Part shown: positions 1 through 64,000 of the stretch, piece after piece | Layout: each line of letters begins with the position of its first letter | How positions within the stretch are numbered: the stretch's first letter is position 1 | IMG/VR virus record: IMGVR_UViG_2511231028_000004 | Coordinates: 1 to 64,000 of that record | DNA length: 64,000 nucleotides | From: a virus | Taxonomy: Duplodnaviria > Caudoviricetes | Reading direction: 5' to 3' (one strand) | The notes under the pieces: model-generated | The model's input: the letters and a program-made list of their open reading frames with translations, nothing else | The model's database searches: none | Told to the model about the DNA's origin: nothing | Position numbers and translations under genes: made by a program

Positions 1-1698
1 ATGAGCTTTTTGAACAATTTGAAAATCGTGTGGAAGGTTGCGCTGATCGTGACCGTGATGGGCTGTGCGATGGTCGCCGTTGCCGGCTTCGGCACGCGCG
101 AACTGTCCGCGACGGTCGACGGGTTCGGCGAACTCTCCGCGGCGCAGTCGTCCGCGCTCAACCTGACGCGGGCCCAGCGCCGCGCCGAGACCTATCACGC
201 AGCGCTCTATGCGGTCCTCACCGAGGCGACCGAGGCGGGCAACGCCAACCGTCTCAGGATCGCGACCCAGAACCGCGATGAAATCCGCCAATATCTCGAC
301 GCAGCCGAGCAGGACGATCCGTCCCGCGCGAGCCAGATCAAGAGCATCGGCGACCAGTTGAAAGCGGTGTTCGCCGGCTGCGACCCGGTGCTGAAGGCCG
401 GCTCGCAGGCCAGCACGCCCGAGGAAAATGCCAAGGCCGCCGAGCGTGCGCACAAGGAGTGCGACCCGGTCATGGATGCGGCGCTGGCGCGCATTGCCCA
501 GTTCGTCAGCGAGACCGCGCAGGCGGTCAGCAAGCGCAGGGACGCCATCAACCGCGATGCCCGGTCCGCCACCTGGACCGTGGTCGGGGTCAGCGGCGGC
601 GGCCTGATCCTGGGGATCGCGATCGCGCTGTTCATCGGCCTCAACGCCATGTCCCGGCCAATTGCCCGCCTCAAGCTCGCCATGGAAGGCCTTGCCCGCA
701 ACGACCTCAAGATCGAGGTGCCCGAAAAGGAGCGCCGCGACGAGATCGGCGACATGGCCAAGACGGTCGAGATCTTCAAGACCAACGGGCTCGAGGTCGA
801 ACGCCTCAAGGCGGCCCAGGCCGAAGCCGAGAAGCTGGCCGCCGAGCAGCGCAAGCGCGACATGATCAACCTCGCCGACGGCTTCGAACGTGCGGTCGGC
901 GAGATCATCGAGACGGTGGGCTCGGCATCCACCGAGCTCGAAGCGTCGTCCTCGACGCTGGCCACCACCGCGCAGCGCGCGCAGGAGCTGACCTCGGTCG
1001 TGGTGACCGCGTCGGGCGAAGCCTCCGGCAACGTGCAGTCGGTTGCGACCGCCACCGAAGAGCTGTCCTCCTCGGTCAACGAAATCAGCCGGCAGGTGCA
1101 GGAATCCGCGCGGATGGCGGGTGAGGCCGTCACCCAGGCCCGCACCACGACCGAACGGGTCAGCGAGCTCTCGGTCGCGGCCACGCGGATCGGCGACGTC
1201 GTCGAGCTGATCAACACCATCGCCGGCCAGACCAACCTGCTGGCGCTGAATGCCACGATCGAGGCGGCACGCGCAGGCGAAGCCGGCCGCGGCTTCGCGG
1301 TCGTCGCCTCCGAGGTGAAGACGCTGGCCGAGCAGACCGCGAAGGCGACCGGCGAGATCAGCCAGCAGATTTCCGGCATCCAGTCGGCGACCCAGGAATC
1401 GGTGAACGCGATCCGCGACATCTCCGCGACGATCGAGCGGTTGTCGGAAGTGTCGTCGACCATCGCCGCGGCCGTCGAGGAGCAGGGCGCCGCGACCCAG
1501 GAGATCTCGCGCAACGTGCAGCAGGCCGCGCACGGCACCCAGCAGGTCTCAACCAACATCACCGACGTGCAGCGCGGCGCGGCCGAGACCGGCTCGGCCT
1601 CCTCGCAAGTGCTCTCGACCGCGAAGATGCTGGCGACCGACAGCAACCGGCTGAAGGACGAAGTCGGAAAATTCCTCCGCACCGTGCGCGCCGCTTAA
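1..1698 (+). CDS. Methyl-accepting chemotaxis protein (TM-sensor-TM-HAMP-MCP signal)
   Basis: Two TM segments, HAMP (RRDEIGDMA), signalling hairpin [34 protein letters not shown]. Confidence 0.96.
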
Positions 1699-1737
1699 GC
1701 CCGGCGCGGCGGCATCCGCCCGCCGCGCTGACAGCGC

Positions 1738-1857
1738 CTATTGCATCAGGACTGCAAGCACGACGATAAACAGCACGGCCGTCATGATGACGGCCGTAGC
1801 CGCTCCGGCGACGATCTTGGCGTTCTCGTTGGCGGTGTTGGGGAGCATGGCCTGCAT
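1738..1857 (-). CDS. Small single-TM membrane protein (39 aa), not in ORF track
   Basis: Manual translation MQAMLPNTANENAKIVAGAATAVIMTAVLFIVVLAVLMQ*; fills the intergenic gap. Confidence 0.5.
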   Translation of the reverse strand: MQAMLPNTANENAKIVAGAATAVIMTAVLFIVVLAVLMQ

Positions 1858-1945
1858 GCTACCTCATGTTGAACTTCGGTCCAATCTGTGGTCAGTGGCC
1901 GTCCCGCGGCGACGAGCGCCGGCGTCGACTGCCGAGTAACGCCCC

Positions 1946-2664
1946 ATGGATGAAGACGACAGCGACGGCTGGGCCGCGTCTGCGGCCGCCTGGATCATCG
2001 AGCAGGGTGACGACGGCGATTACGGCCGCCGCTTCGTGCTGGACGCGCCGATGCGGGCCCGCATCGAAGGGCGCGGTTTTCGCAATGCGCTCGACGTCGG
2101 CTGCGGGGAAGGGCGCTTCTGCCGCATCATGCAGCGCGCCGGTATCCGCACCACCGGCATCGATCCCACGGAAGCGCTGCTCGCGCGCGCCAGGGAGTTG
2201 GACCCGCATGGCGACTATCGGCTCGGCCGGGCCGAGACGATGGAGGCTGCCGCGGAATTCGATCTGGTCGTGAGCTATCTCAGCCTGATCGACATGCCAG
2301 ATCTCGGCGCCGCGATCGCGAAGATGGCCGCGGCGCTGCGACCGGCGGCACGCTGCTGATCGCCAACCTGACCAGCTTCAACACGGCGGGGCAGCCCGAC
2401 GGCTGGACGCCGGACGGCGAGGGCGCCTTGCGCTTTGCGATCGACCGTTACATGGACGAGCGGCCGATCTGGGTGAGCTGGCGCGGCATCCGGATTCAGA
2501 ACTGGCACCGCCCGCTCAGCACCTACATGACGCTGCTGCTCGGCCACGGCCTCCAGCTGCGCCTGTTCGTCGAGCCGGAGCCCAGAGGCGGCGACCCCGA
2601 CAGAAATGCGCTTCATCGCCGGGTGCCTTACTTCCACATCATGGAGTGGCAGAAGCCGGCTTGA
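1946..2664 (+). pseudogene. Class I SAM-dependent methyltransferase, frameshifted near 2344
   Basis: LDVGCGEG motif I in 1946..2359. Adding one G after CGA-CCG restores RPGGTLLIANLTSF and joins the 2428..2664 frame. Confidence 0.85.
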
Positions 2665-2745
2665 GGACGACGGGATGAAGATTTCGGCTGCCACGCCACG
2701 CCTGCTAAGGTGGTCGCGACGAACGCATGATGTGAGGATCGGCCG

Positions 2746-3459
2746 ATGATCGCAAACCGTCCGCCCGTGCTCGCCCACGAACGCTTCGCCGCCGACCGCG
2801 AGAACTTTGCGGGCCTCGATCTCGCCGCGCGGTTCGAGCGGATCGAGCGGACGAACCTGTGGGGCGCGACAACCTCGGTCTCGGGCCTCGGCTCGGAGGA
2901 CCCCGCGACCGCTGCGATCCGCGATGCGCTTCCTGCCCTGCTGCAAGAGCTCGGTGTGCGCTCGCTGCTCGATGCGCCCTGCGGCGATGCGGGCTGGATT
3001 GGCCGCATCAAGCTCGATATCGACTACACCGGCATCGATATCGTGCCGTCGCTGATCGCAGCCAACGGAGCGCGTGCGGCCCGCGGCGAGCTCGCCGGCC
3101 GCTTCCGCGTTGCCGACATCACGCGCGATGCTCTGCCGCAGGCCGACATGATCCTTTGCCGGGACTGTCTGGTGCATCTGAGCTTCGGCAACATCGCCCG
3201 TGCCGTCACCAACTTCCGCGCCAGCGGCGCGCGCTTCCTGCTGATCACGACCTTTCCCGAATGGGATGCCAATCGCGATTGCGAGGACGGCGACTGGCGC
3301 GCGCTGAACATGGAGGCCGCGCCGTTCAACTGGCCGGCGCCGCGCGAACTGATCAACGAGCGCTGCGAGGAGGGCGCTGGCGGCTGGCGCGACAAGAGCC
3401 TCGGGCTGTGGCGGCTCGATGAACTGCCGGAACCGCAGTTCCAGACGATTATCCGCTGA
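2746..3459 (+). CDS. Class I SAM-dependent methyltransferase
   Basis: LLDAPCGDAGW motif I, YTGIDIV, ADMILCRDCLVHL. Confidence 0.85.
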   Translation: MIANRPPVLAHERFAADRENFAGLDLAARFERIERTNLWGATTSVSGLGSEDPATAAIRDALPALLQELGVRSLLDAPCGDAGWIGRIKLDIDYTGIDIVPSLIAANGARAARGELAGRFRVADITRDALPQADMILCRDCLVHLSFGNIARAVTNFRASGARFLLITTFPEWDANRDCEDGDWRALNMEAAPFNWPAPRELINERCEEGAGGWRDKSLGLWRLDELPEPQFQTIIR

Positions 3460-4486
3460 CCGCGACGGCGGCGGCTGTCGCGCGACGCCGGTCGGCGAGC
3501 CGGTTTCCAACCGCGATGAACGGCGTCTCGATCAGGCGCCAGGTGAGGCTCGATGTCACGCAGCACACCGCGAGCGCACTGAACCGCCAGACTTCGCACA
3601 GCCAGTTCGGCAAATGGCTGAACTGCTCGCCGAGCCACCAGCCATAGTACAGGATGATACCGTGCAGGAGATAGATCGAGTAGGAGGCGTCTCCAACCTT
3701 CACCAGCCAATGCAGGGAAGGGTGCGTCCAGGGCAGTTTGACATGGACCAGGCCCAGCAGCATGACGGTGAGGCACAGCGTCGTTGCGAACGCAAAGGAT
3801 AGCGTCGGCGCCAGCCAGAGCGATATCAGCGCCAGCGTGCCGCCGCCGAGCGCGCACCATGCGGCGAGTGGTGCGATTCCCACATGCCGGCTCAGCATGA
3901 ACACCAGCACGCCTCCGAGGAAATCGGCCTGATAGGTCGAGACCAGGTGGAACGACCACGGATTGCCGAAGACATATCCCGCCCAGGCGAGAGCAGCGAG
4001 CACCAGCGCAAGCCCGCGAACGCCGACCAGCGGGATCGTCAGCGCCGCCAGCGCGTAGAAGACGATCTCGCGCTCGAGCGTCCAGCTCACCGAGTAGGCG
4101 GGCGATCCCGCCTGGGGCAGCAATGTCAGGGAGTACAGATATTGCCCGAGCGTGACGGGATCGGGATGCTTGCCGGCCCAGATCATCAAGGCGATGACAC
4201 CCATGACCGTCCAGTACAGCGGATAGAGGCGGAAGGCGCGCTTGATGAAGAACGCGCGCAACGTGAAGGATGGTTTGGCGACGACCAGACAGATCACATA
4301 GCCGCTGATGGCGAAGAACAGATCGACGCCGAGATGACCCCAGTCGCTCAGGAACGGGATCGGGTGCTGGGCGAAAGACGGGAATGACCGGGTCGCGACA
4401 TAGGAGTGATAATAGGCGACACTGAGCGCAGCGATCGCGCGGGCGGCCTGCAACCCCTCGAGCTTGTGTTCATTTGCCATATGCAA
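3449..4486 (-). CDS. Acyltransferase family 3 (polysaccharide O-acyltransferase)
   Basis: LQAARAIAAL..YH, GVDLFFAISGY, RAFRLYP, WTLEREIVFY, GDASYSIYLLH; multi-TM. Confidence 0.93.
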   Translation of the reverse strand: MHMANEHKLEGLQAARAIAALSVAYYHSYVATRSFPSFAQHPIPFLSDWGHLGVDLFFAISGYVICLVVAKPSFTLRAFFIKRAFRLYPLYWTVMGVIALMIWAGKHPDPVTLGQYLYSLTLLPQAGSPAYSVSWTLEREIVFYALAALTIPLVGVRGLALVLAALAWAGYVFGNPWSFHLVSTYQADFLGGVLVFMLSRHVGIAPLAAWCALGGGTLALISLWLAPTLSFAFATTLCLTVMLLGLVHVKLPWTHPSLHWLVKVGDASYSIYLLHGIILYYGWWLGEQFSHLPNWLCEVWRFSALAVCCVTSSLTWRLIETPFIAVGNRLADRRRATAAAVAVSG

Positions 4487-4594
4487 CCAAGACTAGTTTG
4501 GGTCCTCAAGCCTGTCAAACCGCGGGCAATGCAGCCGGGCAGGGTGTGCGCCGTGCGTCCCGCAGGTGAGAAGCAAGGAGCAGGAGTGTCTTCG

Positions 4595-5014
4595 ATGATC
4601 GATGCCAGATGCGGTTGCGGTGCCGTTGCGCTTTCGCTCCCTGGGCCAACCAAACTGGTGGTGGCCTGTCATTGCATCGATTGCCAACGGCGGACCGGAG
4701 CGCCGTTCGGGGTCGGTGCGTTCTACCCGGTTGAGGCCGTCACGATCTCCGGGGCGCCGAAGGAATATGTTCGTGCCGCCGAAAGCGGGGGCAAGGTCCG
4801 CTTCTATTTTTGCTCCGCGTGCGGCTCGACGGTCTATTGGAAGGCCGACAATCTGCCAGCGATGATCGGCGTTGCTGTCGGCGCCATCGCAGATCCAGAT
4901 TTTCCCGCGCCGATCAAATCGGTGTTCGAGCGATCGAAACATGCATGGGTTGACGTCGGCGGGGCAAGGGTCGAGCGCTCCCAGCAAAGCAGTGTGCCGA
5001 GGAGCCCAGGCTGA
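4595..5014 (+). CDS. GFA family (glutathione-dependent formaldehyde-activating / CENP-V) protein
   Basis: CGCGAV, CHCIDCQRRTG, FCSACGS zinc motifs. Confidence 0.92.
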   Translation: MIDARCGCGAVALSLPGPTKLVVACHCIDCQRRTGAPFGVGAFYPVEAVTISGAPKEYVRAAESGGKVRFYFCSACGSTVYWKADNLPAMIGVAVGAIADPDFPAPIKSVFERSKHAWVDVGGARVERSQQSSVPRSPG

Positions 5015-5062
5015 GGATCTCGCACGTCGCGGCAGGCCAGGCCCTGGCGCCGAGATATTGGA

Positions 5063-5400
5063 TCATTCCGTCAGCGATTGGCCGGAAGCCGCCTCGCGCG
5101 GTGAGATCGCATTGAGAGCGGCCGTCAATCCAATTCTTTCGGCGAGCTCGCGCTTTGTCCTCAAGGAGAGGTTGCGGCGAAGATGTCCGCCGTCACGCGA
5201 AAGAAACTCGCCGTTGATGGCGACGTCACAGGCGTCAGCGCTGCACAATTTTTCTGTCGGTGTCAGCACGATGGTGTTGAGAACCGATGCCGCAACGTTT
5301 TTCAGCATTGTGTCGGTTTCGGTCGAAAAATTCCGGACGGCGACGGCAGCGGCGCCGCCCCCAAGAATGAACTGGAGATGGTCACCGCAACAGCACGAAG
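5063..5400 (-). pseudogene. C-terminal remnant of SGNH domain (AT3-associated type)
   Basis: TPTEKLCSADACDVAINGEFLSRDGGHL resembles the LC-x4-C...R-D-x-x-H end of SGNH domains; no N-terminal part; left boundary from ORF stop, right boundary approximate. Confidence 0.55.
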
Positions 5401-5725
5401 ACCATCGATATTGGACCGATAGCCCGGCTTGACTGAAAGTTTCATTCCAAACGCAACCCAGTGTTTTTAATTGGTTGCTTGATAGCATTGCAACCCAAAC
5501 TTGAGCAATGCCGACATGCCTTGTCGGGCGCGCTATTCGCGCAGCGTCAGGCGAGCGAATGTTCGCGGATTTCGCCGATTGCGGTTGCGACTTTTGGACG
5601 CTCAAGCCTGGGCTCAGCGCGTGGGGCGGGGCGCGGTGCGATATGCCAGGCGAACGCCGATCAAAGCCGTCGGGGGTTGGCGTGCCTGCCGATACAAGCC
5701 GCCGTGGCGGCCGCGGGATCGAGCG

Positions 5726-5773
5726 TGGTGCCGGCTGAGGGGATTGAACCCCCGACCTTCGGTTTACAAAACC
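5726..5773 (-). repeat. Prophage att core: 3' half of tRNA-Thr(UGU)
   Basis: Minus strand GGTTTTGTAAACCGAAGGTCGGGGGTTCAATCCCCTCAGCCGGCACCA = anticodon loop (TGT), T arm, acceptor 3' strand, CCA; no 5' half; next to the integrase 3' end. Confidence 0.9.
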
Positions 5774-5827
5774 CGGCGAACACACGGGATGTCGAATGTG
5801 AAAGCTACTGAAGCGCAGGGACTTCTT

Positions 5828-7027
5828 TTAAGGTTTGTGATCCTGAACCGAAGGTCGGTTTCCTGATTTCGATCCTGCTGCGGTCTTGCCGAGAGTGACC
5901 GTCTGCACCTCCTCCGGCGTCAGATAGGCTAGGTACATCTCGGTCGTCTTGATCGATGTATGGCCCAGCCGCTGCTGCAAAACATAGATGGACCGGCCGC
6001 TTTTCAGCCAGTTGACGGCGTGAAGGTGGCGCAGATCGTGGAACGGGAAGGGCCGAAAATCCTGATCCTGTTTTTGGGCCTGTTCGGCAACGGCCTCGAC
6101 GATGCGACCGAAGTTCGACGAGGCCTGGCGATACCGCTCCGCCCTCCGCTGTCCAAGCCGGCTCCGAGGGCCAGCCTCTGCCCGGTGCCAGAACAACGCC
6201 TTGGTCTCGATCGAGGCGGGCAGCGAACTCAGAACCTCGAATCCGAAGTCTTCTCCGGCGTCGATCAGGTCGATTACGCGCAGCTTGTTGCGCTTTCCAA
6301 TGATCGTGAGCTGCCGGCGGTCCCGATCGAGATGGGCCCGGTCGGCTTTGACGAGCTCGTCCAGGCGCGCGCCGGTCTTGAGGGCGGCCCGGATCATGCC
6401 GGCGAACAGTGCCGGGGCGCGCTCGATCACCATCTCGACGTGGGCCATCAGCGGCAGGACGATCGGGTCGCGCCGTTCCTGCAGCCGCGATCGGCGCCGG
6501 CGGCCCGGCTTCAGCCACGTGATGACAGGGTTATCGTCGCGCCAGCCCTCATCGACCATCCAGTCGCAGACGCTTGAGAGGGCCGTGAGGTCGCGTTTGA
6601 TGGTGGCTATCGATGCGGTCACCGGATGCTTACGGCCCTTCGGCACGGCCGGCACGTCGCGGCGGCTCTCGACGATGCTTCCAATCAGGGCTTTGTCGAT
6701 CTCGTCGACGTAGAGGCCTTGCAGATGCGGCGCCAGAACGTCCAGGGACGTCACATAGCGCTTGAAAGTGCTCTCGCTGATCTGCGTGGGGATGAACTTT
6801 CCCCAGCCCTGCAGCGCCTCCTCAAAGGTGCGGCGCTGGTCACCATAGCGCTGGGTGGCTACCGCGCGGTCGCGCTCCGCTTTGCGGCGGCTTCTCGCAA
6901 CTGCCGGATCGTCTGTGCGTAGAGACCATTTGACGTCGAGTCCGCCGGTTTGAATGCGGCCGTAGAGGACGCCGTCACGCCAGAAACAGCCCTTTGGAGC
7001 CTTCCGGCCTCCCTTGCCCTTTGGCAT
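5828..7027 (-). CDS. int: Tyrosine recombinase / phage integrase
   Basis: TGARLDEL (R), GKRNK, FHDLRHLHA (H-x-x-R), LGHTSIKTTEMY (H, Y). Confidence 0.96.
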   Translation of the reverse strand: MPKGKGGRKAPKGCFWRDGVLYGRIQTGGLDVKWSLRTDDPAVARSRRKAERDRAVATQRYGDQRRTFEEALQGWGKFIPTQISESTFKRYVTSLDVLAPHLQGLYVDEIDKALIGSIVESRRDVPAVPKGRKHPVTASIATIKRDLTALSSVCDWMVDEGWRDDNPVITWLKPGRRRRSRLQERRDPIVLPLMAHVEMVIERAPALFAGMIRAALKTGARLDELVKADRAHLDRDRRQLTIIGKRNKLRVIDLIDAGEDFGFEVLSSLPASIETKALFWHRAEAGPRSRLGQRRAERYRQASSNFGRIVEAVAEQAQKQDQDFRPFPFHDLRHLHAVNWLKSGRSIYVLQQRLGHTSIKTTEMYLAYLTPEEVQTVTLGKTAAGSKSGNRPSVQDHKP

Positions 7028-7218
7028 ATCTCGGTCTCACGCGCATGGTTGTACTGGTCGAGCAGGGCGGCATCAAAGGTCCAGATGCCGCGGGGTTTGG
7101 CGGCGCCGGGGATCTGGCCCCGGGCCGCCATGTCCCGCACTGTACGGGCCTCCAGGCCAAGGATCGAGACGGCCTGGGCGATTTTTACCCGCTTTCTTGG
7201 AAGGTCGGCAGTGCTCAT
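6859..7218 (-). CDS. xis: Excisionase-like HTH protein
   Basis: VKIAQAVSILGLEARTVRDMAARGQIPGAAK..GIWTFD (HTH_17/MerR-like), directly upstream of int and overlapping it. Confidence 0.8.
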   Translation of the reverse strand: MSTADLPRKRVKIAQAVSILGLEARTVRDMAARGQIPGAAKPRGIWTFDAALLDQYNHARETEICQRAREAGRLQRAVSGVTASSTAAFKPADSTSNGLYAQTIRQLREAAAKRSATAR

Positions 7219-7475
7219 CGTAGACACCCCGGCTGCCGGCACACCTCCCCTTGGACCGCCCCGCACGCCAAGCAGCTGCCGTCAAGGTCCACCTCGTCGG
7301 TGGCGCATCGCTGTGGCAAATCCTCATCCTCGCGGGTGCCGCGCTCGATGGTGACGATGGAATGGAGCATGCCGGCGACCATGGCCTCGCAGGCGTCAAG
7401 GTCGAGATGGCGCACGCCGCGCGCCATCAGGTCGCGTTGCAGGGCGCAGGCCATGGAGATGCTGACGATGCTCAT
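7215..7475 (-). CDS. Hypothetical phage protein, Cys-rich C-terminus
   Basis: Stop/start overlaps with neighbours; CLACG..C..C. Confidence 0.65.
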   Translation of the reverse strand: MSIVSISMACALQRDLMARGVRHLDLDACEAMVAGMLHSIVTIERGTREDEDLPQRCATDEVDLDGSCLACGAVQGEVCRQPGCLR

Positions 7476-7675
7476 TGAGGCCGCTCCGAAAGGTCGTGGG
7501 GGCCGCTGGCGCGCATCATGGCGAGCATGTCGTCATGGGCGTCCTGGCGCTCTGTTGGGGTCGCGAACGGGCCGAGTGCGGCCCAGTGACCGCGATCGAC
7601 GTAGATGTCGAGCCAGTACTGGCCGATAGCCTGGCGGTGGACGTATTCGACGAGGCTGCCGAGCTTTTCGGTCAC
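7472..7675 (-). CDS. Hypothetical phage protein
   Basis: 4-bp overlaps on both sides. Confidence 0.7.
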   Translation of the reverse strand: MTEKLGSLVEYVHRQAIGQYWLDIYVDRGHWAALGPFATPTERQDAHDDMLAMMRASGPHDLSERPQ

Positions 7676-9690
7676 TCTGCTGCCTCCATGAAAAGAGGCA
7701 TGGGCGCCATCGGCCGGATGGGTCGTCGTACCTTGCGCGGGATGTAGTTCGCGCCGATCAGATCCTCGGCCTCAGGCGGGCAGACCGAGTTGCCGCACAT
7801 ATAGCCCTGCTGCTCGGCTGTAAACTTGATCTCGGTGCCGTCCTCGAGGACGCCTCGGTCGATGATGTAGTCGGACCGGAAGCCCTGCGCCGTGAAGCGC
7901 TCGCGCGCCGTCAGCATCCGCATGCCGATGTCGACGATGACGAAGGTGATGCCCTCGATCTCGACGGTGACGAACTCGCGATCGTCCCAATAGCCGTGTG
8001 CCCTGAGGAAGTCGGCGACCTTGCGGGCCTTGTCCCAATGCTCGGGACCGAACGGCGGAAGCGCTGCGGTTGCCTCGACCAGGCCGAAGCGCGGTTTGGC
8101 CGTCACCGTGTGAAGCGGGTCATCGGCACTCTGGCTCGGTGTTCCTGTGCCGTAATATTTGGCGAGGAAACCCATGATGGCAGCGTGGTGCAGTCCGCCT
8201 GATGTCGTCGTGTGCAGCGGGACGTCAGCCGGTGCACCGCGGCGGTCCGTGCCGTGCATGTTGACCATGTGAACCGCAGCGAGGGACTGCTGGCTGCCGG
8301 CGGCGGTGATGGTCGAGACCGGTTCGTCGACGGGGTGGCCGGCGTTGCCATGGCCTGTGCGGCCGTCGATGTTGTGCTGCGCCATGAAGGCTGCGACGAC
8401 GCTGAGGTTTGCACCGCCGGCGGTGAGCGTGTGGGCAGGCTTCTCGGCCTCGTTGAAGGGTTTTTGCGAGTTGCGCATCGTGGCGAGATGGACCGCGGCG
8501 ACACGGCCTTCGTTCCCACCGGCCACGATCGTAGCCAGCGGCTCATTCGCAGGTCGGGTCCGGGGATCGTGTCCCGGCTTTTCCATGTAGCGAGGGACCA
8601 TCATCGGCGCGACGATGCAGAGGTCCGGCTTTCCTGTCTGCGTGATGATCGGTTCACCGGCGCCCTTCGCCTCGGTCTGCGCCGCGCGACCGCCGCAGCC
8701 AGCCAGCACCGGCGAGACGATTGCGAGCTCGCCTCGTTTGGCTGTGGTGATGGTGCGCAGCGGCTCGTCTGCACTGTGTGTGCGCGGCGGTCCGCTATGG
8801 GTAATTGGCACGATGAAGGGCCGCGCGGCTTCGAGGACGTAACGATGCGTTCCCTTGGCGACGCGTGCCATGGTGTTCTCGACGAGCGGGCGAATGGCGC
8901 GGATGCCGTACTTCGCCTTGATCTCTTTGGCGGTGTCGAAGATCGACGGGCAGGGCAGCGACCAGTCGATGCAGTCGGCGGCCGTCTTCCATGGTGTGAG
9001 AAGTCCAGCCGCGATCTTGGCGGCGTCCTCGGCTTCGTTTGGATTGCCGCGCGTCGGTTCCGGCCAGACGATCGGCTCGCCGTCGCGGCGCATGATCATG
9101 TAGAGCCGCTTGCGGATCGTGGCGGCCTGCATCTTCCGGCCGGCGCGCCAGGCGCGGCGCTCGCGCCATTCGACGACGTAGCCGAGCGCTTCCCATGAGG
9201 CGACGAATTGCTTGAAGATGACGCCCTTCTGGATCGGGCAGCGCTTCCCTCCTTCGAGCAGCGGCGACCAGTCCTGGAACTCCTCGACGTTCTCGAGGAA
9301 GACGATGCGGGGCCGCTGCCATACCGGCAAGGCCTTGACCCAGCCGAAGCAGGCCCAGGCGAGCCCGCGGATGTTCTTGTCGCGCGGCTTGCCGCCCTTC
9401 GCCTTGCTGTGGTCCTTGCAGTCCGGCGACATCCAGAGCATGCCGACCGGCCGGCCATCGCACATGCTGATGGCGTCGATCGTGACGACGTCTTCGACGT
9501 AGTGCTCTGTCTTGGGATGGTTGATGCGGTGCATCGCCAGCGCGAACTTGTCGTGATTAACGGCGATCGTGGGCGAAAAGCCGAGAGCGGCTTCGTGGCC
9601 TTCCGACGTTCCGCCGCCGCCCGCGAAGCTATCGATCGTAATCTCGTCGAGAAGTTCAAAACCCGTCAGATCGAGGCCGGTCCTTATCAT
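7672..9690 (-). CDS. DNA (cytosine-5)-methyltransferase
   Basis: DSFAGGGG (I), SPDC (IV), LENV (VI), C-terminal RMLTARE..QGF and GNSVCP; start at ATGA overlap 9690. Confidence 0.93.
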   Translation of the reverse strand: MIRTGLDLTGFELLDEITIDSFAGGGGTSEGHEAALGFSPTIAVNHDKFALAMHRINHPKTEHYVEDVVTIDAISMCDGRPVGMLWMSPDCKDHSKAKGGKPRDKNIRGLAWACFGWVKALPVWQRPRIVFLENVEEFQDWSPLLEGGKRCPIQKGVIFKQFVASWEALGYVVEWRERRAWRAGRKMQAATIRKRLYMIMRRDGEPIVWPEPTRGNPNEAEDAAKIAAGLLTPWKTAADCIDWSLPCPSIFDTAKEIKAKYGIRAIRPLVENTMARVAKGTHRYVLEAARPFIVPITHSGPPRTHSADEPLRTITTAKRGELAIVSPVLAGCGGRAAQTEAKGAGEPIITQTGKPDLCIVAPMMVPRYMEKPGHDPRTRPANEPLATIVAGGNEGRVAAVHLATMRNSQKPFNEAEKPAHTLTAGGANLSVVAAFMAQHNIDGRTGHGNAGHPVDEPVSTITAAGSQQSLAAVHMVNMHGTDRRGAPADVPLHTTTSGGLHHAAIMGFLAKYYGTGTPSQSADDPLHTVTAKPRFGLVEATAALPPFGPEHWDKARKVADFLRAHGYWDDREFVTVEIEGITFVIVDIGMRMLTARERFTAQGFRSDYIIDRGVLEDGTEIKFTAEQQGYMCGNSVCPPEAEDLIGANYIPRKVRRPIRPMAPMPLFMEAAE

Positions 9691-9950
9691 TGACCTGCCT
9701 CGCACATCTCCATCGCCACCACATGCTCGGTCGCAACCTGCCTTGCATCAGTGACCAGCGCGTGAACCTCGAAAGGCGCGTAGCCGAATGACGCCAGCAC
9801 CATGATGGAATCGGAGTGGTCGACGAAGGCGCCGGTCTCGACAAGGCGCGAAGCCATTTCGGCGACCTTGGCGATGCGCTGGGCGCGGACGGCATCGAGG
9901 AAGAGGGAGCCGTCGATCAAGGGATGTATGGTGATGACGCTCATCTGCAT
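9687..9950 (-). CDS. Hypothetical phage protein
   Basis: Coupled to neighbours by TGATG/ATGA overlaps. Confidence 0.7.
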   Translation of the reverse strand: MQMSVITIHPLIDGSLFLDAVRAQRIAKVAEMASRLVETGAFVDHSDSIMVLASFGYAPFEVHALVTDARQVATEHVVAMEMCEAGQ

Positions 9951-10165
9951 CACGCCCAGAAGATTCGCGCGCAGTGGCAGCACACAACATCGCCGCAGGA
10001 GCCGATTGCATGGTGCCGCCCGTCCGGGCTGAGCGCGCAACGAGCGCTGGTGCCGAACGGATCCTCGATTGCGGCGATGACGTTGGCGATCTCGCGCTCG
10101 CCGACGAAACTGATGATGCTGGCAGGTCGCTCGGCGTGGCGGGCCGGTGTGCGGGCGATTTGCAT
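9950..10165 (-). CDS. Hypothetical phage protein (CxxxxCCHC)
   Basis: ORF with RBS, coupled to downstream gene. Confidence 0.6.
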   Translation of the reverse strand: MQIARTPARHAERPASIISFVGEREIANVIAAIEDPFGTSARCALSPDGRHHAIGSCGDVVCCHCARIFWA

Positions 10166-10249
10166 GGTAGTCGTCCCTCTGGCGGTTGAAGATCGCGAGG
10201 AGGGCGGCGGCGATACGCCACGTGCTGCCGCCCGGCCGCGCTGGTGAAC

Positions 10250-10708
10250 TCAAGCGAACTGGTTCCGGCTGTCGTGACGGGCATGGGCTGCGCGATACCC
10301 GCGATAGCCATTCCGCTTCGCGGCCGCGCGCTTGATGGCTTCGTCGAGCACGTCGCGTGTGGCCTGGTTGAAGAGATCAGGGTTGATGAAGCGTTCGCGC
10401 AGGCTCTTCTGCGCGGCGAAGGTTTTCGACATCGTCGCCACCAGGATGCTGCGATCGAACGCCTCGATCGTCAGCATCGCCTTCGGCACCCACAGGGCGC
10501 GGCTGTAGATTCCACAGTCGGAGACGAGCAGGGCCTTCTCCGTTTGCCCATGGCGCACCAGCACCAGGGCCGTCCTGCCGGGGCTGGTCGCCAGGACGGC
10601 CCTTCGGCCACAGCCGCGAGTTGCTATCCCCGCGGTGAAGGTGTCGATGGAATGGGCGATGTTACGCATGACGCTACTTTCCTTGCGCTTGTGATGAAGC
10701 TTGATCAT
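10250..10708 (-). CDS. Hypothetical phage protein
   Basis: Leftward early operon, ATGA overlap. Confidence 0.65.
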   Translation of the reverse strand: MIKLHHKRKESSVMRNIAHSIDTFTAGIATRGCGRRAVLATSPGRTALVLVRHGQTEKALLVSDCGIYSRALWVPKAMLTIEAFDRSILVATMSKTFAAQKSLRERFINPDLFNQATRDVLDEAIKRAAAKRNGYRGYRAAHARHDSRNQFA

Positions 10709-10920
10709 GCGACCTCCAAGAGGTCGCGGCGCGCATGAAAGCCCGAAAGCTTGCAGGCGAGATCATGCAACGCTTGGGATTTGTCTTGATGCTTGGTGAC
10801 GCACGCTGTCGTGTATCGATCGGGGCGCGCCTCGTAATAGTCAGCCTGTGACTGGCGTCGGCTGATCGCCATGTCGAGGGCTTCGAGGAGCAGCTGAAGT
10901 TCGGCGACGGTCAGGGTCAT
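10705..10920 (-). CDS. Hypothetical phage protein
   Basis: ATGA overlaps. Confidence 0.65.
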   Translation of the reverse strand: MTLTVAELQLLLEALDMAISRRQSQADYYEARPDRYTTACVTKHQDKSQALHDLACKLSGFHARRDLLEVA

Positions 10921-11405
10921 GCCGCCTCGTCCTGCAAAGCCGGCAGCGACCGCAGCTCGGCCGACGCGAGTAGCCAGTTAATGTGCAGCGCCTCGAAAAT
11001 GGCGGGCTCAGACGCAGCGGCGCCGCGCCGGAAGGCGCTGAGCACTTCCTGCTCGATCGACGCGATGGTTTCGCGGGTTTCTTGATAGCGGCGCTGAGCG
11101 GCGCGCTGCGCGATGTCGGCCAGCCGGCATTTGTCGATCAGGTTGTCGCGCTGGACGACGGCCCAAATTTGATCCCAGATCGCCGATTGCGCCTTCGACG
11201 TCCGATCGAGCGCGCGGTGTTCGTCGCGGCGGGTATCTTTTTTGGCCGTGACGGGATTTGAGTGGATGACGTCCTCGGGCTGGCCGTGTCGATCAAGCCA
11301 GACGTGGAAACGGCGATCGCCGATCGTCCAGTGAATCGTCGGCTGCCCGCCGATCCCGCCGGTATGGACGTGGATGTCCTCGATCTTCGGCTTGGCGGAC
11401 GGCAT
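10917..11405 (-). CDS. Hypothetical phage protein, first gene of leftward early operon
   Basis: RBS GGGAG, downstream of operator/promoter block. Confidence 0.7.
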   Translation of the reverse strand: MPSAKPKIEDIHVHTGGIGGQPTIHWTIGDRRFHVWLDRHGQPEDVIHSNPVTAKKDTRRDEHRALDRTSKAQSAIWDQIWAVVQRDNLIDKCRLADIAQRAAQRRYQETRETIASIEQEVLSAFRRGAAASEPAIFEALHINWLLASAELRSLPALQDEAA

Positions 11406-11438
11406 GGAAGGCTCCCGTGAAGTGGTTCACGGGAAGAT

Positions 11439-11488
11439 ATTTCCCACAGAAATAATCTGCCGTCAATAAAAACATTTCTGTGGGAAAT
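11439..11488. promoter_or_regulatory. OL-like operator pair and PL-like promoter
   Basis: ATTTCCCACAGAAAT (11439-11453) and its exact reverse complement ATTTCTGTGGGAAAT (11474-11488); minus-strand TTGACG at 11466-11461. Confidence 0.75.
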
Positions 11489-11534
11489 GTCATCGGGCGC
11501 ACAGCGCCATCGAGCCGATTTTTGGCTGCGCAGG

Positions 11535-11840
11535 TTAGGCCCGCAGGCGCTGTTTCTGAAGGATCGCTTCCTGGGCTTTGGGCGAGAGCTTCTTGAGCGC
11601 GTCCAGCTCCGCCTTTCGCGGGAGCGGACGGTAGAAGTCGTTGATCGTGACCTTCAGGTGTTCGGAAATCCGCAGCAAATAAAGCACGTTAACGTTGGGC
11701 TTCCGGTTGGCGATGATGTTGGAAACATAGCCTTGGCTGCATCCCGCGATCTTGGCCGCCTCCGTCACGTCCAACTCGAAAAAGTCGAGCCACTGGCCGA
11801 GAAACATCTGCGGAAGGTCTTCGTCATCATGCTTGCCCAT
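11535..11840 (-). CDS. cI: Phage repressor, XRE HTH (101 aa, no S24 peptidase domain)
   Basis: LDVTEAAKIAGCSQGYVSNIIANRKPN..LLRISEHL; divergent from cro. Confidence 0.85.
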   Translation of the reverse strand: MGKHDDEDLPQMFLGQWLDFFELDVTEAAKIAGCSQGYVSNIIANRKPNVNVLYLLRISEHLKVTINDFYRPLPRKAELDALKKLSPKAQEAILQKQRLRA

Positions 11841-11874
11841 GAGCCATTTTAGGATGCTCGGCACCGGCGCCGAC

Positions 11875-11924
11875 GTTTCCCGGAGAAATATTGCGGCTTG
11901 ACTGGAATCATTTCCGGGGGAAAT
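11875..11924. promoter_or_regulatory. OR-like operator pair and PR-like promoter
   Basis: GTTTC-CCGGA-GAAAT (11875-11889), ATTTC-CGGGG-GAAAT (11910-11924); TTGACT -35 between them. Confidence 0.75.
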
Positions 11925-11934
11925 ACTCTCACCC

Positions 11935-12150
11935 ATGTCTGATTCGCACCCGATGCTCCGCTGGGCGGCCGAGAACGGCAAAACCGTCAAGGAATTGGCG
12001 GCCGCGGCGGGCTGTTCGGACTCGCACATGCGAAACATATTCGCGGGCCGCAAGGAAGCGTCTCTTCGGATGGCTGTGCGTCTGAGCGAGTTCTCGGGTG
12101 GGGTGGTGCCGGCTGATGCCTTCTTGCGACCCGAAGGAGCCCGCGCATGA
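11935..12150 (+). CDS. cro: Cro-like HTH protein
   Basis: TVKELAAAAGCSDSHMRNIFAGRKEASLRMAVRL; divergent from cI. Confidence 0.85.
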   Translation: MSDSHPMLRWAAENGKTVKELAAAAGCSDSHMRNIFAGRKEASLRMAVRLSEFSGGVVPADAFLRPEGARA

Positions 12151-12502
12151 CGCCGCACGGGAAAGCGAACCACTGTACCCATACTCAACCCCCGCTTGTT
12201 CTTGCTTGTTTGTCCTATCCTGATGGGGGCAACAGGAACCTTCAACAGAAATCTTCACATATCCGTCAAAGTGCGGAGGATGTGTCCCGGGACGAAACAG
12301 GTTTTGCGCGCTCAGGTTGCGCAGCCGCGCAGGAGCGTCAGGCCGAGCGCGACCACGATCAGCGCCGCCATGCAGATCAGCGTGCGATAGCCGGTACGGT
12401 TGATGCGCTTCATGAGAATTTCCCGACAGGAACAGTGCAGCGTTGCGGAGCCGTGCTGCAAGTTCGATCGACAGCGTCGCGTTGCGTGAGAGGTGCGTCA
12501 GA

Positions 12503-12775
12503 ATGTCCATGGCCGAATCGTGCACATTGCCGCCGGTGCGGCCAAGGAGAACACGAAGAAATCGATTTCTTCGAAACCTCCGGCAAGAAAATCTTCCTCC
12601 ATTCGGACGCGTCTGCGTCGCGCTATTCGGCATCGACAAGCCCGGTCTCGCGCTCGCGCAGAAGGCCGGCTGCACAACGCGCCAGGCTGATCTGTACATC
12701 GACGGCAGCACGCCGCCTTCTTACGAAGCGCTCATGGTCGTGCTCGACGAGCTGCGGCCTCGGCGGCGCGGTTGA
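12503..12775 (+). CDS. Putative CII-like DNA-binding protein
   Basis: Position after cro; LAQKAGCTTRQADLYIDG HTH-like. Confidence 0.5.
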   Translation: MSMAESCTLPPVRPRRTRRNRFLRNLRQENLPPFGRVCVALFGIDKPGLALAQKAGCTTRQADLYIDGSTPPSYEALMVVLDELRPRRRG

Positions 12776-13165
12776 GATAATTGACGGCCGGCATGCCCGG
12801 GGGAATGCAAATGTCGGCGACCGGATCGGCCGTACCCGGCGTCCCGCCCATCCGATGGATACGATATCCGGAGGTCCGACAGGCCCGTCATTCGAATGCC
12901 GTAGCGAAAGCAACCAGAGGCAAGTCCGATCGGCTGGCAAGCCACATGGGCCCCGTAAGACCACGGTCAATCCCGGTCGGAAGGTTGTGAGTAGGCGCGA
13001 CTGCCGCGCAGCAGTCTGCCCGCGGGGTGATGAGCCCCGCGGTTCAATTCGGGAATACCCCAGAGGCGTCAGGTACAGCTCGCAAGGCTCCCTGCGGAAA
13101 GGCCGTACGCACCTCGGTGCCGATGACCGATCCCTCGCGGCACTCAGTGCGCGCCTCGACCTTTT

Positions 13166-13242
13166 TGCAGGGTGGAGCAGCCCGGTAGCTCGCAAGGCTC
13201 ATAACCTTGAGGCCGTCAGTTCGAATCTGACCCCTGCAACCA
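13166..13242 (+). tRNA. tRNA-Met(CAT), initiator-like scaffold
   Basis: TGCAGGG/CCCTGCA acceptor, GAGC/GCTC D stem, CAAGG-CTCATAA-CCTTG, GTCAG-TTCGAAT-CTGAC, ACCA end; 77 nt. Confidence 0.92.
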
Positions 13243-13552
13243 ATTTTCGCGGTGAGGCGGGCGGCGACGCTCGCAAACAACCATCTATGGCAACGCGGCT
13301 GATGCCACCGCGCCCGCGGAGCGAGATTTCAGTTTGGGCCGCCGTAGCTACAGCAGGTGCACCACGCGGGACTGCTGCATCCCGGCTCGCTTCAGCGGGC
13401 GCGGCCCAATTCAGTTCGGACGACGGCCTTGGCATCCATCAGCCCGGGTCAATGACACGGGGTACCAGAGCAAAGGTTCAAACTCCGTCGGGAAGGGCGC
13501 GTGATCGCGCTATGTGCCCCGCCGTCGTCCGGAGCTTTGCGGGGAGGGCGGC

Positions 13553-14080
13553 ATGAGCGAGGCCGACGGCGATATCAAGTTCGAGCCGGCCAACATGGGT
13601 CAGGCACTCGGCGTCCTGGTCGATGTCGTCGGCTGCTACATCAGCGCCGCGCACACGGCGGCATTTGCCGACGATCGCAAGAAGTCCGCGCAGGTCAACC
13701 TTACACTGTTCCTGCACGGCCTCTGCATGCGCTCGAAGTACAAGGCCGAGACGGCCGACATCCTGGACATGGTCAGCGCTGAGCTTCGCAGGTCGACGCA
13801 AGAGGAAGCGGGCGCCGATGCAATGACCGCTGATCTCTTGAAGCCAAACGGCAATGACGGCGTGGTCAATGCCGAGATCTGCTTCGGTTCACTCCTGCTC
13901 GTCGGCGACGTCGACGTCTCCCCGGAGATGGTCGCGACATGGGCGCAGGATCAGATGGACCTCGCCTATGACTGGGCGATGCGCGTTCATCTGCATGCCA
14001 GCGACAACAACGACGTCTTCGTCCCCGAGCGACCCGACTTCATTCCGAGATCCGTGAGGCCATCCAGCACCGATAGCTGA
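13553..14080 (+). CDS. Hypothetical phage protein
   Basis: Strong RBS GGGGAGGG, GC3-biased codons. Confidence 0.7.
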   Translation: MSEADGDIKFEPANMGQALGVLVDVVGCYISAAHTAAFADDRKKSAQVNLTLFLHGLCMRSKYKAETADILDMVSAELRRSTQEEAGADAMTADLLKPNGNDGVVNAEICFGSLLLVGDVDVSPEMVATWAQDQMDLAYDWAMRVHLHASDNNDVFVPERPDFIPRSVRPSSTDS

Positions 14081-14199
14081 AATCCTCGCGCCCAGTTCAA
14101 GTAAGCGTCACCAGCGTATCCCGACATCACCCGCAATTGCACCCGTCCGGTCACTTCCGGACGTGAGCCTCTGCGTCCCTGCAACAGGAGGGCATCTCG

Positions 14200-14439
14200 A
14201 TGCTTGCCGACCAGTCGTTGCTTCACGCCGCCATTACCGCGTGCCTGGTTCACGTCCAGGTCGGTTCGCTGGTGTGGTTCTGGGTCTATTGCCGCGGGCG
14301 CCTGGTGCACGTCTACGCGACCGAGCTGACCGGCGCCGGCGACGTGCTCGACTTCATCGGCAACGCCCTGATCACGCTGGTGCTGATCTGTGGCTGGCCG
14401 TTCATGCTGATCGCGCTTCGCAAGGGCAAGCTGCAATGA
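14200..14439 (+). CDS. Small membrane protein
   Basis: RBS AGGAGG; two hydrophobic segments. Confidence 0.7.
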   Translation: MLADQSLLHAAITACLVHVQVGSLVWFWVYCRGRLVHVYATELTGAGDVLDFIGNALITLVLICGWPFMLIALRKGKLQ

Positions 14440-14597
14440 CGAGCGCCGAACACGAGCGGCGCAGGCTGATCGAGCGCAATGCCTTGCGCGGCTATCGCGC
14501 CATGCCATCGGGTCCGTCCAAGGCGGATATGCAGCGCGATCTTGAGCAGGCCGTCCGCAACACCGCAGCGACTCCTGCGAAGGAGGAGCAAACATGA
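14436..14597 (+). CDS. Hypothetical phage protein
   Basis: ATGA overlaps both sides. Confidence 0.6.
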   Translation: MTSAEHERRRLIERNALRGYRAMPSGPSKADMQRDLEQAVRNTAATPAKEEQT

Positions 14598-14929
14598 TCC
14601 GCATCATCGACATCCTGGCGGCGCTGCTGCCCGTCATTCTCATCGTGATCGCGCTGCTGCTGGTATGCGCGGTACGGATCGTCCGCCGAGGGGCCGCGTC
14701 CAGGTCTTCGCTTTCCGCGGCAGCGGACGATCCGTTCTTCTTTCCGTTCGGCGAGGTGCCGACCCTACCGCGCGAGCGCCAGATGGTGGCGCGCGACTTC
14801 CGTGCGTGGGGCATTCCTCTGCGCACCAAGCCTTCCGCAGGCGCCCTCCGGCGGAACGAGAACGGCGGCCGTCCCTCCTCCCTCTCGAGGACGGCCGTCG
14901 TTCTCACTTTTCGCAAGAGAGGTGCGTGA
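14594..14929 (+). CDS. Hypothetical protein with N-terminal TM
   Basis: RBS AGGAGG, hydrophobic N-terminus. Confidence 0.6.
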   Translation: MIRIIDILAALLPVILIVIALLLVCAVRIVRRGAASRSSLSAAADDPFFFPFGEVPTLPRERQMVARDFRAWGIPLRTKPSAGALRRNENGGRPSSLSRTAVVLTFRKRGA

Positions 14930-15264
14930 TGCAGCAACACCTCACCCGCATCGAGCAGGCCAACCTCATCGCGGGCCACGCCGTCTCCTACGCCACCGCC
15001 TATCTCGACGGGCGCCACAATGCGCAGCAGCTCGGCGACAACGCCGACCGGCTTTTCCTCGATCTCCTGGTGGTCGAGACACCCGAGACCAGCACCTTCC
15101 TCATCCCGGTGCAGCTTCTCGTCATCACCATGATGCGCACGGCGAAGTGCGCGCGCGATCTCTCGCAATGGCCGTCGCGGGAGGATCGTTGGCAGTCCGT
15201 CATCGCTTCCCTTGTCGAGCTCGTCACCCACGAAAGCCGCCATCTTACGAAGGACCGCGCATGA
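14929..15264 (+). CDS. Hypothetical phage protein
   Basis: TGATG coupling. Confidence 0.65.
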   Translation: MQQHLTRIEQANLIAGHAVSYATAYLDGRHNAQQLGDNADRLFLDLLVVETPETSTFLIPVQLLVITMMRTAKCARDLSQWPSREDRWQSVIASLVELVTHESRHLTKDRA

Positions 15265-15596
15265 AGCCGCTCTCTCAGTCGCTGACGGAGCTGATCGTCT
15301 TCACCGAGGAAGTGGTGACGAAGCCGGCGCGCCATCATGGCCTTGCCGCCGATTTGCGGTTCACTTCGCTCGCCCAGGAGATCCGCGCCGCCGACCGTCG
15401 CCCCGCCAGCGAAGGCGTCCGCTGCACCCATGCCGGCATGGCGATCGTGGCCAGTACCGAAGGCTTTTTCGCCGGCGACATGGACCCGGGCTCGCGCTGG
15501 CTCGCCGCGATCGGCGCGCTCCTGCCGGCGCTGCGCGTCGAGGCCTGGCAGCAGGTGAAGAACGAGAAGGCGGCGACGCAGGAGACGCGGCGATGA
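15261..15596 (+). CDS. Hypothetical phage protein
   Basis: ATGA coupling. Confidence 0.65.
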   Translation: MKPLSQSLTELIVFTEEVVTKPARHHGLAADLRFTSLAQEIRAADRRPASEGVRCTHAGMAIVASTEGFFAGDMDPGSRWLAAIGALLPALRVEAWQQVKNEKAATQETRR

Positions 15597-16018
15597 GCGT
15601 GCAGATCACCCACTATTCCGGCATTGATGGTACGCCGGCGGTCGCCTTGGCGCTGCGCGGCCAATACGAAATGATCAATGACGGCGGCGAGCAGGCCGTC
15701 GGCTTGCATCACAGCTACAATGGCATCTTGGCGTCTATCGATGGCAAGGCCGTTGGCGTCATCATCTGGTTCGAACAGAAGGACAGCCACCGGCTTTGGC
15801 TCCAGCTCGGCTATGTCCTGCCGGAGCATCGCCGGAACGGCATCTACAATATGCTTTGGGATCAGTTGGTCGACAAGGCGCGAAAGCTGGGGGCCTCTGC
15901 GATCTGGAGCGGCACGGCGATCGGCAACGATGCGATGCGGGCCGTCGCGCGCAAACAGGGCCGGAAGGAAATCGCGGTCAGCCTGAAGTTCGACGTGCCG
16001 GAGCTGGCTCGACAATGA
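15593..16018 (+). CDS. GNAT family N-acetyltransferase
   Basis: YVLPEHRRNGIYNML acetyl-CoA motif A; NDAMRAV. Confidence 0.85.
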   Translation: MSVQITHYSGIDGTPAVALALRGQYEMINDGGEQAVGLHHSYNGILASIDGKAVGVIIWFEQKDSHRLWLQLGYVLPEHRRNGIYNMLWDQLVDKARKLGASAIWSGTAIGNDAMRAVARKQGRKEIAVSLKFDVPELARQ

Positions 16019-16632
16019 GCCCGCAAGCCCAGCCGCAGGCACAGGCCTATCCCCTGAATTGGCCGTCCGGCTTCCCGCGCTGGAAGCACGGCCGCGGCGC
16101 CGGCACATTCAAGACCAACTTCGAGACGGCGCTTCGCAACGTCAAGAAGAGCCTCGAGCTGTTCGCCAAGGACAGCGGCAAGAAGATCGAAAATCCGATT
16201 CTGTCGAGCAACATCGACTTCAACCCGCTAACCCACAACACCGGCACCCGCCCGGCTGATCCCGGCGTCGCGGTCTGGTTTGCCTGGGACGGTCTTCAGG
16301 TCTGCATCGCGGTCGACCGCTATGACAGCCCGGCGGCGAATCTGCAGGCAATCCACCACATCATCGAAGCCCGCCGCGTTGAGCTGCGCCACGGCACGCT
16401 CGCGCTGGTGCGCGCGACCTTCTCCGGCTTCCAGGCGCTGCCGGCGCCGAAGGGCAAGCACTGGCGGGATATTCTGGAGATCGGCCATGGCGTGCTCGTC
16501 ACCAAGGGCGCGATCGAGGGCAACTACAAGCGCCTGGCGCAGGCCTATCACCCCGACCGCGAAGGCGGATCGATCGACAAGATGTCCGAGCTCAACGCCG
16601 CGCGCGATGCGGCCATCGCGGAGATCGGGTGA
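16015..16632 (+). CDS. J-domain (DnaJ-like) phage protein
   Basis: C-terminal YKRLAQAYHPDREGGSIDKMSELNAA with HPD. Confidence 0.88.
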   Translation: MSPQAQPQAQAYPLNWPSGFPRWKHGRGAGTFKTNFETALRNVKKSLELFAKDSGKKIENPILSSNIDFNPLTHNTGTRPADPGVAVWFAWDGLQVCIAVDRYDSPAANLQAIHHIIEARRVELRHGTLALVRATFSGFQALPAPKGKHWRDILEIGHGVLVTKGAIEGNYKRLAQAYHPDREGGSIDKMSELNAARDAAIAEIG

Positions 16633-16844
16633 TGCGCCAGGATCCCGACGAAGTCGCCCCGCTGGTCGACGCCCGCCTCGCCGAAGCGCTGCGGCAGGTC
16701 GGCCAGAGCCCGCTCGGCATGCCCGCAACCGTCGATACCTTCCGCGCCATGCTCGATCGCGCGGGGCTGGCTCTGGTGCTCAAGCACAATCCCGATTTTC
16801 GTCATTCCGGCCTGGAGCCGGTGAACATGGAGCATGACACATGA
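16629..16844 (+). CDS. Hypothetical phage protein
   Basis: Coupled between J-domain gene and DGR target. Confidence 0.65.
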   Translation: MMRQDPDEVAPLVDARLAEALRQVGQSPLGMPATVDTFRAMLDRAGLALVLKHNPDFRHSGLEPVNMEHDT

Positions 16845-17734
16845 ACGCAACTGCGAAGATTGAGGACGCCACACCGCTGCTCGCCAAGATCGACCCGGCG
16901 GCGCCGGTGCTCAAGGTCGAGGGCCTTGGCCGGTTGCAGATCAAGGCCGGCACGTTCTTCAACGGCGGCGGTTTCTCGGCCGACACCGAGGTGAAGATCA
17001 CCTCGCTCGAGCCCGGGACCGACTATGTGGTGCGGATCTCGGGCGACGGCCCGGTCGCCGTGCCCTATGCCAATCGAGGCGATGATCCGTTCATCGGTGG
17101 CTTTCACTTTGCACCAGGCGGCAATGCCGAGGCGCGCAAGGGCGGCGACACCGTGCCGGCGATCAACCCGTACTCGCTCTGGGATCACAATTTCCGCCCC
17201 GCGTGCCTGGACCCGCGCGGCATGGTGCTGGTCGAAGCGCCCGGCCATCGCTTCTGGTGCGATATCTACCTGACCGGCGCCGAGCATTTGGAGAACGGCA
17301 CCAGCGCCTTCGACGCGCTGATCGCCGATGGCCGCGATTGCCCGACCGATCCGGCCACCGGGAGGCGGTTCAAGCGCTTCGACTACGCCGCGGCCTGCGC
17401 CGTGATGAAGCACCACGGCAAGCAGCTGCTGTCGTTCGAAGAGTTCGCCGCCGCAGCATTCGGCGTCACCGAGCGCACCGCGACGAACAGCGATCCGGTG
17501 CGAACCAACCTCGACGCCCCGCGCACCAGCAAGTTCGGCCTGATGCAGGCGGCCGGCAACATGTGGGTGTGGGGCCACGATGGCGATCCCGACGAGCCGC
17601 GCGCTTCGATCCTCGGCGGGTCCTGGTGGGTCGAGGGCGACGCGGGCTCGCGCCTCGCGGGCCTCGGCGACTGGGCGGACGACTCGGGCGAGAGCATCGG
17701 CGCCCGCGGCCGCAGTGACCACCTGCAAACCTGA
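16841..17734 (+). CDS. mtd: DGR target protein, Mtd-like CLec fold
   Basis: GGFHFAPGGNA, INPYSLWDHNFRPACLDPRGM, FWCDIYL, HGKQL, TSKFGLMQAAGNMWVWG, GGSW..GARGRSDHL, matching BPP-1 Mtd as recalled; VR at 3' end. Confidence 0.92.
   Translation: MNATAKIEDATPLLAKIDPAAPVLKVEGLGRLQIKAGTFFNGGGFSADTEVKITSLEPGTDYVVRISGDGPVAVPYANRGDDPFIGGFHFAPGGNAEARKGGDTVPAINPYSLWDHNFRPACLDPRGMVLVEAPGHRFWCDIYLTGAEHLENGTSAFDALIADGRDCPTDPATGRRFKRFDYAAACAVMKHHGKQLLSFEEFAAAAFGVTERTATNSDPVRTNLDAPRTSKFGLMQAAGNMWVWGHDGDPDEPRASILGGSWWVEGDAGSRLAGLGDWADDSGESIGARGRSDHLQT
17596..17719 (+). repeat. DGR variable repeat (VR) including GC-only IMH run 17698-17713
   Basis: 124-bp copy of 18206..18329; 12 mismatches, all at TR adenines. 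Confidence 0.97.
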
Positions 17735-17737
17735 TCC

Positions 17738-17757
17738 CGCGTCGCGACAGCGACGCG
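17738..17757 (+). promoter_or_regulatory. DGR target-recognition hairpin
   Basis: CGCGTCGC-GACA-GCGACGCG: 8-bp stem with GRNA loop just after the target stop codon. Confidence 0.88.
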
Positions 17758-17781
17758 TCTCCTCGAGGTGAAGCGGATTCG

Positions 17782-18201
17782 ATGATCGTCAGGGACGACA
17801 ATTCGGCGACGGAAGCCCTGGCGATCGTCGAGAAGTACGAGGCTTTCGTGACCTATCTCTATCCGATCCTGCAAAACAGTCCGCGCAAGCATGGCGTCCT
17901 CAGGGACACCGTGCTTGCCCAGATGTTCACGCCGATCGGAGGTCTCTACCACGCGGCGAAGTCGCGGCAGATCTCGAGGCTGTTTGCGATCGATGCCGAG
18001 TTCGCCACGCTGCGCGCGCTGCTGCGTTTCCTGGCGCGCGGCGAGATCAAGATCCTGACGCCGCATCAGCATGTCACCGCACTCGCGCTCCTGGCGCAGC
18101 CGGGCGGCATGCTGAACGCATGGCAGAAGAAGCTTGCGGCATCGGGCACGAACAGGGTTCCGCACGCCGCCGGCGTGCGGAAGGGGGAGGCGGGGCAATG
18201 A
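17782..18201 (+). CDS. avd: DGR accessory variability determinant
   Basis: Basic four-helix protein between target and TR; IVEKYEAFVTYLY, IDAEFATLRALLRF, GGMLNAW. Confidence 0.9.
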   Translation: MIVRDDNSATEALAIVEKYEAFVTYLYPILQNSPRKHGVLRDTVLAQMFTPIGGLYHAAKSRQISRLFAIDAEFATLRALLRFLARGEIKILTPHQHVTALALLAQPGGMLNAWQKKLAASGTNRVPHAAGVRKGEAGQ

Positions 18202-18205
18202 TGTC

Positions 18206-18329
18206 GCCGCGCGCTTCGATCCTCGGCGGGTCCTGGTGGAACGAGGGCAACGCGGGCTCGCGCCACGCGAACCTCGACAACTGGGCGGACAACTCGAACG
18301 AGAACATCGGCGCCCGCGGCCGCAGTGAC
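18206..18329 (+). repeat. DGR template repeat (TR)
   Basis: Contains 7 in-frame AAC codons and 23 adenines; lies between avd and RT. Confidence 0.97.
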
Positions 18330-18524
18330 GACGGCTCCGTGACTATCGCTCGGCACAGGCCACGGCCTCGCCGGCCGGTCACAGCACAACTGTGGTCAGC
18401 TCGACTCTCCTGCTTCGGCAAACACACTGCGCGGTCCGGCAGAGCGGGGCGTAGCGGCGGTTCAGCGCAGAACTGCCGTCGAGACCCGCGGCCGGCTTCA
18501 GCTGCAATTGGAATGGGGCTCGCA

Positions 18525-19523
18525 ATGACGCGACGCTACCGCAACCTCATCGGCAAGATCACCTCGCCCCGCAACATGGAGGCGGCGCTTCGCCTGACCG
18601 CCGCCGGCAAGCGGCTGACGCCTGACTATCTCGACTTCAAGGAATTCTCCGCGCTCAACCTCGCCGACCTCGGCCGGGACATGGCGAGCGGTCGTTATCG
18701 GGCCGGTGCGCCGCACGAATTCTTCATTCTCGACCCCAAGCGCCGGCTGATCCAGGCGCTGCCGTTCCGGGACCGGATCGCCCAGCAGGCGCTCTGCCTG
18801 GTCATCGGCCCGATCTTCGATGCTGCCATGCTGCCGCGCGCCTATGCCTGCCGGACCGGCAAGGGCACTCATGCCGGCGTCGTCCAGTTGCAAAGCGATC
18901 TGCGGCGGGAAGCGCGCGGCGGCGAGCTCCACTTCCTCAAGACCGACTTTTCGCGCTACTTCGCCTCGATCGAGCGGGGCGTGCTGTGGCGGCTCATCGA
19001 GGCGAAGATCTCCTGCCGGGCGACGCTTGAGCTGATCGAGGCAATGGTGCCTCGGACGGGAACGGGACTGCCGATCGGCAGCCTGACCTCGCAAATTTTC
19101 GCCAACGTCTACGCCGGCGCCACGCTCGACCGTCATTTGCAGCAGCATCTCGGCGAACGGCTCTGGTACCGCTACATGGACGATCTCGTCGTGCTCGGCC
19201 GCGAACCTGCGCATTTGCGCAGGTTGAAGGATGAGATCGAATCCTACGCCGCGCGCGAGCTGGGCCTGCGCTTCTCCAAATGGCAGGTCTCCAGCGTCTC
19301 CCGCGGCATCAACTTCCTCGGCTACCGGATCTGGGCCAACCACAAGCTCTTGCGCCGAGACAGCGTCATCCGCGCCCGCCGCACCATCGCGGCCCTTCGA
19401 GCCCGCGGCGATGACGAGCGCCTGCGCGAATTCCTGGCCGCGTGGCTTGGTCACGCCAGCTGGGCCGACAGCGGCAATCTGATCAGGAGCCTCGGGTTGC
19501 CACAACAACGGGAGAACCGGTGA
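18525..19523 (+). CDS. DGR reverse transcriptase
   Basis: FRDRIAQQAL, GKGTHAG, FLKTDFSRYF, GLPIGSLTSQ, RYMDD, INFLGY. Confidence 0.96.
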   Translation: MTRRYRNLIGKITSPRNMEAALRLTAAGKRLTPDYLDFKEFSALNLADLGRDMASGRYRAGAPHEFFILDPKRRLIQALPFRDRIAQQALCLVIGPIFDAAMLPRAYACRTGKGTHAGVVQLQSDLRREARGGELHFLKTDFSRYFASIERGVLWRLIEAKISCRATLELIEAMVPRTGTGLPIGSLTSQIFANVYAGATLDRHLQQHLGERLWYRYMDDLVVLGREPAHLRRLKDEIESYAARELGLRFSKWQVSSVSRGINFLGYRIWANHKLLRRDSVIRARRTIAALRARGDDERLREFLAAWLGHASWADSGNLIRSLGLPQQRENR

Positions 19524-20845
19524 TGGCCGATCGGTCGGCAATCGAATGGACGGATGCCAGTTGGAATCCGATCCGCGCCCGCGTCATGGAGATCCAGAAC
19601 GACGGCTCCGGTAGAGAGCGCATCGGATGGCACTGCGAGCACGTCAGCGACGGTTGCCGCAACTGTTATGCGGAGGGCTTCAACCGGAGACTTGGCACTG
19701 GCCGGGACTTTAAACCGGGGGAGATGTTTCGTGAGGAACACAAAGGCTTCAACAACGGCGAGGTGAAGCTGTTCCTCGATGAGCAGATGTTGACCCAGCC
19801 GCTTCGCTGGAAGAAGCCTCGCAAGATCTTCGTTTGCTCAATGACGGACGCCTTCGCGGACTTCGTCACCGACGAGATGCTCGACAAGATGTTCGCCGTC
19901 ATGGCGCTGTGCCCGCAGCATACGTTCCAGGTGCTGACGAAGCGCGCGAAGCGGATGCGGGCATATATGGAACGGCTGTTCGGCTCGAAGGTCGCGCCGC
20001 GAGGCATTGCCTGTTCGCCGTGGAGCGCGCTGCTAAACCGCGCCGAACGAAGCTGGATGGTGGCTAACCCGAACTACATGACCGACATCCGGCCGTTACT
20101 GCTTGCGGGCTTGCAGGGCCGCACGCTTCCTTCCGGGCCCCTCCCGAACGCCTGGCTCGGCATCTCGGCCGAGCGGCAGCAGGAAGCAAATGAGCGGATT
20201 CCGGAGCTGCAGAAGACGCCGGCTGCGGTCCGCTTCGTCTCGCTTGAGCCGCTGCTGGGCCCGATCGACCTCGAGGACATCGTTCGCCACGGCGACGGGT
20301 GCGAGGACCACCACAGCGCGCTCGAATGCGACGTCGCCATCGAGGACGACCAGGAATTCCACGGCGCCGTACTCGACTGGGTCATTGTCGGTGGCGAGAG
20401 CGGCAACCGCGCTCGCCCGATGCACCCGGATTGGGTGCGGGGCCTTCGCGATCAGTGCGACCGAAACGACACGGCGTTTTTCTTCAAGCAGTGGGGCGAA
20501 TGGGGTATGCCGACCGATGATCTCGGCAACCTCGACTGGCCCTATCATCCCGATCACGATCGCACGCACTGGTTTGACCGTCGCAGCTGTGTTCGACCGA
20601 TCGAGAGCGGATGGTCAGATAAGTACCAATGTGGTGGCGGAGCGTATCCGCCGCCGCCATTCGATCTTTTCCAGACGCCCGACTACCTCGACCAGGTCGC
20701 GCGCTGTCCGCAGTGCGGCTGCGGTGAAGCCAAGAAGTGTCAGGGAAACGCCGCTCGCGCGGCAGTCACATGGGTAGGCAAGAAAAAGGCCGGTCGCCTC
20801 CTCGACGGAGCCGAGCATAACGCATTCCCGAAGGTGCCGGGATGA
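19523..20845 (+). CDS. Phage Gp37/Gp68 (DUF5131) family protein
   Basis: SAIEWTDASWNP, C-x6-C-x2-C (CEHVSDGCRNC), FVCSMTD, FQVLTKR, WVIVGGESG, FFFKQWG. Confidence 0.9.
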   Translation: MADRSAIEWTDASWNPIRARVMEIQNDGSGRERIGWHCEHVSDGCRNCYAEGFNRRLGTGRDFKPGEMFREEHKGFNNGEVKLFLDEQMLTQPLRWKKPRKIFVCSMTDAFADFVTDEMLDKMFAVMALCPQHTFQVLTKRAKRMRAYMERLFGSKVAPRGIACSPWSALLNRAERSWMVANPNYMTDIRPLLLAGLQGRTLPSGPLPNAWLGISAERQQEANERIPELQKTPAAVRFVSLEPLLGPIDLEDIVRHGDGCEDHHSALECDVAIEDDQEFHGAVLDWVIVGGESGNRARPMHPDWVRGLRDQCDRNDTAFFFKQWGEWGMPTDDLGNLDWPYHPDHDRTHWFDRRSCVRPIESGWSDKYQCGGGAYPPPPFDLFQTPDYLDQVARCPQCGCGEAKKCQGNAARAAVTWVGKKKAGRLLDGAEHNAFPKVPG

Positions 20846-22077
20846 GCGACCTTCGCCGCATCGATCCAAAACCGTTCCTGCCGCGCATCCCGAAGGGCCC
20901 GAAGCCCGACGTCGGCGAGCGTCCGGAACTGCAATGGCTCAAGATCGACCGCTTGCGCATCGATCCGCGCTATCAGCGCGAGATCGGCCGACGCGGTGCC
21001 GACAACATCGTCGCGATCGTGCCGAAGTTCAAATGGGCCAAGTTCACGCCCGTGGTGGTGGCGCCGATCGGCGAGGGCCTGTTCGCCGTCATCGACGGCC
21101 AGCATCGCGCCACGGCCGCCGCTGCGTGCGAATTCGAGAGCGTGCCCTGCGTCATCATCCAGGTCGACCAGGCCGATCAGGCCGATGCCTTCGTCGCCAT
21201 CAACGCCAACGTCACTGCGATGTCGCCGCTGCAACTGCATGCTGCGCGCCTGGCTGCCGGCGATAAAATCGCCGACGAACTGACGCAAGCCTGCGAGGCG
21301 GCCGGCGTCAGCATCTGCCGCTATCCGGTGCCGGCGAACAAGATGAAGCCGGGCGAGACGCTGGCGGTCGGCATGCTGCAATCGGCGCTGGCCAAATATG
21401 GACGCGACGTCCTGGTCGCCGCGCTGTCCTGCGTCACCAAGACCCGCAAGGGCAATCCCGGCATGATCCGCAAGGCGATTGTGCAGGCGTTGTGCTCCGT
21501 GATCGAGGCTGACCGGGAATGGCTCGGCGATCTGCCGCGACTGATTTTCGCCATGCAGACCTTCGACTTCGCCGCGCAGTTCAACCGCGCGTCGGCGGCG
21601 GCGATCGAAAGCGGCGAGGGCGTTGCCGCGCTGCTGATCGACGCGATCGCCGCCCATCTTGATGGCAAGTTCGAAGCTTCAGTCCCTGCGGAGGCGGCCG
21701 AAGAGGTCACGACGCCTCGCAGGGACGGAAAGGCTCCGGTGCGGGCGGCAAAATCAGCGCCGATCGAGCCTCCGGTGGCCAAGGCTCCCGGCCGTCCATC
21801 CGCCACCGGTCCGGTCACGATCGGGCGCGACTTCATCAGCCGCGGCGGCCGGCGCATCGAGGTCGCTCCGCGCGCTGCGCTGCTCTTCGCCGCCGTGCAC
21901 AAGGCGATGCCGAATTGCGTCGGTGACGAATGGCTGGTCTCTAAACTCTGGACGGTACGTCCGCCGAATGCCGGCGATCTGATCGACCAGATCGTCCGCA
22001 ATCTCGACCTTGCCAGTCTCGGGCTCGAGATCCGCACCCACCGCGGCGTCGGCCGCCAACTGGTCGAGGTGGCATGA
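20842..22077 (+). CDS. ParB-N-like domain protein with C-terminal winged helix
   Basis: IDPRYQR, VIDGQHR; C-terminal RTHRGVGRQL (OmpR-like wing). Confidence 0.75.
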   Translation: MSDLRRIDPKPFLPRIPKGPKPDVGERPELQWLKIDRLRIDPRYQREIGRRGADNIVAIVPKFKWAKFTPVVVAPIGEGLFAVIDGQHRATAAAACEFESVPCVIIQVDQADQADAFVAINANVTAMSPLQLHAARLAAGDKIADELTQACEAAGVSICRYPVPANKMKPGETLAVGMLQSALAKYGRDVLVAALSCVTKTRKGNPGMIRKAIVQALCSVIEADREWLGDLPRLIFAMQTFDFAAQFNRASAAAIESGEGVAALLIDAIAAHLDGKFEASVPAEAAEEVTTPRRDGKAPVRAAKSAPIEPPVAKAPGRPSATGPVTIGRDFISRGGRRIEVAPRAALLFAAVHKAMPNCVGDEWLVSKLWTVRPPNAGDLIDQIVRNLDLASLGLEIRTHRGVGRQLVEVA

Positions 22078-23150
22078 CGCTGCTCGCCGCCTACGATCGC
22101 GCATGCCGGTCTCTCGCCGAGGTCAAGGACGCCGGCGAAGTCGTGCAGATCCACGACCTTTTCGAGCACGTCAAGCTCTATGCCAGACAGATCCAGGACA
22201 AGGCGCTGCTCGAAGAAGCCGTCGTTGCGCAGATGCGAGCCGACAGGCGCCTGGGCGAGATCATCGGTGCGCTCAAGGAAGCCGGCAGGATCTCGGACGG
22301 TCGCAAGCCGAAAGACGATGGCTCCGACCGCGTCACCCTGAAGGACATCGGCGTCAAGGACTGGAAGCTCTCGTCACGGGCCCAGAAGGCGGCCGCGCTG
22401 TCCCCGGACGCATTCAAGCAGATCGAGGAGGCCGCGCGCCAGAAGGTTCGCGGCGGCGGCGCCATCCTGGTCGATCCGATTCAATCGGCTGCGAAGGAGG
22501 CCGAGATCGCCGGCCGCCGCGCCGCGCATGCGGCGCGCGCCGAGACCGGCGGCTGTGTCGCGGACCTGGAAGCTCTTGTCGCATCGGGCTTCCGCGCAGG
22601 CTTCGTCGGCATGGACCCCCAATGGCATTTCAAGACCCGTTCCGATGCAGGCGAGGGGCGGTCCGCCGGAATCCACTACAAGACGGAAGAGATCGAGAAG
22701 ATCAAGAATATTCCAGTCGGCGCGATAGGCGCGGACGATTCGGCGATCGGCATGTGGACGGTCGACTGGTGCCTCGAGGCCGCCTTCGCGCTGATGCGCC
22801 ATTACGGCTATGAGCCCGTCACCAAGCTCTACACCTGGGCCAAGACCAATAACGATGGCAAGTTGCTCGCCCACGATGATTCCAGCTGGCACCTCGGCAT
22901 GGGGTATTGGACGCGTGCCAACCCGGAGGATTGCTGGCTCGGAATCCGCGGCAAACCGAAGCGGCTCTATGCCGACGTCCGTCAGCTGATCGTTGCGCCT
23001 TTGATGGAGCACTCTCGCAAGCCCGATGAGTGGCTCGCGCGCTCCGAGCGCCTGGTCGAGGGCCCCTATATCGAATTGAACGCGCGGCGTCCTCGGAAAG
23101 GCTGGTTCAGCTGGGGGGACGAGCTCGAATGGACGGGGGTGGCAGCATGA
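22074..23150 (+). CDS. MT-A70 family N6-adenine methyltransferase
   Basis: MDPQW, LYTWAK, GMGYWTRANPEDC, HSRKPDE, YIELNAR..GWFSWGDE. Confidence 0.9.
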   Translation: MTLLAAYDRACRSLAEVKDAGEVVQIHDLFEHVKLYARQIQDKALLEEAVVAQMRADRRLGEIIGALKEAGRISDGRKPKDDGSDRVTLKDIGVKDWKLSSRAQKAAALSPDAFKQIEEAARQKVRGGGAILVDPIQSAAKEAEIAGRRAAHAARAETGGCVADLEALVASGFRAGFVGMDPQWHFKTRSDAGEGRSAGIHYKTEEIEKIKNIPVGAIGADDSAIGMWTVDWCLEAAFALMRHYGYEPVTKLYTWAKTNNDGKLLAHDDSSWHLGMGYWTRANPEDCWLGIRGKPKRLYADVRQLIVAPLMEHSRKPDEWLARSERLVEGPYIELNARRPRKGWFSWGDELEWTGVAA

Positions 23151-23458
23151 CGTCTCGCTCCAGGGAAGAAAACCGCGACTACATGCGCGACTACATGCGT
23201 GGGCATCGGAAGCGCAGCCGCGAGGCCGATCGCGCCCGCAAGCGCGCCGAGTACAAGTCCGAGGCGCCCGACATCTGGAGCAAGGCCGACTTCGTCGACC
23301 GCAGGCCCGCACTCTACGACCCGCTACGTGATGGCCCATTGCATCACGCCGACCTCACGGCGTGGTTGATGCGAGACCCGCCGATCGGGCGCCGTGCGAT
23401 CGACCAGCACCAGGCGCGCACGTCCGTTCGCTCGATATCGCTGGCCGGAGAGAGGTAA
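23147..23458 (+). CDS. Hypothetical basic protein
   Basis: ATGA overlap; REENRDYMRDYMR. Confidence 0.65.
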   Translation: MTSRSREENRDYMRDYMRGHRKRSREADRARKRAEYKSEAPDIWSKADFVDRRPALYDPLRDGPLHHADLTAWLMRDPPIGRRAIDQHQARTSVRSISLAGER

Positions 23459-23462
23459 AGCC

Positions 23463-23546
23463 ATGAGGTTCTACGGCTGGATCTGCGCTCTTCTCGTCAT
23501 CTTCGCCGCCGGCGTCGGCCTCGCGTATCTGCTCGGAGCCATCTAG
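23463..23546 (+). CDS. 27-aa single-TM peptide (not in ORF track)
   Basis: MRFYGWICALLVIFAAGVGLAYLLGAI*; RBS GAGAGG. Confidence 0.5.
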   Translation: MRFYGWICALLVIFAAGVGLAYLLGAI

Positions 23547-23548
23547 CC

Positions 23549-23665
23549 ATGATCCGGGCTCTTCTCCTCGCTCTCCTCTTCGCGGCAGGCCTGACGAGCC
23601 TGATGGCCGGCCATCCGCGATCCGGTTTCAACTGGAGTCATTCATGTCAGGGGTGCGCGCGATGA
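23549..23665 (+). CDS. 38-aa signal-peptide-like protein (not in ORF track)
   Basis: MIRALLLALLFAAGLTSLMAGHPRSGFNWSHSCQGCAR*. Confidence 0.45.
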   Translation: MIRALLLALLFAAGLTSLMAGHPRSGFNWSHSCQGCAR

Positions 23666-23693
23666 CCGGGCAGCAGCTGGCTGGAGTGCGGCC

Positions 23694-23915
23694 ATGACGC
23701 GAAGACTTCCGTTCTTCAACGCGCACAGCATCTCCATCGGAACGTGCTCCGATCCGTTATGCAGGGCCGTCCATGTTCATCTGCTCGACGAAGACGAGCG
23801 CCCGCATGCACAGCTCACGCTGAACTGCGACAAGCTCGAAGACGTGATCGCCGACCTGCGCTCCGTTCGCGACCGCATTGTCATGGGCGGCGCAAAGAAG
23901 GGGCTCGACAATTGA
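23694..23915 (+). CDS. Hypothetical phage protein
   Basis: CSDPLCRAVH; coupled ORF. Confidence 0.65.
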   Translation: MTRRLPFFNAHSISIGTCSDPLCRAVHVHLLDEDERPHAQLTLNCDKLEDVIADLRSVRDRIVMGGAKKGLDN

Positions 23916-24262
23916 TCCGACGCCACCGCCTCGCCAATCGCCGTCGCCATGAAACCATCGCGATCGAGCACGAAGGCCAGCGCTACAAGGTCGGGCTCGG
24001 CAGGGAACTGCTCTGCGACGGCAGCTGCGGCGGGTCGGTGCGCTACGGTCCGATCGCAGAAGTCTTTATCACGGCGCAGAAGGTCAACACGCAGGCCGAC
24101 GTTCTGGCGAAAGATGGCGCCATCCTGATGTCGCTGGCCCTGCAATTCGGCTGTCCGCTGGACGTCATTGCCCACGCCATGAAGCGCAACCCCGATGGCT
24201 CGCCGGCCTCGCCGCTGGGGCGGGCTGCGGCTTACCTGGTCGAGGAGAACTCGAATGTCTGA
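23912..24262 (+). CDS. Stand-alone TSCPD-like domain (class II RNR C-terminal part)
   Basis: RLANRRRHET, EVFITAQK, AILMSLALQFGCPL..I..A..R; TTG start overlapping upstream stop. Confidence 0.7.
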   Translation: MIRRHRLANRRRHETIAIEHEGQRYKVGLGRELLCDGSCGGSVRYGPIAEVFITAQKVNTQADVLAKDGAILMSLALQFGCPLDVIAHAMKRNPDGSPASPLGRAAAYLVEENSNV

Positions 24263-24779
24263 CACCGAATGGTATCCGGCCGATTGGGTTGACGAGACAT
24301 GCCCGCCGGCGAAGAAAGCACCTGCCGAATATATTGTGCCGATCGAGACTGGCTTCGAGCTCGGATATGTCCGCACCGGCGATGCCGCAGCGGCGAAGTT
24401 CGCCGCGCACTACAACACGATCTACAATCAGCCCCTGTCGCTCGGCGACGTCGTGGATTTCATCAGCTGCGAGCGCCTCGGCGACGTGGATGTGACGCTG
24501 CGGCGCGACGGGACCTATGTCCTGCATGGGACGCTTCCGCGCGTTTACAACGCCCTGATCGTCGACGGCGATATCGATACGCTTTGCGACAGCTTCGAGG
24601 AGATGACGCGGCGCATCCAGGGTCGCGGGTGGGACGAACTCGGTACACTCCTTCTGACCGACGTCGACGAACGCCGTATGAGCATGAGCTTTGCGAATTG
24701 GTCGGACCCCGTGCCGTACCTCTTCGAGATTGTCGACGGCAAACCCGTGTTCACTCCTGTGCCGGTGGCGAAGCAATGA
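24255..24779 (+). CDS. Hypothetical phage protein
   Basis: RBS GAGGAG. Confidence 0.7.
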   Translation: MSDTEWYPADWVDETCPPAKKAPAEYIVPIETGFELGYVRTGDAAAAKFAAHYNTIYNQPLSLGDVVDFISCERLGDVDVTLRRDGTYVLHGTLPRVYNALIVDGDIDTLCDSFEEMTRRIQGRGWDELGTLLLTDVDERRMSMSFANWSDPVPYLFEIVDGKPVFTPVPVAKQ

Positions 24780-24940
24780 CCGACATCGAGCGCCAGATAC
24801 TCCTCAACCAGATCGCCATCCTCGAGGCGCTGATGCCGCACGGCTCGGCCGGCCCTGAAGGTACGCGCGAGATCCTGCGCAAGCGCTACCGCGAGAGCGC
24901 CGAACTCGTCCGCCAACACTCACCCAACCCGCAACGCTGA
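24776..24940 (+). CDS. Hypothetical phage protein
   Basis: ATGA overlap. Confidence 0.55.
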   Translation: MTDIERQILLNQIAILEALMPHGSAGPEGTREILRKRYRESAELVRQHSPNPQR

Positions 24941-24955
24941 AGGGAATCCGCCGCC

Positions 24956-26935
24956 ATGGATATCAAGGTCCCGCTGAAGATGCTCAAGTTCGGCCACGAG
25001 GACGGCGAGGGCATCAACGCCCGCGTCGCCGGCCGGGAAGACGGCATCGCCGCGCTCGCCGCGAACATCTTCGCCAACCGGTCGGACGATAACCCCTCCG
25101 GCCTGATCGAGAACCTGATCGTCAAGGACGCAGGCGAGGGCTTCTATTCGGTCGCCAACGGCAACCGCCGTCTCGCAGCGCTGCGCATGATCGAGGCCGA
25201 AGGCTCGGAGATGCCGGTCCCCTGCACCATGCACCAGGTCGACGAGACCAAGGCCTTCGAATATTCGCTAACCACGGCGATCACCGCCGAGCAGCTCCAC
25301 CCGGTCGACCAGTACGAGGCTTTCGCCCGCCTCGAGGAGCACGGCAAGACGCAGGAGGAGATCGCCCAGCAATACGGCATGGCGGGAAAGCAGGTCCGCC
25401 AGGCGCTGGCGCTGGGGCGGCTCAGCCCGAGGATCCGCGACGCCTGGCGCAAGGGCGATATCAAGGCGGAAGTTGCCCAGGCCTTCACGCTCGCGCTCGA
25501 CCACGGCACGCAGGACAAGCTGTTTGCCCAGCTCGACAAGGCCCATGCCGTCACCGTGCACAACGTCAAGCGCGAGCTCGGCGCCTACGCCACGGACGAA
25601 GAGATCACGCAGCTGCTCGATGTCATTGGCGCCGAGGCGTACCAGTCTGCCGGCGGCATTGTCACCGTCGACCTCTTCGGTAAATCCCACATCATCAGCG
25701 ACGAGGCGCTGCTGAAGCATCTGGCGCGGCAGCTGCTGATCTCGAAGTGCGAGGAGCTGACCTCGGCAGGCTGGGGCTGGGCGGAAATCCTGGCCGATCT
25801 GCCCTCCGGCGCGCGGCACTGGCCCATCTCGGAGGTCAAGACGAAGATCTTCGAGGGCGACGAAGAGCAGCGGCTCGAACAGATCCGGGCCCGGTTGACC
25901 GCGATCGACGAAGAAGACGAGGCCAGCGATACTATCATCTCCGAAGAGACCGAGCAGGAGCAGGATCGCCTCGCGAGCGAGGCCGATACGATCGACCAGG
26001 CGGTCAAGCTCCGCAGCTACCCCGACAAGAAGCGCAAAACGCTCGGCTGCATCGTCACGATCGAGGACGGCCGGCTGATCGTGCTCGCCGGCATCAAGCG
26101 CCCTGAGGAAGCCAGGGCGCCGCAGTCCCGGAACGACGACGACATCGGCCCGGCAGGACCTGCCGCGACGTCCGCACCAGCTGCGAAAGCCGCTCCCGAA
26201 GAGCCGGAGATCTCCAATGCGCTGCTGCATCGTCTCTCGGTCCAGCTCACCCAGGCGGCCTCGACCGCATTGATCCAGGACACGCCCCTGGCGCTCGCGG
26301 TCCTGCTCGCCGGCTTCGACACCTACGGCGGCAAGGGCGTCAAGGTTTCCGTCAGCGGCCTCGGCATGGGCGGCGCGCCCGGCAAGCTGTTCGGGCAGCC
26401 CGACGACCTTCCGCGCACGCTGGCCCTCGCCAGCAAGCTCAAGCCCGCCGAGAAGCTGGACCTCCTGGTCCAGGTCGCCGCCGGCGCGCTCGACTTCCAG
26501 AACAAGAGCCTCGACGGCGGCGCCGACCAGCACGATTCCATCGTCTCGATCTGCAACGCGATCGAGCCCAAGGCCTTGAACGCGGCGCTGCGCGGCGCCT
26601 TCGACGCCAAGGACTATTTCGCCGGCGTCAACAAGGCGCTGTGCCTCAAGGCGATCGAGGAAGCCCTGGGCCCCGACCTTGCCCGCCAGCAGGCCAAGAA
26701 TCCGAAAGCGGAGATCGCTGCGTTCGCATTCGAGAATGTCCCCACCACCGGCTGGCTGCCGCTTCAGCTGCGGGCGAAGGGCTATGACGGGCCGCCGGTG
26801 AAGAAGCCGGCCGGCAAGCTGGCAGCGGCGCCGGCGAAGGCGAAGAAGTTCGCCAAGGCTGCGGCCAAGTCCGCGCCGAAGAAGCCCGCGAAGAAGCCCG
26901 CCAAAAAGCCGGCAAAGAAGCGAAAGGCCGCGTGA
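24956..26935 (+). CDS. ParB/RepB/Spo0J family protein with Lys/Ala-rich tail
   Basis: LIENLIV, VANGNRRLAAL, LHPVDQYEAF, HTH EEIAQQYG..VRQALAL. Confidence 0.9.
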   Translation: MDIKVPLKMLKFGHEDGEGINARVAGREDGIAALAANIFANRSDDNPSGLIENLIVKDAGEGFYSVANGNRRLAALRMIEAEGSEMPVPCTMHQVDETKAFEYSLTTAITAEQLHPVDQYEAFARLEEHGKTQEEIAQQYGMAGKQVRQALALGRLSPRIRDAWRKGDIKAEVAQAFTLALDHGTQDKLFAQLDKAHAVTVHNVKRELGAYATDEEITQLLDVIGAEAYQSAGGIVTVDLFGKSHIISDEALLKHLARQLLISKCEELTSAGWGWAEILADLPSGARHWPISEVKTKIFEGDEEQRLEQIRARLTAIDEEDEASDTIISEETEQEQDRLASEADTIDQAVKLRSYPDKKRKTLGCIVTIEDGRLIVLAGIKRPEEARAPQSRNDDDIGPAGPAATSAPAAKAAPEEPEISNALLHRLSVQLTQAASTALIQDTPLALAVLLAGFDTYGGKGVKVSVSGLGMGGAPGKLFGQPDDLPRTLALASKLKPAEKLDLLVQVAAGALDFQNKSLDGGADQHDSIVSICNAIEPKALNAALRGAFDAKDYFAGVNKALCLKAIEEALGPDLARQQAKNPKAEIAAFAFENVPTTGWLPLQLRAKGYDGPPVKKPAGKLAAAPAKAKKFAKAAAKSAPKKPAKKPAKKPAKKRKAA

Positions 26936-27147
26936 TGACCTGCCGTCACCTGCACAGATCGGCAGAGGCCTATCGCGTCGCGCCCGATGGTGCCGAGGCG
27001 CCGGCCATCGTGCTGCTGTGTGGCTGGGCCGAAAGCGCGCCGCCCCAGCTGGTCGACGTTCCCAGATGGATGCAGCGCGAAGCCCTCGGCGGCCATCTAT
27101 GGCGCGAGGGCGATTGCGAGAAGTGCCCATGCTTCGAGGCTGCGTGA
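26932..27147 (+). CDS. Small Cys-rich hypothetical protein
   Basis: CRH..LLCGW..CEKCPCFE; coupled. Confidence 0.65.
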   Translation: MMTCRHLHRSAEAYRVAPDGAEAPAIVLLCGWAESAPPQLVDVPRWMQREALGGHLWREGDCEKCPCFEAA

Positions 27148-27425
27148 TGGACCAGCTGCACAGCGCTCATGAGGGCGTCGTGACCTTCGAGCCGCTGACG
27201 CTCGGCCGCGAGGCTGTGATGCTCGGCAAGGTGCGCGTTGGCGAGATCCATGCGATCGAGGGCGATCGGCACCAGGCCTGCTTCCGCCTGCACCTGCCTG
27301 AGGCGTCGGCCTCGACCAGTTTCCGCCCGGCCAGCGACGTCGACGAAGCCAAGCGCCTCACCCTGGTCAAGATCAACGATTGGCTCAATGCGGCCGGCCT
27401 GGTGCCGGCGGGAGGGGTGACATGA
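27147..27425 (+). CDS. Hypothetical phage protein
   Basis: TGATG coupling. Confidence 0.65.
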   Translation: MDQLHSAHEGVVTFEPLTLGREAVMLGKVRVGEIHAIEGDRHQACFRLHLPEASASTSFRPASDVDEAKRLTLVKINDWLNAAGLVPAGGVT

Positions 27426-27925
27426 GCGACGACCGAAAGTTTCATGACCAGCAGAAATATGACCTCCTGCAAGCAGCTGAGGCTTTCCGCCGCGCGATGA
27501 TCGAGAGCGGTGCAGTCAATCACGTTTCCCAAGACTCCTACATTGAGCAGCTCCGCGCCCTTGAGCGGGTGCTCAACCCGCTGAACTATCGAGCGCTGCC
27601 GCCTGAAGATCCCGATCACCGCGCGGAGTGCGATCGCTACATGAAGTCCGGCGGCATCCGCCGCGCCTTCGTCACCATCCTCGAACCCGGCAAGATTCCG
27701 GACGGTAAAGGGCCGTTCTTAACCGTCGAGCATCTCGATCGGTTCGTTAAATCGGCGATTGAACGTCATCCGGACCCCGCGACCCACATCATGATCCATC
27801 AGCTCACCTGGGATGGTGAACTTTGGACGGGGTGCGCGCGGGAGAGAGCGGCAATCGATGCCGCGCTAGATGGAGTTGACCCCGCGGCCATGGAAGCGGC
27901 CGGTGATGAGGAGGGCGAGCATTGA
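27422..27925 (+). CDS. Hypothetical phage protein
   Basis: ATGA coupling. Confidence 0.65.
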   Translation: MSDDRKFHDQQKYDLLQAAEAFRRAMIESGAVNHVSQDSYIEQLRALERVLNPLNYRALPPEDPDHRAECDRYMKSGGIRRAFVTILEPGKIPDGKGPFLTVEHLDRFVKSAIERHPDPATHIMIHQLTWDGELWTGCARERAAIDAALDGVDPAAMEAAGDEEGEH

Positions 27926-28236
27926 ATATCGTGTCCTCGCAGTCTTCGAATGTTCCAACAGCCAGCGAGCGGTTCAACCTTGCGCAGCTGAGCGAAGTGA
28001 TGCTCCGCAGAGACCGGCCGGCGGTGGGCTTCTTCATATCGCAGGCACTGTGGGATGCGATGGTGGCGCGCTGGAATCAGGAGAACTTCATCCGTAGTCT
28101 GGACCCTCCACCGACAACACTTCACGGCATCCGGATCATGGTTGATCCCGATCTGCCCGATCAAGAGTTTGACGTCGCTCTGACTGAGGAAGCTTGGTCG
28201 TCGCGGCTGGCCGAGATCAATCGGGGCGAATCCTGA
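27922..28236 (+). CDS. Hypothetical phage protein
   Basis: TTG start overlapping upstream stop. Confidence 0.55.
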   Translation: MNIVSSQSSNVPTASERFNLAQLSEVMLRRDRPAVGFFISQALWDAMVARWNQENFIRSLDPPPTTLHGIRIMVDPDLPDQEFDVALTEEAWSSRLAEINRGES

Positions 28237-28703
28237 TGGTCGCCTATTCCTACAAGGGCCGCTTCGTCGCCCCGATCCGCGTCGGTCTCGGCCTGCCGAT
28301 CCAGGACGAGCACCGCGAACTCGGCGGCTACCAGCCCGGCCAGATCATCAGGCCGAAGACGCAGACGATTCGGGCCATCGGCAAGCGGCGTCATGCCCGG
28401 CCGGGAGAAACCATTCAGCATTACCACGCCCAGCGCTCGCCGAAGTGTTTCAAGGTCGGCGAGGCAAAATGTATGGGCGCCAGCGCAATCCGGGTCTTTG
28501 TTCATAGCGAGCGGGTCGAGATCAGGCCGGACGGATCATCCAGTGATCTGGTCTACAAGGGCGTCGCACTTGATGCATTCGCACGGATGGACGGCTTCGG
28601 CGATTGGGCCGACATGCGCGCCTTCTGGCTCGAGGAGCATGGTCACGAGCTCAAGCATCTCGGGCCGTTCATCGGCGTGCTGATTCAGTGGGGGCCGTTG
28701 TGA
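28236..28703 (+). CDS. ASCH/PUA-like domain protein
   Basis: KTQTIR..G..RPGETIQHY..R; AFARMDGF.DWADMRAFW. Confidence 0.75.
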   Translation: MVAYSYKGRFVAPIRVGLGLPIQDEHRELGGYQPGQIIRPKTQTIRAIGKRRHARPGETIQHYHAQRSPKCFKVGEAKCMGASAIRVFVHSERVEIRPDGSSSDLVYKGVALDAFARMDGFGDWADMRAFWLEEHGHELKHLGPFIGVLIQWGPL

Positions 28704-29020
28704 AACTGCCCGGAAAAACCTCAGTCGCCCGCATGCAGCGCACCGCCATGCTCGAAGCCGAGCGCATCGAGATCGTCCAGGACCACTGGGTCAAGGAAGG
28801 CGCGATCACCGAGCCCGTGCCTTACATGGTGCAGCGCCGTGACGATCTCATGGGTGTGGTGCGCATGATCGATGCCATCAACAGCGATCCGGACCTGCTC
28901 GATCGGGTCAAGAAGCGCATGGCTGCGCTGGCATCGGCCGCGGACGCGGCAATGGCTGCACCGGCGACCACGGTAGGGGGTGAAGACGCCACTATCGATG
29001 ACAGTGAGGTCGCCGACTGA
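28700..29020 (+). CDS. Hypothetical phage protein
   Basis: GTGA / TGATG coupling. Confidence 0.6.
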   Translation: MKLPGKTSVARMQRTAMLEAERIEIVQDHWVKEGAITEPVPYMVQRRDDLMGVVRMIDAINSDPDLLDRVKKRMAALASAADAAMAAPATTVGGEDATIDDSEVAD

Positions 29021-30267
29021 TGGCGCGCATCTCCGAGGACGAACTCGACGACATCCGGGCGCGCAACCCGATCGCCGATATCGCGATGGGCTACACCAAG
29101 CTGCGTCGCGTCGGCGGCCGGCTGGTCGGCCCGTGTCCGATCTGCGGCGGTCGGGCGAGTTCGCAGCGTTTCGAAGTGATCGAAAAGGATGGCAACTGGG
29201 TATGTGCCGTGTGTCCAGATGGCGGCGACGTCATCAGGCTGGTCGAGAAGGTCGAGGGCTGCGACTTCCGCGCCGCGATCGAGAAGCTCGGCGGCCGCAC
29301 GGCGATCGACGCGGCCCGCGCCAAGGAACTTTTCGAGGAACGCGAGCGCAAGCGCATGGCGCGGGAAAAGACGTCGGCCGACTATCGGGAGGCCGAGCGC
29401 AAGCGGCTGCACCGGACGTGGAAGCAGACGCTGCCGATTCATGACACGATCGCGGCCCGCTACCTCGAGGGGCGAGGCCTGCAATTGCCGGAACGCTGTC
29501 CGGGCCTTCGCTTCGCGCCGGCGATACCCTACTGGCACGGCGAGACCGTCGACGAGCACGGCCGCAAAGCGGGCCCGCGCAAGATCCACGAAGGCCCGGC
29601 GATGGTCGGGGCCTTCATCCGGCCGGACGGCAAGTTCGGCGGGCTGCATCTGACCTGGCTTCGCGAATTCCCTGCACACGTAGGTTCGGCCGCCACACTG
29701 CAGGGCGCATCTCCTCAGGGTTCCGGCCATGAGGAGCGACCATCCTTTACCAAAGCCGAGATCCTCGACCCCGACACCGGCGAGATCCTCAACGCCAAGA
29801 AAATGCGCGGCTCCAAGACCGGCGCGTACATCGCCATCGTGATGCACGACGCGCCGAAGCGCCTGGTGATCGGCGAAGGCATCGAGACCGTGCTCTCGGT
29901 CTGGACCGCGATGCACCAGGCCGGACGTCCGGTAGACGGCATGGCCTTCTGGGCCGCCGGCGACCTCGGCAATCTCGCCGGCCGGGCGAACAGGACGATC
30001 AACCACCCGACCTTGAAGCGGCCGAACGGCCAGTCCCAGAAGGTGCCGGATCGATTCCCCGATCTCGACGATCCCGGCCTGTCGATTCCGGATTCCGTCG
30101 AGGAACTGATCCTGCTCGGCGATGGCGACAGCGAAGCCGTGCTGACCGAATACGCCATGGAACGCGCAGCGCGACGCTACGCACGGGTAGGGCGCGTGAT
30201 CAGGATTGCGTTCGCGCCGGCGGGACTGGATTTCAACGATTTGCTCAAGGCTGAGGTGGCGGCTTGA
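29020..30267 (+). CDS. CHC2 zinc-finger / Toprim primase
   Basis: GPCPICGG..WVCAVC..GGDVI; IGEGIET; LLGDGD; DFND. Confidence 0.88.
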   Translation: MARISEDELDDIRARNPIADIAMGYTKLRRVGGRLVGPCPICGGRASSQRFEVIEKDGNWVCAVCPDGGDVIRLVEKVEGCDFRAAIEKLGGRTAIDAARAKELFEERERKRMAREKTSADYREAERKRLHRTWKQTLPIHDTIAARYLEGRGLQLPERCPGLRFAPAIPYWHGETVDEHGRKAGPRKIHEGPAMVGAFIRPDGKFGGLHLTWLREFPAHVGSAATLQGASPQGSGHEERPSFTKAEILDPDTGEILNAKKMRGSKTGAYIAIVMHDAPKRLVIGEGIETVLSVWTAMHQAGRPVDGMAFWAAGDLGNLAGRANRTINHPTLKRPNGQSQKVPDRFPDLDDPGLSIPDSVEELILLGDGDSEAVLTEYAMERAARRYARVGRVIRIAFAPAGLDFNDLLKAEVAA

Positions 30268-31004
30268 CCAAGACATCCCGTTACGCCGGAATTGGTGGCC
30301 ACCATTCCAACCGTCCGCAGACGGTCGAGTGGCTGACTCCGCCATCGATCATCGCCGCGCTTGGCCCGTTCGATCTCGATCCCTGTGCGCCTGTCGACCA
30401 GCCGTATCCAACGGCCGCGCGCACCTTCACGCGACGGGAAAACGGTTTGTTGCAGCGCTGGGAAGGGCGCGTGCGGCTCAATCCGCCCTATACCAACGGT
30501 GAAATCGAGAAGTGGCTCGGTCGTATGGGCGAGCACGGCTGCGGCTCGGCGCTGATTTTCGCGCGCACCGAGACGGAGGCATTCTTTCGGCACGTCTGGG
30601 AGCGAGCATCCGCGCTGCTGTTCATGCGCGGGCGGATCAACTTCCACCTGCCGGACGGACGTCGCGCGGACGGTAACGCCGGCGCGCCGACGGTGTTGTG
30701 CGCCTACGGCATGCATGACGCCGACGTGCTCGCCGCGTGTGAGATCGATGGCCAATTCGTTCCGCTCCGCTTTCCGCGTTCTGTTCTGGTCGCTGTGCTC
30801 GCCGATGCGACCTGGATGGAGATCGTGCGCGAGGCAGTTGCCTCCGCCGGCGCTGACGGGCCCGTGCGCGTCGCGGATATCTGGGACGTGGTCCGCACGG
30901 ACCCCAAAGCCGCAGGCAAGGAACACGCTCGCGCAAAGGTTCGACAGGTTTTGCAGCGCGGCGCCGGCATGAGCATCGGCCGCGATCAGTGGATTCCAGC
31001 ATGA
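30264..31004 (+). CDS. Phage N6-adenine DNA methyltransferase with C-terminal winged helix
   Basis: WLTP..FDLDPCA, LNPPY, ARTET, RGRINF. Confidence 0.88.
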   Translation: MTKTSRYAGIGGHHSNRPQTVEWLTPPSIIAALGPFDLDPCAPVDQPYPTAARTFTRRENGLLQRWEGRVRLNPPYTNGEIEKWLGRMGEHGCGSALIFARTETEAFFRHVWERASALLFMRGRINFHLPDGRRADGNAGAPTVLCAYGMHDADVLAACEIDGQFVPLRFPRSVLVAVLADATWMEIVREAVASAGADGPVRVADIWDVVRTDPKAAGKEHARAKVRQVLQRGAGMSIGRDQWIPA

Positions 31005-31888
31005 TGAGTGGGATCACCCGTCCGCCCGTGCGCTGGCATGGCGCAAAGTTCCTGATGTCGCGCCAGATCCTGCCGCATCTGCCGTCGCACCGGCTCTATA
31101 CCGAGGTCTATGGGGGGGGCGCCGGCGTGTTGCTCCATAAGCCCCGCTCGCATGCCGAGGTCTATAACGACCTCGACGAGGACATCGTCAACCTGTTCCG
31201 CGTGTTGCAGGACACGAGCGCCGCGGCGCGGCTGATCGAGCTGCTGCGCCTGACGCCGTTCGCGCGGGCGGAATTCGAGCTGGCCTATGAATGGTCGCCG
31301 GAGCCGGTCGAGCGCGCGCGCCGGCTAGTCATCCGCTCGTTCATGGGGTTCGGCAGCAATGCGCATTCCTCGACGCAGCGCGGCCATCAATCGACCGGCT
31401 TTCGCTCCAACTCCAACCGCAGCGGCACCACGCCCGCGCACGATTGGGCCAATTTGCCGGAGGCCTATCCGGCGATCGTCGCGCGCTTTCGGGGTGTCGT
31501 GATCGAGCATCGCGACGCGGTCGAGGTGCTCCAGCGCCACGACGGCGAGCGCGCGCTGCACTACGTCGATCCGCCCTACGTCCACGACACGCGCTCGATG
31601 TTCAAGGGCGGCAAGTCTGCCTACAAGCACGAAATGGACCTGGCGGCCCATAAATGCCTGCTCGGCGTGCTGCGCGGCCTCAAGGGCATGGTGGTGCTGT
31701 CCGGCTATGCACACCCGCTCTATGACGCCGCGCTCGACGACTGGCGCCGCATCGAATTCGAGGCCTATGCCGACGGAGCTCGGCCGCGCATTGAAGTCCT
31801 CTGGATCAATCCGTCAGCTGCCGCTGCGCTCGATCGCGAGCATGCCGGCATTGGCGTGACGCCGCTGTTTTGCGGAGGCGCCGCTTGA
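31001..31888 (+). CDS. dam: DNA adenine methylase (Dam/D12 class)
   Basis: WHGAK, YTEVYGGGAGV, EVYNDL, HYVDPPY. Confidence 0.92.
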   Translation: MMSGITRPPVRWHGAKFLMSRQILPHLPSHRLYTEVYGGGAGVLLHKPRSHAEVYNDLDEDIVNLFRVLQDTSAAARLIELLRLTPFARAEFELAYEWSPEPVERARRLVIRSFMGFGSNAHSSTQRGHQSTGFRSNSNRSGTTPAHDWANLPEAYPAIVARFRGVVIEHRDAVEVLQRHDGERALHYVDPPYVHDTRSMFKGGKSAYKHEMDLAAHKCLLGVLRGLKGMVVLSGYAHPLYDAALDDWRRIEFEAYADGARPRIEVLWINPSAAAALDREHAGIGVTPLFCGGAA

Positions 31889-34197
31889 CCATCGAAGCCG
31901 TTCTCGACCTGGTCGACAACGCTCCCGCGTTCGTCGACGTCGACCCTGCAACCCTCGCCCAGGCCGAGCGCAAGTTCGGCAACGAGCAGATGGCCGCAGG
32001 CCTGGCGCATTTGCGCGCCACCGAGGGCGACGATCGCCTGCCGGCGCTGTCAGATCTCGCCGAGCAGCTCGGAGCGCTTGCGGCCGCCGGCGCGATCGCC
32101 GAGGCGCTCGCCAAGGCCTCGCTCGAGGCGGCTGTGGTCGAGATCGGCCTGATCCGTGACCTCGGCGCCAAGGCCGTCAAGGCTGCGGTCGCCGCCGGCC
32201 TCAAGCTCGGCAGAAAGACTCCTGCGGATCTATCGGAGGTGCGACGCGCCGCTTCAGCGGCGCTTGGAGCACCTCACATCAATGGGCGCCCGCGAGAGGC
32301 GGGCGACGATGTGATCTCTTCCACGGCTCTGGCTGCCCCGCCTTCCTCGCCTTCCGGCGACGCAGACGATTCCGGTCAAACCCTCGCATCTCTTTTTGCG
32401 TCTTCCCCTTCGTCTTCCCCCCGCACCCCCTCAGGGGAAGAGAAGGAGGAAGCCGAAACCCTCGAAAACGAGGACGAGGGCGAAAGCCCGCCGGACGAAA
32501 CGATCAGCGATGAGACGTTCCGGGAATGCGCTGACCTCGATCAGTCCGACGTCGACAACGGCAAGCGCCTGATCGCCTATTTCGGGCGCGACCTCATGGT
32601 GCGGCAGGAAGACGACGTCGCGGCGGGCCAGATGCTCGCCTGGACCGGCACGCATTGGGACCTTGCCGGCGGCGAAGCGCTGGCGCACCTGATCGGACAG
32701 CGCGTCGGCGACCTGATCAAGCTCGAAGCGGCCTATATTGAGTTCTCCAATTCGGAGGCGCGCGCGGTCAATGCGGCCGAAGCGGCGGCCAGGGAGCTGA
32801 AAGACATCGTTCCCGACGACACGCCTGAACAATTTGCGAGGGTTGAGGAGCTTCTCGCGCTTGTCGCGGCGGGGAAAAAGGCGCGGACAGCGCTCTCGAC
32901 GCGGCGCGCCAACCGCAAGAAATGGGGTATCTCGACCAAGAATGCCGGCCGCATCGCCGCGATGATCAAATGCGCCGCGCCGCATCTGCGCCGGCATCCC
33001 GACGCGTTCAACGCGGATCCGCTGAAGGTCGCCACGCTGACGCACACGCTCTCCTTAGTGCCGGTGATGGACCCGGAAAACCCTGATCCTGACGGCAAGC
33101 GGCCGCTCGTCGTTGATGGCCGCGTCCAGTACGAACTCGTCGCCAAGCGTGGCCACGACCGCGAGGATTTGCTGACCGCCGTCATCCCCTTCGCCTACAT
33201 CAAGGGCGCAACGGCGCGCGAGTTCGCCAACTTCCTCGACCTGTTCCAGCCGGAGCCGGACAAGCGCCGCACGGTGCAGCAATATTCGGGCATGAGCCTG
33301 ACGGCGCAGCCCGTGCAGCGCGTGATGTTCCATACCGGTACGGGCGGCAACGGCAAGAGCGTCTTCCTCGAGGTGCTGGCGCGCGTCTTTGGCGATGGGC
33401 TGTCGGTCGGCGTGCCGGCGGAAACCGTCTCTGGCGTCGTCGCCAACAATCCCAGCGCACCGACGCCGGATATCGCGCGCTGCTATGCCAAACGCTACTT
33501 GAGAATCGCCGAGCTTCCGAAGGATGCTCCGCTCAAGATGGAAACGATCAAGAAGCTCACCGGCGGCGAGCGCTGGCCGGTGCGCACGATGTACAAGGGT
33601 TATTTCGAGTTCAAGCCGACGGCCAAGCCCCACATGAGCGGCAACGGCGAGCCGAAATTCGACGGCTCCGACGGCGGCATGAAGCGGCGCCTGGCGATCG
33701 TGGAATGGTCCGTGACGCTGCCGCCGGAACGACACCGCGACTTCGAGGACGTCGTCTCCGAGATCGTCGCCGAAGGCTCCGGCATCCTCAACTGGCTCAT
33801 CGCCGGCGCACTCGATTTCCTCAACAACGGCTTCATCCTTTCCGACGACGTACTCCAGACCACGGCCGAGCACTTCGCCGAGATGGATCCCGTCGGCCAG
33901 TTTGCCGATGCTCATGTGAAGCCCGACGTTGGCGGACCAGGCGTGCCCGCTCGCGCGATGTTCCTGGCTTACAAGGCCTGGAGCGAAGCCAACGGCAAGG
34001 CACATATGCACGAAACGCGCTTCGGCCGCACGATGAAGAAGAAGTTCAAGCGCGACGACAGTGGCCGCATTCATCGGTACGTCGACGTTGCCTTGCACGA
34101 CGTGCCGGAGGCGCCAAGCCAACCCGGCGCGCAGGCTTCACCGCCGAATGACGGCTATGAGCCGCCCGACAAATATCCGGGCGACGAGGAAATCTGA
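31885..34197 (+). CDS. P4/D5-family SF3 helicase (phage/plasmid primase P4 family)
   Basis: GTGGNGKS Walker A, IKKLTGGE, RTMYKGYFEFKP, DGGMKRRL. Confidence 0.92.
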   Translation: MTIEAVLDLVDNAPAFVDVDPATLAQAERKFGNEQMAAGLAHLRATEGDDRLPALSDLAEQLGALAAAGAIAEALAKASLEAAVVEIGLIRDLGAKAVKAAVAAGLKLGRKTPADLSEVRRAASAALGAPHINGRPREAGDDVISSTALAAPPSSPSGDADDSGQTLASLFASSPSSSPRTPSGEEKEEAETLENEDEGESPPDETISDETFRECADLDQSDVDNGKRLIAYFGRDLMVRQEDDVAAGQMLAWTGTHWDLAGGEALAHLIGQRVGDLIKLEAAYIEFSNSEARAVNAAEAAARELKDIVPDDTPEQFARVEELLALVAAGKKARTALSTRRANRKKWGISTKNAGRIAAMIKCAAPHLRRHPDAFNADPLKVATLTHTLSLVPVMDPENPDPDGKRPLVVDGRVQYELVAKRGHDREDLLTAVIPFAYIKGATAREFANFLDLFQPEPDKRRTVQQYSGMSLTAQPVQRVMFHTGTGGNGKSVFLEVLARVFGDGLSVGVPAETVSGVVANNPSAPTPDIARCYAKRYLRIAELPKDAPLKMETIKKLTGGERWPVRTMYKGYFEFKPTAKPHMSGNGEPKFDGSDGGMKRRLAIVEWSVTLPPERHRDFEDVVSEIVAEGSGILNWLIAGALDFLNNGFILSDDVLQTTAEHFAEMDPVGQFADAHVKPDVGGPGVPARAMFLAYKAWSEANGKAHMHETRFGRTMKKKFKRDDSGRIHRYVDVALHDVPEAPSQPGAQASPPNDGYEPPDKYPGDEEI

Positions 34198-34232
34198 CCA
34201 TAGAGGGACTCACCTGTTGCAGATAGGTCACC

Positions 34233-34548
34233 GAGGGTCGTGGATTTTGCGAGGGTTCGGCGAGGGTTTGTCAAAAACCCTCGACGTTCGACATGTGCCT
34301 GTGCCGCAAGGGCTTTTGCAATCGTGTCGAGGGTTGCGAGGGTCTCGCGCGCGCATACACATGCGAGAAGGGAAGCGGACGCACAGGGCGCGGAGAGGCA
34401 ACAGCAGGATGGAAAGGATAAGATGACTCAGGCGTTACACGGAAAAACCCTCTCTACCCTCGCACCCCCTCTCTAACCATCGAAGATCATTTGTTATTCT
34501 GCGTTCTAGACCCTCTACCAAACCCTCTCTCAACCCTCGCAAACCCTC
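34233..34548. repeat. Candidate replication origin: 12 GAGGGT/ACCCTC hexamers
   Basis: GAGGGT at 34233, 34251, 34262, 34329, 34338; ACCCTC at 34277, 34447, 34456, 34510, 34522, 34533, 34543. Confidence 0.65.
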
Positions 34549-34736
34549 GAAAGAATAAAAGTGAATTAGAATCTAGACGTTTTTGACTGTTCGGAGCTCT
34601 GGGCAAGCGTTCGAAGTGATGTCCGCGAAATTGGACCCACAGGGGACAGTTTCGTGGACGAAAAACCCTTCCAGATCGGAAGGGTTTCTGACGGCCAGCA
34701 AATCGAGAGGGAAAATCGAGATGTTGGAGCTATCGA

Positions 34737-35399
34737 ATGAAACCGATCGCAGAGGCGTTGGAGAAGCTTTCGCCTGAAGTCCGCGCCGAGCTAGCGAGGC
34801 CGCACGAACGGCGAGATCCCCGCCATGCGGAGATCGTCGTCGGAAATGACCCGCGATGGTATGTGATTGAGGTGTTCGTGTCGGCGCAGTCGGAGGTCGC
34901 CGAAGTGCTCGCTGGCCATCGTTTCGGCGTGTACATGCCCGAAGTGGAGGAAGAGATCATTAGACGCGGGCGCAAGGTCGAGCGACGCGTGCCGATGTTC
35001 TCCGGCTATCTGTTCGTCTTCATGTGGTACAGCGACCAGCACTGGCAGTGCATCAGCGGCATTCCTGGCGTCGTCGAGATCGTCGGCAGCTTGACCGATG
35101 CAGAGATCGACATCGTGCGCGCCATGGAGAACATGAAGCGTCCTGTGGTCATCGATATCGAGCCGGAGCCCGAACCAGAGCCGGTCATCCCGACGGCGAA
35201 GTCCAAAAAGAAGCGCCGATGGAAGGATCGCAAGAAAGCCAAGGCCAAGGCGAAAGCGGCGAAGCCGAAGGTGATCACGGAAGCCGATCTCCGGGCGCAA
35301 ATCATAACTACCCGTGCATGGTCGGCGTTCGACGACGTACTACAGCTTGACAGCGAGGGACGGAATCAGACCTTGATGCGCGCCTTGGGCCTGTCCTAG
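34737..35399 (+). CDS. NusG paralog (NGN domain), putative late antiterminator
   Basis: WYVIEV, GVYMPE, RVPMFSGYLFV, IPGVVEIVG; Q-equivalent position. Confidence 0.85.
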   Translation: MKPIAEALEKLSPEVRAELARPHERRDPRHAEIVVGNDPRWYVIEVFVSAQSEVAEVLAGHRFGVYMPEVEEEIIRRGRKVERRVPMFSGYLFVFMWYSDQHWQCISGIPGVVEIVGSLTDAEIDIVRAMENMKRPVVIDIEPEPEPEPVIPTAKSKKKRRWKDRKKAKAKAKAAKPKVITEADLRAQIITTRAWSAFDDVLQLDSEGRNQTLMRALGLS

Positions 35400-35499
35400 T
35401 ACCGACCGCATCACAACGGAACGCCGGAACGGACCCCATCGAAGCAGAGTTGATGCTTCACACATCCGGCATTGTGCCCAAAGCATGCTATATCGGAAC

Positions 35500-35630
35500 G
35501 GCGCTGCGGTGGCGGAAAACGCACCTAACTGACAGACGCGAAAGTCGGCTTCGGCCGGCGAGCCGAGCGGAATGGTGATATCCGAAGGATCGGCGTATTG
35601 CAGGTTTGAGTCCTGCCCGCAGCGTTACCA
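35500..35630 (+). ncRNA. tRNA-like structured RNA lacking a canonical anticodon arm
   Basis: GCTGCGG/CCGCAGC acceptor, Leu-like GTGGCGGAA...AGACGCG D arm, GCAGG-TTTGAGT-CCTGC T arm, ACCA end. Confidence 0.55.
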
Positions 35631-35661
35631 AAAGCCCGGACACGGAAACGTGCCGGGCTTT
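35631..35661 (+). terminator. Intrinsic terminator-like hairpin upstream of late genes
   Basis: AAAGCCCGG-A-CACG-GAAA-CGTG-CCGGGCTTT. Confidence 0.7.
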
Positions 35662-35776
35662 CGCGTTTGCATAGGGTGTGCGGTAGCGCGGTTCGTTGCC
35701 GCTGCCCTCCTTGGGCGTTTCCTCCCTAGACTTGGGGCGCCTCTTCGGAAGCGGCCTGATCTTTCCCCGGTGATCG

Positions 35777-36139
35777 ATGGCTGGCAGACTGCGCGTCCTT
35801 GGTCAGAAGCTGAAGCCGCCGGCACGCAACCCGCGCATCTCGGTCAGGCCGAAGGAAGCAAAGCCGTTCTATCTGTCTCCAGAGTGGAAGGCCTTGATGC
35901 GCCAGATCATCAAGGTCCGTGGCCGTAGTTGCGAAGATCAGGATCATGACTCGGCACAGCCGCGTCATGGCGTCAGGCTCTACGGTGACCACATCGTCGA
36001 GATCGAGGATGGCGGCGCCAAGCTCGATCCATCCAACGTGCTCTTGCGTTGTGGTCCGTGCCATGGGCGCAAGACGGCAGCGGCCCGCGCGGCCCGCGCA
36101 CACACCGGGGTAGGGGGGAGGTCAATCTCTGGGCCGTAG
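35777..36139 (+). CDS. HNH endonuclease (packaging-associated)
   Basis: FYLSPEWK, DHIVEIEDGG..LDPSN..RCGPCHGRKT. Confidence 0.92.
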   Translation: MAGRLRVLGQKLKPPARNPRISVRPKEAKPFYLSPEWKALMRQIIKVRGRSCEDQDHDSAQPRHGVRLYGDHIVEIEDGGAKLDPSNVLLRCGPCHGRKTAAARAARAHTGVGGRSISGP

Positions 36140-36192
36140 GGAGCCGGAACCGCATGGGTAGTCATGCGCAAAACTTTTTTTCTGGCCCAGAG
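36127..36192. other. Candidate cos site
   Basis: Two co-centred inverted repeats (CTCTGGGCC/GGCCCAGAG; CGCATG/CATGCG) between HNH and terminase small subunit. Confidence 0.55.
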
Positions 36193-36234
36193 CTTTGAAT
36201 CAATCGAACGACAATCAAAGAAATCAAACCGCCC

Positions 36235-36864
36235 ATGAGTTCCGGCGACGAGACGGCTCCGAAGTCCAAGCGCGGCGGTAAACGCCCTGGCGCTGGTCGG
36301 AAGCCGAAGGGACACAAGGCGACCTCAGCGTTGCCGGCGCTCGACCTCGAGGCCGCCCTGGCGGCGCCGGCGCCCGATGACATCGAGTCGACAGCGCAGG
36401 CCTATTCCCGCGGTGCGATCGCCTCGCTGGTGAAGCAGCTCTGCCACGGCAAGAGCGAGAGCTCGAAAGTCAATGCGGCGAACGCGATCCTTGATCGCGG
36501 CTACGGCAAGCCCTCGGTCGACGTCGGGGGTCTCTCGCAGCTCTCGCTGTTCGGCGGCATCCGGCCCGCGGCGGTCGTCGGCGACGAAATCCGGGTCGAG
36601 GCGCGCAAGTACGCCAACCTGGCCATCGAGGTGCTCGGCTCGATCGCCACCCGCGGCGAAACCGAGAGCGCGAGGGTTTCGGCGGCGAAGTCGCTGCTTG
36701 ATCGCGGCGTCGGAACGGTCCAGGTCGCGAAGGTGCCGGAAGGGCTGCAGCCGAAGACGCTGGGCAAGAAGGAAGAGGCCGCAGTGGCCGCCCGCAATGC
36801 CGCCGCTGGCAAATACGCGCCGCCGCCGGCGCCCGGCGCAAGAAGGATTGAGACCGTCCAGTGA
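36235..36864 (+). CDS. Terminase small subunit (putative)
   Basis: RGGKRPGAGRKPK N-terminus; directly before large subunit. Confidence 0.7.
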   Translation: MSSGDETAPKSKRGGKRPGAGRKPKGHKATSALPALDLEAALAAPAPDDIESTAQAYSRGAIASLVKQLCHGKSESSKVNAANAILDRGYGKPSVDVGGLSQLSLFGGIRPAAVVGDEIRVEARKYANLAIEVLGSIATRGETESARVSAAKSLLDRGVGTVQVAKVPEGLQPKTLGKKEEAAVAARNAAAGKYAPPPAPGARRIETVQ

Positions 36865-38804
36865 ACATGATGCCGACGTGGTCGACGGCGTGCCTGGATT
36901 GGAAGCAGCGCATCGTCAACCGGCAATCGCTGGTGACATTCGACGCGCTCTTTCCGGCAGAGGCTGAAGCGGCGCTGTCGATATTCCGAGACCTTCGGAT
37001 CATCGACGTGCCCGGACGCCCGACGATCGAGCAATGTTGCCTGCCGTGGGTCTACGATCTTCCGCGTGCACTCTTCGGCTCATTCGACGCCGACGGGATC
37101 TCGGGAGATGACAACCTCGGGCGCCGGCTTATCCGGTATTTCTTCCTCTGCGTAGCGAAGAAGAACACCAAGTCCACGCTTGCCGCCGGCATCATGGTTA
37201 CTGCGCTCTTGCGCAATTGGCGCGAGAGCGGCGAGTTCTACATCCTGGCGCCGACCAAGGAGGTCGCCGACAATTCGTTCTTCCCCGCGCGCGATATGAT
37301 CCGCGCCGATGAGGAGCTGCTGAAACTGCTGCACGTCCAGGACAGCCAGCGCCTGATCACGCATCGGACGACCGGTGCCTTCCTGAAGGTCGCCGCCGCC
37401 GACAGCGAAACGGTGTCGGGCAAGAAGACGATTGGGCTCCTGATCGACGAGCTCTGGCTGTTTGGCCAGCGCGCCAACGCGGAGTCGATGATCCGCGAAG
37501 CCGAGGGCGGTCTGAACTCTCGTCCGGAAGGGTTCGTGATCTACGCGACGACGCAATCGAACAAACCGCCGTCGGGCATCTTCGATCAGAAGCTGAAGGA
37601 CTTTCGCGATATCCGGGACGGCAAGCTGGTCGATCCACAGAGTCTGCCGATCATCTACGAATTCCCGGAGGAGATGATCAAGTCGAAGGCTTATGAGAAG
37701 CCGGAAAACTGGTTCATCCCCAACCCCAACTGGGGCAAGTCGGTCGATCCGAACTTCCTGATCGGAAAGCGTGCTGAGGCCGCGCGCGGCGGCAAGGCCT
37801 CGCTGATTGACTGGGACGCGAAGTTTCTCAACGTTCAGGCCGGCATGTCGCAGCGTGCCGACGGTTGGGCCGGTGCCGAGCTCTGGGATCGCGGCATCGA
37901 CACGTCGCTCACGCTCGACGCGGTGCTCGATCGGAGCGAAGTCGTGACGATGGGCCTTGACGGCGGCGGTCTCGATGATCTTCTCGGCGCCGGGGTGGTT
38001 GGCCGCGAGAAGGTAACGAAGCGCTGGCTTGGCTGGGCATGTGCGCTCATCTCAACGATCGGGCTTTATCGTCGAAAGGCGAACCTGACCGAGTACAGGA
38101 AGTTCATCGCGTCCGGCGATCTGATCGTGTTTCGCTTTCACAGCAAGGATGCCGAGGAGGCCGAAAGCGACCCGGATGTTGCTGCGCTGCTGGCTGAATT
38201 TCCGCCGGCCATTAGCGTCGAGGGCGAGCTTCCATTCGACATCAAGTTCGTTGTCGACCTGGTGGCGAAGATCCGGGACATTGGCTTGCTTGCCCAGGTC
38301 GGGGTCGACGCTGCCGGCATCGGCGCCATCGTCGACGCGCTGGCCGGCATCGATATTACCCAGGATGCCGAGACGCTCGATGCGGTGCGGCAGGGCATCG
38401 GCCTGATGGGTGCTTACAAGACGGTCGAGCGCAAGCTCGGCGACCGGACCTTCCTCCACTGCGGTTCGGAGCTGCTCAACTGGTGCGTCGGCAATGCGCG
38501 CGTCGTGCTAACGACGACCGCTTCGCGGATCGCCCGCGAAGAAGCCGGCTTTGGAAAGATCGACCCCTTGATCGCGCTCTTCAATGCAGCCCATCTGATG
38601 ACCCTCAATCCGGAAGCTGGCGGACTGTCGGTTTTCGACACCATGGGCGACGACCAAGACCCGCAATCGGATGCTGAATCGGCGGCATCACTCGCCGAAG
38701 AGGCGGCGATCCTCGGCGATCCGCAGCATCCGCGCTTCGAAGAGATGCGCGAACGAGTCAACGCCCGTCTCGCTGCCAACGATACGGATGAATTCTATGC
38801 GTAA
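36861..38804 (+). CDS. Terminase large subunit
   Basis: VAKKNTKST Walker A, LLIDELW Walker B, GLDGGGLDDL, KIDPLIAL. Confidence 0.93.
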   Translation: MNMMPTWSTACLDWKQRIVNRQSLVTFDALFPAEAEAALSIFRDLRIIDVPGRPTIEQCCLPWVYDLPRALFGSFDADGISGDDNLGRRLIRYFFLCVAKKNTKSTLAAGIMVTALLRNWRESGEFYILAPTKEVADNSFFPARDMIRADEELLKLLHVQDSQRLITHRTTGAFLKVAAADSETVSGKKTIGLLIDELWLFGQRANAESMIREAEGGLNSRPEGFVIYATTQSNKPPSGIFDQKLKDFRDIRDGKLVDPQSLPIIYEFPEEMIKSKAYEKPENWFIPNPNWGKSVDPNFLIGKRAEAARGGKASLIDWDAKFLNVQAGMSQRADGWAGAELWDRGIDTSLTLDAVLDRSEVVTMGLDGGGLDDLLGAGVVGREKVTKRWLGWACALISTIGLYRRKANLTEYRKFIASGDLIVFRFHSKDAEEAESDPDVAALLAEFPPAISVEGELPFDIKFVVDLVAKIRDIGLLAQVGVDAAGIGAIVDALAGIDITQDAETLDAVRQGIGLMGAYKTVERKLGDRTFLHCGSELLNWCVGNARVVLTTTASRIAREEAGFGKIDPLIALFNAAHLMTLNPEAGGLSVFDTMGDDQDPQSDAESAASLAEEAAILGDPQHPRFEEMRERVNARLAANDTDEFYA

Positions 38805-39000
38805 CGCCCTTGTTTCGATTGGCAGCTGGCTGGCGCGGACTTTCGACGTCCGCGACGTCATGCTGACGATCGGACTTCTGCTGCTGGCGGGCGGGTTCTA
38901 CCTGGTCTGGCCGCCGGCCGCGCTGATCGTGCCCGGCGCGATCGTCACGGCCGTTGCCGTGTTCGCGAGCCGCATCAACAGCCACGCGGAGGAGGGCTGA
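38797..39000 (+). CDS. Small membrane protein preceding portal
   Basis: Two hydrophobic segments; conserved position in HK97-like phages. Confidence 0.7.
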
Positions 39001-39001
39001 C

Positions 39002-40384
39002 ATGGGAATCCTCAACCGCATGACCTCCGACCAGCGCTATCCGGGCGCTGCGAGGGTTTCCAATCCTGGCCGCACGCTCGCCGGCGTCGCGATCACGCCG
39101 GATTCGGCAATGATGCTGTCGGCTGTCTGGGCCGCCTTCCGCTATCTGTCGCAGACCGTCGCGGTGCTGCCCTGGCACGTCAAGAAGGACGGCAAGACCG
39201 GCCCGGAGATCCAGTCGTCGCACGGCGTCGACTATCTGTTGTGGAAGCGGCCGAGCAAGGAATGGTCGTCCTTTCAGTTTCGCGAGACGCTGACGCATTG
39301 GGCGTTGCGCTGGGGCAACGGCTATGCCGAGATCGAGCAGGATCAGCTCGGCCGCCCCTTCGCCATGTGGCCGATCCATCCGGAGCGCGTGCGGGTCTGT
39401 CGCGCAACCGACCATGAAGTCGACGCGTACGGCGATCCGATCGAGCCGGGCGATCTCTATTACGAGATCGACCAGCGCGGTACGACGATGGGTGGGGCGA
39501 CCATCCTCGCGGCGAAGAACATGTTCCACATTCGCGGATTCGGCGAAGGACCGGTCGGCGTCAACGTGATTGCATATGCCGCCCAGTCGCTGGGCTGGGC
39601 GCGTGCCGCGCAATTGTTCGGCGCGGCCTTCTTCGGCAACGGCATGAATCCTGCCGGTGTCGTCATCAACAAGAAGCCGTTGAAGCCGGATGGGCTGAAG
39701 CGCCAGAAGGCTGAGTTCGATCAGCTCTACAAAGGGCCGAACAACGCCAACCGGACCGCATTCCTGGACAATGAAGCCGACTGGAAGCCGATCGGCTTCA
39801 ATGCCCAGAACTCGCAGCTGATCGAGGTGCACCAGTTCCTGATCGAGGAGCAGTGTCGGTGGACCGGCGCACCGCCGCACAAGGTCATGCACCTGCTGCG
39901 GGCGACGTTCACCAACATCGAATCCCAGGGCATCGAAGTCGTCGTCGACAGCATCTCGCCTTGGGTGAAGCGCTTCGAGGATGAGGCCGAGTTCAAGCTG
40001 TTCGGCCAGAACCGCCAGAAGCTCTACACCAAGATCGACATGCGCGCCCTGATGCGCGGCGACATGGCGGCGCGCATCGCATACTACAAGGGTATGACGT
40101 CGATCGGCGCCTATTCGCCGAACCGGGTGCTCGAGCTCGAGGACGAGAACACGCTCGGCCCCGAGGGTGACATCCACACCATGCAGGGTCAGAACGTCAC
40201 GTTGAAGCAGATCGCAGAGGGCAAGGTTGAGACCGCGCCTGGCGCGCCGCCGGCGCCGACCGAGAGCGACGACGCCGAGCCGGCCACGCCGCCAGAAGTC
40301 GGTGAGGACGAAGAGACCCAAGCGCGTATCGCCCGACGGCTTTACGCGATCGAGCAGCTGATGGGCGAGCCGGCACATGTCTAA
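39002..40384 (+). CDS. Portal protein (HK97 family)
   Basis: [40 protein letters not shown]. Confidence 0.95.
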
Positions 40385-41345
40385 ATCCCCCGTGATGCTC
40401 GCGCGCAGCGAAGCCTCGCCGCCGGAAAAGCCGGTGTCGCTGCTGGAGCGGACCGTTGCGCTGGTCGAGCGTCTCGTCGGTCGCGTCAGCGCGCTCGAGC
40501 AGAAGCCGCTCGGCCGTGACGGTCGCGATGGTATCCAGGGCGAGCGCGGTCCTGTCGGAGAAGCCGGGCCGCGCGGTGAGGTGGGTCCGGTCGGCGAGCG
40601 CGGTGAACAAGGCATGCCCGGCGAGGTTGGCCCTTCCGGCCCGCGCGGCGAGGCGGGCGAGCGCGGTCCGGTGGGGGAAACCGGACCACGTGGCGAGGCA
40701 GGCCCGGTTGGCGAGCGCGGTGAACAAGGCGTCCCCGGCGAGGTTGGCGAACGCGGTGAGCGCGGTCCACAGGGAGAGGCTGGCCCGCGCGGCGAAGCGG
40801 GTCCGCAGGGCGAACGCGGCGAGCGCGGTGAGCAAGGTTTGCGCGGTGAAGGCGGCCCTGTCGGCGAGCGCGGTCCGGCTGGCGAGGCCGGCCCGCGCGG
40901 TGAAGCCGGTCCGGCTGGTCCGATCGGCCGCGATGGGCGCGATGGTTTGCCGGGTGTCCAAGGCGAACGCGGTCCGCAGGGTGAAGCCGGCCCGACGGGC
41001 GAGGTCGGTCCGCAGGGCGAACCGGGTCTACGCGGCGAAGCCGGCGAGCCGGGTCCGCGCGGCGAGGGTGGTCCGATGGGCCCGCAGGGCGATGCCGGGC
41101 CGCAAGGGCCGCGGGGCGAGCCAGGCGAGCCTGGCCCCCGTGGTGAGCAGGGACTGCCGGGCCCGATGGGCAAGCAGGGCCCGCGCGGCGAGGTCGGTCC
41201 CGTCGGCCCGCGCGGCGAGCCTGGTGTCAGCATCGAGATCGGCGATGTCTTCCGAGCCGGCATCACGGCAAAGGACCTCGACCGCGTCATGGTCCGGGAG
41301 ATCACCATCAATGGCGAGACCTTCCAGGTTCTCGTTCCGAATTGA
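40377..41345 (+). CDS. Collagen-like protein (80 uninterrupted Gly-X-Y triplets)
   Basis: 45-aa N-terminal coiled coil + 240-aa G-X-Y + 37-aa C-terminal domain. Confidence 0.93.
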
Positions 41346-41352
41346 GGGCAGC

Positions 41353-42093
41353 ATGAGCAAGCATCTCTTTCCGATCTTCAACGCCGTGGTGCCGATCAAG
41401 GCCAAGCCCGCCGCGGGCGCCAAGCCGAGCGGCTATCGCGTCGTCGTCAACAAGGCAAAGGACAGCGCCGAGATCTACGTCTATGGCGTGATCGGCGGCG
41501 ACTGGTTCGGCGAGGGCGTCACAGCGAAGCAATTCGCCGACGACCTCAAGGCGCTCGGCAGCGTCAAGACGATCGACCTGCGGATCAATTCCGAAGGCGG
41601 CTCGGTGTTCGACGGCAAGGCGATGTATTCGCTGCTCAACGAGCACAAGGCGAGGAAGATCGTGCACATCGACGGGCTGGCCGCCTCGGCCGCCTCGTTC
41701 TTGGCGATGGCCGGCGACGAGATCGAGATCGCCGAGGGCGCCTTCGTGATGATCCACAACGCCTATACCATCGCGATGGGCGATGCGCGCGAGCTGCGCC
41801 GCTCGGCCGAGATGCTGGACACTGTCAACAACACAATCATCGACGTCTATGCCGCGCGCACCAAGGCCGAGCGCAAGAAGATCGTGCAGTGGATGGACGA
41901 CGAGACATGGATGACCGGCGCCGAAGCCGTCGAGAACGGTTTTGCCGATCGCATGGTTGAGAACCTGAAGGTCGCGGCCTGCGTCAGCAATCCGAAGGCA
42001 CTGGAAACCTTCAAGAAGGTTCCGTCAGCGCTGAAGCCGAACAACCGCCGCGCCGCTGCCGCTTTCGCGCGCATCGCGGCGCTGAAGGCCTGA
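41353..42093 (+). CDS. ClpP-like head maturation protease
   Basis: [32 protein letters not shown]. Confidence 0.93.
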
Positions 42094-42221
42094 CACCGAG
42101 ATTCCGTCTGCAGACGGATACGCGCCGCAGTGATGCGCCGCGTCAATCGCGACCGATGTGAGATCGGCCGCATCACAGGTCCCGCCGTGAGGCGAGACAG
42201 CCCATAGAAGGACAGAATTCT

Positions 42222-43670
42222 ATGACCATGAAGAGCGCCCTTCTGGGCGATTACTCGCGTCTCGCCGCTCTCGCTGCGCTTGGCGCTGTCTCCCTCGGTG
42301 CGATCCGCATGGACGCGCCGGTGCTCGCTGACCTCGAGGCGCGCGTCGTCGAGATCAACGCCGCACTCGATGCCTTCCGCGTCCGCGCCGAAGCCGGCGA
42401 GGATCTCACGGACGAAGAGACCGCTGAAATCGAGGAGAGCGCCGGCGAGCTCGAAAAGCTCACCAAGAAGATCAAGGCGCTGAAGCTGCTGCAGCCCACC
42501 GGCCAGGGCCGCCGCAGCGCGCCGGAAGCGCGGACCGAGCCTGCGGGCGGCGGCCAGCGCCGCACCGTCCCGGCCGAACCGCGTCAGGACAACCAGCGCC
42601 ATGGCTTCCGCTCGTTCGGCAGCTTTGCCCAGTCGGTGCTCAACCACTACCGTGGCAACGTCACGGAAGAGGTCGGACGGCTCCGCAACATCGCCACCAC
42701 CTATGGCGGCGAGGGTGTCGGTGCGGACGGCGGCTTCCTGATCCCGCCGACCTTCTCTCAGGAGATCTGGCAGAAGGTGATGGCGGAGGAGAACCTGCTC
42801 AGCCGCTGTACCCCGCTGACGACCGACGGCAACAGCATGATGATCCCGAAGGACGAGACTACGCCGTGGCAGACGTCCGGCGGCGTCCAGGTCTATTGGG
42901 AAGGCGAGGCGCAAGTCCCGTCCGCATCCAAGCCGCTGCTCGAGCTTGGCAACTTCCGGCTTTGCAAGCTGATGGGCATCGTGCCCATCAGCGAGGAGAT
43001 GATGCAGGATGCCTCGGGCCTCGAATCCTGGTTGCGTGCCAAGGCGCCGAGCAAGATGGTGGCCAAGATCAACACCGCCATCATCGCCGGCACCGGTGTC
43101 GGCCAGCCGCTCGGCATCATCCCGGGCTACGGCGCGGTCGGCGCGTCCGTCGTCCAGGTCAGCAAGGCCACCTCGCAGCCGGCCGACACGCTCTGGATGG
43201 CCAACGTCGAAGACATGTATTCCCGCATGTACTCCGGCTGGCGGCGCAACGGGATCTGGCTGATCAACCAGGATCTCGAGCCGCAGCTCAACCGCATGGC
43301 GTTCCAGGCAGCCGGTGCGTCGTCTCTGTTGCCGGGCACCAATCCGGTGCCCGCCTACATGCCGGCCGGCGGGCTGTCGAACTCGCCCTATGCGACGCTG
43401 AAGGGACGCCCGGTGGTGCCGCTCGAGGCCTGCGCCGCGATCGGCGATCTCGGCGACATCATCTTTGCCGATCTCAGCCAGTATTGGGCGCTGACCAAGG
43501 CTAATGGCGGCGTTCAGACCGACAGTTCAATCCATCTCTATTTCGACCAGGCGCTGACCGCGTTCCGGTTCATTTTCCGGGTCAACGGCCAGCCGGCATG
43601 GTCTTCGACCATCGCCCGTCAGAACGGCAGCAACACGCTGTCCTGGGCCGTCGCGCTGCAAGCGCGCTGA
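42222..43670 (+). CDS. Major capsid protein (HK97 fold, with delta domain)
   Basis: GADGGFLIPPTF, YWEGE, AIIAGTGVGQPLGII, LKGRPV, GDIIFADL. Confidence 0.95.
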   Translation: MTMKSALLGDYSRLAALAALGAVSLGAIRMDAPVLADLEARVVEINAALDAFRVRAEAGEDLTDEETAEIEESAGELEKLTKKIKALKLLQPTGQGRRSAPEARTEPAGGGQRRTVPAEPRQDNQRHGFRSFGSFAQSVLNHYRGNVTEEVGRLRNIATTYGGEGVGADGGFLIPPTFSQEIWQKVMAEENLLSRCTPLTTDGNSMMIPKDETTPWQTSGGVQVYWEGEAQVPSASKPLLELGNFRLCKLMGIVPISEEMMQDASGLESWLRAKAPSKMVAKINTAIIAGTGVGQPLGIIPGYGAVGASVVQVSKATSQPADTLWMANVEDMYSRMYSGWRRNGIWLINQDLEPQLNRMAFQAAGASSLLPGTNPVPAYMPAGGLSNSPYATLKGRPVVPLEACAAIGDLGDIIFADLSQYWALTKANGGVQTDSSIHLYFDQALTAFRFIFRVNGQPAWSSTIARQNGSNTLSWAVALQAR

Positions 43671-43798
43671 TCGAACCAATGACGATGCCGCGCGCCGCCT
43701 GACCGCTGGCGCGCGGCCCATCTCTTCCCCGAATTGCTCCGGCGCCGGCGCGGATGTTGCCAGAGGCGCTCTCCTCATTCCCAAAAGGGAAATCTGCC

Positions 43799-44338
43799 AT
43801 GAAGAACGCTCACTTCGTCGAGAAGAACCAGGTGGTGCTCGGCTTCAAGCCGGTCGCAATGAACACCGCGGCCAACAATGGCGACTATGTCAGCCTGAAA
43901 GGCTATGCCCGCTGCGCCGTGATCTTCATCAAGGCGGTCGGCACCGCCGGCGACGATCCGACCCTGTCGTTCAAGCAGGCGACCGACGTGTCCGGTACCG
44001 GCGTCAAGGCGCTCGGCGTCACCCGCATCGACAAGAAGCAGGCAGCGACCGACCTGACCGCGGTCGGCACGTTCACCAAGTCGACGACGGACTCGCCGGC
44101 GACCAATGACACCTTCAACACCACGAATGGCACCTGGACCAATTCGGACCTTGCCGAGCAGGCGGCGATCGTCGTCGCCGACATCAAGGCCGAGGATCTC
44201 GACATCGCCAACGGCTTCGACTGCATCACCTGCAACGTCGGCGACGTCGGCACCAATGCCCAGCTCGGCACGCTGATCTTCGTGCTGCATGAGCCGCGCA
44301 ACATGAAGGAAACGCTGGATTCGGCGATCGTCGACTGA
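43799..44338 (+). CDS. Putative capsid decoration protein
   Basis: Beta-rich protein directly after capsid; NGDYVSLKGY. Confidence 0.55.
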   Translation: MKNAHFVEKNQVVLGFKPVAMNTAANNGDYVSLKGYARCAVIFIKAVGTAGDDPTLSFKQATDVSGTGVKALGVTRIDKKQAATDLTAVGTFTKSTTDSPATNDTFNTTNGTWTNSDLAEQAAIVVADIKAEDLDIANGFDCITCNVGDVGTNAQLGTLIFVLHEPRNMKETLDSAIVD

Positions 44339-44361
44339 CGGCGTTCGAACCCCGATGAGAT

Positions 44362-44387
44362 GAGGCTCCGGCATTTGCCGGAGCCTC
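44362..44387 (+). terminator. Hairpin after capsid/decoration genes
   Basis: GAGGCTCCGGC-ATTT-GCCGGAGCCTC. Confidence 0.65.
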
Positions 44388-44421
44388 TTCACCGCCAACT
44401 CAAGAACCAGCGAGTCCTGTC

Positions 44422-44820
44422 ATGAAAGTCAAGATGCTCGTCACCCCGCCCGGTGGCCGCCGCGAATTCGAGAAGGGCGAGACCTACGATCTCGAGGAGA
44501 GCTACGCGAAGAAGTTCATCTCGCGCAGCTGGGCCGAGCCCGCCGACAAGGCGGCGGAACGGGCCGCGAAGGAAGAGCAGGAGCGTTCTGCTGCGACAGC
44601 CAAGGCCAAGACCGAGCAGGAGGCCAGGGACAAGGCGGCGGCGCAACTCGCGGCCAGGCTCGAAGCCCGCGGGAAGATCATGATCCCGGCCGACATCTCG
44701 AATTTGTCCGCCGGCGATGTCATCAAGCTCGCCCAGTCGCTGAGCGATGACCAGATCAAGACTCCTGACGACGCGATGAAGGCGATCGAGACCGAAAAGG
44801 CTCGCCGCAACCCTACGTGA
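44422..44820 (+). CDS. Hypothetical head-region protein
   Basis: MKVKML..GETYDL..AKKFISRSWAEP, typical small head-associated domain. Confidence 0.7.
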   Translation: MKVKMLVTPPGGRREFEKGETYDLEESYAKKFISRSWAEPADKAAERAAKEEQERSAATAKAKTEQEARDKAAAQLAARLEARGKIMIPADISNLSAGDVIKLAQSLSDDQIKTPDDAMKAIETEKARRNPT

Positions 44821-45140
44821 CGCCGGAAGGCGATCGTCTCGATCGCCATCTCCGCACCTCGATCTTCGAGCTCTCGAAACCAGACGAGCAAGCCACCATG
44901 CGCGGACTCCAGCGGCTGGCCAACGTGACCGGCAATTTGATGAAGCAAGCGGACGCCGAGGCCGATGCCGCGGCGTCCGAGCTCGAGGCCGCCTATGCCG
45001 AGCAGGTGAGCGTCGCGAAGCGCTACTCGGCCTTCGCCAAGCAGGTCTCGCAGGCCTCGAAAGAGGCGATCGATAACCTCAACCAGATCAGCAACATCCC
45101 TTTGCCGGAGTCCGAAGGCTCCGGGAATTCGCAGGGCTGA
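44817..45140 (+). CDS. Hypothetical coiled-coil protein
   Basis: GTGA coupling. Confidence 0.6.
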   Translation: MTPEGDRLDRHLRTSIFELSKPDEQATMRGLQRLANVTGNLMKQADAEADAAASELEAAYAEQVSVAKRYSAFAKQVSQASKEAIDNLNQISNIPLPESEGSGNSQG

Positions 45141-45143
45141 CCG

Positions 45144-45683
45144 GTGATCGACCCGTCTGCGCAAATCCACCGGCTTGCGCTGGTTGAGGATTCCGAGATC
45201 GGTCCGCGGAGCCGCGTCTGGCAGTTCGCCAGCGTGATCCGGGGGACCGTTCTCGGCGCCGACTGCAACGTCGCATCCTGCGCGACGCTCGACGGGCCCG
45301 TCTTCGGCGACCGCTGTATCATTTCGCAGGGCGCTGCGATGGGACCCGGGTTTCGGTTCGGCAGCGACATCTTCGTCGGGCCGAACGTCACGATCTGCAA
45401 TGACCGCTGGCCGCGTGTGAGCAAGTCCGGATTCGACGCAGAGGCGTTCCGGCGCGGCGACTTCACCGTAGTGGTGAAGGATGGCGCCACGATCGGGGCG
45501 AACGCCGTGGTGTTGCCGGGCGTGATCATCGGCAAGCGGGTCATGGTCGCCGCCGGCGCGGTGGTCGATCGCGATATTCCGGACGACCACCTGTTCCGGC
45601 GCGACGGCCGGATAACACCTTTCAACCCGCGACGCAGTCCGCAGCGCATGCGCATCGTGCTGATGCGGCAGGAGGTGGCGTAA
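45144..45683 (+). CDS. Hexapeptide-repeat sugar N-acetyltransferase (FdtC/WbpD-like)
   Basis: IGPRSRVWQFA, VGPNVTICND..PR, GATIGANAVVLPGVIIG..MVAAGAVV. Confidence 0.88.
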   Translation: MIDPSAQIHRLALVEDSEIGPRSRVWQFASVIRGTVLGADCNVASCATLDGPVFGDRCIISQGAAMGPGFRFGSDIFVGPNVTICNDRWPRVSKSGFDAEAFRRGDFTVVVKDGATIGANAVVLPGVIIGKRVMVAAGAVVDRDIPDDHLFRRDGRITPFNPRRSPQRMRIVLMRQEVA

Positions 45684-46297
45684 TGCTGACGGTCGCCACG
45701 CTGCTTTGGGACCCGAACGAGGCCTCGCTGCCGTTCTCGCGCTGCTATGACGAGTCCTGGGTGCGCAAGCTCCACGACGGCTTCGACCGGCACCTGAAGC
45801 AACCGTTCCGGTTCGTGTTGTTCACCGATCGTGACCGGCGGCTGCCGGCGCATATCGAGCAGGTCCGGATGAAGGCGAAGCCCCCGGACTATTCGTCCTG
45901 CATCGAGCCGTATCGGTTCGGCGTGCCGATGATCCTGGTCGGTCTCGACACGATCATCACGGGTCCCATCGACCATCTGGCCAATTACTGCTTGAACGCC
46001 TCGACCATCGCTTTGCCGCGCGATCCCTTCATGCCATCGCGCGCATGCAACGGCGTGGCGCTGATTCCGGAAGGGCAGCAGCACGTCTGGCGCAACCACC
46101 GCGGCGAAAACGATATGGAATGGATGAGGGCGCAGGATCACGTCTTCATCGACGATTTGTTTCCCGGGCAGGTGCAGAGCTTCAAGGGCCATGTCCGTGA
46201 CCGTGGGCTGGCCGATACCCGGATTTGCTACTTTCACGGTGAGCAGAAGCCGCACCAGCTGCCACACGTGCCGTGGATCGCGGAGCATTGGCGATGA
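45683..46297 (+). CDS. Putative GT-A (GT8-like) glycosyltransferase
   Basis: Y..SWV.KL, FVLFTD, GLDTII (degenerate DxD), ACNG, YFHGEQKP. Confidence 0.65.
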   Translation: MLTVATLLWDPNEASLPFSRCYDESWVRKLHDGFDRHLKQPFRFVLFTDRDRRLPAHIEQVRMKAKPPDYSSCIEPYRFGVPMILVGLDTIITGPIDHLANYCLNASTIALPRDPFMPSRACNGVALIPEGQQHVWRNHRGENDMEWMRAQDHVFIDDLFPGQVQSFKGHVRDRGLADTRICYFHGEQKPHQLPHVPWIAEHWR

Positions 46298-46485
46298 AGG
46301 TTGAAGATTGCTTCGTCAATGAGCGCGGGAATGCGATCAGAATGGTCGTAACCGGCGGGGGATCGTTGTCGACTTCGGTGAAGATATTCATGGCTGGCCC
46401 AACTAGCACGGTGACCAACGAAATCACCTTGATGGAAGCGCGGCGCTTGCGTGATCTTCTTAATGAGGTTGTCGGACAGCAATGA
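46294..46485 (+). CDS. Hypothetical protein
   Basis: ATGA overlaps on both sides. Confidence 0.55.
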   Translation: MKVEDCFVNERGNAIRMVVTGGGSLSTSVKIFMAGPTSTVTNEITLMEARRLRDLLNEVVGQQ

Positions 46486-47123
46486 CCTCACGGGAGCTCG
46501 AATACTGGTCGCCCGAACCCCTGTTCAAGGGCGAGACGATCTTCTGCCTGGCGTCGGGTCCGAGCCTGACCGCGGACATCTGCGCGCGCATCCGTGGGCG
46601 CAGGACGATCGCGATCAACTCCAGCGCCGTGTTGGCGCCATGGGCCAGCGTCCTCTTCTTCACCGATTCCAGCTGGTATGAGGCGCGGCGCGATCTGGTG
46701 GCGAACTGGTGCGGCCTCGTGATCTCGATGTCGCGCACCGCCAAGCGAGAATTGCCGGACAAGGTCAAGCGGGTGCAGGGCGAGGGCGACCCGCAGGCAC
46801 TGCCGGGCTTCAGCCGCGGCCCGCATGTGATCCAGCAGGGCCGGTCCAGCGGGCACACGGCGGTGAGCCTTGCGATCGCGCTCGGCGCTTCGCGGGTGGT
46901 TCTACTCGGCTACGACATGCGTTTCGTCGCCGGCCGCGAGCACTGCCATGACGAGTACAAGGGCTCAGCGCGCGATGCCGAGATCTACAGCCGCGAGTTT
47001 GTGCCGGGCTTCGCTGGCTGGGATGAGGCCGCGCGCGCGGTCGGCGTCGAGGTCGTCAACGCGACCGAGGGCAGCGCGGTGAAGGAATTCCGGTTCGCGC
47101 CACTGGACGATGTGCTGAGGTGA
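46482..47123 (+). CDS. DUF115/Maf-like (Cst-like fold) putative glycosyltransferase
   Basis: LASGPSL, IAINSS, FFTD, SSGHTAVSLAIALGASRVVLLGYD. Confidence 0.65.
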   Translation: MTSRELEYWSPEPLFKGETIFCLASGPSLTADICARIRGRRTIAINSSAVLAPWASVLFFTDSSWYEARRDLVANWCGLVISMSRTAKRELPDKVKRVQGEGDPQALPGFSRGPHVIQQGRSSGHTAVSLAIALGASRVVLLGYDMRFVAGREHCHDEYKGSARDAEIYSREFVPGFAGWDEAARAVGVEVVNATEGSAVKEFRFAPLDDVLR

Positions 47124-47133
47124 GATTGGTCGC

Positions 47134-48792
47134 ATGACCCAGCAGAATATCAATACAGGGCTGTTTCCGGAGCAACTTCGCCGTGTCGCCCAAGATAACT
47201 TCGTCGATCTCTATGCGCAGTTGAACTCGGTTTACGCTCTGAGCCTCCAACCCCGCAATCTTAACGCGGGAATGTCCTCAGATCAGCTTCGCGCCGCCGC
47301 GCAGGCAAATTTCAGCGAGATCTATGCTGCTTTGCAAGCGCGCGGCGTCAACGGATCGCAGCAGCATCTCAATGCGGGCCTCGCGGTCGATCGCCTGCGA
47401 TCTTTCGCGCAGCTCAACTTCACAGATCTGTATACGCTTCTTGCCGGAGCGAGCGCTGCGGTCAGAGTTGTTGCCGACACGACCAACAGCTTCTACGTCA
47501 TGGCCCGCAGTCTGCGCGGGACGGCCTTTGCCTATCACTTTATCAGGAATTCCGGCGGCAACACCGCAACGGATCTCGGCGGCTCATGGCCAAACTGGCG
47601 TTATGCCGGCTGTGCCGAATTCCTCAGTGTCTCGCTGGCGCCGACAGGAACGCCCTTGCGGACGTTTTCGAACGACACCGGCGCGCAGGACTACGCCTTC
47701 GTGCTTCCGACTTCGTCCGTCAAGTTTGCCGGCTCCTATCACGGTGTTGGTGCAGGAGGCTCCCTGACCGCCGAGACCCTTACGATCGACGGGCAGGCGT
47801 TCGACCCGACGTCGAGCGCCGCCGTAGGCAGCCAGGTCATCCTGACGCATAGCGTATCGATCACCGATGGTTCCAGTACAGTCACCGTGACCGGCTTCAC
47901 TGTGACGATCGATGCGAGCGGAATCGTATTCAATCCAGGCACGATTTCGTCCAGCGCGGTTCTGTCGACCGCGTTCGTTGGTATGGCCATCGCTACGGGC
48001 TCGTTTGATGAGGGCACGCTCACCCTGACCAGCGGCACCACGGAGTACAAGACGCCGATCTCGACAGGCACGACGACCTATGGCCGCACCTATATGCAGA
48101 AGGCCAATATGGTGAGCTTGCGCAAGACGTCGGATGGTCTGACTGTCCGCGTTTCCCATGGAGGAACGGCGCTTGCGGGTTATCGTCGGACTTCTGTGGT
48201 ACGCGACACCGTCCTCAACCGGGCGAAGCTCTATTTCGATTTCGGCAATTCCGGGGGTGCATTCGGGTCATTGTCCGGATTTACGTGGTCGCAGAGCTAC
48301 GAGCTCGGCGCCGCCGGTGCGACATCGTTCGCCGCCAACCTGATCACCAATGGCGCCTTTGCGGCGAACATCAACAACTGGACGACGACCTCTGGCAGCG
48401 TCGCATGGAACGCGGCGGGCGTGATGCGGCATTCGAGATCCGCAACGGGAACGGACGATCGGAGCTTGCAGGCGATCACGACGGTCGTGGGCGCGCCCTA
48501 CCTGCTCGCGGCAGAGAACACGTACACGCCGGTCGGGCCCGGTAATGCCGGGACCTACGTCAATCCCGGCTCTATTGCGCTCGGCAGTGCATCGAACGGC
48601 AGCCTGATCACGCCCGCGCCGGCCTATGCCAAGGTGGCGTTCGACCAGAACGGGTACAACGCTCATGTCGTTATCCCGACCCAGACGACACAGTACCCCA
48701 TGCTGATCCTGGAGGCACAGGGCGCAGCAAACACACTGGTTGGCGACACCTCGGACTTCGACAACGTGTCGATGTTCGCACTGGCGGCTTAG
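47134..48792 (+). CDS. Putative head/neck fibre with triple N-terminal anchor repeat and C-terminal carbohydrate-binding-like domain
   Basis: 3x NxNxG..LR..AQxNFxxLY; Ser/Thr/Gly-rich beta body; NLITNGAF. Confidence 0.55.
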   Translation: MTQQNINTGLFPEQLRRVAQDNFVDLYAQLNSVYALSLQPRNLNAGMSSDQLRAAAQANFSEIYAALQARGVNGSQQHLNAGLAVDRLRSFAQLNFTDLYTLLAGASAAVRVVADTTNSFYVMARSLRGTAFAYHFIRNSGGNTATDLGGSWPNWRYAGCAEFLSVSLAPTGTPLRTFSNDTGAQDYAFVLPTSSVKFAGSYHGVGAGGSLTAETLTIDGQAFDPTSSAAVGSQVILTHSVSITDGSSTVTVTGFTVTIDASGIVFNPGTISSSAVLSTAFVGMAIATGSFDEGTLTLTSGTTEYKTPISTGTTTYGRTYMQKANMVSLRKTSDGLTVRVSHGGTALAGYRRTSVVRDTVLNRAKLYFDFGNSGGAFGSLSGFTWSQSYELGAAGATSFAANLITNGAFAANINNWTTTSGSVAWNAAGVMRHSRSATGTDDRSLQAITTVVGAPYLLAAENTYTPVGPGNAGTYVNPGSIALGSASNGSLITPAPAYAKVAFDQNGYNAHVVIPTQTTQYPMLILEAQGAANTLVGDTSDFDNVSMFALAA

Positions 48793-48846
48793 GTCGCGCT
48801 GCTTGGCGGCTGTGATGTTGCAATGCCAAAAGGTTGAAATGTCGTC

Positions 48847-49491
48847 ATGAGATCGATCGTCATAGTCGCATCGCCTGCCTCGGATACGGCACTGACGACC
48901 CTGGAGCGCGTCAAGCTCGAACTCGACATTTCCTCCGGCGACACCAGCAACGACACGGTTCTCCAGGAGAAGATCGACGAGGCTTCGGACGACATCGAGG
49001 CGTCGCTCGGCTTTCGCCTGGTGCGGGAGAGCGCGGTCGAGACCTTCTGGCATGAGCAATATGACAACGCGCCGGAGAAGCTGGTCCTGGACCGGACGCC
49101 GGTGGCGTCGATCGCGAGCGTGATCGTCGATGGGGTCACGGTTGATCCGTCGGCCTATCGCTATGATCCCAACACGGGCGAGCTGTTCGCGCTCTGCAAT
49201 GGCTATCCGCATGTCTGGATCTTCTGCCAGAGCGTCGTCGTGACCTATGACGGGGGCTACATCCTGCCGGGCGCGAGCAACCGGACCTTGCCCAAGGGCA
49301 TCGAGGGCGCCTGCGTTGCGCTGGTGTCGAGCTTCTGGGCGGCGAAGGGGCGGGATCCGACGAAGAAGTCGGAGGATGTGCCCGGGGTCGGACGCGTCGA
49401 ATATTGGGTGGGAACTGTCGGCGAGGCCGGCGAGCTGCCGCCCGATATTGTTGCCAGGCTTGCGCCCTTTCGAAGGCCGGTGGTGGCATGA
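48847..49491 (+). CDS. Head-tail connector (gp6-like)
   Basis: LTTLERVKLEL, VTYDGGY, LP.GIEGAC. Confidence 0.8.
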   Translation: MRSIVIVASPASDTALTTLERVKLELDISSGDTSNDTVLQEKIDEASDDIEASLGFRLVRESAVETFWHEQYDNAPEKLVLDRTPVASIASVIVDGVTVDPSAYRYDPNTGELFALCNGYPHVWIFCQSVVVTYDGGYILPGASNRTLPKGIEGACVALVSSFWAAKGRDPTKKSEDVPGVGRVEYWVGTVGEAGELPPDIVARLAPFRRPVVA

Positions 49492-49862
49492 CCGCAGACC
49501 AGGCCATTGCGATGCTCGATCGCATGCTGTTGACGCAGGAGGGGGAAGACATCGTTCTTACGCGCGAGGACGACGACAACAACGTCATCGCATCTGTCAC
49601 ATGCCGTGCTCGCGTCGACCGCACCAAGGCAGACGACGCTCCCGCCGGCATTGCGCGGTCAGGATTTACTCTCATCCTGTCACCGACTCCGTTGCTCGCA
49701 GCCGGATGGCCGGATGGCGATCCGGCCAACATCGTCCCAGTCGAGAACGAGGGCGACAAGGTCGCGCTCGATAGTTCTGATCGCCGCCAAACCGTGGTGT
49801 GGGTCGATGCACCAAAAATCGGTAATAGGGTGGTTCGGATCAATCTGAGGATTTCGGGCTGA
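49488..49862 (+). CDS. Head-tail adaptor / head closure protein
   Basis: Position and size. Confidence 0.65.
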   Translation: MTADQAIAMLDRMLLTQEGEDIVLTREDDDNNVIASVTCRARVDRTKADDAPAGIARSGFTLILSPTPLLAAGWPDGDPANIVPVENEGDKVALDSSDRRQTVVWVDAPKIGNRVVRINLRISG

Positions 49863-50278
49863 TGGCGCTGACGGACCCAGCTGCGGATCTTCGCGCTGCG
49901 ATCGAGGCAAAGCTGTTGGCGACGCCGGCGCTGTTCGCGTTGATCGAGAAACGCATCTTCGATCGCGTTCCGGCAAAACCGGATTATCCGCTGGTGACCA
50001 TCGGCAACATCCAGGTCTTGCCGGAGTCTGCCGACGGCGTCGATGCGGCAGAGTCCATCGTCACGGTGCACGTCTGGGATCAGTACAAGCGCGCCGACAA
50101 GGCTAAGCCGGTTGGCGCGCTCGTCATCAGCGCGTTGCATGAGGAAGAGTTGCAGACCGACGGCGTCGGCACACAGTCAATACTGCTCGAAAGCGCGAAC
50201 TATCTGCGCGACCCCGACGGCGTCACCAACCACGGCATCCTCACCTTCAGCATCCTCACGGATGCGAACACCGATTGA
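49862..50278 (+). CDS. Tail completion protein (DUF3168)
   Basis: RIFDRVP..YPLVTIG, HVWD, DPDGVTNHG. Confidence 0.88.
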   Translation: MALTDPAADLRAAIEAKLLATPALFALIEKRIFDRVPAKPDYPLVTIGNIQVLPESADGVDAAESIVTVHVWDQYKRADKAKPVGALVISALHEEELQTDGVGTQSILLESANYLRDPDGVTNHGILTFSILTDANTD

Positions 50279-50319
50279 TTTAGTTTCCGCGTCTCAACCT
50301 CAGCAGGAGCTCAAGAGCC

Positions 50320-50820
50320 ATGACTTCGCTCTCCACCAACGTGCGCGCGTCGATTTCCGCAGTGAACAAGAAGAGCCTCGACGGACGCGACGTCGTCGAC
50401 AAGATGCCGGAGTCTGCCGACGTGCTGATCGCGAGCGGGACCGGCTACGGCAAGGCCGACATTGCGTTCATGGACATCCGTACGCTCGCATCGAACACCA
50501 GCGAAAACCTCGATCTCGCCGGCAGCCTGACCGACGCCTTCGGCGCCACTATCACCTTTGCCAAGCTCAAGGCGATCGAGATCGAGAACCCGGAAGCCTC
50601 GACCACAAACCTGACGGTCGGTGCGGCGGGCTCGAACACGTTCGTCGGCCCGTTCGCCGACGCGACCGACGCGATCATCCTGAAGCCTGGCGACAAGTTC
50701 GTCGCCGTTAGCCGGACCGGATGGACGGTCACCGCAAGCACCGGCGACATCTTGAAGGTGGCCAACGCTTCGGGCGCGGCTGTCAGCTACACCGTCAAGC
50801 TGATCGGCGCATCAGCCTAG
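50320..50820 (+). CDS. Hypothetical beta-rich structural protein
   Basis: RBS AGGAG; all-beta pattern. Confidence 0.65.
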   Translation: MTSLSTNVRASISAVNKKSLDGRDVVDKMPESADVLIASGTGYGKADIAFMDIRTLASNTSENLDLAGSLTDAFGATITFAKLKAIEIENPEASTTNLTVGAAGSNTFVGPFADATDAIILKPGDKFVAVSRTGWTVTASTGDILKVANASGAAVSYTVKLIGASA

Positions 50821-50854
50821 CCCGCCAGCGACTTTCGGACAGGGGATCTTCGCT

Positions 50855-51340
50855 GTGGGCAACAATCCCAGTGTCAAGCAGTTCAAGACGGACATGCTGT
50901 CACTGAAAAACCAGGTGGCGAAGAAGTTTCGCAACCAGTTCCTCGCGCAGGCCGCAGAGCTGCGCGAGAACATTCAGGTAGCGATCCAGCACAATATCAC
51001 TGGGCATCTGCACGATTCGGTGCGCGTTAAAGACGTGTCCACCGATACCAAGCCGTCCGTCCTGGTCCTCGCCGGCGGCCCGTTGACGACAAAGCGCACC
51101 GATGCAGGCGCATTTGACTATGCGCTCGCCGAGGAATTCGGGACGGTCAAGGAAGAAGCACTTCCATTCTTCTATCCGACCGTTCGCGGTTACAAGAACG
51201 CCTTCCGCGAGGGCGCTCGCGAGACTTTCCAAGAGACGATCGAAGAGAGCAACAAGATCCGCGCTGCGAGAGCCAGCAATAGCGGTGCTGCCGGTCAGAC
51301 GGCGGCCTATCGCGGCGCCCTGACGCTGCGGCGTTCGTAA
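50855..51340 (+). CDS. HK97 gp10-like tail component
   Basis: TGHLHDSV, YALAEEFGT, PFFYPT. Confidence 0.85.
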   Translation: MGNNPSVKQFKTDMLSLKNQVAKKFRNQFLAQAAELRENIQVAIQHNITGHLHDSVRVKDVSTDTKPSVLVLAGGPLTTKRTDAGAFDYALAEEFGTVKEEALPFFYPTVRGYKNAFREGARETFQETIEESNKIRAARASNSGAAGQTAAYRGALTLRRS

Positions 51341-51369
51341 AGAAGTCAACTCGAAAGGAGATCGCCGCC

Positions 51370-51786
51370 ATGGCGCAAGCCCAGACGCTGAAATATTCGA
51401 CGTTTCTGATCCAGCTCGGCAGCGGTTCGCCGACTGTCTACGCTTCGCCTTGCGGCCTCAACTCAAAGGGCTTCTCGCGTACGGCTGCAACCAACGACAC
51501 CAACGTGCCGGATTGCGATGATCCGGATGCGCCGTCCTGGCTCGAGCGCGACGTCGTTTCGCTGTCGGGACAGATGACCGGGGCCGGCGTGGTAGCGGAC
51601 GAAGATTTCGACGTCTGGAACGACTGGTTCGAATCCGGCGCATCCCTGCCTGTACAGATCAAGCTCGGCACGCGGACATGGCAAGGAAATGCGATCCTGT
51701 CCAAGCTCGATGTCACCGCCAGCCGTGGCCAGCGCGTCAATTTTTCTGCAACGATCGACAGTGACGGCGAGATCCTCAAGCTGTGA
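51370..51786 (+). CDS. Major tail (tube) protein
   Basis: PCGLNSKG, PDCDDPDAPSW, SDGE. Confidence 0.88.
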   Translation: MAQAQTLKYSTFLIQLGSGSPTVYASPCGLNSKGFSRTAATNDTNVPDCDDPDAPSWLERDVVSLSGQMTGAGVVADEDFDVWNDWFESGASLPVQIKLGTRTWQGNAILSKLDVTASRGQRVNFSATIDSDGEILKL

Positions 51787-52181
51787 GCGAGATCGATCTG
51801 ATCTGGGGAAGCGGTCAGCACGCATTCAAGTTCGGGCTGGGGCAGTTCCGCGCGCTCCAGGAGAACGTCAACCGGCGGCGCCTGGCGATCGGGGCGCCGC
51901 TGGTAGGTCCGATGGACCTGGTCGAGCAGCTCAGGGCCAAGAACCTCTGGCCGGACGATTTGCGCGATATCCTGCGCCTCGGCCTGATCGGCGGCGGTAT
52001 GACGCCGCGCGATGCGCACATCGAGATGACGCAGAGTTTCGATGACACGCCGCCGCTCGAGCACGTGAAGCCTGCGCTGTCGGTCCTGCTCGCCGGACTG
52101 GTCGGGCCGCCGTCCGCGGCGGTGCCTGACGACGCAAAAAAAAAGACGATGACGAAGGCGGCCCCGTCGATTTTGCCGTGA
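51783..52181 (+). CDS. Tail assembly chaperone (G)
   Basis: LRLGLIGGGM (GTA-type TAC); slippery A9 near 3' end. Confidence 0.85.
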   Translation: MSEIDLIWGSGQHAFKFGLGQFRALQENVNRRRLAIGAPLVGPMDLVEQLRAKNLWPDDLRDILRLGLIGGGMTPRDAHIEMTQSFDDTPPLEHVKPALSVLLAGLVGPPSAAVPDDAKKKTMTKAAPSILP

Positions 52182-52363
52182 TCTACGGCAACGGCGCGGC
52201 GATGGGCTTTGCGCCCGACCAGGTCGACCGCATGTCGTTCTGGCAGTTCCGCGCCTGCATCGATGGTTTCAACAAGGCCAACGGCGGCGAGGAAACCATT
52301 CCGCCACCGACCGATGCCGAATTTGACGCGCTCCTGCAAGGGAAGCCCCTGAATGTCGACTGA
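52136..52363 (+). CDS. Tail assembly chaperone -1 frameshift extension (T)
   Basis: GC-AAAAAAAAA-G at 52134-52145; -1 frame reads KKKDDDEGGPVDFAVIYGNG..MSFWQFRACIDGF. Confidence 0.8.
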   Translation, partial: KKKDDDEGGPVDFAVIYGNGAAMGFAPDQVDRMSFWQFRACIDGFNKANGGEETIPPPTDAEFDALLQGKPLNVD

Positions 52364-54323
52364 TCTCGTCGCCGTGCTCGGCGCTCGTCTCGACCAGTTC
52401 TCATCTGATCTCGATCAGGCGGGCAACATGGCCGATGACGCGATCTCGCGCATCGAGTCCGCATTCGACGGGCTCAATCCGGGCTTTGCCGGACTGTCAG
52501 GCCTCGGCGCCGTGATCGGCGGCGCGACTGCGGCCGCCGGCGCCTTGCTGGCGGCGATGACCAGCATCAATTCCGAGGTCGCCAGCATCGGCAAGAACGC
52601 CGAATTCGTCGGTCAGAGCGTGGCGGATTTCCAGCGCACGTTGTTCGCGGCCGGGCAGGGCGGCGTCTCCAGCGAACAGGCGACCAAGGACCTGCGCGGT
52701 CTCGCAACGCTGCTGGCCGATGCCAAGGAAAACGAGAACTCGCTGACCAAGCTGCTCGACGCCAACAACGTCAAATACAAGGACCGTACCGGGCAGGTCA
52801 TCAACACCAGTCAGGCGCTGAAGGTCGCGGAGGATCTGATCGGCCGCTTCCAGTCATTGCCGGAAAAAACCAAGGCAGCCGAGATGCTCGGCCTGTCCGA
52901 GGGTTGGGTACGTGCGCTGACCGAAGCCGCGGGCGGCTTTCAGGCGGTCGCGGCTCGCGCCGACGCCGCCGGCGTCGTGATTGACGCGGCCACGGTCGCC
53001 AAGGCCGAGCTGTTCGAGCGCGCATGGCAGCAGTCGACCGACGCATGGGGGAAGCAGTTCAAGTCGGTCGCCGGGGATGTTGCCGTCTATCTCGGCGGCC
53101 TGATCGACCAGGCCGGCGAGTTTCTTCAAAAGTCATTAGCGGCGAATGGAATCAAGCCCGGCGACAATAACGAAAAGTTCAACGCGACGATGGACGCGCT
53201 CGACATCGCCCGCAAGGATGCGCTGGGTCTGGCGCAGGATGTCGACCAGCTCACGCGCGTCATCGATCGCATGGCCCGGACTGGCGGCGATCCCGACATC
53301 ATCGCGGGGCTCGAAGCAGCGCGCTTCAAGGCGCAGGTTTTCCGCATGGAATTGGAGAAAGCGCAGGCCGCGGCGGCCAAGGCCGAGTTTCCGGACGGCG
53401 TGCCGCTCCCGGCGGCAAGGCCTGCCTCGGCCAATGATCCTGATCCGAATGCAGCCAGGCTGCCGGTCCGCAAGAAGGGCAGCGACAAGCGCGATCAGTT
53501 CGATATCGCGGTTGACGACATCACCAAGCGCACCGCGACCATCAAGGCCGACACGGCTGCGATGTTCCAGAACAACGTGGCGCAGGCGCAGATGCGCGCC
53601 GAGTTCCGCGAGCTGACCGCGATCATGCGCGACAATGGCGAGGTGACGCAGGAGCGGATCGACAAATACGAGGATCTTCGCAAGACGATGTCAGCACAGC
53701 AGGCGCTCGAAGCGGCCGGCATCACGCTGACCGCCGATCACGCGCAGAAATTTCTCAGTTCGTCGCAGGCAATCGCCTCGGCAACAGCGTCTTATGACGC
53801 GGCCAAAAAATCGCTGACCGAGATCAACGGCGCCAGCGCGCAGCTCGGCGGCGCTCTCTCGACCGCATTCTCGGACGCGATTTTCGAAGCCAAAAGCCTC
53901 GACCAGGTCGTATCCAACCTCGCCAAGACGATCGGCAAAGCCGGCATCAACTCGCTTGCTGCCTCGTTCTTCAATGCGCCGGCCTCCGGCGGCCTGTCGC
54001 CGTTTGCCTCGATCTTCAAAAGCTTCATTCCGGGCTTCGCCGGCGGCACGGATTCAGCGCCAGGCGGGCTGGCGTGGGTCGGTGAAAGCGGCAGGGAATT
54101 GGTCAACCTGCCGCGCGGCTCTCAGGTTATCCCGAACGACGTCGCTCGCCAGATGACCGGCGGTTCGACCATCCAGAACGTGTTCCATGTCGCTGGCGAC
54201 GTCACGCCGGGAACGGTCGACCGGCTGCACGCCATGGTGATCGCCGCCAACCAGAAGGCGGACCGGGTGACGCGGATCGTCTCCTCGGCGCAGAGCTACA
54301 ACGCGACTGGGGTAGGCCGGTGA
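52353..54323 (+). CDS. Tape measure protein
   Basis: Ala-rich helical 656 aa; PGFAGGT..GESGRELV..PRGSQVIPN C-terminus. Confidence 0.9.
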   Translation: MSTDLVAVLGARLDQFSSDLDQAGNMADDAISRIESAFDGLNPGFAGLSGLGAVIGGATAAAGALLAAMTSINSEVASIGKNAEFVGQSVADFQRTLFAAGQGGVSSEQATKDLRGLATLLADAKENENSLTKLLDANNVKYKDRTGQVINTSQALKVAEDLIGRFQSLPEKTKAAEMLGLSEGWVRALTEAAGGFQAVAARADAAGVVIDAATVAKAELFERAWQQSTDAWGKQFKSVAGDVAVYLGGLIDQAGEFLQKSLAANGIKPGDNNEKFNATMDALDIARKDALGLAQDVDQLTRVIDRMARTGGDPDIIAGLEAARFKAQVFRMELEKAQAAAAKAEFPDGVPLPAARPASANDPDPNAARLPVRKKGSDKRDQFDIAVDDITKRTATIKADTAAMFQNNVAQAQMRAEFRELTAIMRDNGEVTQERIDKYEDLRKTMSAQQALEAAGITLTADHAQKFLSSSQAIASATASYDAAKKSLTEINGASAQLGGALSTAFSDAIFEAKSLDQVVSNLAKTIGKAGINSLAASFFNAPASGGLSPFASIFKSFIPGFAGGTDSAPGGLAWVGESGRELVNLPRGSQVIPNDVARQMTGGSTIQNVFHVAGDVTPGTVDRLHAMVIAANQKADRVTRIVSSAQSYNATGVGR

Positions 54324-54436
54324 TCGACTATGCGCTCGCGCATCCTCAACTGATGGCTTTGGCGGTCGCCGCTTGGGCTCTCGCGCGTCTCCTGCGCTGG
54401 ATGCTGACGCCGGCACCGCGTGACTGGCTGGACTGA
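54320..54436 (+). CDS. 38-aa single-TM peptide (not in ORF track)
   Basis: GTG start overlapping TMP stop; MIDYALAHPQLMALAVAAWALARLLRWMLTPAPRDWLD*; TGATG overlap with next gene. Confidence 0.5.
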   Translation: MIDYALAHPQLMALAVAAWALARLLRWMLTPAPRDWLD

Positions 54437-55182
54437 TGACCTTCGCCCCCGAATTCCCCCGCGCGCTGCTGCGCGAAAAGTCCCATGCGTGGAACCTCGC
54501 CGGCAACGCCGTGTCGGGTGGCCAGACCTCCGTCGGTCAATCCTATGCGACCTCGGACGGTGGCGGCTTCTGGACCTGCAAGATGTCGGACGTCTCGCTC
54601 TCAGGCGGCCGCAAGGGCATCGACAGGGGCCGCGACCGCCAGAAGGTGTCCACGCAGCTCTGGCGGGCCGTGCAGATGCTCGCCGACGGCGGGGCGGGGC
54701 AGCTGGTGGTGCCGCGCAATGACGCGCTGGTGCGGCCCTGGCCGCCGGGGTTCGCGGCAAGCTTCGGTGACGGCGTCCCGCATGACGACGACAGCCTGCT
54801 CGATGACGGCTCGGACTATTACCAGCAGGTGATCGACATCGTTGCCGCGGCCGCGGACCTGCGCGCCACCTCGCTCGACATCTCGATCGCGCTCGCCGGC
54901 GAGCTGCTCGGCGGCGAGGAGTTCTCGATCCGGCATCCGACCAAGGGCCCGCGGCTCTACCGCATTCGGACCGTCGAGATGATCTCGGTCGATGAGGCCA
55001 CCATCACCATCCGCCCGCCGCTGCGCGAGGCGATCGAGGACGACACGCCGCTGGAATTCGACCGGCCGGTCTGCCTGATGCGGCTGGTCTCGCCGTCGTC
55101 GATGGACCTGACCGAGCAGCCTTGGACCTTCAACTCGGCGAGCGTCGATTTCGTTGAGGATCTGCGGGACGTCGTGACGTGA
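54436..55182 (+). CDS. Distal tail-like protein
   Basis: Position after TMP; PPLREA..LEFDRPVCLMRL. Confidence 0.7.
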   Translation: MTFAPEFPRALLREKSHAWNLAGNAVSGGQTSVGQSYATSDGGGFWTCKMSDVSLSGGRKGIDRGRDRQKVSTQLWRAVQMLADGGAGQLVVPRNDALVRPWPPGFAASFGDGVPHDDDSLLDDGSDYYQQVIDIVAAAADLRATSLDISIALAGELLGGEEFSIRHPTKGPRLYRIRTVEMISVDEATITIRPPLREAIEDDTPLEFDRPVCLMRLVSPSSMDLTEQPWTFNSASVDFVEDLRDVVT

Positions 55183-55787
55183 CCTTCAACGAAGCGGAGC
55201 TCGCCGCGCTCGACAGCGGCGTCGCGCGGTTCGGCGACCTGTTCCGGCTGGAGGTCGACCCGGTGGCGCGGCTCTGGCTCGGCGCCGGCGATCTCGACGT
55301 CGGCACCAACGTCTATGACACCGCCGGCGGCATCTACAAGGGCCTCGGTCAGATCGGCCCCATCCCGGAATTCGACGCCATGATCAACGGCGCCGCCAGC
55401 CGGATCGAGGTGGTTTTGAGCGGCGTGTCCGGACAGATCGCCGAAGTCGCGCAGGGCGACGATACCGACCAGATCAAGAACAAGCGCGCCGCCTTCGGCT
55501 TCGTGCTGTTCGGCGACGATTTGCAGCCGCTCGGCTCTGCGCATTGGTATGCGCATTACCGCGCCGACGTGCTGTCCTCCGGCAGCGAGCCGGTGCTCGA
55601 GCCGACCGGCGTGCCGGTGCGCTGGATCAAGCTGTCCTGTGGCTCTCAGCTGACACGGCGGCGCAGGCCGGCGCGCAGCTACTTTTCGGACAAGGACCAG
55701 CAGGCCCGTTTCCCCGGCGATCTCTTCTGCTCGCTGACGCCGCGTTACGTGACCGGATTCAACAAGCCATGGCCGGTGCTGGTGTGA
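55179..55787 (+). CDS. Minor tail / tail-tip protein
   Basis: RLWLG.GD, INGAASRI, DQQARFPGDLFC. Confidence 0.7.
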   Translation: MTFNEAELAALDSGVARFGDLFRLEVDPVARLWLGAGDLDVGTNVYDTAGGIYKGLGQIGPIPEFDAMINGAASRIEVVLSGVSGQIAEVAQGDDTDQIKNKRAAFGFVLFGDDLQPLGSAHWYAHYRADVLSSGSEPVLEPTGVPVRWIKLSCGSQLTRRRRPARSYFSDKDQQARFPGDLFCSLTPRYVTGFNKPWPVLV

Positions 55788-56209
55788 GCCTTGCCGATTA
55801 TCTCGACCGCGCGGCCGCGGGCCGCTTTCGCTATGGCGTGCTGGATTGCTGCACGCTGATGGCCGACTGGCTGTGCGCGCAGGGGCTTTGCGACGTGATG
55901 GCGGACCGCCGCGGCACCTACGCGACCATGGCCGCCTACAAGACGGCAATCCGCAGCGAGGGCGGCATGCTGGCATCCTGTCGCGCGCGCTTTGCGGCAG
56001 CCGGCCTTGTGGAGACCTGCGATCCGCAGCCCGGCGATGTCGCGCTGGTGCTGGCGCCGATCGGCCGGCGGCGTGACGGCCGCCTGGTCTCGGCGCCGAC
56101 CGGGGCGATCTGCCTTGCCGGCGGCCTGCGCGCGATCGTCACCAGCGACCAGGGCGTGATGGCCTTCGCCCTCCCGGTGGTCGCGGCCTGGAGCCTGCCG
56201 CATGGCTGA
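55784..56209 (+). CDS. NlpC/P60-like tail-tip assembly protein (DUF6950-like)
   Basis: FRYGVLDCCTLMADW, PQPGDV. Confidence 0.75.
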   Translation: MSLADYLDRAAAGRFRYGVLDCCTLMADWLCAQGLCDVMADRRGTYATMAAYKTAIRSEGGMLASCRARFAAAGLVETCDPQPGDVALVLAPIGRRRDGRLVSAPTGAICLAGGLRAIVTSDQGVMAFALPVVAAWSLPHG

Positions 56210-57776
56210 GACGGTCGGACTTCTGATCCTCTCGGCCGCGGGCGCGACCGAGGCCGCCAGCGGCTTTGGCGCCGCGGCGGTGACGCTGGAGATCGCCGGC
56301 ACGACCATCAGCGCGGCCTCGATCGTCGGGGCGGCTGCGATCACGGCGGCCTCGATCGGGCTGTCCTATGCGCTTGCGCCGTCGCCCGACGTGCCCAAGC
56401 CGGAAAACGGCTCGCAGGCGATCCGCCAGGCCGTGCCGCCGCGGGTGCGCGGCTATGGCCGCAACCGGATGGCCGGGGCCTATATGTTCTTCGAGGCTGG
56501 CGGCGCGCCGCCGAACACGTCCTATGACGTGATCGCGTACCATCACGGCGAGATCGAGCGCATCGCCGGGGTCTATCTCAACGACGACAGCGTCACCGCC
56601 AACATCGACTTCAACAATTTCGGAACGCTGCTGACGGTCAACCCGACCGCCGACGGCTACTATGGCGGTGGGCACGTGACGCTGGAATTGTGGAAAGGGA
56701 CCACGCCGCAGCCGGCCTCCAGCTTCCTCGGCCCGCTCAGCCCGTGGTCGCCAGCCTTCCACGGTCACGGCATCGCCTATCTGGTGTGCGCGGCCTCGGC
56801 GCCGTCGGACCCGACGGATTTCACGAAGTTCTTTCCACACCAGAAGCCCGAACCGTCGGTCGTCGCCGATTGCGCGCTGGTATGGGACCCTCGCGATCCC
56901 GAGCAGGACCGCGAGGACCCCTCGACCTGGCCGCGGACGATCGACAACCCCGTCATCGGCCTGATCGATTATCTGACGGGCGATCCGGAGGTGACCGGCG
57001 GCCCCGGCCTCGATTACGACATCGCGGTCGCGCCGGTGCTGGACCAGCTGCTGATCGAAGCCTCGCTCTGCGATGACACCATCGCAGGCGAACCGCGCTA
57101 CGCCTGCAATGGCTGGTACCAGCTGACCAACAATCCGGAAGACGTCATCGGCAAGTTCCTTGCCACCTGCGACGGCTGGCTCTCGGAAGGTGGCGACGGC
57201 ACCATCGCGTTGACCGTCGGCTATTATCGCGAGCCGGCCGAGCCGCCGCTGACCGACCGGCACATCGTCGGATGGTCGGTCGAGAACGGCGTCGCCGAAG
57301 AGAGCCTGATCAACCATCTCGACATCACCATCACCGACCCTGCGCAGAAATACGTCTCGGCGCCGATCGACCCGGTCGAGGATGAGGAGTCCATCGCGAT
57401 CTACGGCAAGCACGATCAGCCGCTCGATCTCAGCTGGGTGCAGTCGGAGGCACAGGGAGGACGGCTCGGCCGCCGCGGCATGCTGCGGCTCAATACCAAG
57501 GCGAGCGGCACGCTGGTGACCGATCTCTATGGCCTCGTCTACATCGGCAAGCGCTGGGTGCGGGTGCAGGATCCGCGCATCCGCGTGCTCAATGATGCCG
57601 TGATCGAGATCCAGTCCGCCACCATCCGCCGCGCGGACGGCCAGGTGGTGTTCGGCTGGAAGCTCGTCGATGTCTCGCAGCTCGAGGAAAGCATCGCGCT
57701 GCCGAAAATGTACCGCCAGGACGGCTCGTTCCTGGTCCGCCAGGACGGCTCCGTTTTCACAAGGCAAGCAGCATGA
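56202..57776 (+). CDS. Central tail / baseplate hub protein
   Basis: RVRGYGRNRMAG, WDPRD, NPVI, RYACNG. Confidence 0.8.
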   Translation: MAETVGLLILSAAGATEAASGFGAAAVTLEIAGTTISAASIVGAAAITAASIGLSYALAPSPDVPKPENGSQAIRQAVPPRVRGYGRNRMAGAYMFFEAGGAPPNTSYDVIAYHHGEIERIAGVYLNDDSVTANIDFNNFGTLLTVNPTADGYYGGGHVTLELWKGTTPQPASSFLGPLSPWSPAFHGHGIAYLVCAASAPSDPTDFTKFFPHQKPEPSVVADCALVWDPRDPEQDREDPSTWPRTIDNPVIGLIDYLTGDPEVTGGPGLDYDIAVAPVLDQLLIEASLCDDTIAGEPRYACNGWYQLTNNPEDVIGKFLATCDGWLSEGGDGTIALTVGYYREPAEPPLTDRHIVGWSVENGVAEESLINHLDITITDPAQKYVSAPIDPVEDEESIAIYGKHDQPLDLSWVQSEAQGGRLGRRGMLRLNTKASGTLVTDLYGLVYIGKRWVRVQDPRIRVLNDAVIEIQSATIRRADGQVVFGWKLVDVSQLEESIALPKMYRQDGSFLVRQDGSVFTRQAA

Positions 57777-59707
57777 CCGGCAAGATTTGGGACGATCCGG
57801 ACAAGCCGTCGCTGGACGGCACCGAGAAGGTGGCCCTGGTCACCGAGGCAGACAATTACGGCAGCTTGCTCTCGACCATCGCGGCCTGGCTGGCGGGTCT
57901 GGCGCAGACGCTGACCAACAAGACGATCGACGCCGCCAGCAACACGGTCTCGAACATCACCACCGCGATGTTTGAGGCCAATGCCGTCGACACCGACGCC
58001 ACGCTGGCCGCCAACAGCGACACGCGGCTTGCCTCGCAGAAGGCGGTGAAGACCTATATCGGCAACCGGCGCCTCGACCAAGCGGCGCTGCCGACCGCCG
58101 ACGTCTCGCTCAACAGCCACAAGCTGACCAATGTCACGGACCCGACCGGCGCGCAGGACGCGGCGACCAAGAACTACGTCGACACGGTCGCGCAGGGGCT
58201 CGATACCAAGCCGAGCGTCAAGGCGGCAACCACGGCCAACATCACGCTGTCGGGCACGCAGACCGTCGACGGTGTCGCGCTGGTGGTGGCAGATCGCTGC
58301 CTGGTCAAGAACCAGTCGACGGCCTCGCAGAACGGCATCTATGTCGTTGCGTCGGGCTCATGGACGCGTGCGACCGACGCCGACGCGTGGACCGAGCTGC
58401 CCGGCGCCTATGTGTTCGTCGAGCAGGGCACGGTCAATGCCGATACCGGCTGGGTCTGCACGGTCGACCAGGGCGGCACGCTCGGCAGCACCTCCGTCAC
58501 GTTCTCGCAATTCTCCGGCGTTGGCGCGTATGTCGCCGGGCCCGGTTCGTCGACGTCGGGCAACATCGCGACCTTCAACGGCACGACCGGGCGCACGATT
58601 CAGGACAGTGGCGTTGCCTTCTCGACGGACGGCACTTTCGCCAGCAACAGCGACGCGAAGGCCCCGACCGAGAAGGCCGTCAAGACCTACGCCGATGCGA
58701 GGGCGGTCATCGGCAAGAATTATCTGTTCAATCCTTCCGGGGAGCTGGCGCAGCGTGGCGTTACGTCGGCGGCCGATGCGACCTATGATTTCGACCGATG
58801 GCTGACACTGACGCAGTCCAATCCGGTCACGCCGTCGAGCGTGTCGGACGCCGAGAACGCCACGCCCTTCATGATGCGCTCGCTGCAAGCCAATGCGTCG
58901 GCGCAGCGGTTTGGCCGTATCCAGTGGATCGAAAAGGCGCTGTGCCGCGATTTGCGTGGCCAGGCAGTGTCGCTGTCCGCACGGGTGCGGATGTCAGCCT
59001 CGACCACGCTGCGCTATGCCGTGGTGGAATGGACCGGCACCGCCGACACCATCACCAAGGACATCGTCAACGATTGGACATCGGGCACCTTCACGACCGG
59101 GAATTTTTTCACCTCGACCACGACGACGGTCGTCGGTACCGGCTCGATCGCGCTGACCGCGAACACCTTCGCCGACATCTCTGCTGCGGCGCTCGGCACG
59201 GTGTCGGGGTCGATGAACAATCTGGCCGTGTTCTTCTGGACCGACTCGACGCAGGCACAGAACGTCACGCTGGATATCGCCAAGGTGAAGCTGGAAAAGG
59301 GCTCGCTCTGCACGGGGTTCGTTTCGCCCGACATGGCGGCGGTGGTCGCGGCTTGTCAGCGCTATTACGAAAAATCCTACAATCTCTCGGTGGCGCCGGC
59401 CACTGCGTCGGTGCCGGCCGGTCTCAATGCGATCTGCGTCAATTCGAACACGATCGTGAACGGTCAGAGCATGGGGTCGCGCGAGTTTCAGGTCCGCAAG
59501 ATGAAGGCCCCGACCGTGACCGTCTACGGATACCAGGGCGGCTCCGGCAAGGTCTCTGACGCCACACCGACGGATCTTGCCGCAAGCTCCGGTTCGACAG
59601 GTCTTGTCGGAGAACGCAGCTTCAACGTCACCAATGGCAGCGGCGGATCGATCACCACCACCAACAACGTCGTGGTGTTTCACTTCGCGGCTGACGCCGA
59701 GCTCTAA
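57773..59707 (+). CDS. Tail fibre protein
   Basis: DATLAANSDTRLASQKAVKTY repeats, DAATKNYVD, DRCLVKNQ..NGIY, NYLFNPSGELAQRG, CQRYYEKSY. Confidence 0.85.
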   Translation: MTGKIWDDPDKPSLDGTEKVALVTEADNYGSLLSTIAAWLAGLAQTLTNKTIDAASNTVSNITTAMFEANAVDTDATLAANSDTRLASQKAVKTYIGNRRLDQAALPTADVSLNSHKLTNVTDPTGAQDAATKNYVDTVAQGLDTKPSVKAATTANITLSGTQTVDGVALVVADRCLVKNQSTASQNGIYVVASGSWTRATDADAWTELPGAYVFVEQGTVNADTGWVCTVDQGGTLGSTSVTFSQFSGVGAYVAGPGSSTSGNIATFNGTTGRTIQDSGVAFSTDGTFASNSDAKAPTEKAVKTYADARAVIGKNYLFNPSGELAQRGVTSAADATYDFDRWLTLTQSNPVTPSSVSDAENATPFMMRSLQANASAQRFGRIQWIEKALCRDLRGQAVSLSARVRMSASTTLRYAVVEWTGTADTITKDIVNDWTSGTFTTGNFFTSTTTTVVGTGSIALTANTFADISAAALGTVSGSMNNLAVFFWTDSTQAQNVTLDIAKVKLEKGSLCTGFVSPDMAAVVAACQRYYEKSYNLSVAPATASVPAGLNAICVNSNTIVNGQSMGSREFQVRKMKAPTVTVYGYQGGSGKVSDATPTDLAASSGSTGLVGERSFNVTNGSGGSITTTNNVVVFHFAADAEL

Positions 59708-59746
59708 CGCTCGCCCTTTAACCTCCCTGACAGACGAGAGACACGC

Positions 59747-61867
59747 ATGCTGATGCAGAGCGCGAAAGAGATCTGGCGCAAATACGTCACCGATGGCGTG
59801 CCGGCGTCCGGCGTCAACAAGGTCAGCAAATCGGCAAATTCGATCTGGGGCACATGGGTCGAGACCATGCTGCAAACCGGCATCGCCGGGCTGATGTACG
59901 GCACGCTGGCCGAACTCGCCGCCGACCTCAACCACGGTGCCAATACCTCGGCGGCCGTCTACAACGACGCGACGCCGGCGAACAATGGCCTGTATCAGAA
60001 GGTCGGCGCCTCCGGCGCCGGCTCATGGACACGTGTCGGCGACCTGCCGATCGCGATCGTGCCGCTCACCGTCACCGGCGGCACCGCCAATGCCATTGTC
60101 GCGACGGCGCCCGAAACGCCGCAGATGCCCGGACGCAAGCTGTTCGTGCTGACACCGACGGCGAACAATTCCGGCGCGACCACGCTGGCGTATAACGGCC
60201 AATCGGCACTGCCGATCAAGTCGGCGTTCGGCGACCCGCTGATCGGCGGCGAGCTGCTGAACGGCAGCCCGATCGTGATGCTCGGCGCCAGCGATCACTT
60301 CACGCTGCTGCTGTCGACCAATGTCGACGCCGACGGCATTCTTGCTGCGGCGGTCGCTGCGCGGGATGACGCGGCTGCTTCGGCCGCTGCGGCCGCGTCA
60401 GCTGCCTCGGTGCTCGGCAACCAGGTGCATCAGTACGACACCCGCGCCGCGGCGATCGCCGCGACCGTGCCGGCCGGCGTCAATTTCATCCGGACGCTGG
60501 CCTATGATTCCTCGTTCACGGAGAACAGCGGCGCGCTGTTCAAGCGCGTGGCGGCGGGGACGCCGTTCACGGATACGTGGCCGTTGACTGGGACGATCGT
60601 GGGCGGAACGACGGCGGCGCCGGACGGCACCTATTATTTTGGCCTTCTGAGCGGCTCGGCGACGGGCTCGGGGCTTTGTGCGACCATCACCGTCGCCGGT
60701 GGCACGATCACGGCTGTCGATCATTCGACCCAGCCCGGCAACGCCTACAAGGTCGGCGACGTCATCACGATTGGAAGCATTGTCGCAGCCGACCTTGTGA
60801 CCGCCTACTCGGTCACGGGCTTTTCCTACACGATCGCGACGATCTCCTCGCCGCTCGCCAGCTTCGTCAACACCCACGATTCCAGCCGCTGGCAGTACCT
60901 GGAGAGCAAGGGCTGTCCGCACGTCAACGAGTTTGGCGCCAATGCGAACTGGATCAGTACGGATACCGGTACCACCAATAATTTTGCAGCGTTCCAGGCT
61001 GCGCTGTTTTATGCGGCCTGCAACTTGACGGGCACCGCCGAAGGCGGCGGCGGCTATCAGGGTCACTTCGTGAAGGCCGGCCGCGGCAGCTACATGATCC
61101 GGCATCCGTCGAACCTAGTGTCTCTGATCATTCCGAACGGCGTCACTCTGGAAGGCGTCGGCGGCACAATGATCAAAATTCACGATTCCTGGTATCCCGC
61201 GACGCATTGCATCTGCCTAGGAAACCCGAACGCACATTTTGCAAACTTCCGTTGTGGTATGCGCCACCTCGGCGTTGCCTTCACGCGCGGCATTTCAGTC
61301 GCCGTTGGCACATACATGGTGTACGGCAACAACAACCAAGATGGTGGCGGCCTCGACGAGGTATTTCTTTACACGGGACAGTTCGGCGGAATCAAATACG
61401 AGAAAGGCTACGGCGGCGCGTCAACAGTAAAGTTCCACAATCTCAACTTCAGTTGCGAAGGCGTAAATCCTGCGTTCGAATGCAATGTTGGCACCACACT
61501 TGTTGATTGTCGAACCTGGTCTGTCAACGCGCCGTCGTCGGGCACGAACACCACGAGCGCTGGAATCGTGCTTTCGGGCACGGGCGGAATTTATAGTTTT
61601 GAAGGCATCCATTTGGAGGGCTTCAACGACTGTGGGTTCACCGTCGACCTGCGTTCTGGCAACAACCCCAACGTCGCCTTCAAGGGAATTACCGGGGGAC
61701 TGAGCATCGATTGGCTTTTTATCATCCAAGGCACGTCGCAGTCCGGCAGCTTCTCGTTCGAGCGATGCATCAAGAACAATGGCGCCGCGACAGGCCTGAT
61801 CAACAACGGGCTCGGATCGTCCCGGACTGATGACATCCGGGCCGGCGACGGTGTCTTTACGATTTGA
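59747..61867 (+). CDS. Tailspike / depolymerase-like receptor-binding protein
   Basis: IWRKYVTDGVPASG anchor; VNEFGA..TNNFAAFQAAL and GVTLEG entering a beta-helix. Confidence 0.75.
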   Translation: MLMQSAKEIWRKYVTDGVPASGVNKVSKSANSIWGTWVETMLQTGIAGLMYGTLAELAADLNHGANTSAAVYNDATPANNGLYQKVGASGAGSWTRVGDLPIAIVPLTVTGGTANAIVATAPETPQMPGRKLFVLTPTANNSGATTLAYNGQSALPIKSAFGDPLIGGELLNGSPIVMLGASDHFTLLLSTNVDADGILAAAVAARDDAAASAAAAASAASVLGNQVHQYDTRAAAIAATVPAGVNFIRTLAYDSSFTENSGALFKRVAAGTPFTDTWPLTGTIVGGTTAAPDGTYYFGLLSGSATGSGLCATITVAGGTITAVDHSTQPGNAYKVGDVITIGSIVAADLVTAYSVTGFSYTIATISSPLASFVNTHDSSRWQYLESKGCPHVNEFGANANWISTDTGTTNNFAAFQAALFYAACNLTGTAEGGGGYQGHFVKAGRGSYMIRHPSNLVSLIIPNGVTLEGVGGTMIKIHDSWYPATHCICLGNPNAHFANFRCGMRHLGVAFTRGISVAVGTYMVYGNNNQDGGGLDEVFLYTGQFGGIKYEKGYGGASTVKFHNLNFSCEGVNPAFECNVGTTLVDCRTWSVNAPSSGTNTTSAGIVLSGTGGIYSFEGIHLEGFNDCGFTVDLRSGNNPNVAFKGITGGLSIDWLFIIQGTSQSGSFSFERCIKNNGAATGLINNGLGSSRTDDIRAGDGVFTI

Positions 61868-61929
61868 ATAGCGGCGCGCGCCAATGACTATAGGTTGTGG
61901 AACTCTCACGAGCCATCCGTTCTACCTGC

Positions 61930-61958
61930 TTGACAGCAGGCAGAACGGATCAGCTAAT
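61930..61958 (+). promoter_or_regulatory. Sigma70-type promoter for moron gene
   Basis: TTGACA (61930-35), 17-nt spacer, GCTAAT; IR CCTGCT-TGAC-AGCAGG over the -35. Confidence 0.55.
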
Positions 61959-61964
61959 GGTTGC

Positions 61965-64000
61965 ATGGGGCGAGAACTATCGATGACAGGCGGAAGGCGC
62001 GGGGCGTGGCTTGCCCTCGCGCTCGTCGTCTTCGTCAGCTTGTTCATGTTCCAGCGCCACGTCGGCCGCTATCCCTACTACGCGCTCGACGACATGGATC
62101 AGCTGACCGCCCTCGATGTCCTGCTGATCAGAGGCGGGACCTTGCCGGATCACGTCACGCATCCGACGGCCGGCATGTACGTATTCCTGACCTTGACCCA
62201 CCGGATCGGATATTTGCTGGGTTTGCTGCATTTGCACGATTTCCGGTTCCTCGACCACTGGGCAAACCCGCTGCTCGGGACGGCTGAGCTGATCGACTTC
62301 CTCCGGGCTCACCTGCCGTTTCTAGCCATCGGCAGTTCGCTGTTGCTGGCGTTGGCCGTTACCTCAGCTGTCGGGGCCGGGCCGTGGATGGTGATTATAA
62401 TCTTCCTGTGTATCGCGGTCTCGCGAGCACTTGCCTTCCACACGATCATCTTCCGAACCGACAGCTTCGCGCTGTTTTATGCGGCTGCGGCCGCTTCACT
62501 CGCTGTGTGGGCAGTTCAGCGGCGTGGATGGGTCGCAGTTGCGCTCGCCGTCTGCAGCGGCATTGCCGGTGGTTTCGCCTTCACGTCAAAGCTCACGATC
62601 GTGCCGACAGTCGCCCTCGCGCCGGCCCTGGTTCTGTTCATGATGGTGAGGCGCGACCAGGCCTTTACCGGAGCCTTCCATGCGACGCGGCGTTTCAACG
62701 CCATCGTGTGCATCACTGCGGTGGCCGTCTATGTCGTCTTGCTGGGACTGTCGCAAATCCCGATGGCCTCGACCTTCATCCACACCCGCATCTCGTTTCA
62801 CAATTACGCGCTTTGCGCGGCGGCCTTGCTGGCGATCGCCGGGCCCGGCATTGCCACACGTATCCTGCCTGAGCGCTCGGTGTTCTACCGCTTCTTTTCG
62901 TTCGCCAACCTGATGGCGCTGGGGTTTACACTGTCTTTCCTGGCCCTGTGGTTCGTCATGCTGAGCCCAAGCGGCGGCGTGCGGTTCGTTGCAGCGCTTG
63001 CGCGCATCTGTTTCCTCGGTGTCATCGATCCCGCTCTCGCGCCGGGCTATGCCGGCTTCTGGGAACAAGTCTCAAGCTCGCCCTTTTTGCTGCTGCCGCC
63101 GCTCGTCCTGTTCCTGTTGCTTGGCATCCTGTCCCTTGCTTCGCTACGAGAGTTAGGAGCGCTGACGGTAATCGGCCTGCTGGTCGTGGTTTCAATTCTC
63201 TGGTTCGACCGGATGATCATTCATCAGGACGGGATCTATACCGAGCCTCTGTTGCTGGCACTTTTCGGCCTGATGCTGTCAATGGCTTGGCCAAGGGGTG
63301 GTCTGCCAGTTCGTGCAATCGCGGCCGTCTGCGTCGTGATTCTTCTCGCCCGCGGTGCAGCGCAGGGTGAGATCTCGGAGCTGATGGATGCGGGTTATGC
63401 CGGTTACTTCAAGGAGAGCCGGCAGATTATGACGCCGTACCAGACAGGCAATCAGCAGCAAATCCAGGATGCGCTGGGACAGGCGCTGGTCAGGGATAGC
63501 AGCACGGGGCACGTCGTCTCCGGCCATGCGCGTGAATTGATCTACGCTCAGGCTGCTGACTATCGCGAGGTCGCAACCAGGGTATCCTATGTTGTTCCGA
63601 ACCTTGGCCGTATCGACTGGAGCAGGATCGGTGTGCTTGGAGAAGGTCTCAAGCCCTTCGGGCAGACACGCCGAGAGCTCTGGTTTACCAGTGTCCCGCG
63701 CGAACTCGAGGGCGCTATTATCTACACGCCGCCCGACGATCGGGTAGAGCGCCCCGGCGCCGACTGGCTTAGGATGATTCTTACCTATTGCGGCTTGTAC
63801 GATCAGGAAATCGACGCATGGGTGCGATCGCGCACCGAGATGATACGACCGCGCTCAGACATGAACGTGCTGGTGTTCGTGCCTGCTGATAAAAGAGAGA
63901 GCTTCGCGCTGTCGCCAACGGCGCCCATCGTCGGCACCACCGAGCACCTCTACGTCGGTGTAGTAGTCCCCATCAACGCTCCCGGCGATCTGCTTCGCCG
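61965..64000 (+). CDS. Polytopic GT-C-like glycosyltransferase (partial, runs off window; absent from ORF track)
   Basis: First ~430 codons translated by hand and open; TM1 then YALDDMD acidic loop, HPTAG, FTSK, more than 10 hydrophobic segments, soluble C-terminus. Confidence 0.7.
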   Translation, partial: MGRELSMTGGRRGAWLALALVVFVSLFMFQRHVGRYPYYALDDMDQLTALDVLLIRGGTLPDHVTHPTAGMYVFLTLTHRIGYLLGLLHLHDFRFLDHWANPLLGTAELIDFLRAHLPFLAIGSSLLLALAVTSAVGAGPWMVIIIFLCIAVSRALAFHTIIFRTDSFALFYAAAAASLAVWAVQRRGWVAVALAVCSGIAGGFAFTSKLTIVPTVALAPALVLFMMVRRDQAFTGAFHATRRFNAIVCITAVAVYVVLLGLSQIPMASTFIHTRISFHNYALCAAALLAIAGPGIATRILPERSVFYRFFSFANLMALGFTLSFLALWFVMLSPSGGVRFVAALARICFLGVIDPALAPGYAGFWEQVSSSPFLLLPPLVLFLLLGILSLASLRELGALTVIGLLVVVSILWFDRMIIHQDGIYTEPLLLALFGLMLSMAWPRGGLPVRAIAAVCVVILLARGAAQGEISELMDAGYAGYFKESRQIMTPYQTGNQQQIQDALGQALVRDSSTGHVVSGHARELIYAQAADYREVATRVSYVVPNLGRIDWSRIGVLGEGLKPFGQTRRELWFTSVPRELEGAIIYTPPDDRVERPGADWLRMILTYCGLYDQEIDAWVRSRTEMIRPRSDMNVLVFVPADKRESFALSPTAPIVGTTEHLYVGVVVPINAPGDLLR

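Follow-up and report, generated by a model that had tools for sequence, protein, structure and literature searches.

The diversity-generating retroelement (DGR) of the prophage analyzed here is located in an early operon and varies a homolog of the major tropism determinant (Mtd) that lacks the N-terminal beta-prism. As judged by comparison of this target with its relatives, the protein likely acts outside the virion; its role is probably to bind something in the infected cell and not to choose the host.

The window, namely the whole stretch of 64,000 nucleotides, was an apparently complete lambda-like prophage according to its gene annotation. The closest named homologs in the homolog search were from Bradyrhizobium, and the prophage can be assigned to a Bradyrhizobium-like soil bacterium. 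An integrase gene is located at 5828-7027, and divergent HTH genes, cI-like on the minus strand and cro-like on the plus strand (11535-12150), head the operon holding the DGR. The DGR lies on the cro side, downstream of cro (11935) and upstream of the genes for primases (29020 and 31885), a NusG-type antiterminator (34878) and terminase (36861). The capsid gene is found at 42222, and tail-fibre-like genes (57773 and 59747) are 40 kb from the DGR. These coordinates agreed with a previous sequence-only reading, which had placed the DGR between cro and the replication genes, upstream of the late control region and about 40 kb from the tail-fibre genes. Promoter and terminator scans of the window gave chance-level results, except for one site before cro.

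The early operon also contains a tRNA gene with a CAT anticodon (13166-13242, + strand). Four DNA methyltransferase genes (Dcm-like, MT-A70, Dam-like and D12) were found in the early region, at 7672-9690, 22074-23150, 30264-31004 and 31001-31888; in these phages such enzymes are in any case commonly carried in the early region. A 322-aa collagen-like protein composed of 117-nt repeats is encoded between the portal and Clp-protease genes (40377-41345, + strand), an unusual position for a fibre-like or decoration protein. An accessory block in the head-tail region (45144-48792, + strand), possibly serving virion modification, encodes a hexapeptide transferase, an MptE-like protein and a 552-aa Ser/Thr/Asn/Gly-rich protein, the last of which had no family match. 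Past the tail fibres, a long ORF (61983-64000, + strand) that is hydrophobic and has an atypical codon usage is probably a membrane-protein moron.

All parts of a complete DGR, as already recognized from the sequence, were confirmed on the plus strand. The target gene (16841..17734), encoding 297 aa, has a start overlapping the stop of a 70-aa early gene (16632..16844) in an ATGA motif. The VR (17596..17719) forms the C-terminal end of the target ORF, with a G/C-only run of 16 nt (IMH, 17698..17713) at its 3' end. A hairpin/cruciform of 8 bp with a GACA loop of the GRNA type (17738..17757) is situated 3 nt past the target stop, and fits the GRNA consensus required for homing in BPP-1 (PMC3240598). 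The accessory gene avd (17782..18201, 139 aa; PF22296, E 2e-25) is followed by the TR (18206..18329), separated from the VR by 610 nt, and by an intact RT gene (18525..19523, 332 aa; RVT_1, E 1e-16) with YMDD at residue 217 and an IGxxxSQ motif. The start of the next gene, encoding a DUF5131 protein (19523..20845), overlaps the RT stop, and the overlapping starts and stops at both ends of the cassette would leave no room for a promoter of the DGR's own. The DUF5131 protein, encoded by a common early gene among these phages, matched two PADLOC models of candidate defence proteins, PDC-M41B and PDC-M30B (E about 1e-62).

The VR differed from the TR at 12 positions, all of which were adenines in the TR (12 of 23 adenines altered; 10 to G and 2 to T), and the chance of such an adenine-only pattern, calculated by hand, was below 2e-9. 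The 23 adenines are mostly within AAC, GAC and GAG codons, giving the TR a coding capacity of approximately 1e12 protein variants. By every feature tested, the cassette is a diversity-generating retroelement and mechanistically ordinary. The search for extra VRs suggested earlier was run over both the window and the 7.8-Mb genome: no second VR was detected in the window by an adenine-tolerant scan (best non-self match 56/103), nor in the genome by blastn and protein search. The sequence-only reading that the phage possesses its own fibre and tailspike without VR copies was thus right as to the VRs, while the product of the gene at 59747 matched tail-fibre families and no separate tailspike match was obtained.

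The target aligned to residues 58-378 of Mtd (E 7e-48; 38-39% identity), and the domain search gave a match to mtd_2nd without one to Mtd_N. The AlphaFold model of the target (pLDDT 89, pTM 0.88) was built on a deeper alignment, residues 238-297 having been unreliable in the first model, and corresponded to Mtd 42-380 with a Z score of 37.5 and rmsd of 4.3 over 291 aligned residues. By this model the target belongs to the Mtd family, with a beta-sandwich and a domain of the C-type-lectin (CLec) class bearing the VR at the C-terminus. It carries no signal peptide, as had been noted, and PADLOC gave no match for it. The beta-prism of Mtd, which we take to span approximately residues 1-48, is absent because the alignments begin only at Mtd residues 42-58; this start, along with the lack of a PF18454 match, bore out the earlier proposal that the target begins at the second domain of Mtd. 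There is no tail-type N-terminal extension on the target, as an in-frame stop just upstream bounds the ORF and rules out a longer start. A split beta-prism encoded by the upstream 70-aa gene was also considered and rejected, as this gene had no Pfam match and upstream genes were not conserved across the related loci. In a second loss, which the sequence-only reading had not pointed out, the region of Mtd around residues 313-335, the beta2-beta3 loop, is replaced in the target by an acidic DGDPD hairpin 18 residues shorter. This loop assembles in the Mtd trimer, where Tyr322 and Tyr333 brace the neighbouring binding site (PMC2408619), and its loss removes the equivalents of both residues. With the beta-prism and the loop both lost, both trimer-forming ends of Mtd are altered, and the modeled target is probably no longer an Mtd-type trimer.

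The homolog search collected 915 proteins, the best 120 of which were almost all about 300 aa. Approximately 215 loci were fetched, their genes called, the neighbours clustered and the main clusters annotated, and the tree was rooted on Mtd. The target fell into one clade (support 0.99) of 173 distinct proteins from 121 loci, counted after merging identical proteins and with loci that are not fully independent. The RTs of the clade were likewise monophyletic (88 versus 24 in the outgroup). The named hosts were almost all Alphaproteobacteria, with Bradyrhizobium, Afipia, Mesorhizobium and Shinella as cultured carriers; one such carrier, Bradyrhizobium sp. (GCA_014844175.1), shows an identical order of genes. 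No close member was present in the cultured phages of the GenBank phage set, 0 of 90 same-genus genomes matched, and scans with single-protein patterns did not pick up the family. The beta2-beta3 loop was 13-15 residues long in all 173 clade members and at least 30 in 59 of 60 outgroup proteins, the remaining one having a short loop. The median N-terminal extension was 0 in the clade versus 45-100 residues in the outgroup, and no clade member had a tail-type N-terminal fusion. Apparent N-terminal fusions of other kinds (ProQ/FinO in P0113, ParB-like in P0121, and others) each occurred once, and several retained an internal Met where the target usually starts. They were interpreted as products of read-through or frameshift that join the target to an adjacent early gene, and were given no weight as Rosetta-stone evidence. 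One clade target (P0123; L018:4051-5271, minus strand), whose C-terminus runs into an HTH domain, is probably a broken or fused copy. Two or three targets were present in 51 loci (42%), the paralogs showing a median identity of 56%, and in the pairs checked both matched one TR. Among three tandem targets in L101 (8037-10900), two share identical scaffolds with 12 VR differences, and by sequence this pair is a recent duplication already diversified.

The position of the target in the early region was common to the clade. Early markers (cI, cII-like, MT-A70, Dcm, DUF5131, sliding clamp, integrase and primase) were found within 9 kb of 144 of the 148 well-flanked clade members versus 2 of 42 Mtd-like outgroup members, whereas late markers (a BPP-1-type holin or tail gene) were near none of the 148 and near 23 of the 42. 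The targets occupied either of the divergent early operons, 79 leftward and 37 rightward, and the loci L018, L098 and L176 had one target in each. In the 17 records with a portal match, the target was on the opposite strand in 8 and on the same strand 8-23 kb upstream in 9, one of which assumes a circularly permuted record. No VR-bearing tail gene was detected in 32 viral records, where only clade-type targets and the TR matched; completeness was 90% or more for 17 of these records. The genes upstream of the targets belonged to 85 families in 117 cases with no conserved partner gene, so that the neighbourhood names no ligand.

These results bear on an alternative in which the target serves the virion as an accessory adhesin or decoration protein, being produced early and incorporated into heads or tails when these are assembled. 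The target does derive from a tail-tip protein and keeps its beta-sandwich, and PHROG classes the family as 'tail'. Moreover, about 20 of the 64 Mtd homologs outside the clade were without the beta-prism, having little or no N-terminal extension, and the short ones checked were located after the major head gene, between the terminase and portal genes, after the portal gene, or after a tail fibre gene. Four of them, with complete DGRs in head or connector positions (L184:9911-10921, L129:9785-10822, L122:~9870-10936 and L133:9965-10990), may be hypervariable capsid-decoration proteins. The role of the beta-prism as the anchor of Mtd is only presumed (PMC10743442). Given this and the short homologs in structural modules, absence of the beta-prism alone is compatible with virion attachment. 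However, none of the 173 clade members had one of the tail or holin markers as a neighbour, the target and the portal gene are in many cases on opposite strands, the cassette is common to phages with unrelated tail fibres, and the trimer loop lost in the clade is retained in its long form in the short structural-module homologs. The scaffold composition is also shifted: in GC-matched loci, S/T/N/G accounted for 0.26 in the clade versus 0.34 in the outgroup, and D/E/K/R for 0.21 versus 0.14, a change that is, in terms of sequence, from tail-like toward soluble-protein-like. Attachment to the virion was thus considered improbable. The earlier proposal of a non-virion early binder gained from the clade-wide early location, the opposite-strand cases, the loop loss, the composition and the dispensability of the cassette, while its argument from the beta-prism was weaker than stated; the case for action outside the virion is made by position, strand, loop loss and composition taken together.

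The variable face of the target is acid-biased. GAC and GAG codons made up 30% of the variable TR positions in the clade versus 3% in the outgroup, and the net charge at variable VR residues was -2.7 versus -1.2, a contrast to which GC pressure and shared TR descent could contribute in part and which they inflate. Such an acidic face suggests a basic ligand surface, for example that of a nucleic-acid-binding protein.

Five close relatives have the flanking genes without the cassette, and in L221 the 70-aa gene and the DUF5131 gene are directly joined, forming a clean empty site; the cassette is therefore an accessory module of 2.7 kb. Such clean empty sites, the many insertion contexts and the scattered distribution (a match in 12 of 401 family genomes) would also be expected if the cassette were a near-neutral passenger spread between early regions through recombination. 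This seems very improbable, as comparison with the closest DGR-bearing relative gave a dN/dS of 0.24 for the target scaffold, which by this measure is under purifying selection, and 0.09 for the RT. The retention of the diverged paralogs likewise counts against a passenger, nor is retrohoming known to mobilize the cassette of a DGR itself. At AAC codons, Cys was strongly depleted (6 seen versus 36 expected under an independence null), Ile was also under-represented, and Ser, Leu and Phe were over-represented, a skew that is a rough sign of selection at the protein level. Three pairs of targets with 0-2 scaffold differences each showed 9-20 differing sites in the last 150 nt.

We propose that a standard adenine-mutagenic DGR, together with its target, left a virion module and entered the early operons that are under repressor control in temperate phages of Alphaproteobacteria. 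Upon induction or infection, the operon would be transcribed from the cro-side promoter, and the target, Avd, TR-RNA and RT would be produced together, before and during DNA replication, so that progeny phages would carry new VR alleles. The target would be a soluble cytoplasmic protein whose variable acid-biased face binds a host protein differing between hosts, most likely a defence or DNA-acting protein, and would thereby provide an evolvable counter-defence binder. The probability of this explanation as a whole, a relocated DGR serving an early soluble binder of a host protein, was put at roughly 0.5. As a single mechanism, counter-defence or host-protein capture is the best candidate, with about even odds, and counter-defence is its most plausible form. 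Two further points weigh against the explanation: the beta-sandwich retained by the clade is a fold shared with receptor-binding proteins, and the sites of Mtd bind at micromolar strength in dependence on avidity (PMC2408619), an aid that a free target would lack. A stronger version remains tentative, namely that a receptor-binding protein was re-purposed as an intracellular antibody-like counter-defence library, in which between one and three acidic binders with a lectin fold, produced as infection begins, are rewritten by a single RT, and selection favours variants able to neutralise whichever defence proteins a new host has.

The fast-changing ligand might instead be supplied by competing phages, the target binding proteins of superinfecting phages or satellites or tuning lysis-lysogeny, possibly with expression from the prophage. 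In favour of this, the cI/integrase side holds two-thirds of the placed targets, some 1.5-2.5 kb from cI; nevertheless, the target was never directly behind cI, targets are found in either early operon, and the one studied here belongs to the cro-side operon, whose repression is expected in a lysogen, making a role in phage-phage conflict rather unlikely. Release at lysis, after which the target would act extracellularly as a soluble receptor blocker or decoy, would suit the ancestral ligand class of cell-surface receptors and make a signal peptide unnecessary. The released product would be only weakly linked to the genome encoding its VR allele, resulting in inefficient selection on variants, and early timing would be unnecessary, so that little probability was assigned to this route.

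The general assumption about DGRs in phages is that they diversify virion proteins used in attachment to the host, and members of this family receive the label 'tail protein' or 'major tropism determinant' from annotation tools. In the clade, the textbook DGR target has itself been remodelled, and more than 100 loci retain it in early operons. DGR mutagenesis is thereby separated from the switching of tropism, and an evolvable binder acting inside the cell is suggested. Tractable cultured hosts and DGR-less sister phages as natural controls render the role of non-structural DGR targets directly testable, and the compact, possibly monomeric CLec scaffold is of interest for binder engineering.

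Published surveys treat viral DGR targets, those of the Mtd class especially, as tail proteins (PMC8144416; PMC5758913). Mtd-class targets of category 'a' (Wu et al. 2018, PMC5758913), the two-Mtd DGR of Lagaffe_CP (PMC11792537) and small tgt2 proteins (PMC10743442) are Mtd-like or small CLec targets of prophages, some of them paired; in the available text of these papers they are interpreted as tail or receptor-binding proteins, and an early-operon clade of truncated Mtd is not described. No paper on such a clade was found in the literature searched, the coverage of which left out most subscription journals. With regard to DNA-mimic anti-defence proteins such as Ocr and acidic Acrs, the acid bias of the variable face is the one feature measured, and no homology is claimed. 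The BPP-1 DGR (mtd-avd-TR-brt; Mtd, PDB 1YU0-1YU4) shares with the present one the gene order, adenine-specific mutagenesis, G/C run, 8-bp GRNA hairpin, Avd, and the beta-sandwich and CLec fold of the target. In BPP-1, however, mtd is located after the tail gene bbp9 and before the lysis genes, and Mtd has both the beta-prism and the beta2-beta3 trimer loop. Judged from its sequence, the target described here thus lacks three of the features by which a tropism determinant of the BPP-1 type is defined, namely the N-terminal beta-prism, the trimer loop and the location in a tail or late module; its TR seeds acidic residues, and its relatives often have two or three targets. A non-structural target of a phage DGR has a precedent in the Quimbyvirus phages of Bacteroides, the distal DGR target of which was proposed to have a role in phage-host conflict (Benler et al. 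2021, PMC8008677). That target is likewise found outside the structural module, where it is encoded on the opposite strand close to methyltransferases. The DGR in question, however, varies a tail-side gene as well, the distal target being its second, whereas here no target is on the tail side, the whole cassette is early, and the diversified protein is derived from Mtd.

What the first reader, a model, noticed from the sequence alone, without database searches (positions are those of the whole stretch)
45144..47123. Sugar-modification cassette inside the head module: candidate virion glycosylation system
Between capsid/decoration genes and the head-tail connector there are, co-oriented and translationally coupled, an FdtC/WbpD-like NDP-amino-sugar acetyltransferase, a GT-A-like protein (YFHGEQKP; DxD reads GLD) and a DUF115/Maf-like protein. 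Maf proteins glycosylate flagellin with nonulosonic acids. None has TM segments or its own promoter, so they look like late cytoplasmic enzymes, not lysogenic-conversion morons. Virion glycosylation is known in some actinobacteriophages; I do not know of it for alphaproteobacterial siphophages. Likely substrates are the capsid, decoration protein, collagen or the Ser/Thr-rich fibre.
Basis: partly seen in the sequence, partly recalled or inferred. Interest (0 to 1): 0.82.

Follow-up and report, generated by a model that had tools for sequence, protein, structure and literature searches.

The report
Sugar-adding enzyme cassette in phage head genes
A Bradyrhizobium prophage carries, inside its head-gene operon, a conserved set of soluble sugar-modifying enzymes that most likely coat virion proteins with sugars, and relatives of these enzymes sit in the late or head genes of many other proteobacterial phages, including coliphage P1, with no tested function.

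Summary
At 45144-47123 four co-oriented genes, not three, are linked by overlapping stop and start codons.

- **LbH:** an N-acetyltransferase of the FdtC/QdtC/WlbB class.
- **GT8-like:** a GT-A glycosyltransferase that matches glycogenin at Z 17. Its DxD motif reads GLD.
- **s63:**
- **DUF115-like:** a core domain that matches Maf at Z 15.7.

The genes lie between the HK97-type capsid gene and the head-tail adaptor.

In about 100 related loci the LbH gene sits directly upstream of the GT8-like gene. The pair is always co-oriented with packaging, head or neck genes, in at least six different module layouts. The DUF115 partner is adjacent, moved or fused to the GT. Close relatives without the cassette exist, so it is accessory.

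P1 pmgQ and pmgO are homologues in an annotated late operon. The host has a nonulosonic-acid pathway.

The best reading is late cytoplasmic glycosylation of virion proteins (confidence about 0.5). It is analogous to, but not homologous with, the mycobacteriophage Corndog cassette. Neither the acceptor nor the sugars are shown.

First-stage notes report a similar cassette in another genome.

I rate it a new variant of a known kind, interest 0.7.

The parts
45144..45683 (+). LbH (left-handed beta-helix) acetyltransferase, 179 aa, of the FdtC/QdtC/WlbB class of NDP-3-amino-sugar N-acetyltransferases
   Evidence: PF00132 at 2e-17 and phrog_5353 at 4e-37. PDB 4mzu at 1e-31, 7s3u at 7e-30 and 3mqg at 2e-16; the alignment starts at residue 2-8 and the NDxxPR motif is conserved.
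45683..46297 (+). GT8-like GT-A glycosyltransferase, 204 aa (phrog_1962). GLD stands in place of DxD, and the C-terminal motif reads YFHGEQKP
   Evidence: phrog_1962 at 2e-56. AF2 pLDDT 98. Glycogenin Z 17.0, rmsd 2.6 A over 184 residues. The family profile hits AgtA at 1e-6 and glycogenin at 9e-6.
46294..46485 (+). Small coupled ORF, 63 aa, function unknown, low GC3. It is not conserved in related cassettes
   Evidence: ATGA overlaps at both ends. phrog_12635 at 2e-6. GC3 0.63. No homologue in related loci.
46482..47123 (+). DUF115/MptE-like core domain, 213 aa (phrog_4603), closest in fold to the catalytic domain of the flagellin glycosyltransferase Maf
   Evidence: phrog_4603 at 7e-56; PF01973 at 28.4 bits, below cut-off. 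AF2 pLDDT 92.8. 5mu5 Z 15.7 over 191 residues, against MptE HPPK 11.2 and Cst-I/II 10-11.
42222..43670 (+). HK97-type major capsid protein (upstream boundary; candidate acceptor)
   Evidence: PF05065 at 2e-42 and phrog_10 at 1e-48.
43754..44338 (+). 194-aa protein directly after the capsid gene; possible decoration or cement protein and candidate acceptor. It carries a Ser/Thr/Asn-rich insertion in cassette-bearing relatives
   Evidence: Atlas nearest named family is Bbp16 at 0.84, a lead only. The insertion is seen in alignment A4 when compared with the cassette-less L071 and L072.
48847..49491 (+). Head-tail adaptor (downstream boundary of the insertion site)
   Evidence: phrog_442 at 3e-32 and PF05135 at 1e-4.

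Best explanation
This is an accessory glycosylation module that is expressed late, acts in the cytoplasm, and modifies virion proteins, most likely head-shell proteins, before or during assembly.

Proposed steps; the folds and gene linkage are shown, the chemistry is inferred:
1. The LbH enzyme uses acetyl-CoA to N-acetylate a host-made NDP-amino sugar. This creates a donor that the host pool lacks.
2. The GT8-like retaining GT-A enzyme is always encoded immediately downstream of LbH. It transfers that sugar, or another UDP/dTDP-sugar, to Ser/Thr/Tyr of a virion protein or to a growing glycan.
3. The Maf-like DUF115 enzyme adds a CMP-activated ulosonic acid. This host encodes a pseudaminic/legionaminic-type pathway. 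In hosts without one, CMP-Kdo would be the available donor.

The resulting glycan coat would be non-essential for assembly. It could change surface properties, stability, or recognition of the particle.
For: **Enzyme identities** are well founded.

**Operon structure:** the genes have overlapping stop and start codons, no promoter-like site in 34-52 kb, GC3 like the head genes, and no TM segments.

**Synteny**
- LbH lies directly upstream of the GT8-like gene in 20 of 20 alphaproteobacterial genome loci and 78 of 80 IMG/VR loci.
- Every labelled structural gene is co-oriented with the pair.
- A head or packaging gene lies on the same strand within 6 kb in 56 of 80 loci, using a limited reference set.
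- There are at least six different insertion contexts: capsid to adaptor, portal to scaffold, adaptor to neck, upstream of TerL, TerL-DUF115-LbH-GT, and SU10-like.

**Functional linkage of GT8-like and DUF115**
- They are adjacent in either order, or fused as GT8-like::MptE-like in P0127, P0133, P0177 and P0234.
- A TPR::GT8-like fusion, P0251, hints at a protein partner.
- The nearest structural matches of the GT are dominated by enzymes that act on proteins or protein-linked glycans: glycogenin, AgtA/Skp1, GlyE/PsrP, UGGT and LARGE1.

**Accessory nature**
- Relatives of the same capsid/adaptor lineage lack the cassette (L063, L071, L072).
- The P1 homologues pmgO and pmgQ (A2 profile 5e-21, A1 profile 2e-37) lie in an operon annotated with late promoter LPpmgL. 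They are non-essential by CRISPRi (PMC10695390).

**Precedent**
- Corndog gp35-38 (a methyltransferase and three GTs) lie between portal and protease. Corndog virions are reported as glycosylated, with gp38 required.
- XacN1 carries homologues and has virion glycoproteins.

**Host supply:** a CMP-NulO-type cluster is present, with a cytidylyltransferase, two NeuB genes, and PseB-like and PseC-like genes.
Against: - No acceptor has been identified. Capsid types differ between the module layouts, so no single conserved substrate protein co-occurs with the cassette.
- Position in a late operon is also typical of morons that have non-virion roles.
- The GT lacks the first Asp of DxD, and the canonical GT8 metal-binding His position is a Tyr with a His two residues later. 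Activity and metal dependence are therefore unproven.
- DUF115 relatives also include kinases (MptE HPPK, Z 11.2).
- The host lacks FdtA/QdtA, so the textbook substrate of the closest LbH relatives is not obviously available.
- Hosts such as E. coli K-12 (for P1) do not, to my knowledge, make nonulosonic acids, so the donor cannot be the same everywhere.
- XacN1 authors attributed its glycoproteins to other GTs (ORF328/334).
Confidence: 0.5

Rival explanations
1. The enzymes modify a host envelope glycoconjugate or flagellin (LPS core or O-antigen, capsule, flagellin). The purpose would be to block superinfection or to stop progeny adsorbing to debris. On this reading it is a surface-conversion module that merely rides in the late operon.
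For: - GT8 includes LPS core and LOS enzymes: LgtC at Z 16.0 and WbbM at Z 14.8.
- Maf enzymes glycosylate flagellin.
- LbH relatives work in O-antigen pathways.
- The host has a large surface-polysaccharide locus with NulO genes.
- Morons do occur in late operons.
Against: - There are no membrane proteins, no Gtr- or Oac-type genes and no promoter of its own.
- The placement is never near int/att or tail-fibre genes. It is consistently inside packaging, head or neck modules across at least six layouts.
- Expression only late in lytic growth leaves little time for export of modified polymers and gives no benefit to a lysogen.
- The homologues lie in a P1 operon annotated with a late promoter, LPpmgL.
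Confidence: 0.2
2. The module acts on a soluble target rather than a structural one. For example, it could re-route or deplete host nucleotide sugars, or modify a small molecule or a non-structural phage or host protein, as counter-defence or host takeover. The DUF115 protein might work as a nucleotide-dependent kinase-like enzyme rather than a glycosyltransferase.
For: - The DUF115 fold also matches MptE HPPK (Z 11.2), SteA (Z 10.7) and thiamin pyrophosphokinase (Z 9).
- The non-canonical GLD motif in the GT leaves its chemistry open.
- No conserved acceptor has been identified.
Against: - Maf stands 4.5 Z units above the kinases and aligns over 191 of 213 residues.
- An N-acetyltransferase of NDP-amino sugars, a GT8 fold and a sialyltransferase-like fold together form a coherent glycan-building set.
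- The fusions link the two transferases.
- Takeover genes are usually early, not in head modules.
Confidence: 0.12
3. The enzymes glycosylate phage DNA (hypermodified bases) around the time of packaging, to evade restriction.
For: - Phage GTs that modify DNA are well known.
- In some relatives the cassette lies next to terminase or portal genes.
Against: - The prophage has no thymidylate-synthase-like hydroxymethylase. The only genomic hit is on another contig.
- To my knowledge, the known DNA glucosyltransferases of T-even phages are GT-B or unrelated folds.
- An NDP-amino-sugar N-acetyltransferase and a Maf-like enzyme have no known role in DNA modification.
- As far as I know, P1 DNA is not glycosylated.
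Confidence: 0.04

Closest known systems
Actinobacteriophage virion glycosylation (Che8, Corndog, Myrna; Freeman et al. 2023, as summarised in PMC12363180 and PMC12619734)
   Same: - Phage-encoded soluble sugar-modifying enzymes sit inside the head module. Corndog gp35-38 lie between portal gp34 and protease gp39.
- They are accessory rather than essential assembly genes.
- The proposed target is virion proteins.
   Different: - The enzymes are not homologous. Corndog uses phrog_6608, 4447, 1721 and 854; this cassette uses phrog_5353, 1962 and 4603. hhalign of gp38 against the GT family gives probability 0.3%.
- The hosts are Gram-negative Proteobacteria.
- This cassette adds an NDP-amino-sugar N-acetyltransferase and a Maf-like enzyme.
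- Glycans are proven for the actinophages and not here.
GT8 retaining glycosyltransferases (glycogenin, AgtA, GlyE, LgtC)
   Same: - GT-A fold: Z 16-17, rmsd 2.6-3.0 A over about 185 of 204 residues.
- Profile-level sequence similarity at 1e-6.
- Conserved second Asp of DxD (D89 is invariant), a conserved Asp that aligns with the Asp of glycogenin's GDQG segment, and the G-x-x-K-P motif.
   Different: - The first Asp of DxD is Gly (GLD).
- The GT8 metal-binding His position is Tyr, with a conserved His two residues later.
- The protein is shorter (204 aa) and does not reach any Pfam model.
- Donor and acceptor are unknown.
Maf flagellin nonulosonic-acid glycosyltransferases (Magnetospirillum Maf, PDB 5mu5) and GT42 Cst-I/II
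   Same: - The central catalytic fold matches: Z 15.7 to Maf residues 253-511, and Z 10-11 to Cst-I/II.
- Both are soluble cytoplasmic enzymes.
- The host makes CMP-NulO-type sugars.
   Different: - Only the 213-aa core is present. The N- and C-terminal Maf domains are absent.
- The window protein is below the PF01973 cut-off.
- There is no sequence-level hit to any solved structure.
- The acceptor is presumably not flagellin.
Coliphage P1 pmgO / pmgP / pmgQ ('putative morphogenetic function' genes)
   Same: - pmgQ belongs to the GT8-like family (2e-37), pmgO to the DUF115-like family (5e-21), and pmgP weakly to the latter (8e-4).
- They lie in one operon annotated with late promoter LPpmgL.
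   Different: - P1 has no LbH partner.
- The genes are not inside a contiguous head module.
- They are non-essential by CRISPRi, and I found no tested function for them in the searched literature.
FdtC / QdtC / WlbB class LbH N-acetyltransferases
   Same: - Sequence similarity of 1e-31 to 2e-16.
- The beta-helix starts at the N-terminus.
- The N-D-x-x-P-R segment is conserved.
   Different: - The gene is phage-borne.
- The host lacks FdtA/QdtA, so the natural substrate is probably a different NDP-amino sugar.

Membership tests
CAZy GT8 / Pfam PF01501 | GT-A fold of the GT8 type | tested here: met
   Glycogenin Z 17.0, rmsd 2.6 A over 184 residues. AgtA 16.2, GlyE 16.1, LgtC 16.0. Model pLDDT 98.
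CAZy GT8 / Pfam PF01501 | DxD metal-binding motif | tested here: not met
   The profile alignment places G-L-D opposite glycogenin D-A-D. Only the second Asp (D89) is present, and it is invariant in 82 sequences.
CAZy GT8 / Pfam PF01501 | C-terminal H-x-x-G-x-x-K-P-W motif | tested here: inconclusive
   YFHGEQKPH aligns with HFLGQTKPW. G, K and P are kept. The His column is Tyr, and a 90%-conserved His lies two residues later.
CAZy GT8 / Pfam PF01501 | Score above the Pfam gathering threshold | tested here: not met
   The window protein has no Pfam hit. The family profile nevertheless finds GT8 structures at 1e-6 to 1e-5.
Maf / DUF115 (PF01973 MptE-like) | Pfam model above threshold | tested here: not met
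   28.4 bits against a cut-off of 34.6. Most close homologues carry a precomputed PF01973 assignment. phrog_4603 scores 7e-56.
Maf / DUF115 (PF01973 MptE-like) | Catalytic-domain fold shared with Maf and sialyltransferases | tested here: met
   5mu5 Z 15.7 over 191 residues; Cst-I 11.1; Cst-II 10.9.
Maf / DUF115 (PF01973 MptE-like) | Flanking N- and C-terminal Maf domains (Maf is about 630 aa) | tested here: not met
   The protein is 213 aa and aligns only to residues 253-511 of 5mu5.
Maf / DUF115 (PF01973 MptE-like) | Transfers a CMP-nonulosonic acid to Ser/Thr of a protein | not testable with these tools
   Only the host's capacity to supply the donor is shown (NeuB x2, cytidylyltransferase, PseB/PseC-like).
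Class II LbH NDP-3-amino-sugar N-acetyltransferases (QdtC/FdtC/WlbB) | Hexapeptide beta-helix with close sequence similarity and no N-terminal nucleotide-binding domain | tested here: met
   4mzu 1e-31 (query 8-160 to chain 2-149), 7s3u 7e-30, 3mqg 2e-16, 3fs8 8e-6.
Class II LbH NDP-3-amino-sugar N-acetyltransferases (QdtC/FdtC/WlbB) | Pathway context that supplies dTDP-3-amino-3,6-dideoxyhexose (FdtA/QdtA isomerase) | tested here: not met
   PF05523 is not found in the 100%-complete host genome. Several DegT aminotransferases are present.
Phage virion glycosylation cassette (Corndog/Che8 type) | Glycosyltransferase genes embedded in, and co-transcribed with, virion structural genes | tested here: met
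   Corndog layout.
Phage virion glycosylation cassette (Corndog/Che8 type) | Homology to the validated actinophage enzymes | tested here: not met
   Different PHROGs; hhalign probability 0.3%.
Phage virion glycosylation cassette (Corndog/Che8 type) | Glycan demonstrated on capsid or tail proteins | not testable with these tools
   This needs MS or glycan staining of virions.
Lysogenic-conversion glycan modification modules (Gtr, Oac) | Integral-membrane components, own promoter, location near att/int or tail-fibre genes | tested here: not met
   No TM-like segment, no promoter-like site, and a head-module location in all relatives.

The most novel reading that the evidence does not exclude
A previously unrecognised virion glycosylation system is widespread in tailed phages of Proteobacteria. 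Its core is LbH plus a GT8-like enzyme, with a Maf-like ulosonic-acid transferase as a third part. Coliphage P1 pmgO and pmgQ would belong to it. It would cap head proteins with host-derived acidic sugars (pseudaminic/legionaminic acid or Kdo), so the capsid would display host-like surface glycans.
Probability: 0.3. Interest if true: 0.85.

Novelty: new variant of a known kind. Interest (0 to 1): 0.7.

Why it matters
In the literature I could search, phage-encoded virion glycosylation is experimentally established only for a few actinobacteriophages. XacN1 is reported to have virion glycoproteins, but the enzymes responsible were not tested.

If this non-homologous cassette does the same job, capsid glycosylation would be a common, convergently evolved trait of Gram-negative phages, from soil rhizobia and Caulobacterales to P1.

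That would have several consequences:
- It would affect particle stability, adsorption to host or environmental surfaces, and immune recognition of therapeutic phages.
- It would bear on annotation: phrog_1962 and phrog_4603 are currently filed as 'moron' and 'other', and the P1 pmg genes have no assigned function.
- It would give a tractable test system, P1 wild-type against delta-pmgO/pmgQ.
- It would add a new subfamily of GT8-like enzymes with a GLD motif.

Tried and rejected
- **DNA similarity.** blastn of the cassette against INPHARED found nothing.
- **LbH in cultured phages.** tblastn of LbH found only weak, unrelated Staphylococcus hits, so the LbH+GT pair is not represented in cultured phages there.
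- **DUF115 against the PDB by sequence.** Single-sequence and profile searches gave no hit. Only the fold comparison links it to Maf.
- **The search for related loci with the wide alignment A1.** It failed for lack of a conserved stretch, so I used the narrower A3. This biases the genome survey toward close (Alphaproteobacteria-rich) relatives, and the taxonomic range should not be over-read.
- **UDP-GlcNAc3N as the LbH substrate.** The idea was that the host lipid-A GlcN3N pathway (GnnA/GnnB) supplies it. The only isolated DegT gene examined (C322) sits beside ManC and MurJ, not an oxidoreductase. The idea remains untested.
- **Comparing cassette-bearing and cassette-less relatives.** Only three cassette-less relatives of the same capsid lineage were found in 650 genomes. 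That is too few for a phylogenetically controlled test of the p194 insertion.
- **p182/p190 as a divergent DUF115.** This protein replaces DUF115 in the portal-to-scaffold layout. It shares only a 31-residue SSG...LG..R..L.G motif (hhalign probability 5%), so the question is left open.
- **The neighbouring note's 'GT-C moron'** at 61884-63998 has no Pfam hit.
- **The Freeman et al. 2023 paper** is not held in the library. Its content is cited only through papers that summarise it.
Full report
**What is there**

The window is part of a prophage in a 7.8-Mb Bradyrhizobium-type genome. The closest homologues of the proteins are annotated Bradyrhizobium.

The morphogenetic genes lie on the + strand in this order:
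- TerL, 36861-38804
- portal, 38954-40384
- a collagen-like gene, 40377-41345
- a ClpP-type prohead protease, ending at 42093
- an HK97-type major capsid protein, 42222-43670
- three small genes, 43754-45140
- the finding, 45144-47123
- a 552-aa fibre-like gene, 47134-48792
- a head-tail adaptor, 48847-49491

The sequence shows four coupled genes, not three. The 63-aa ORF at 46294-46485 overlaps the GT stop and the DUF115 start by ATGA. LbH and GT overlap by one base. No sigma-70-like promoter is found anywhere in 34-52 kb, and terminator-like hairpins are at chance level. The three enzymes have the same high GC3 as the head genes (0.83-0.87). The small ORF is lower, at 0.63. None of the proteins has a TM-like segment.

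**What the proteins are**

*LbH.* This is a hexapeptide-repeat protein. Its best solved relatives are the N-acetyltransferase domain of the WxcM-like protein 4mzu (1e-31), the N-acetyltransferase 7s3u (7e-30), WlbB 3mqg (2e-16) and QdtC. The alignment begins at the protein's first residues. This places it in the class that N-acetylates nucleotide-linked 3-amino sugars.

*GT-like protein.* It has no Pfam hit but matches phrog_1962 at 2e-56. With an 82-sequence alignment of 50%-cluster representatives, AlphaFold2 gives pLDDT 98. The model superposes on GT8 enzymes:

| Structure | Z | rmsd / aligned residues |
|---|---|---|
| Glycogenin | 17.0 | 2.6 A / 184 |
| AgtA | 16.2 | |
| GlyE | 16.1 | |
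| LgtC | 16.0 | |

A profile of the family finds AgtA and glycogenin by sequence, at 1e-6 and 9e-6. That alignment places G-L-D opposite the GT8 D-A-D motif, and YFHGxxKPH opposite HFLGxxKPW. The protein is therefore a divergent GT8-like enzyme. It keeps the invariant second Asp (D89) and the Lys-Pro. It lacks the first Asp, and its His is shifted by two residues.

*DUF115-like protein.* It matches phrog_4603 at 7e-56 and is sub-threshold for PF01973. The model has pLDDT 92.8. It is closest to the central catalytic domain of the flagellin glycosyltransferase Maf (5mu5, Z 15.7, 191 residues). That is clearly above MptE HPPK (11.2), Cst-I/II (10-11) and the mammalian sialyltransferases (about 8). 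It is only the 213-aa core and lacks Maf's flanking domains.

**Comparative evidence**

The GT8-like family has more than 1000 members at 90% clustering. They are nearly all unnamed, and many come from Hyphomicrobiales.

I labelled neighbours by BLAST against reference structural proteins taken from Pfam-annotated contigs. The LbH gene sits immediately upstream of the GT8-like gene in 20 of 20 alphaproteobacterial genome loci. It does so in 78 of 80 IMG/VR loci. Every labelled structural gene is on the same strand as the pair.

The pair occurs in at least six different contexts:
- capsid, decoration, LbH-GT-DUF115, adaptor (this window)
- portal, LbH-GT-p182, scaffold, Gp13-like capsid
- capsid, DUF115, adaptor, LbH-GT, head-closure/neck
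- LbH-GT directly upstream of TerL
- TerL ... DUF115-LbH-GT
- an SU10-like podovirus layout

The DUF115-type gene lies after the GT, before the LbH, or separated from them by the adaptor gene. In four cluster representatives it is fused to the C-terminus of the GT8-like domain. The fused domain is a distant PF01973 member, so the linkage is at superfamily level. One representative is a TPR::GT8-like fusion.

Phages of the same capsid/adaptor lineage exist without the cassette (L063, L071, L072). It is therefore an accessory insertion.

The 552-aa fibre and the 63-aa ORF have no homologue in any related locus. The collagen-like gene is limited to the window's own phage type. Neither the fibre nor the collagen-like protein can be the conserved substrate.

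The 194-aa protein after the capsid gene is a possible cement or decoration protein. The Atlas lead to Bbp16 scores only 0.84. It carries a Ser/Thr/Asn-rich insertion in the five cassette-bearing relatives that is absent in the two cassette-less ones. The sample is small and confounded by relatedness, so this is a lead only.

**Cultured phages**

- **D3 and its relatives:** a DUF115-like gene sits between the capsid and adaptor genes.
- **Citrobacter phage phiNP:** DUF115-like and GT8-like genes lie just upstream of terS.
- **Jumbo phage XacN1:** two DUF115-like genes and a GT8-like gene lie side by side. Its description reports at least two virion glycoproteins, which the authors attributed to other GTs (PMC5852040).
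- **Coliphage P1:** pmgO (DUF115-like, 5e-21), pmgP (weak) and pmgQ (GT8-like, 2e-37) lie in the operon annotated with late promoter LPpmgL, among 'putative morphogenetic function' genes. All three were scored non-essential in a genome-wide CRISPRi screen (PMC10695390).

None of these phages has the LbH partner.

**Host supply**

The host genome has a large surface-polysaccharide locus on contig C192. It includes a cytidylyltransferase, two NeuB-family synthases, a PseB-like dehydratase, PseC-like and other DegT aminotransferases, and GT-B transferases. CMP-activated nonulosonic acids and nucleotide amino sugars are therefore available.

The host has no FdtA/QdtA. It has no Maf-type PF01973 protein other than the prophage's own. 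The prophage has no thymidylate-synthase-like gene that could make hydroxymethyl pyrimidines.

**Interpretation**

Shown:
- three bona fide sugar-pathway folds
- tight operonic coupling
- a conserved LbH-to-GT8-like core with a variable or fused DUF115 partner
- exclusive and recurrent residence in packaging, head or neck modules
- accessory status
- homologues in a P1 operon annotated with a late promoter

Inferred:
- LbH makes an N-acetylated nucleotide sugar that the GT8-like enzyme transfers
- the Maf-like enzyme adds a CMP-activated ulosonic acid
- the acceptors are virion proteins

The layout parallels the mycobacteriophage Corndog cassette. There, gp35-38 lie between portal and protease, the virions are reported as glycosylated, and gp38 is reported as required. 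The enzyme families are unrelated.

I put virion-protein glycosylation at about 0.5. The rivals are:
- modification of host envelope glycans or flagellin, about 0.2
- a soluble or non-structural target, about 0.12
- DNA modification, about 0.04

The remaining probability is unassigned.

**Novelty**

In the searchable literature I found no description of this cassette or of virion glycosylation in alphaproteobacterial phages. First-stage notes of this scan record a similar cassette in another genome. These notes are unchecked and are not independent evidence.

I class the finding as a new variant of a known kind. It is a non-homologous, apparently widespread proteobacterial-phage counterpart of the actinophage virion glycosylation cassettes. 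It still awaits the simple experiment of weighing the virion proteins.

Noticed in passing
window 46294-46485 (+): A 63-aa ORF is wedged between the GT and DUF115 genes, with ATGA overlaps at both ends. Its GC (0.52) and GC3 (0.63) are much lower than its neighbours'. It hits phrog_12635 weakly and has no homologue at this position in any related cassette. The close relative L062 has a different 311-nt filler there.
   Followed up: partly
window 47134-48792 (+): A 552-aa fibre-like protein carries three N-terminal repeats of about 37 aa (N-x-G...R...N-F-x-x-L-Y). It has no Pfam, PHROG or NCBIfam hit and no homologue in about 100 related loci. It is a strain-specific insertion between the cassette and the adaptor.
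   Followed up: partly
window 40377-41345 (+): A collagen-like gene (Gly-X-Y, Scl-like by NCBIfam) lies between portal and protease. It overlaps, in another frame, the 5' part of the long ORF that ends in the ClpP protease. It is conserved in the window-type phages (L015, L020, L062, L074 and others).
   Followed up: partly
window 43754-44338 (+); alignment A4: The 194-aa protein after the capsid gene carries a Ser/Thr/Asn-rich insertion (KSTxxxPATxDTFxTTxxTxTN) in five cassette-bearing phages. The insertion is missing in two cassette-less relatives. This makes it a candidate glycan acceptor, but the sample is small and phylogenetically confounded.
   Followed up: partly
L155 (phage P1) 5941-8499: P1 pmgO and pmgQ, and weakly pmgP, belong to the DUF115-like and GT8-like families. 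They share an annotated late operon with a Ser/Thr phosphatase (ppp). P1 could serve as the model for testing the function.
   Followed up: yes
L004 7471-8019; L005 8591-9163 (and 22 of 80 IMG/VR loci): In the portal-to-scaffold layout, the third gene after LbH-GT is an unannotated protein of about 185 aa (p182/p190). It has a DUF115-like SSG...LG..R..L.G motif. It may be a very divergent replacement of the Maf-like enzyme.
   Followed up: partly
L030 8866-10609; L031 8662-10615: Two Mesorhizobium prophages carry two GT8-like genes flanking the LbH gene (GT-LbH-GT). They lie between capsid and portal genes.
   Followed up: no
P0251 (435 aa): This is a fusion of TPR repeats with the GT8-like domain. 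The arrangement is reminiscent of protein O-glycosyltransferases that use TPRs to bind their substrates.
   Followed up: no
G000 contig C192, about 14-64 kb (L059-L061): The host has a surface-polysaccharide locus with two NeuB-family synthases, one of them fused to CBS and AP-endonuclease-like domains. It also has a cytidylyltransferase, PseB/PseC-like genes, a carbamoyltransferase and several aminotransferases. The likely product is a nonulosonic-acid-containing glycan.
   Followed up: partly
L005 7055-7495: An HslV-family peptidase-like gene (phrog_1040) lies between the portal and the LbH gene in one phage type.
   Followed up: no
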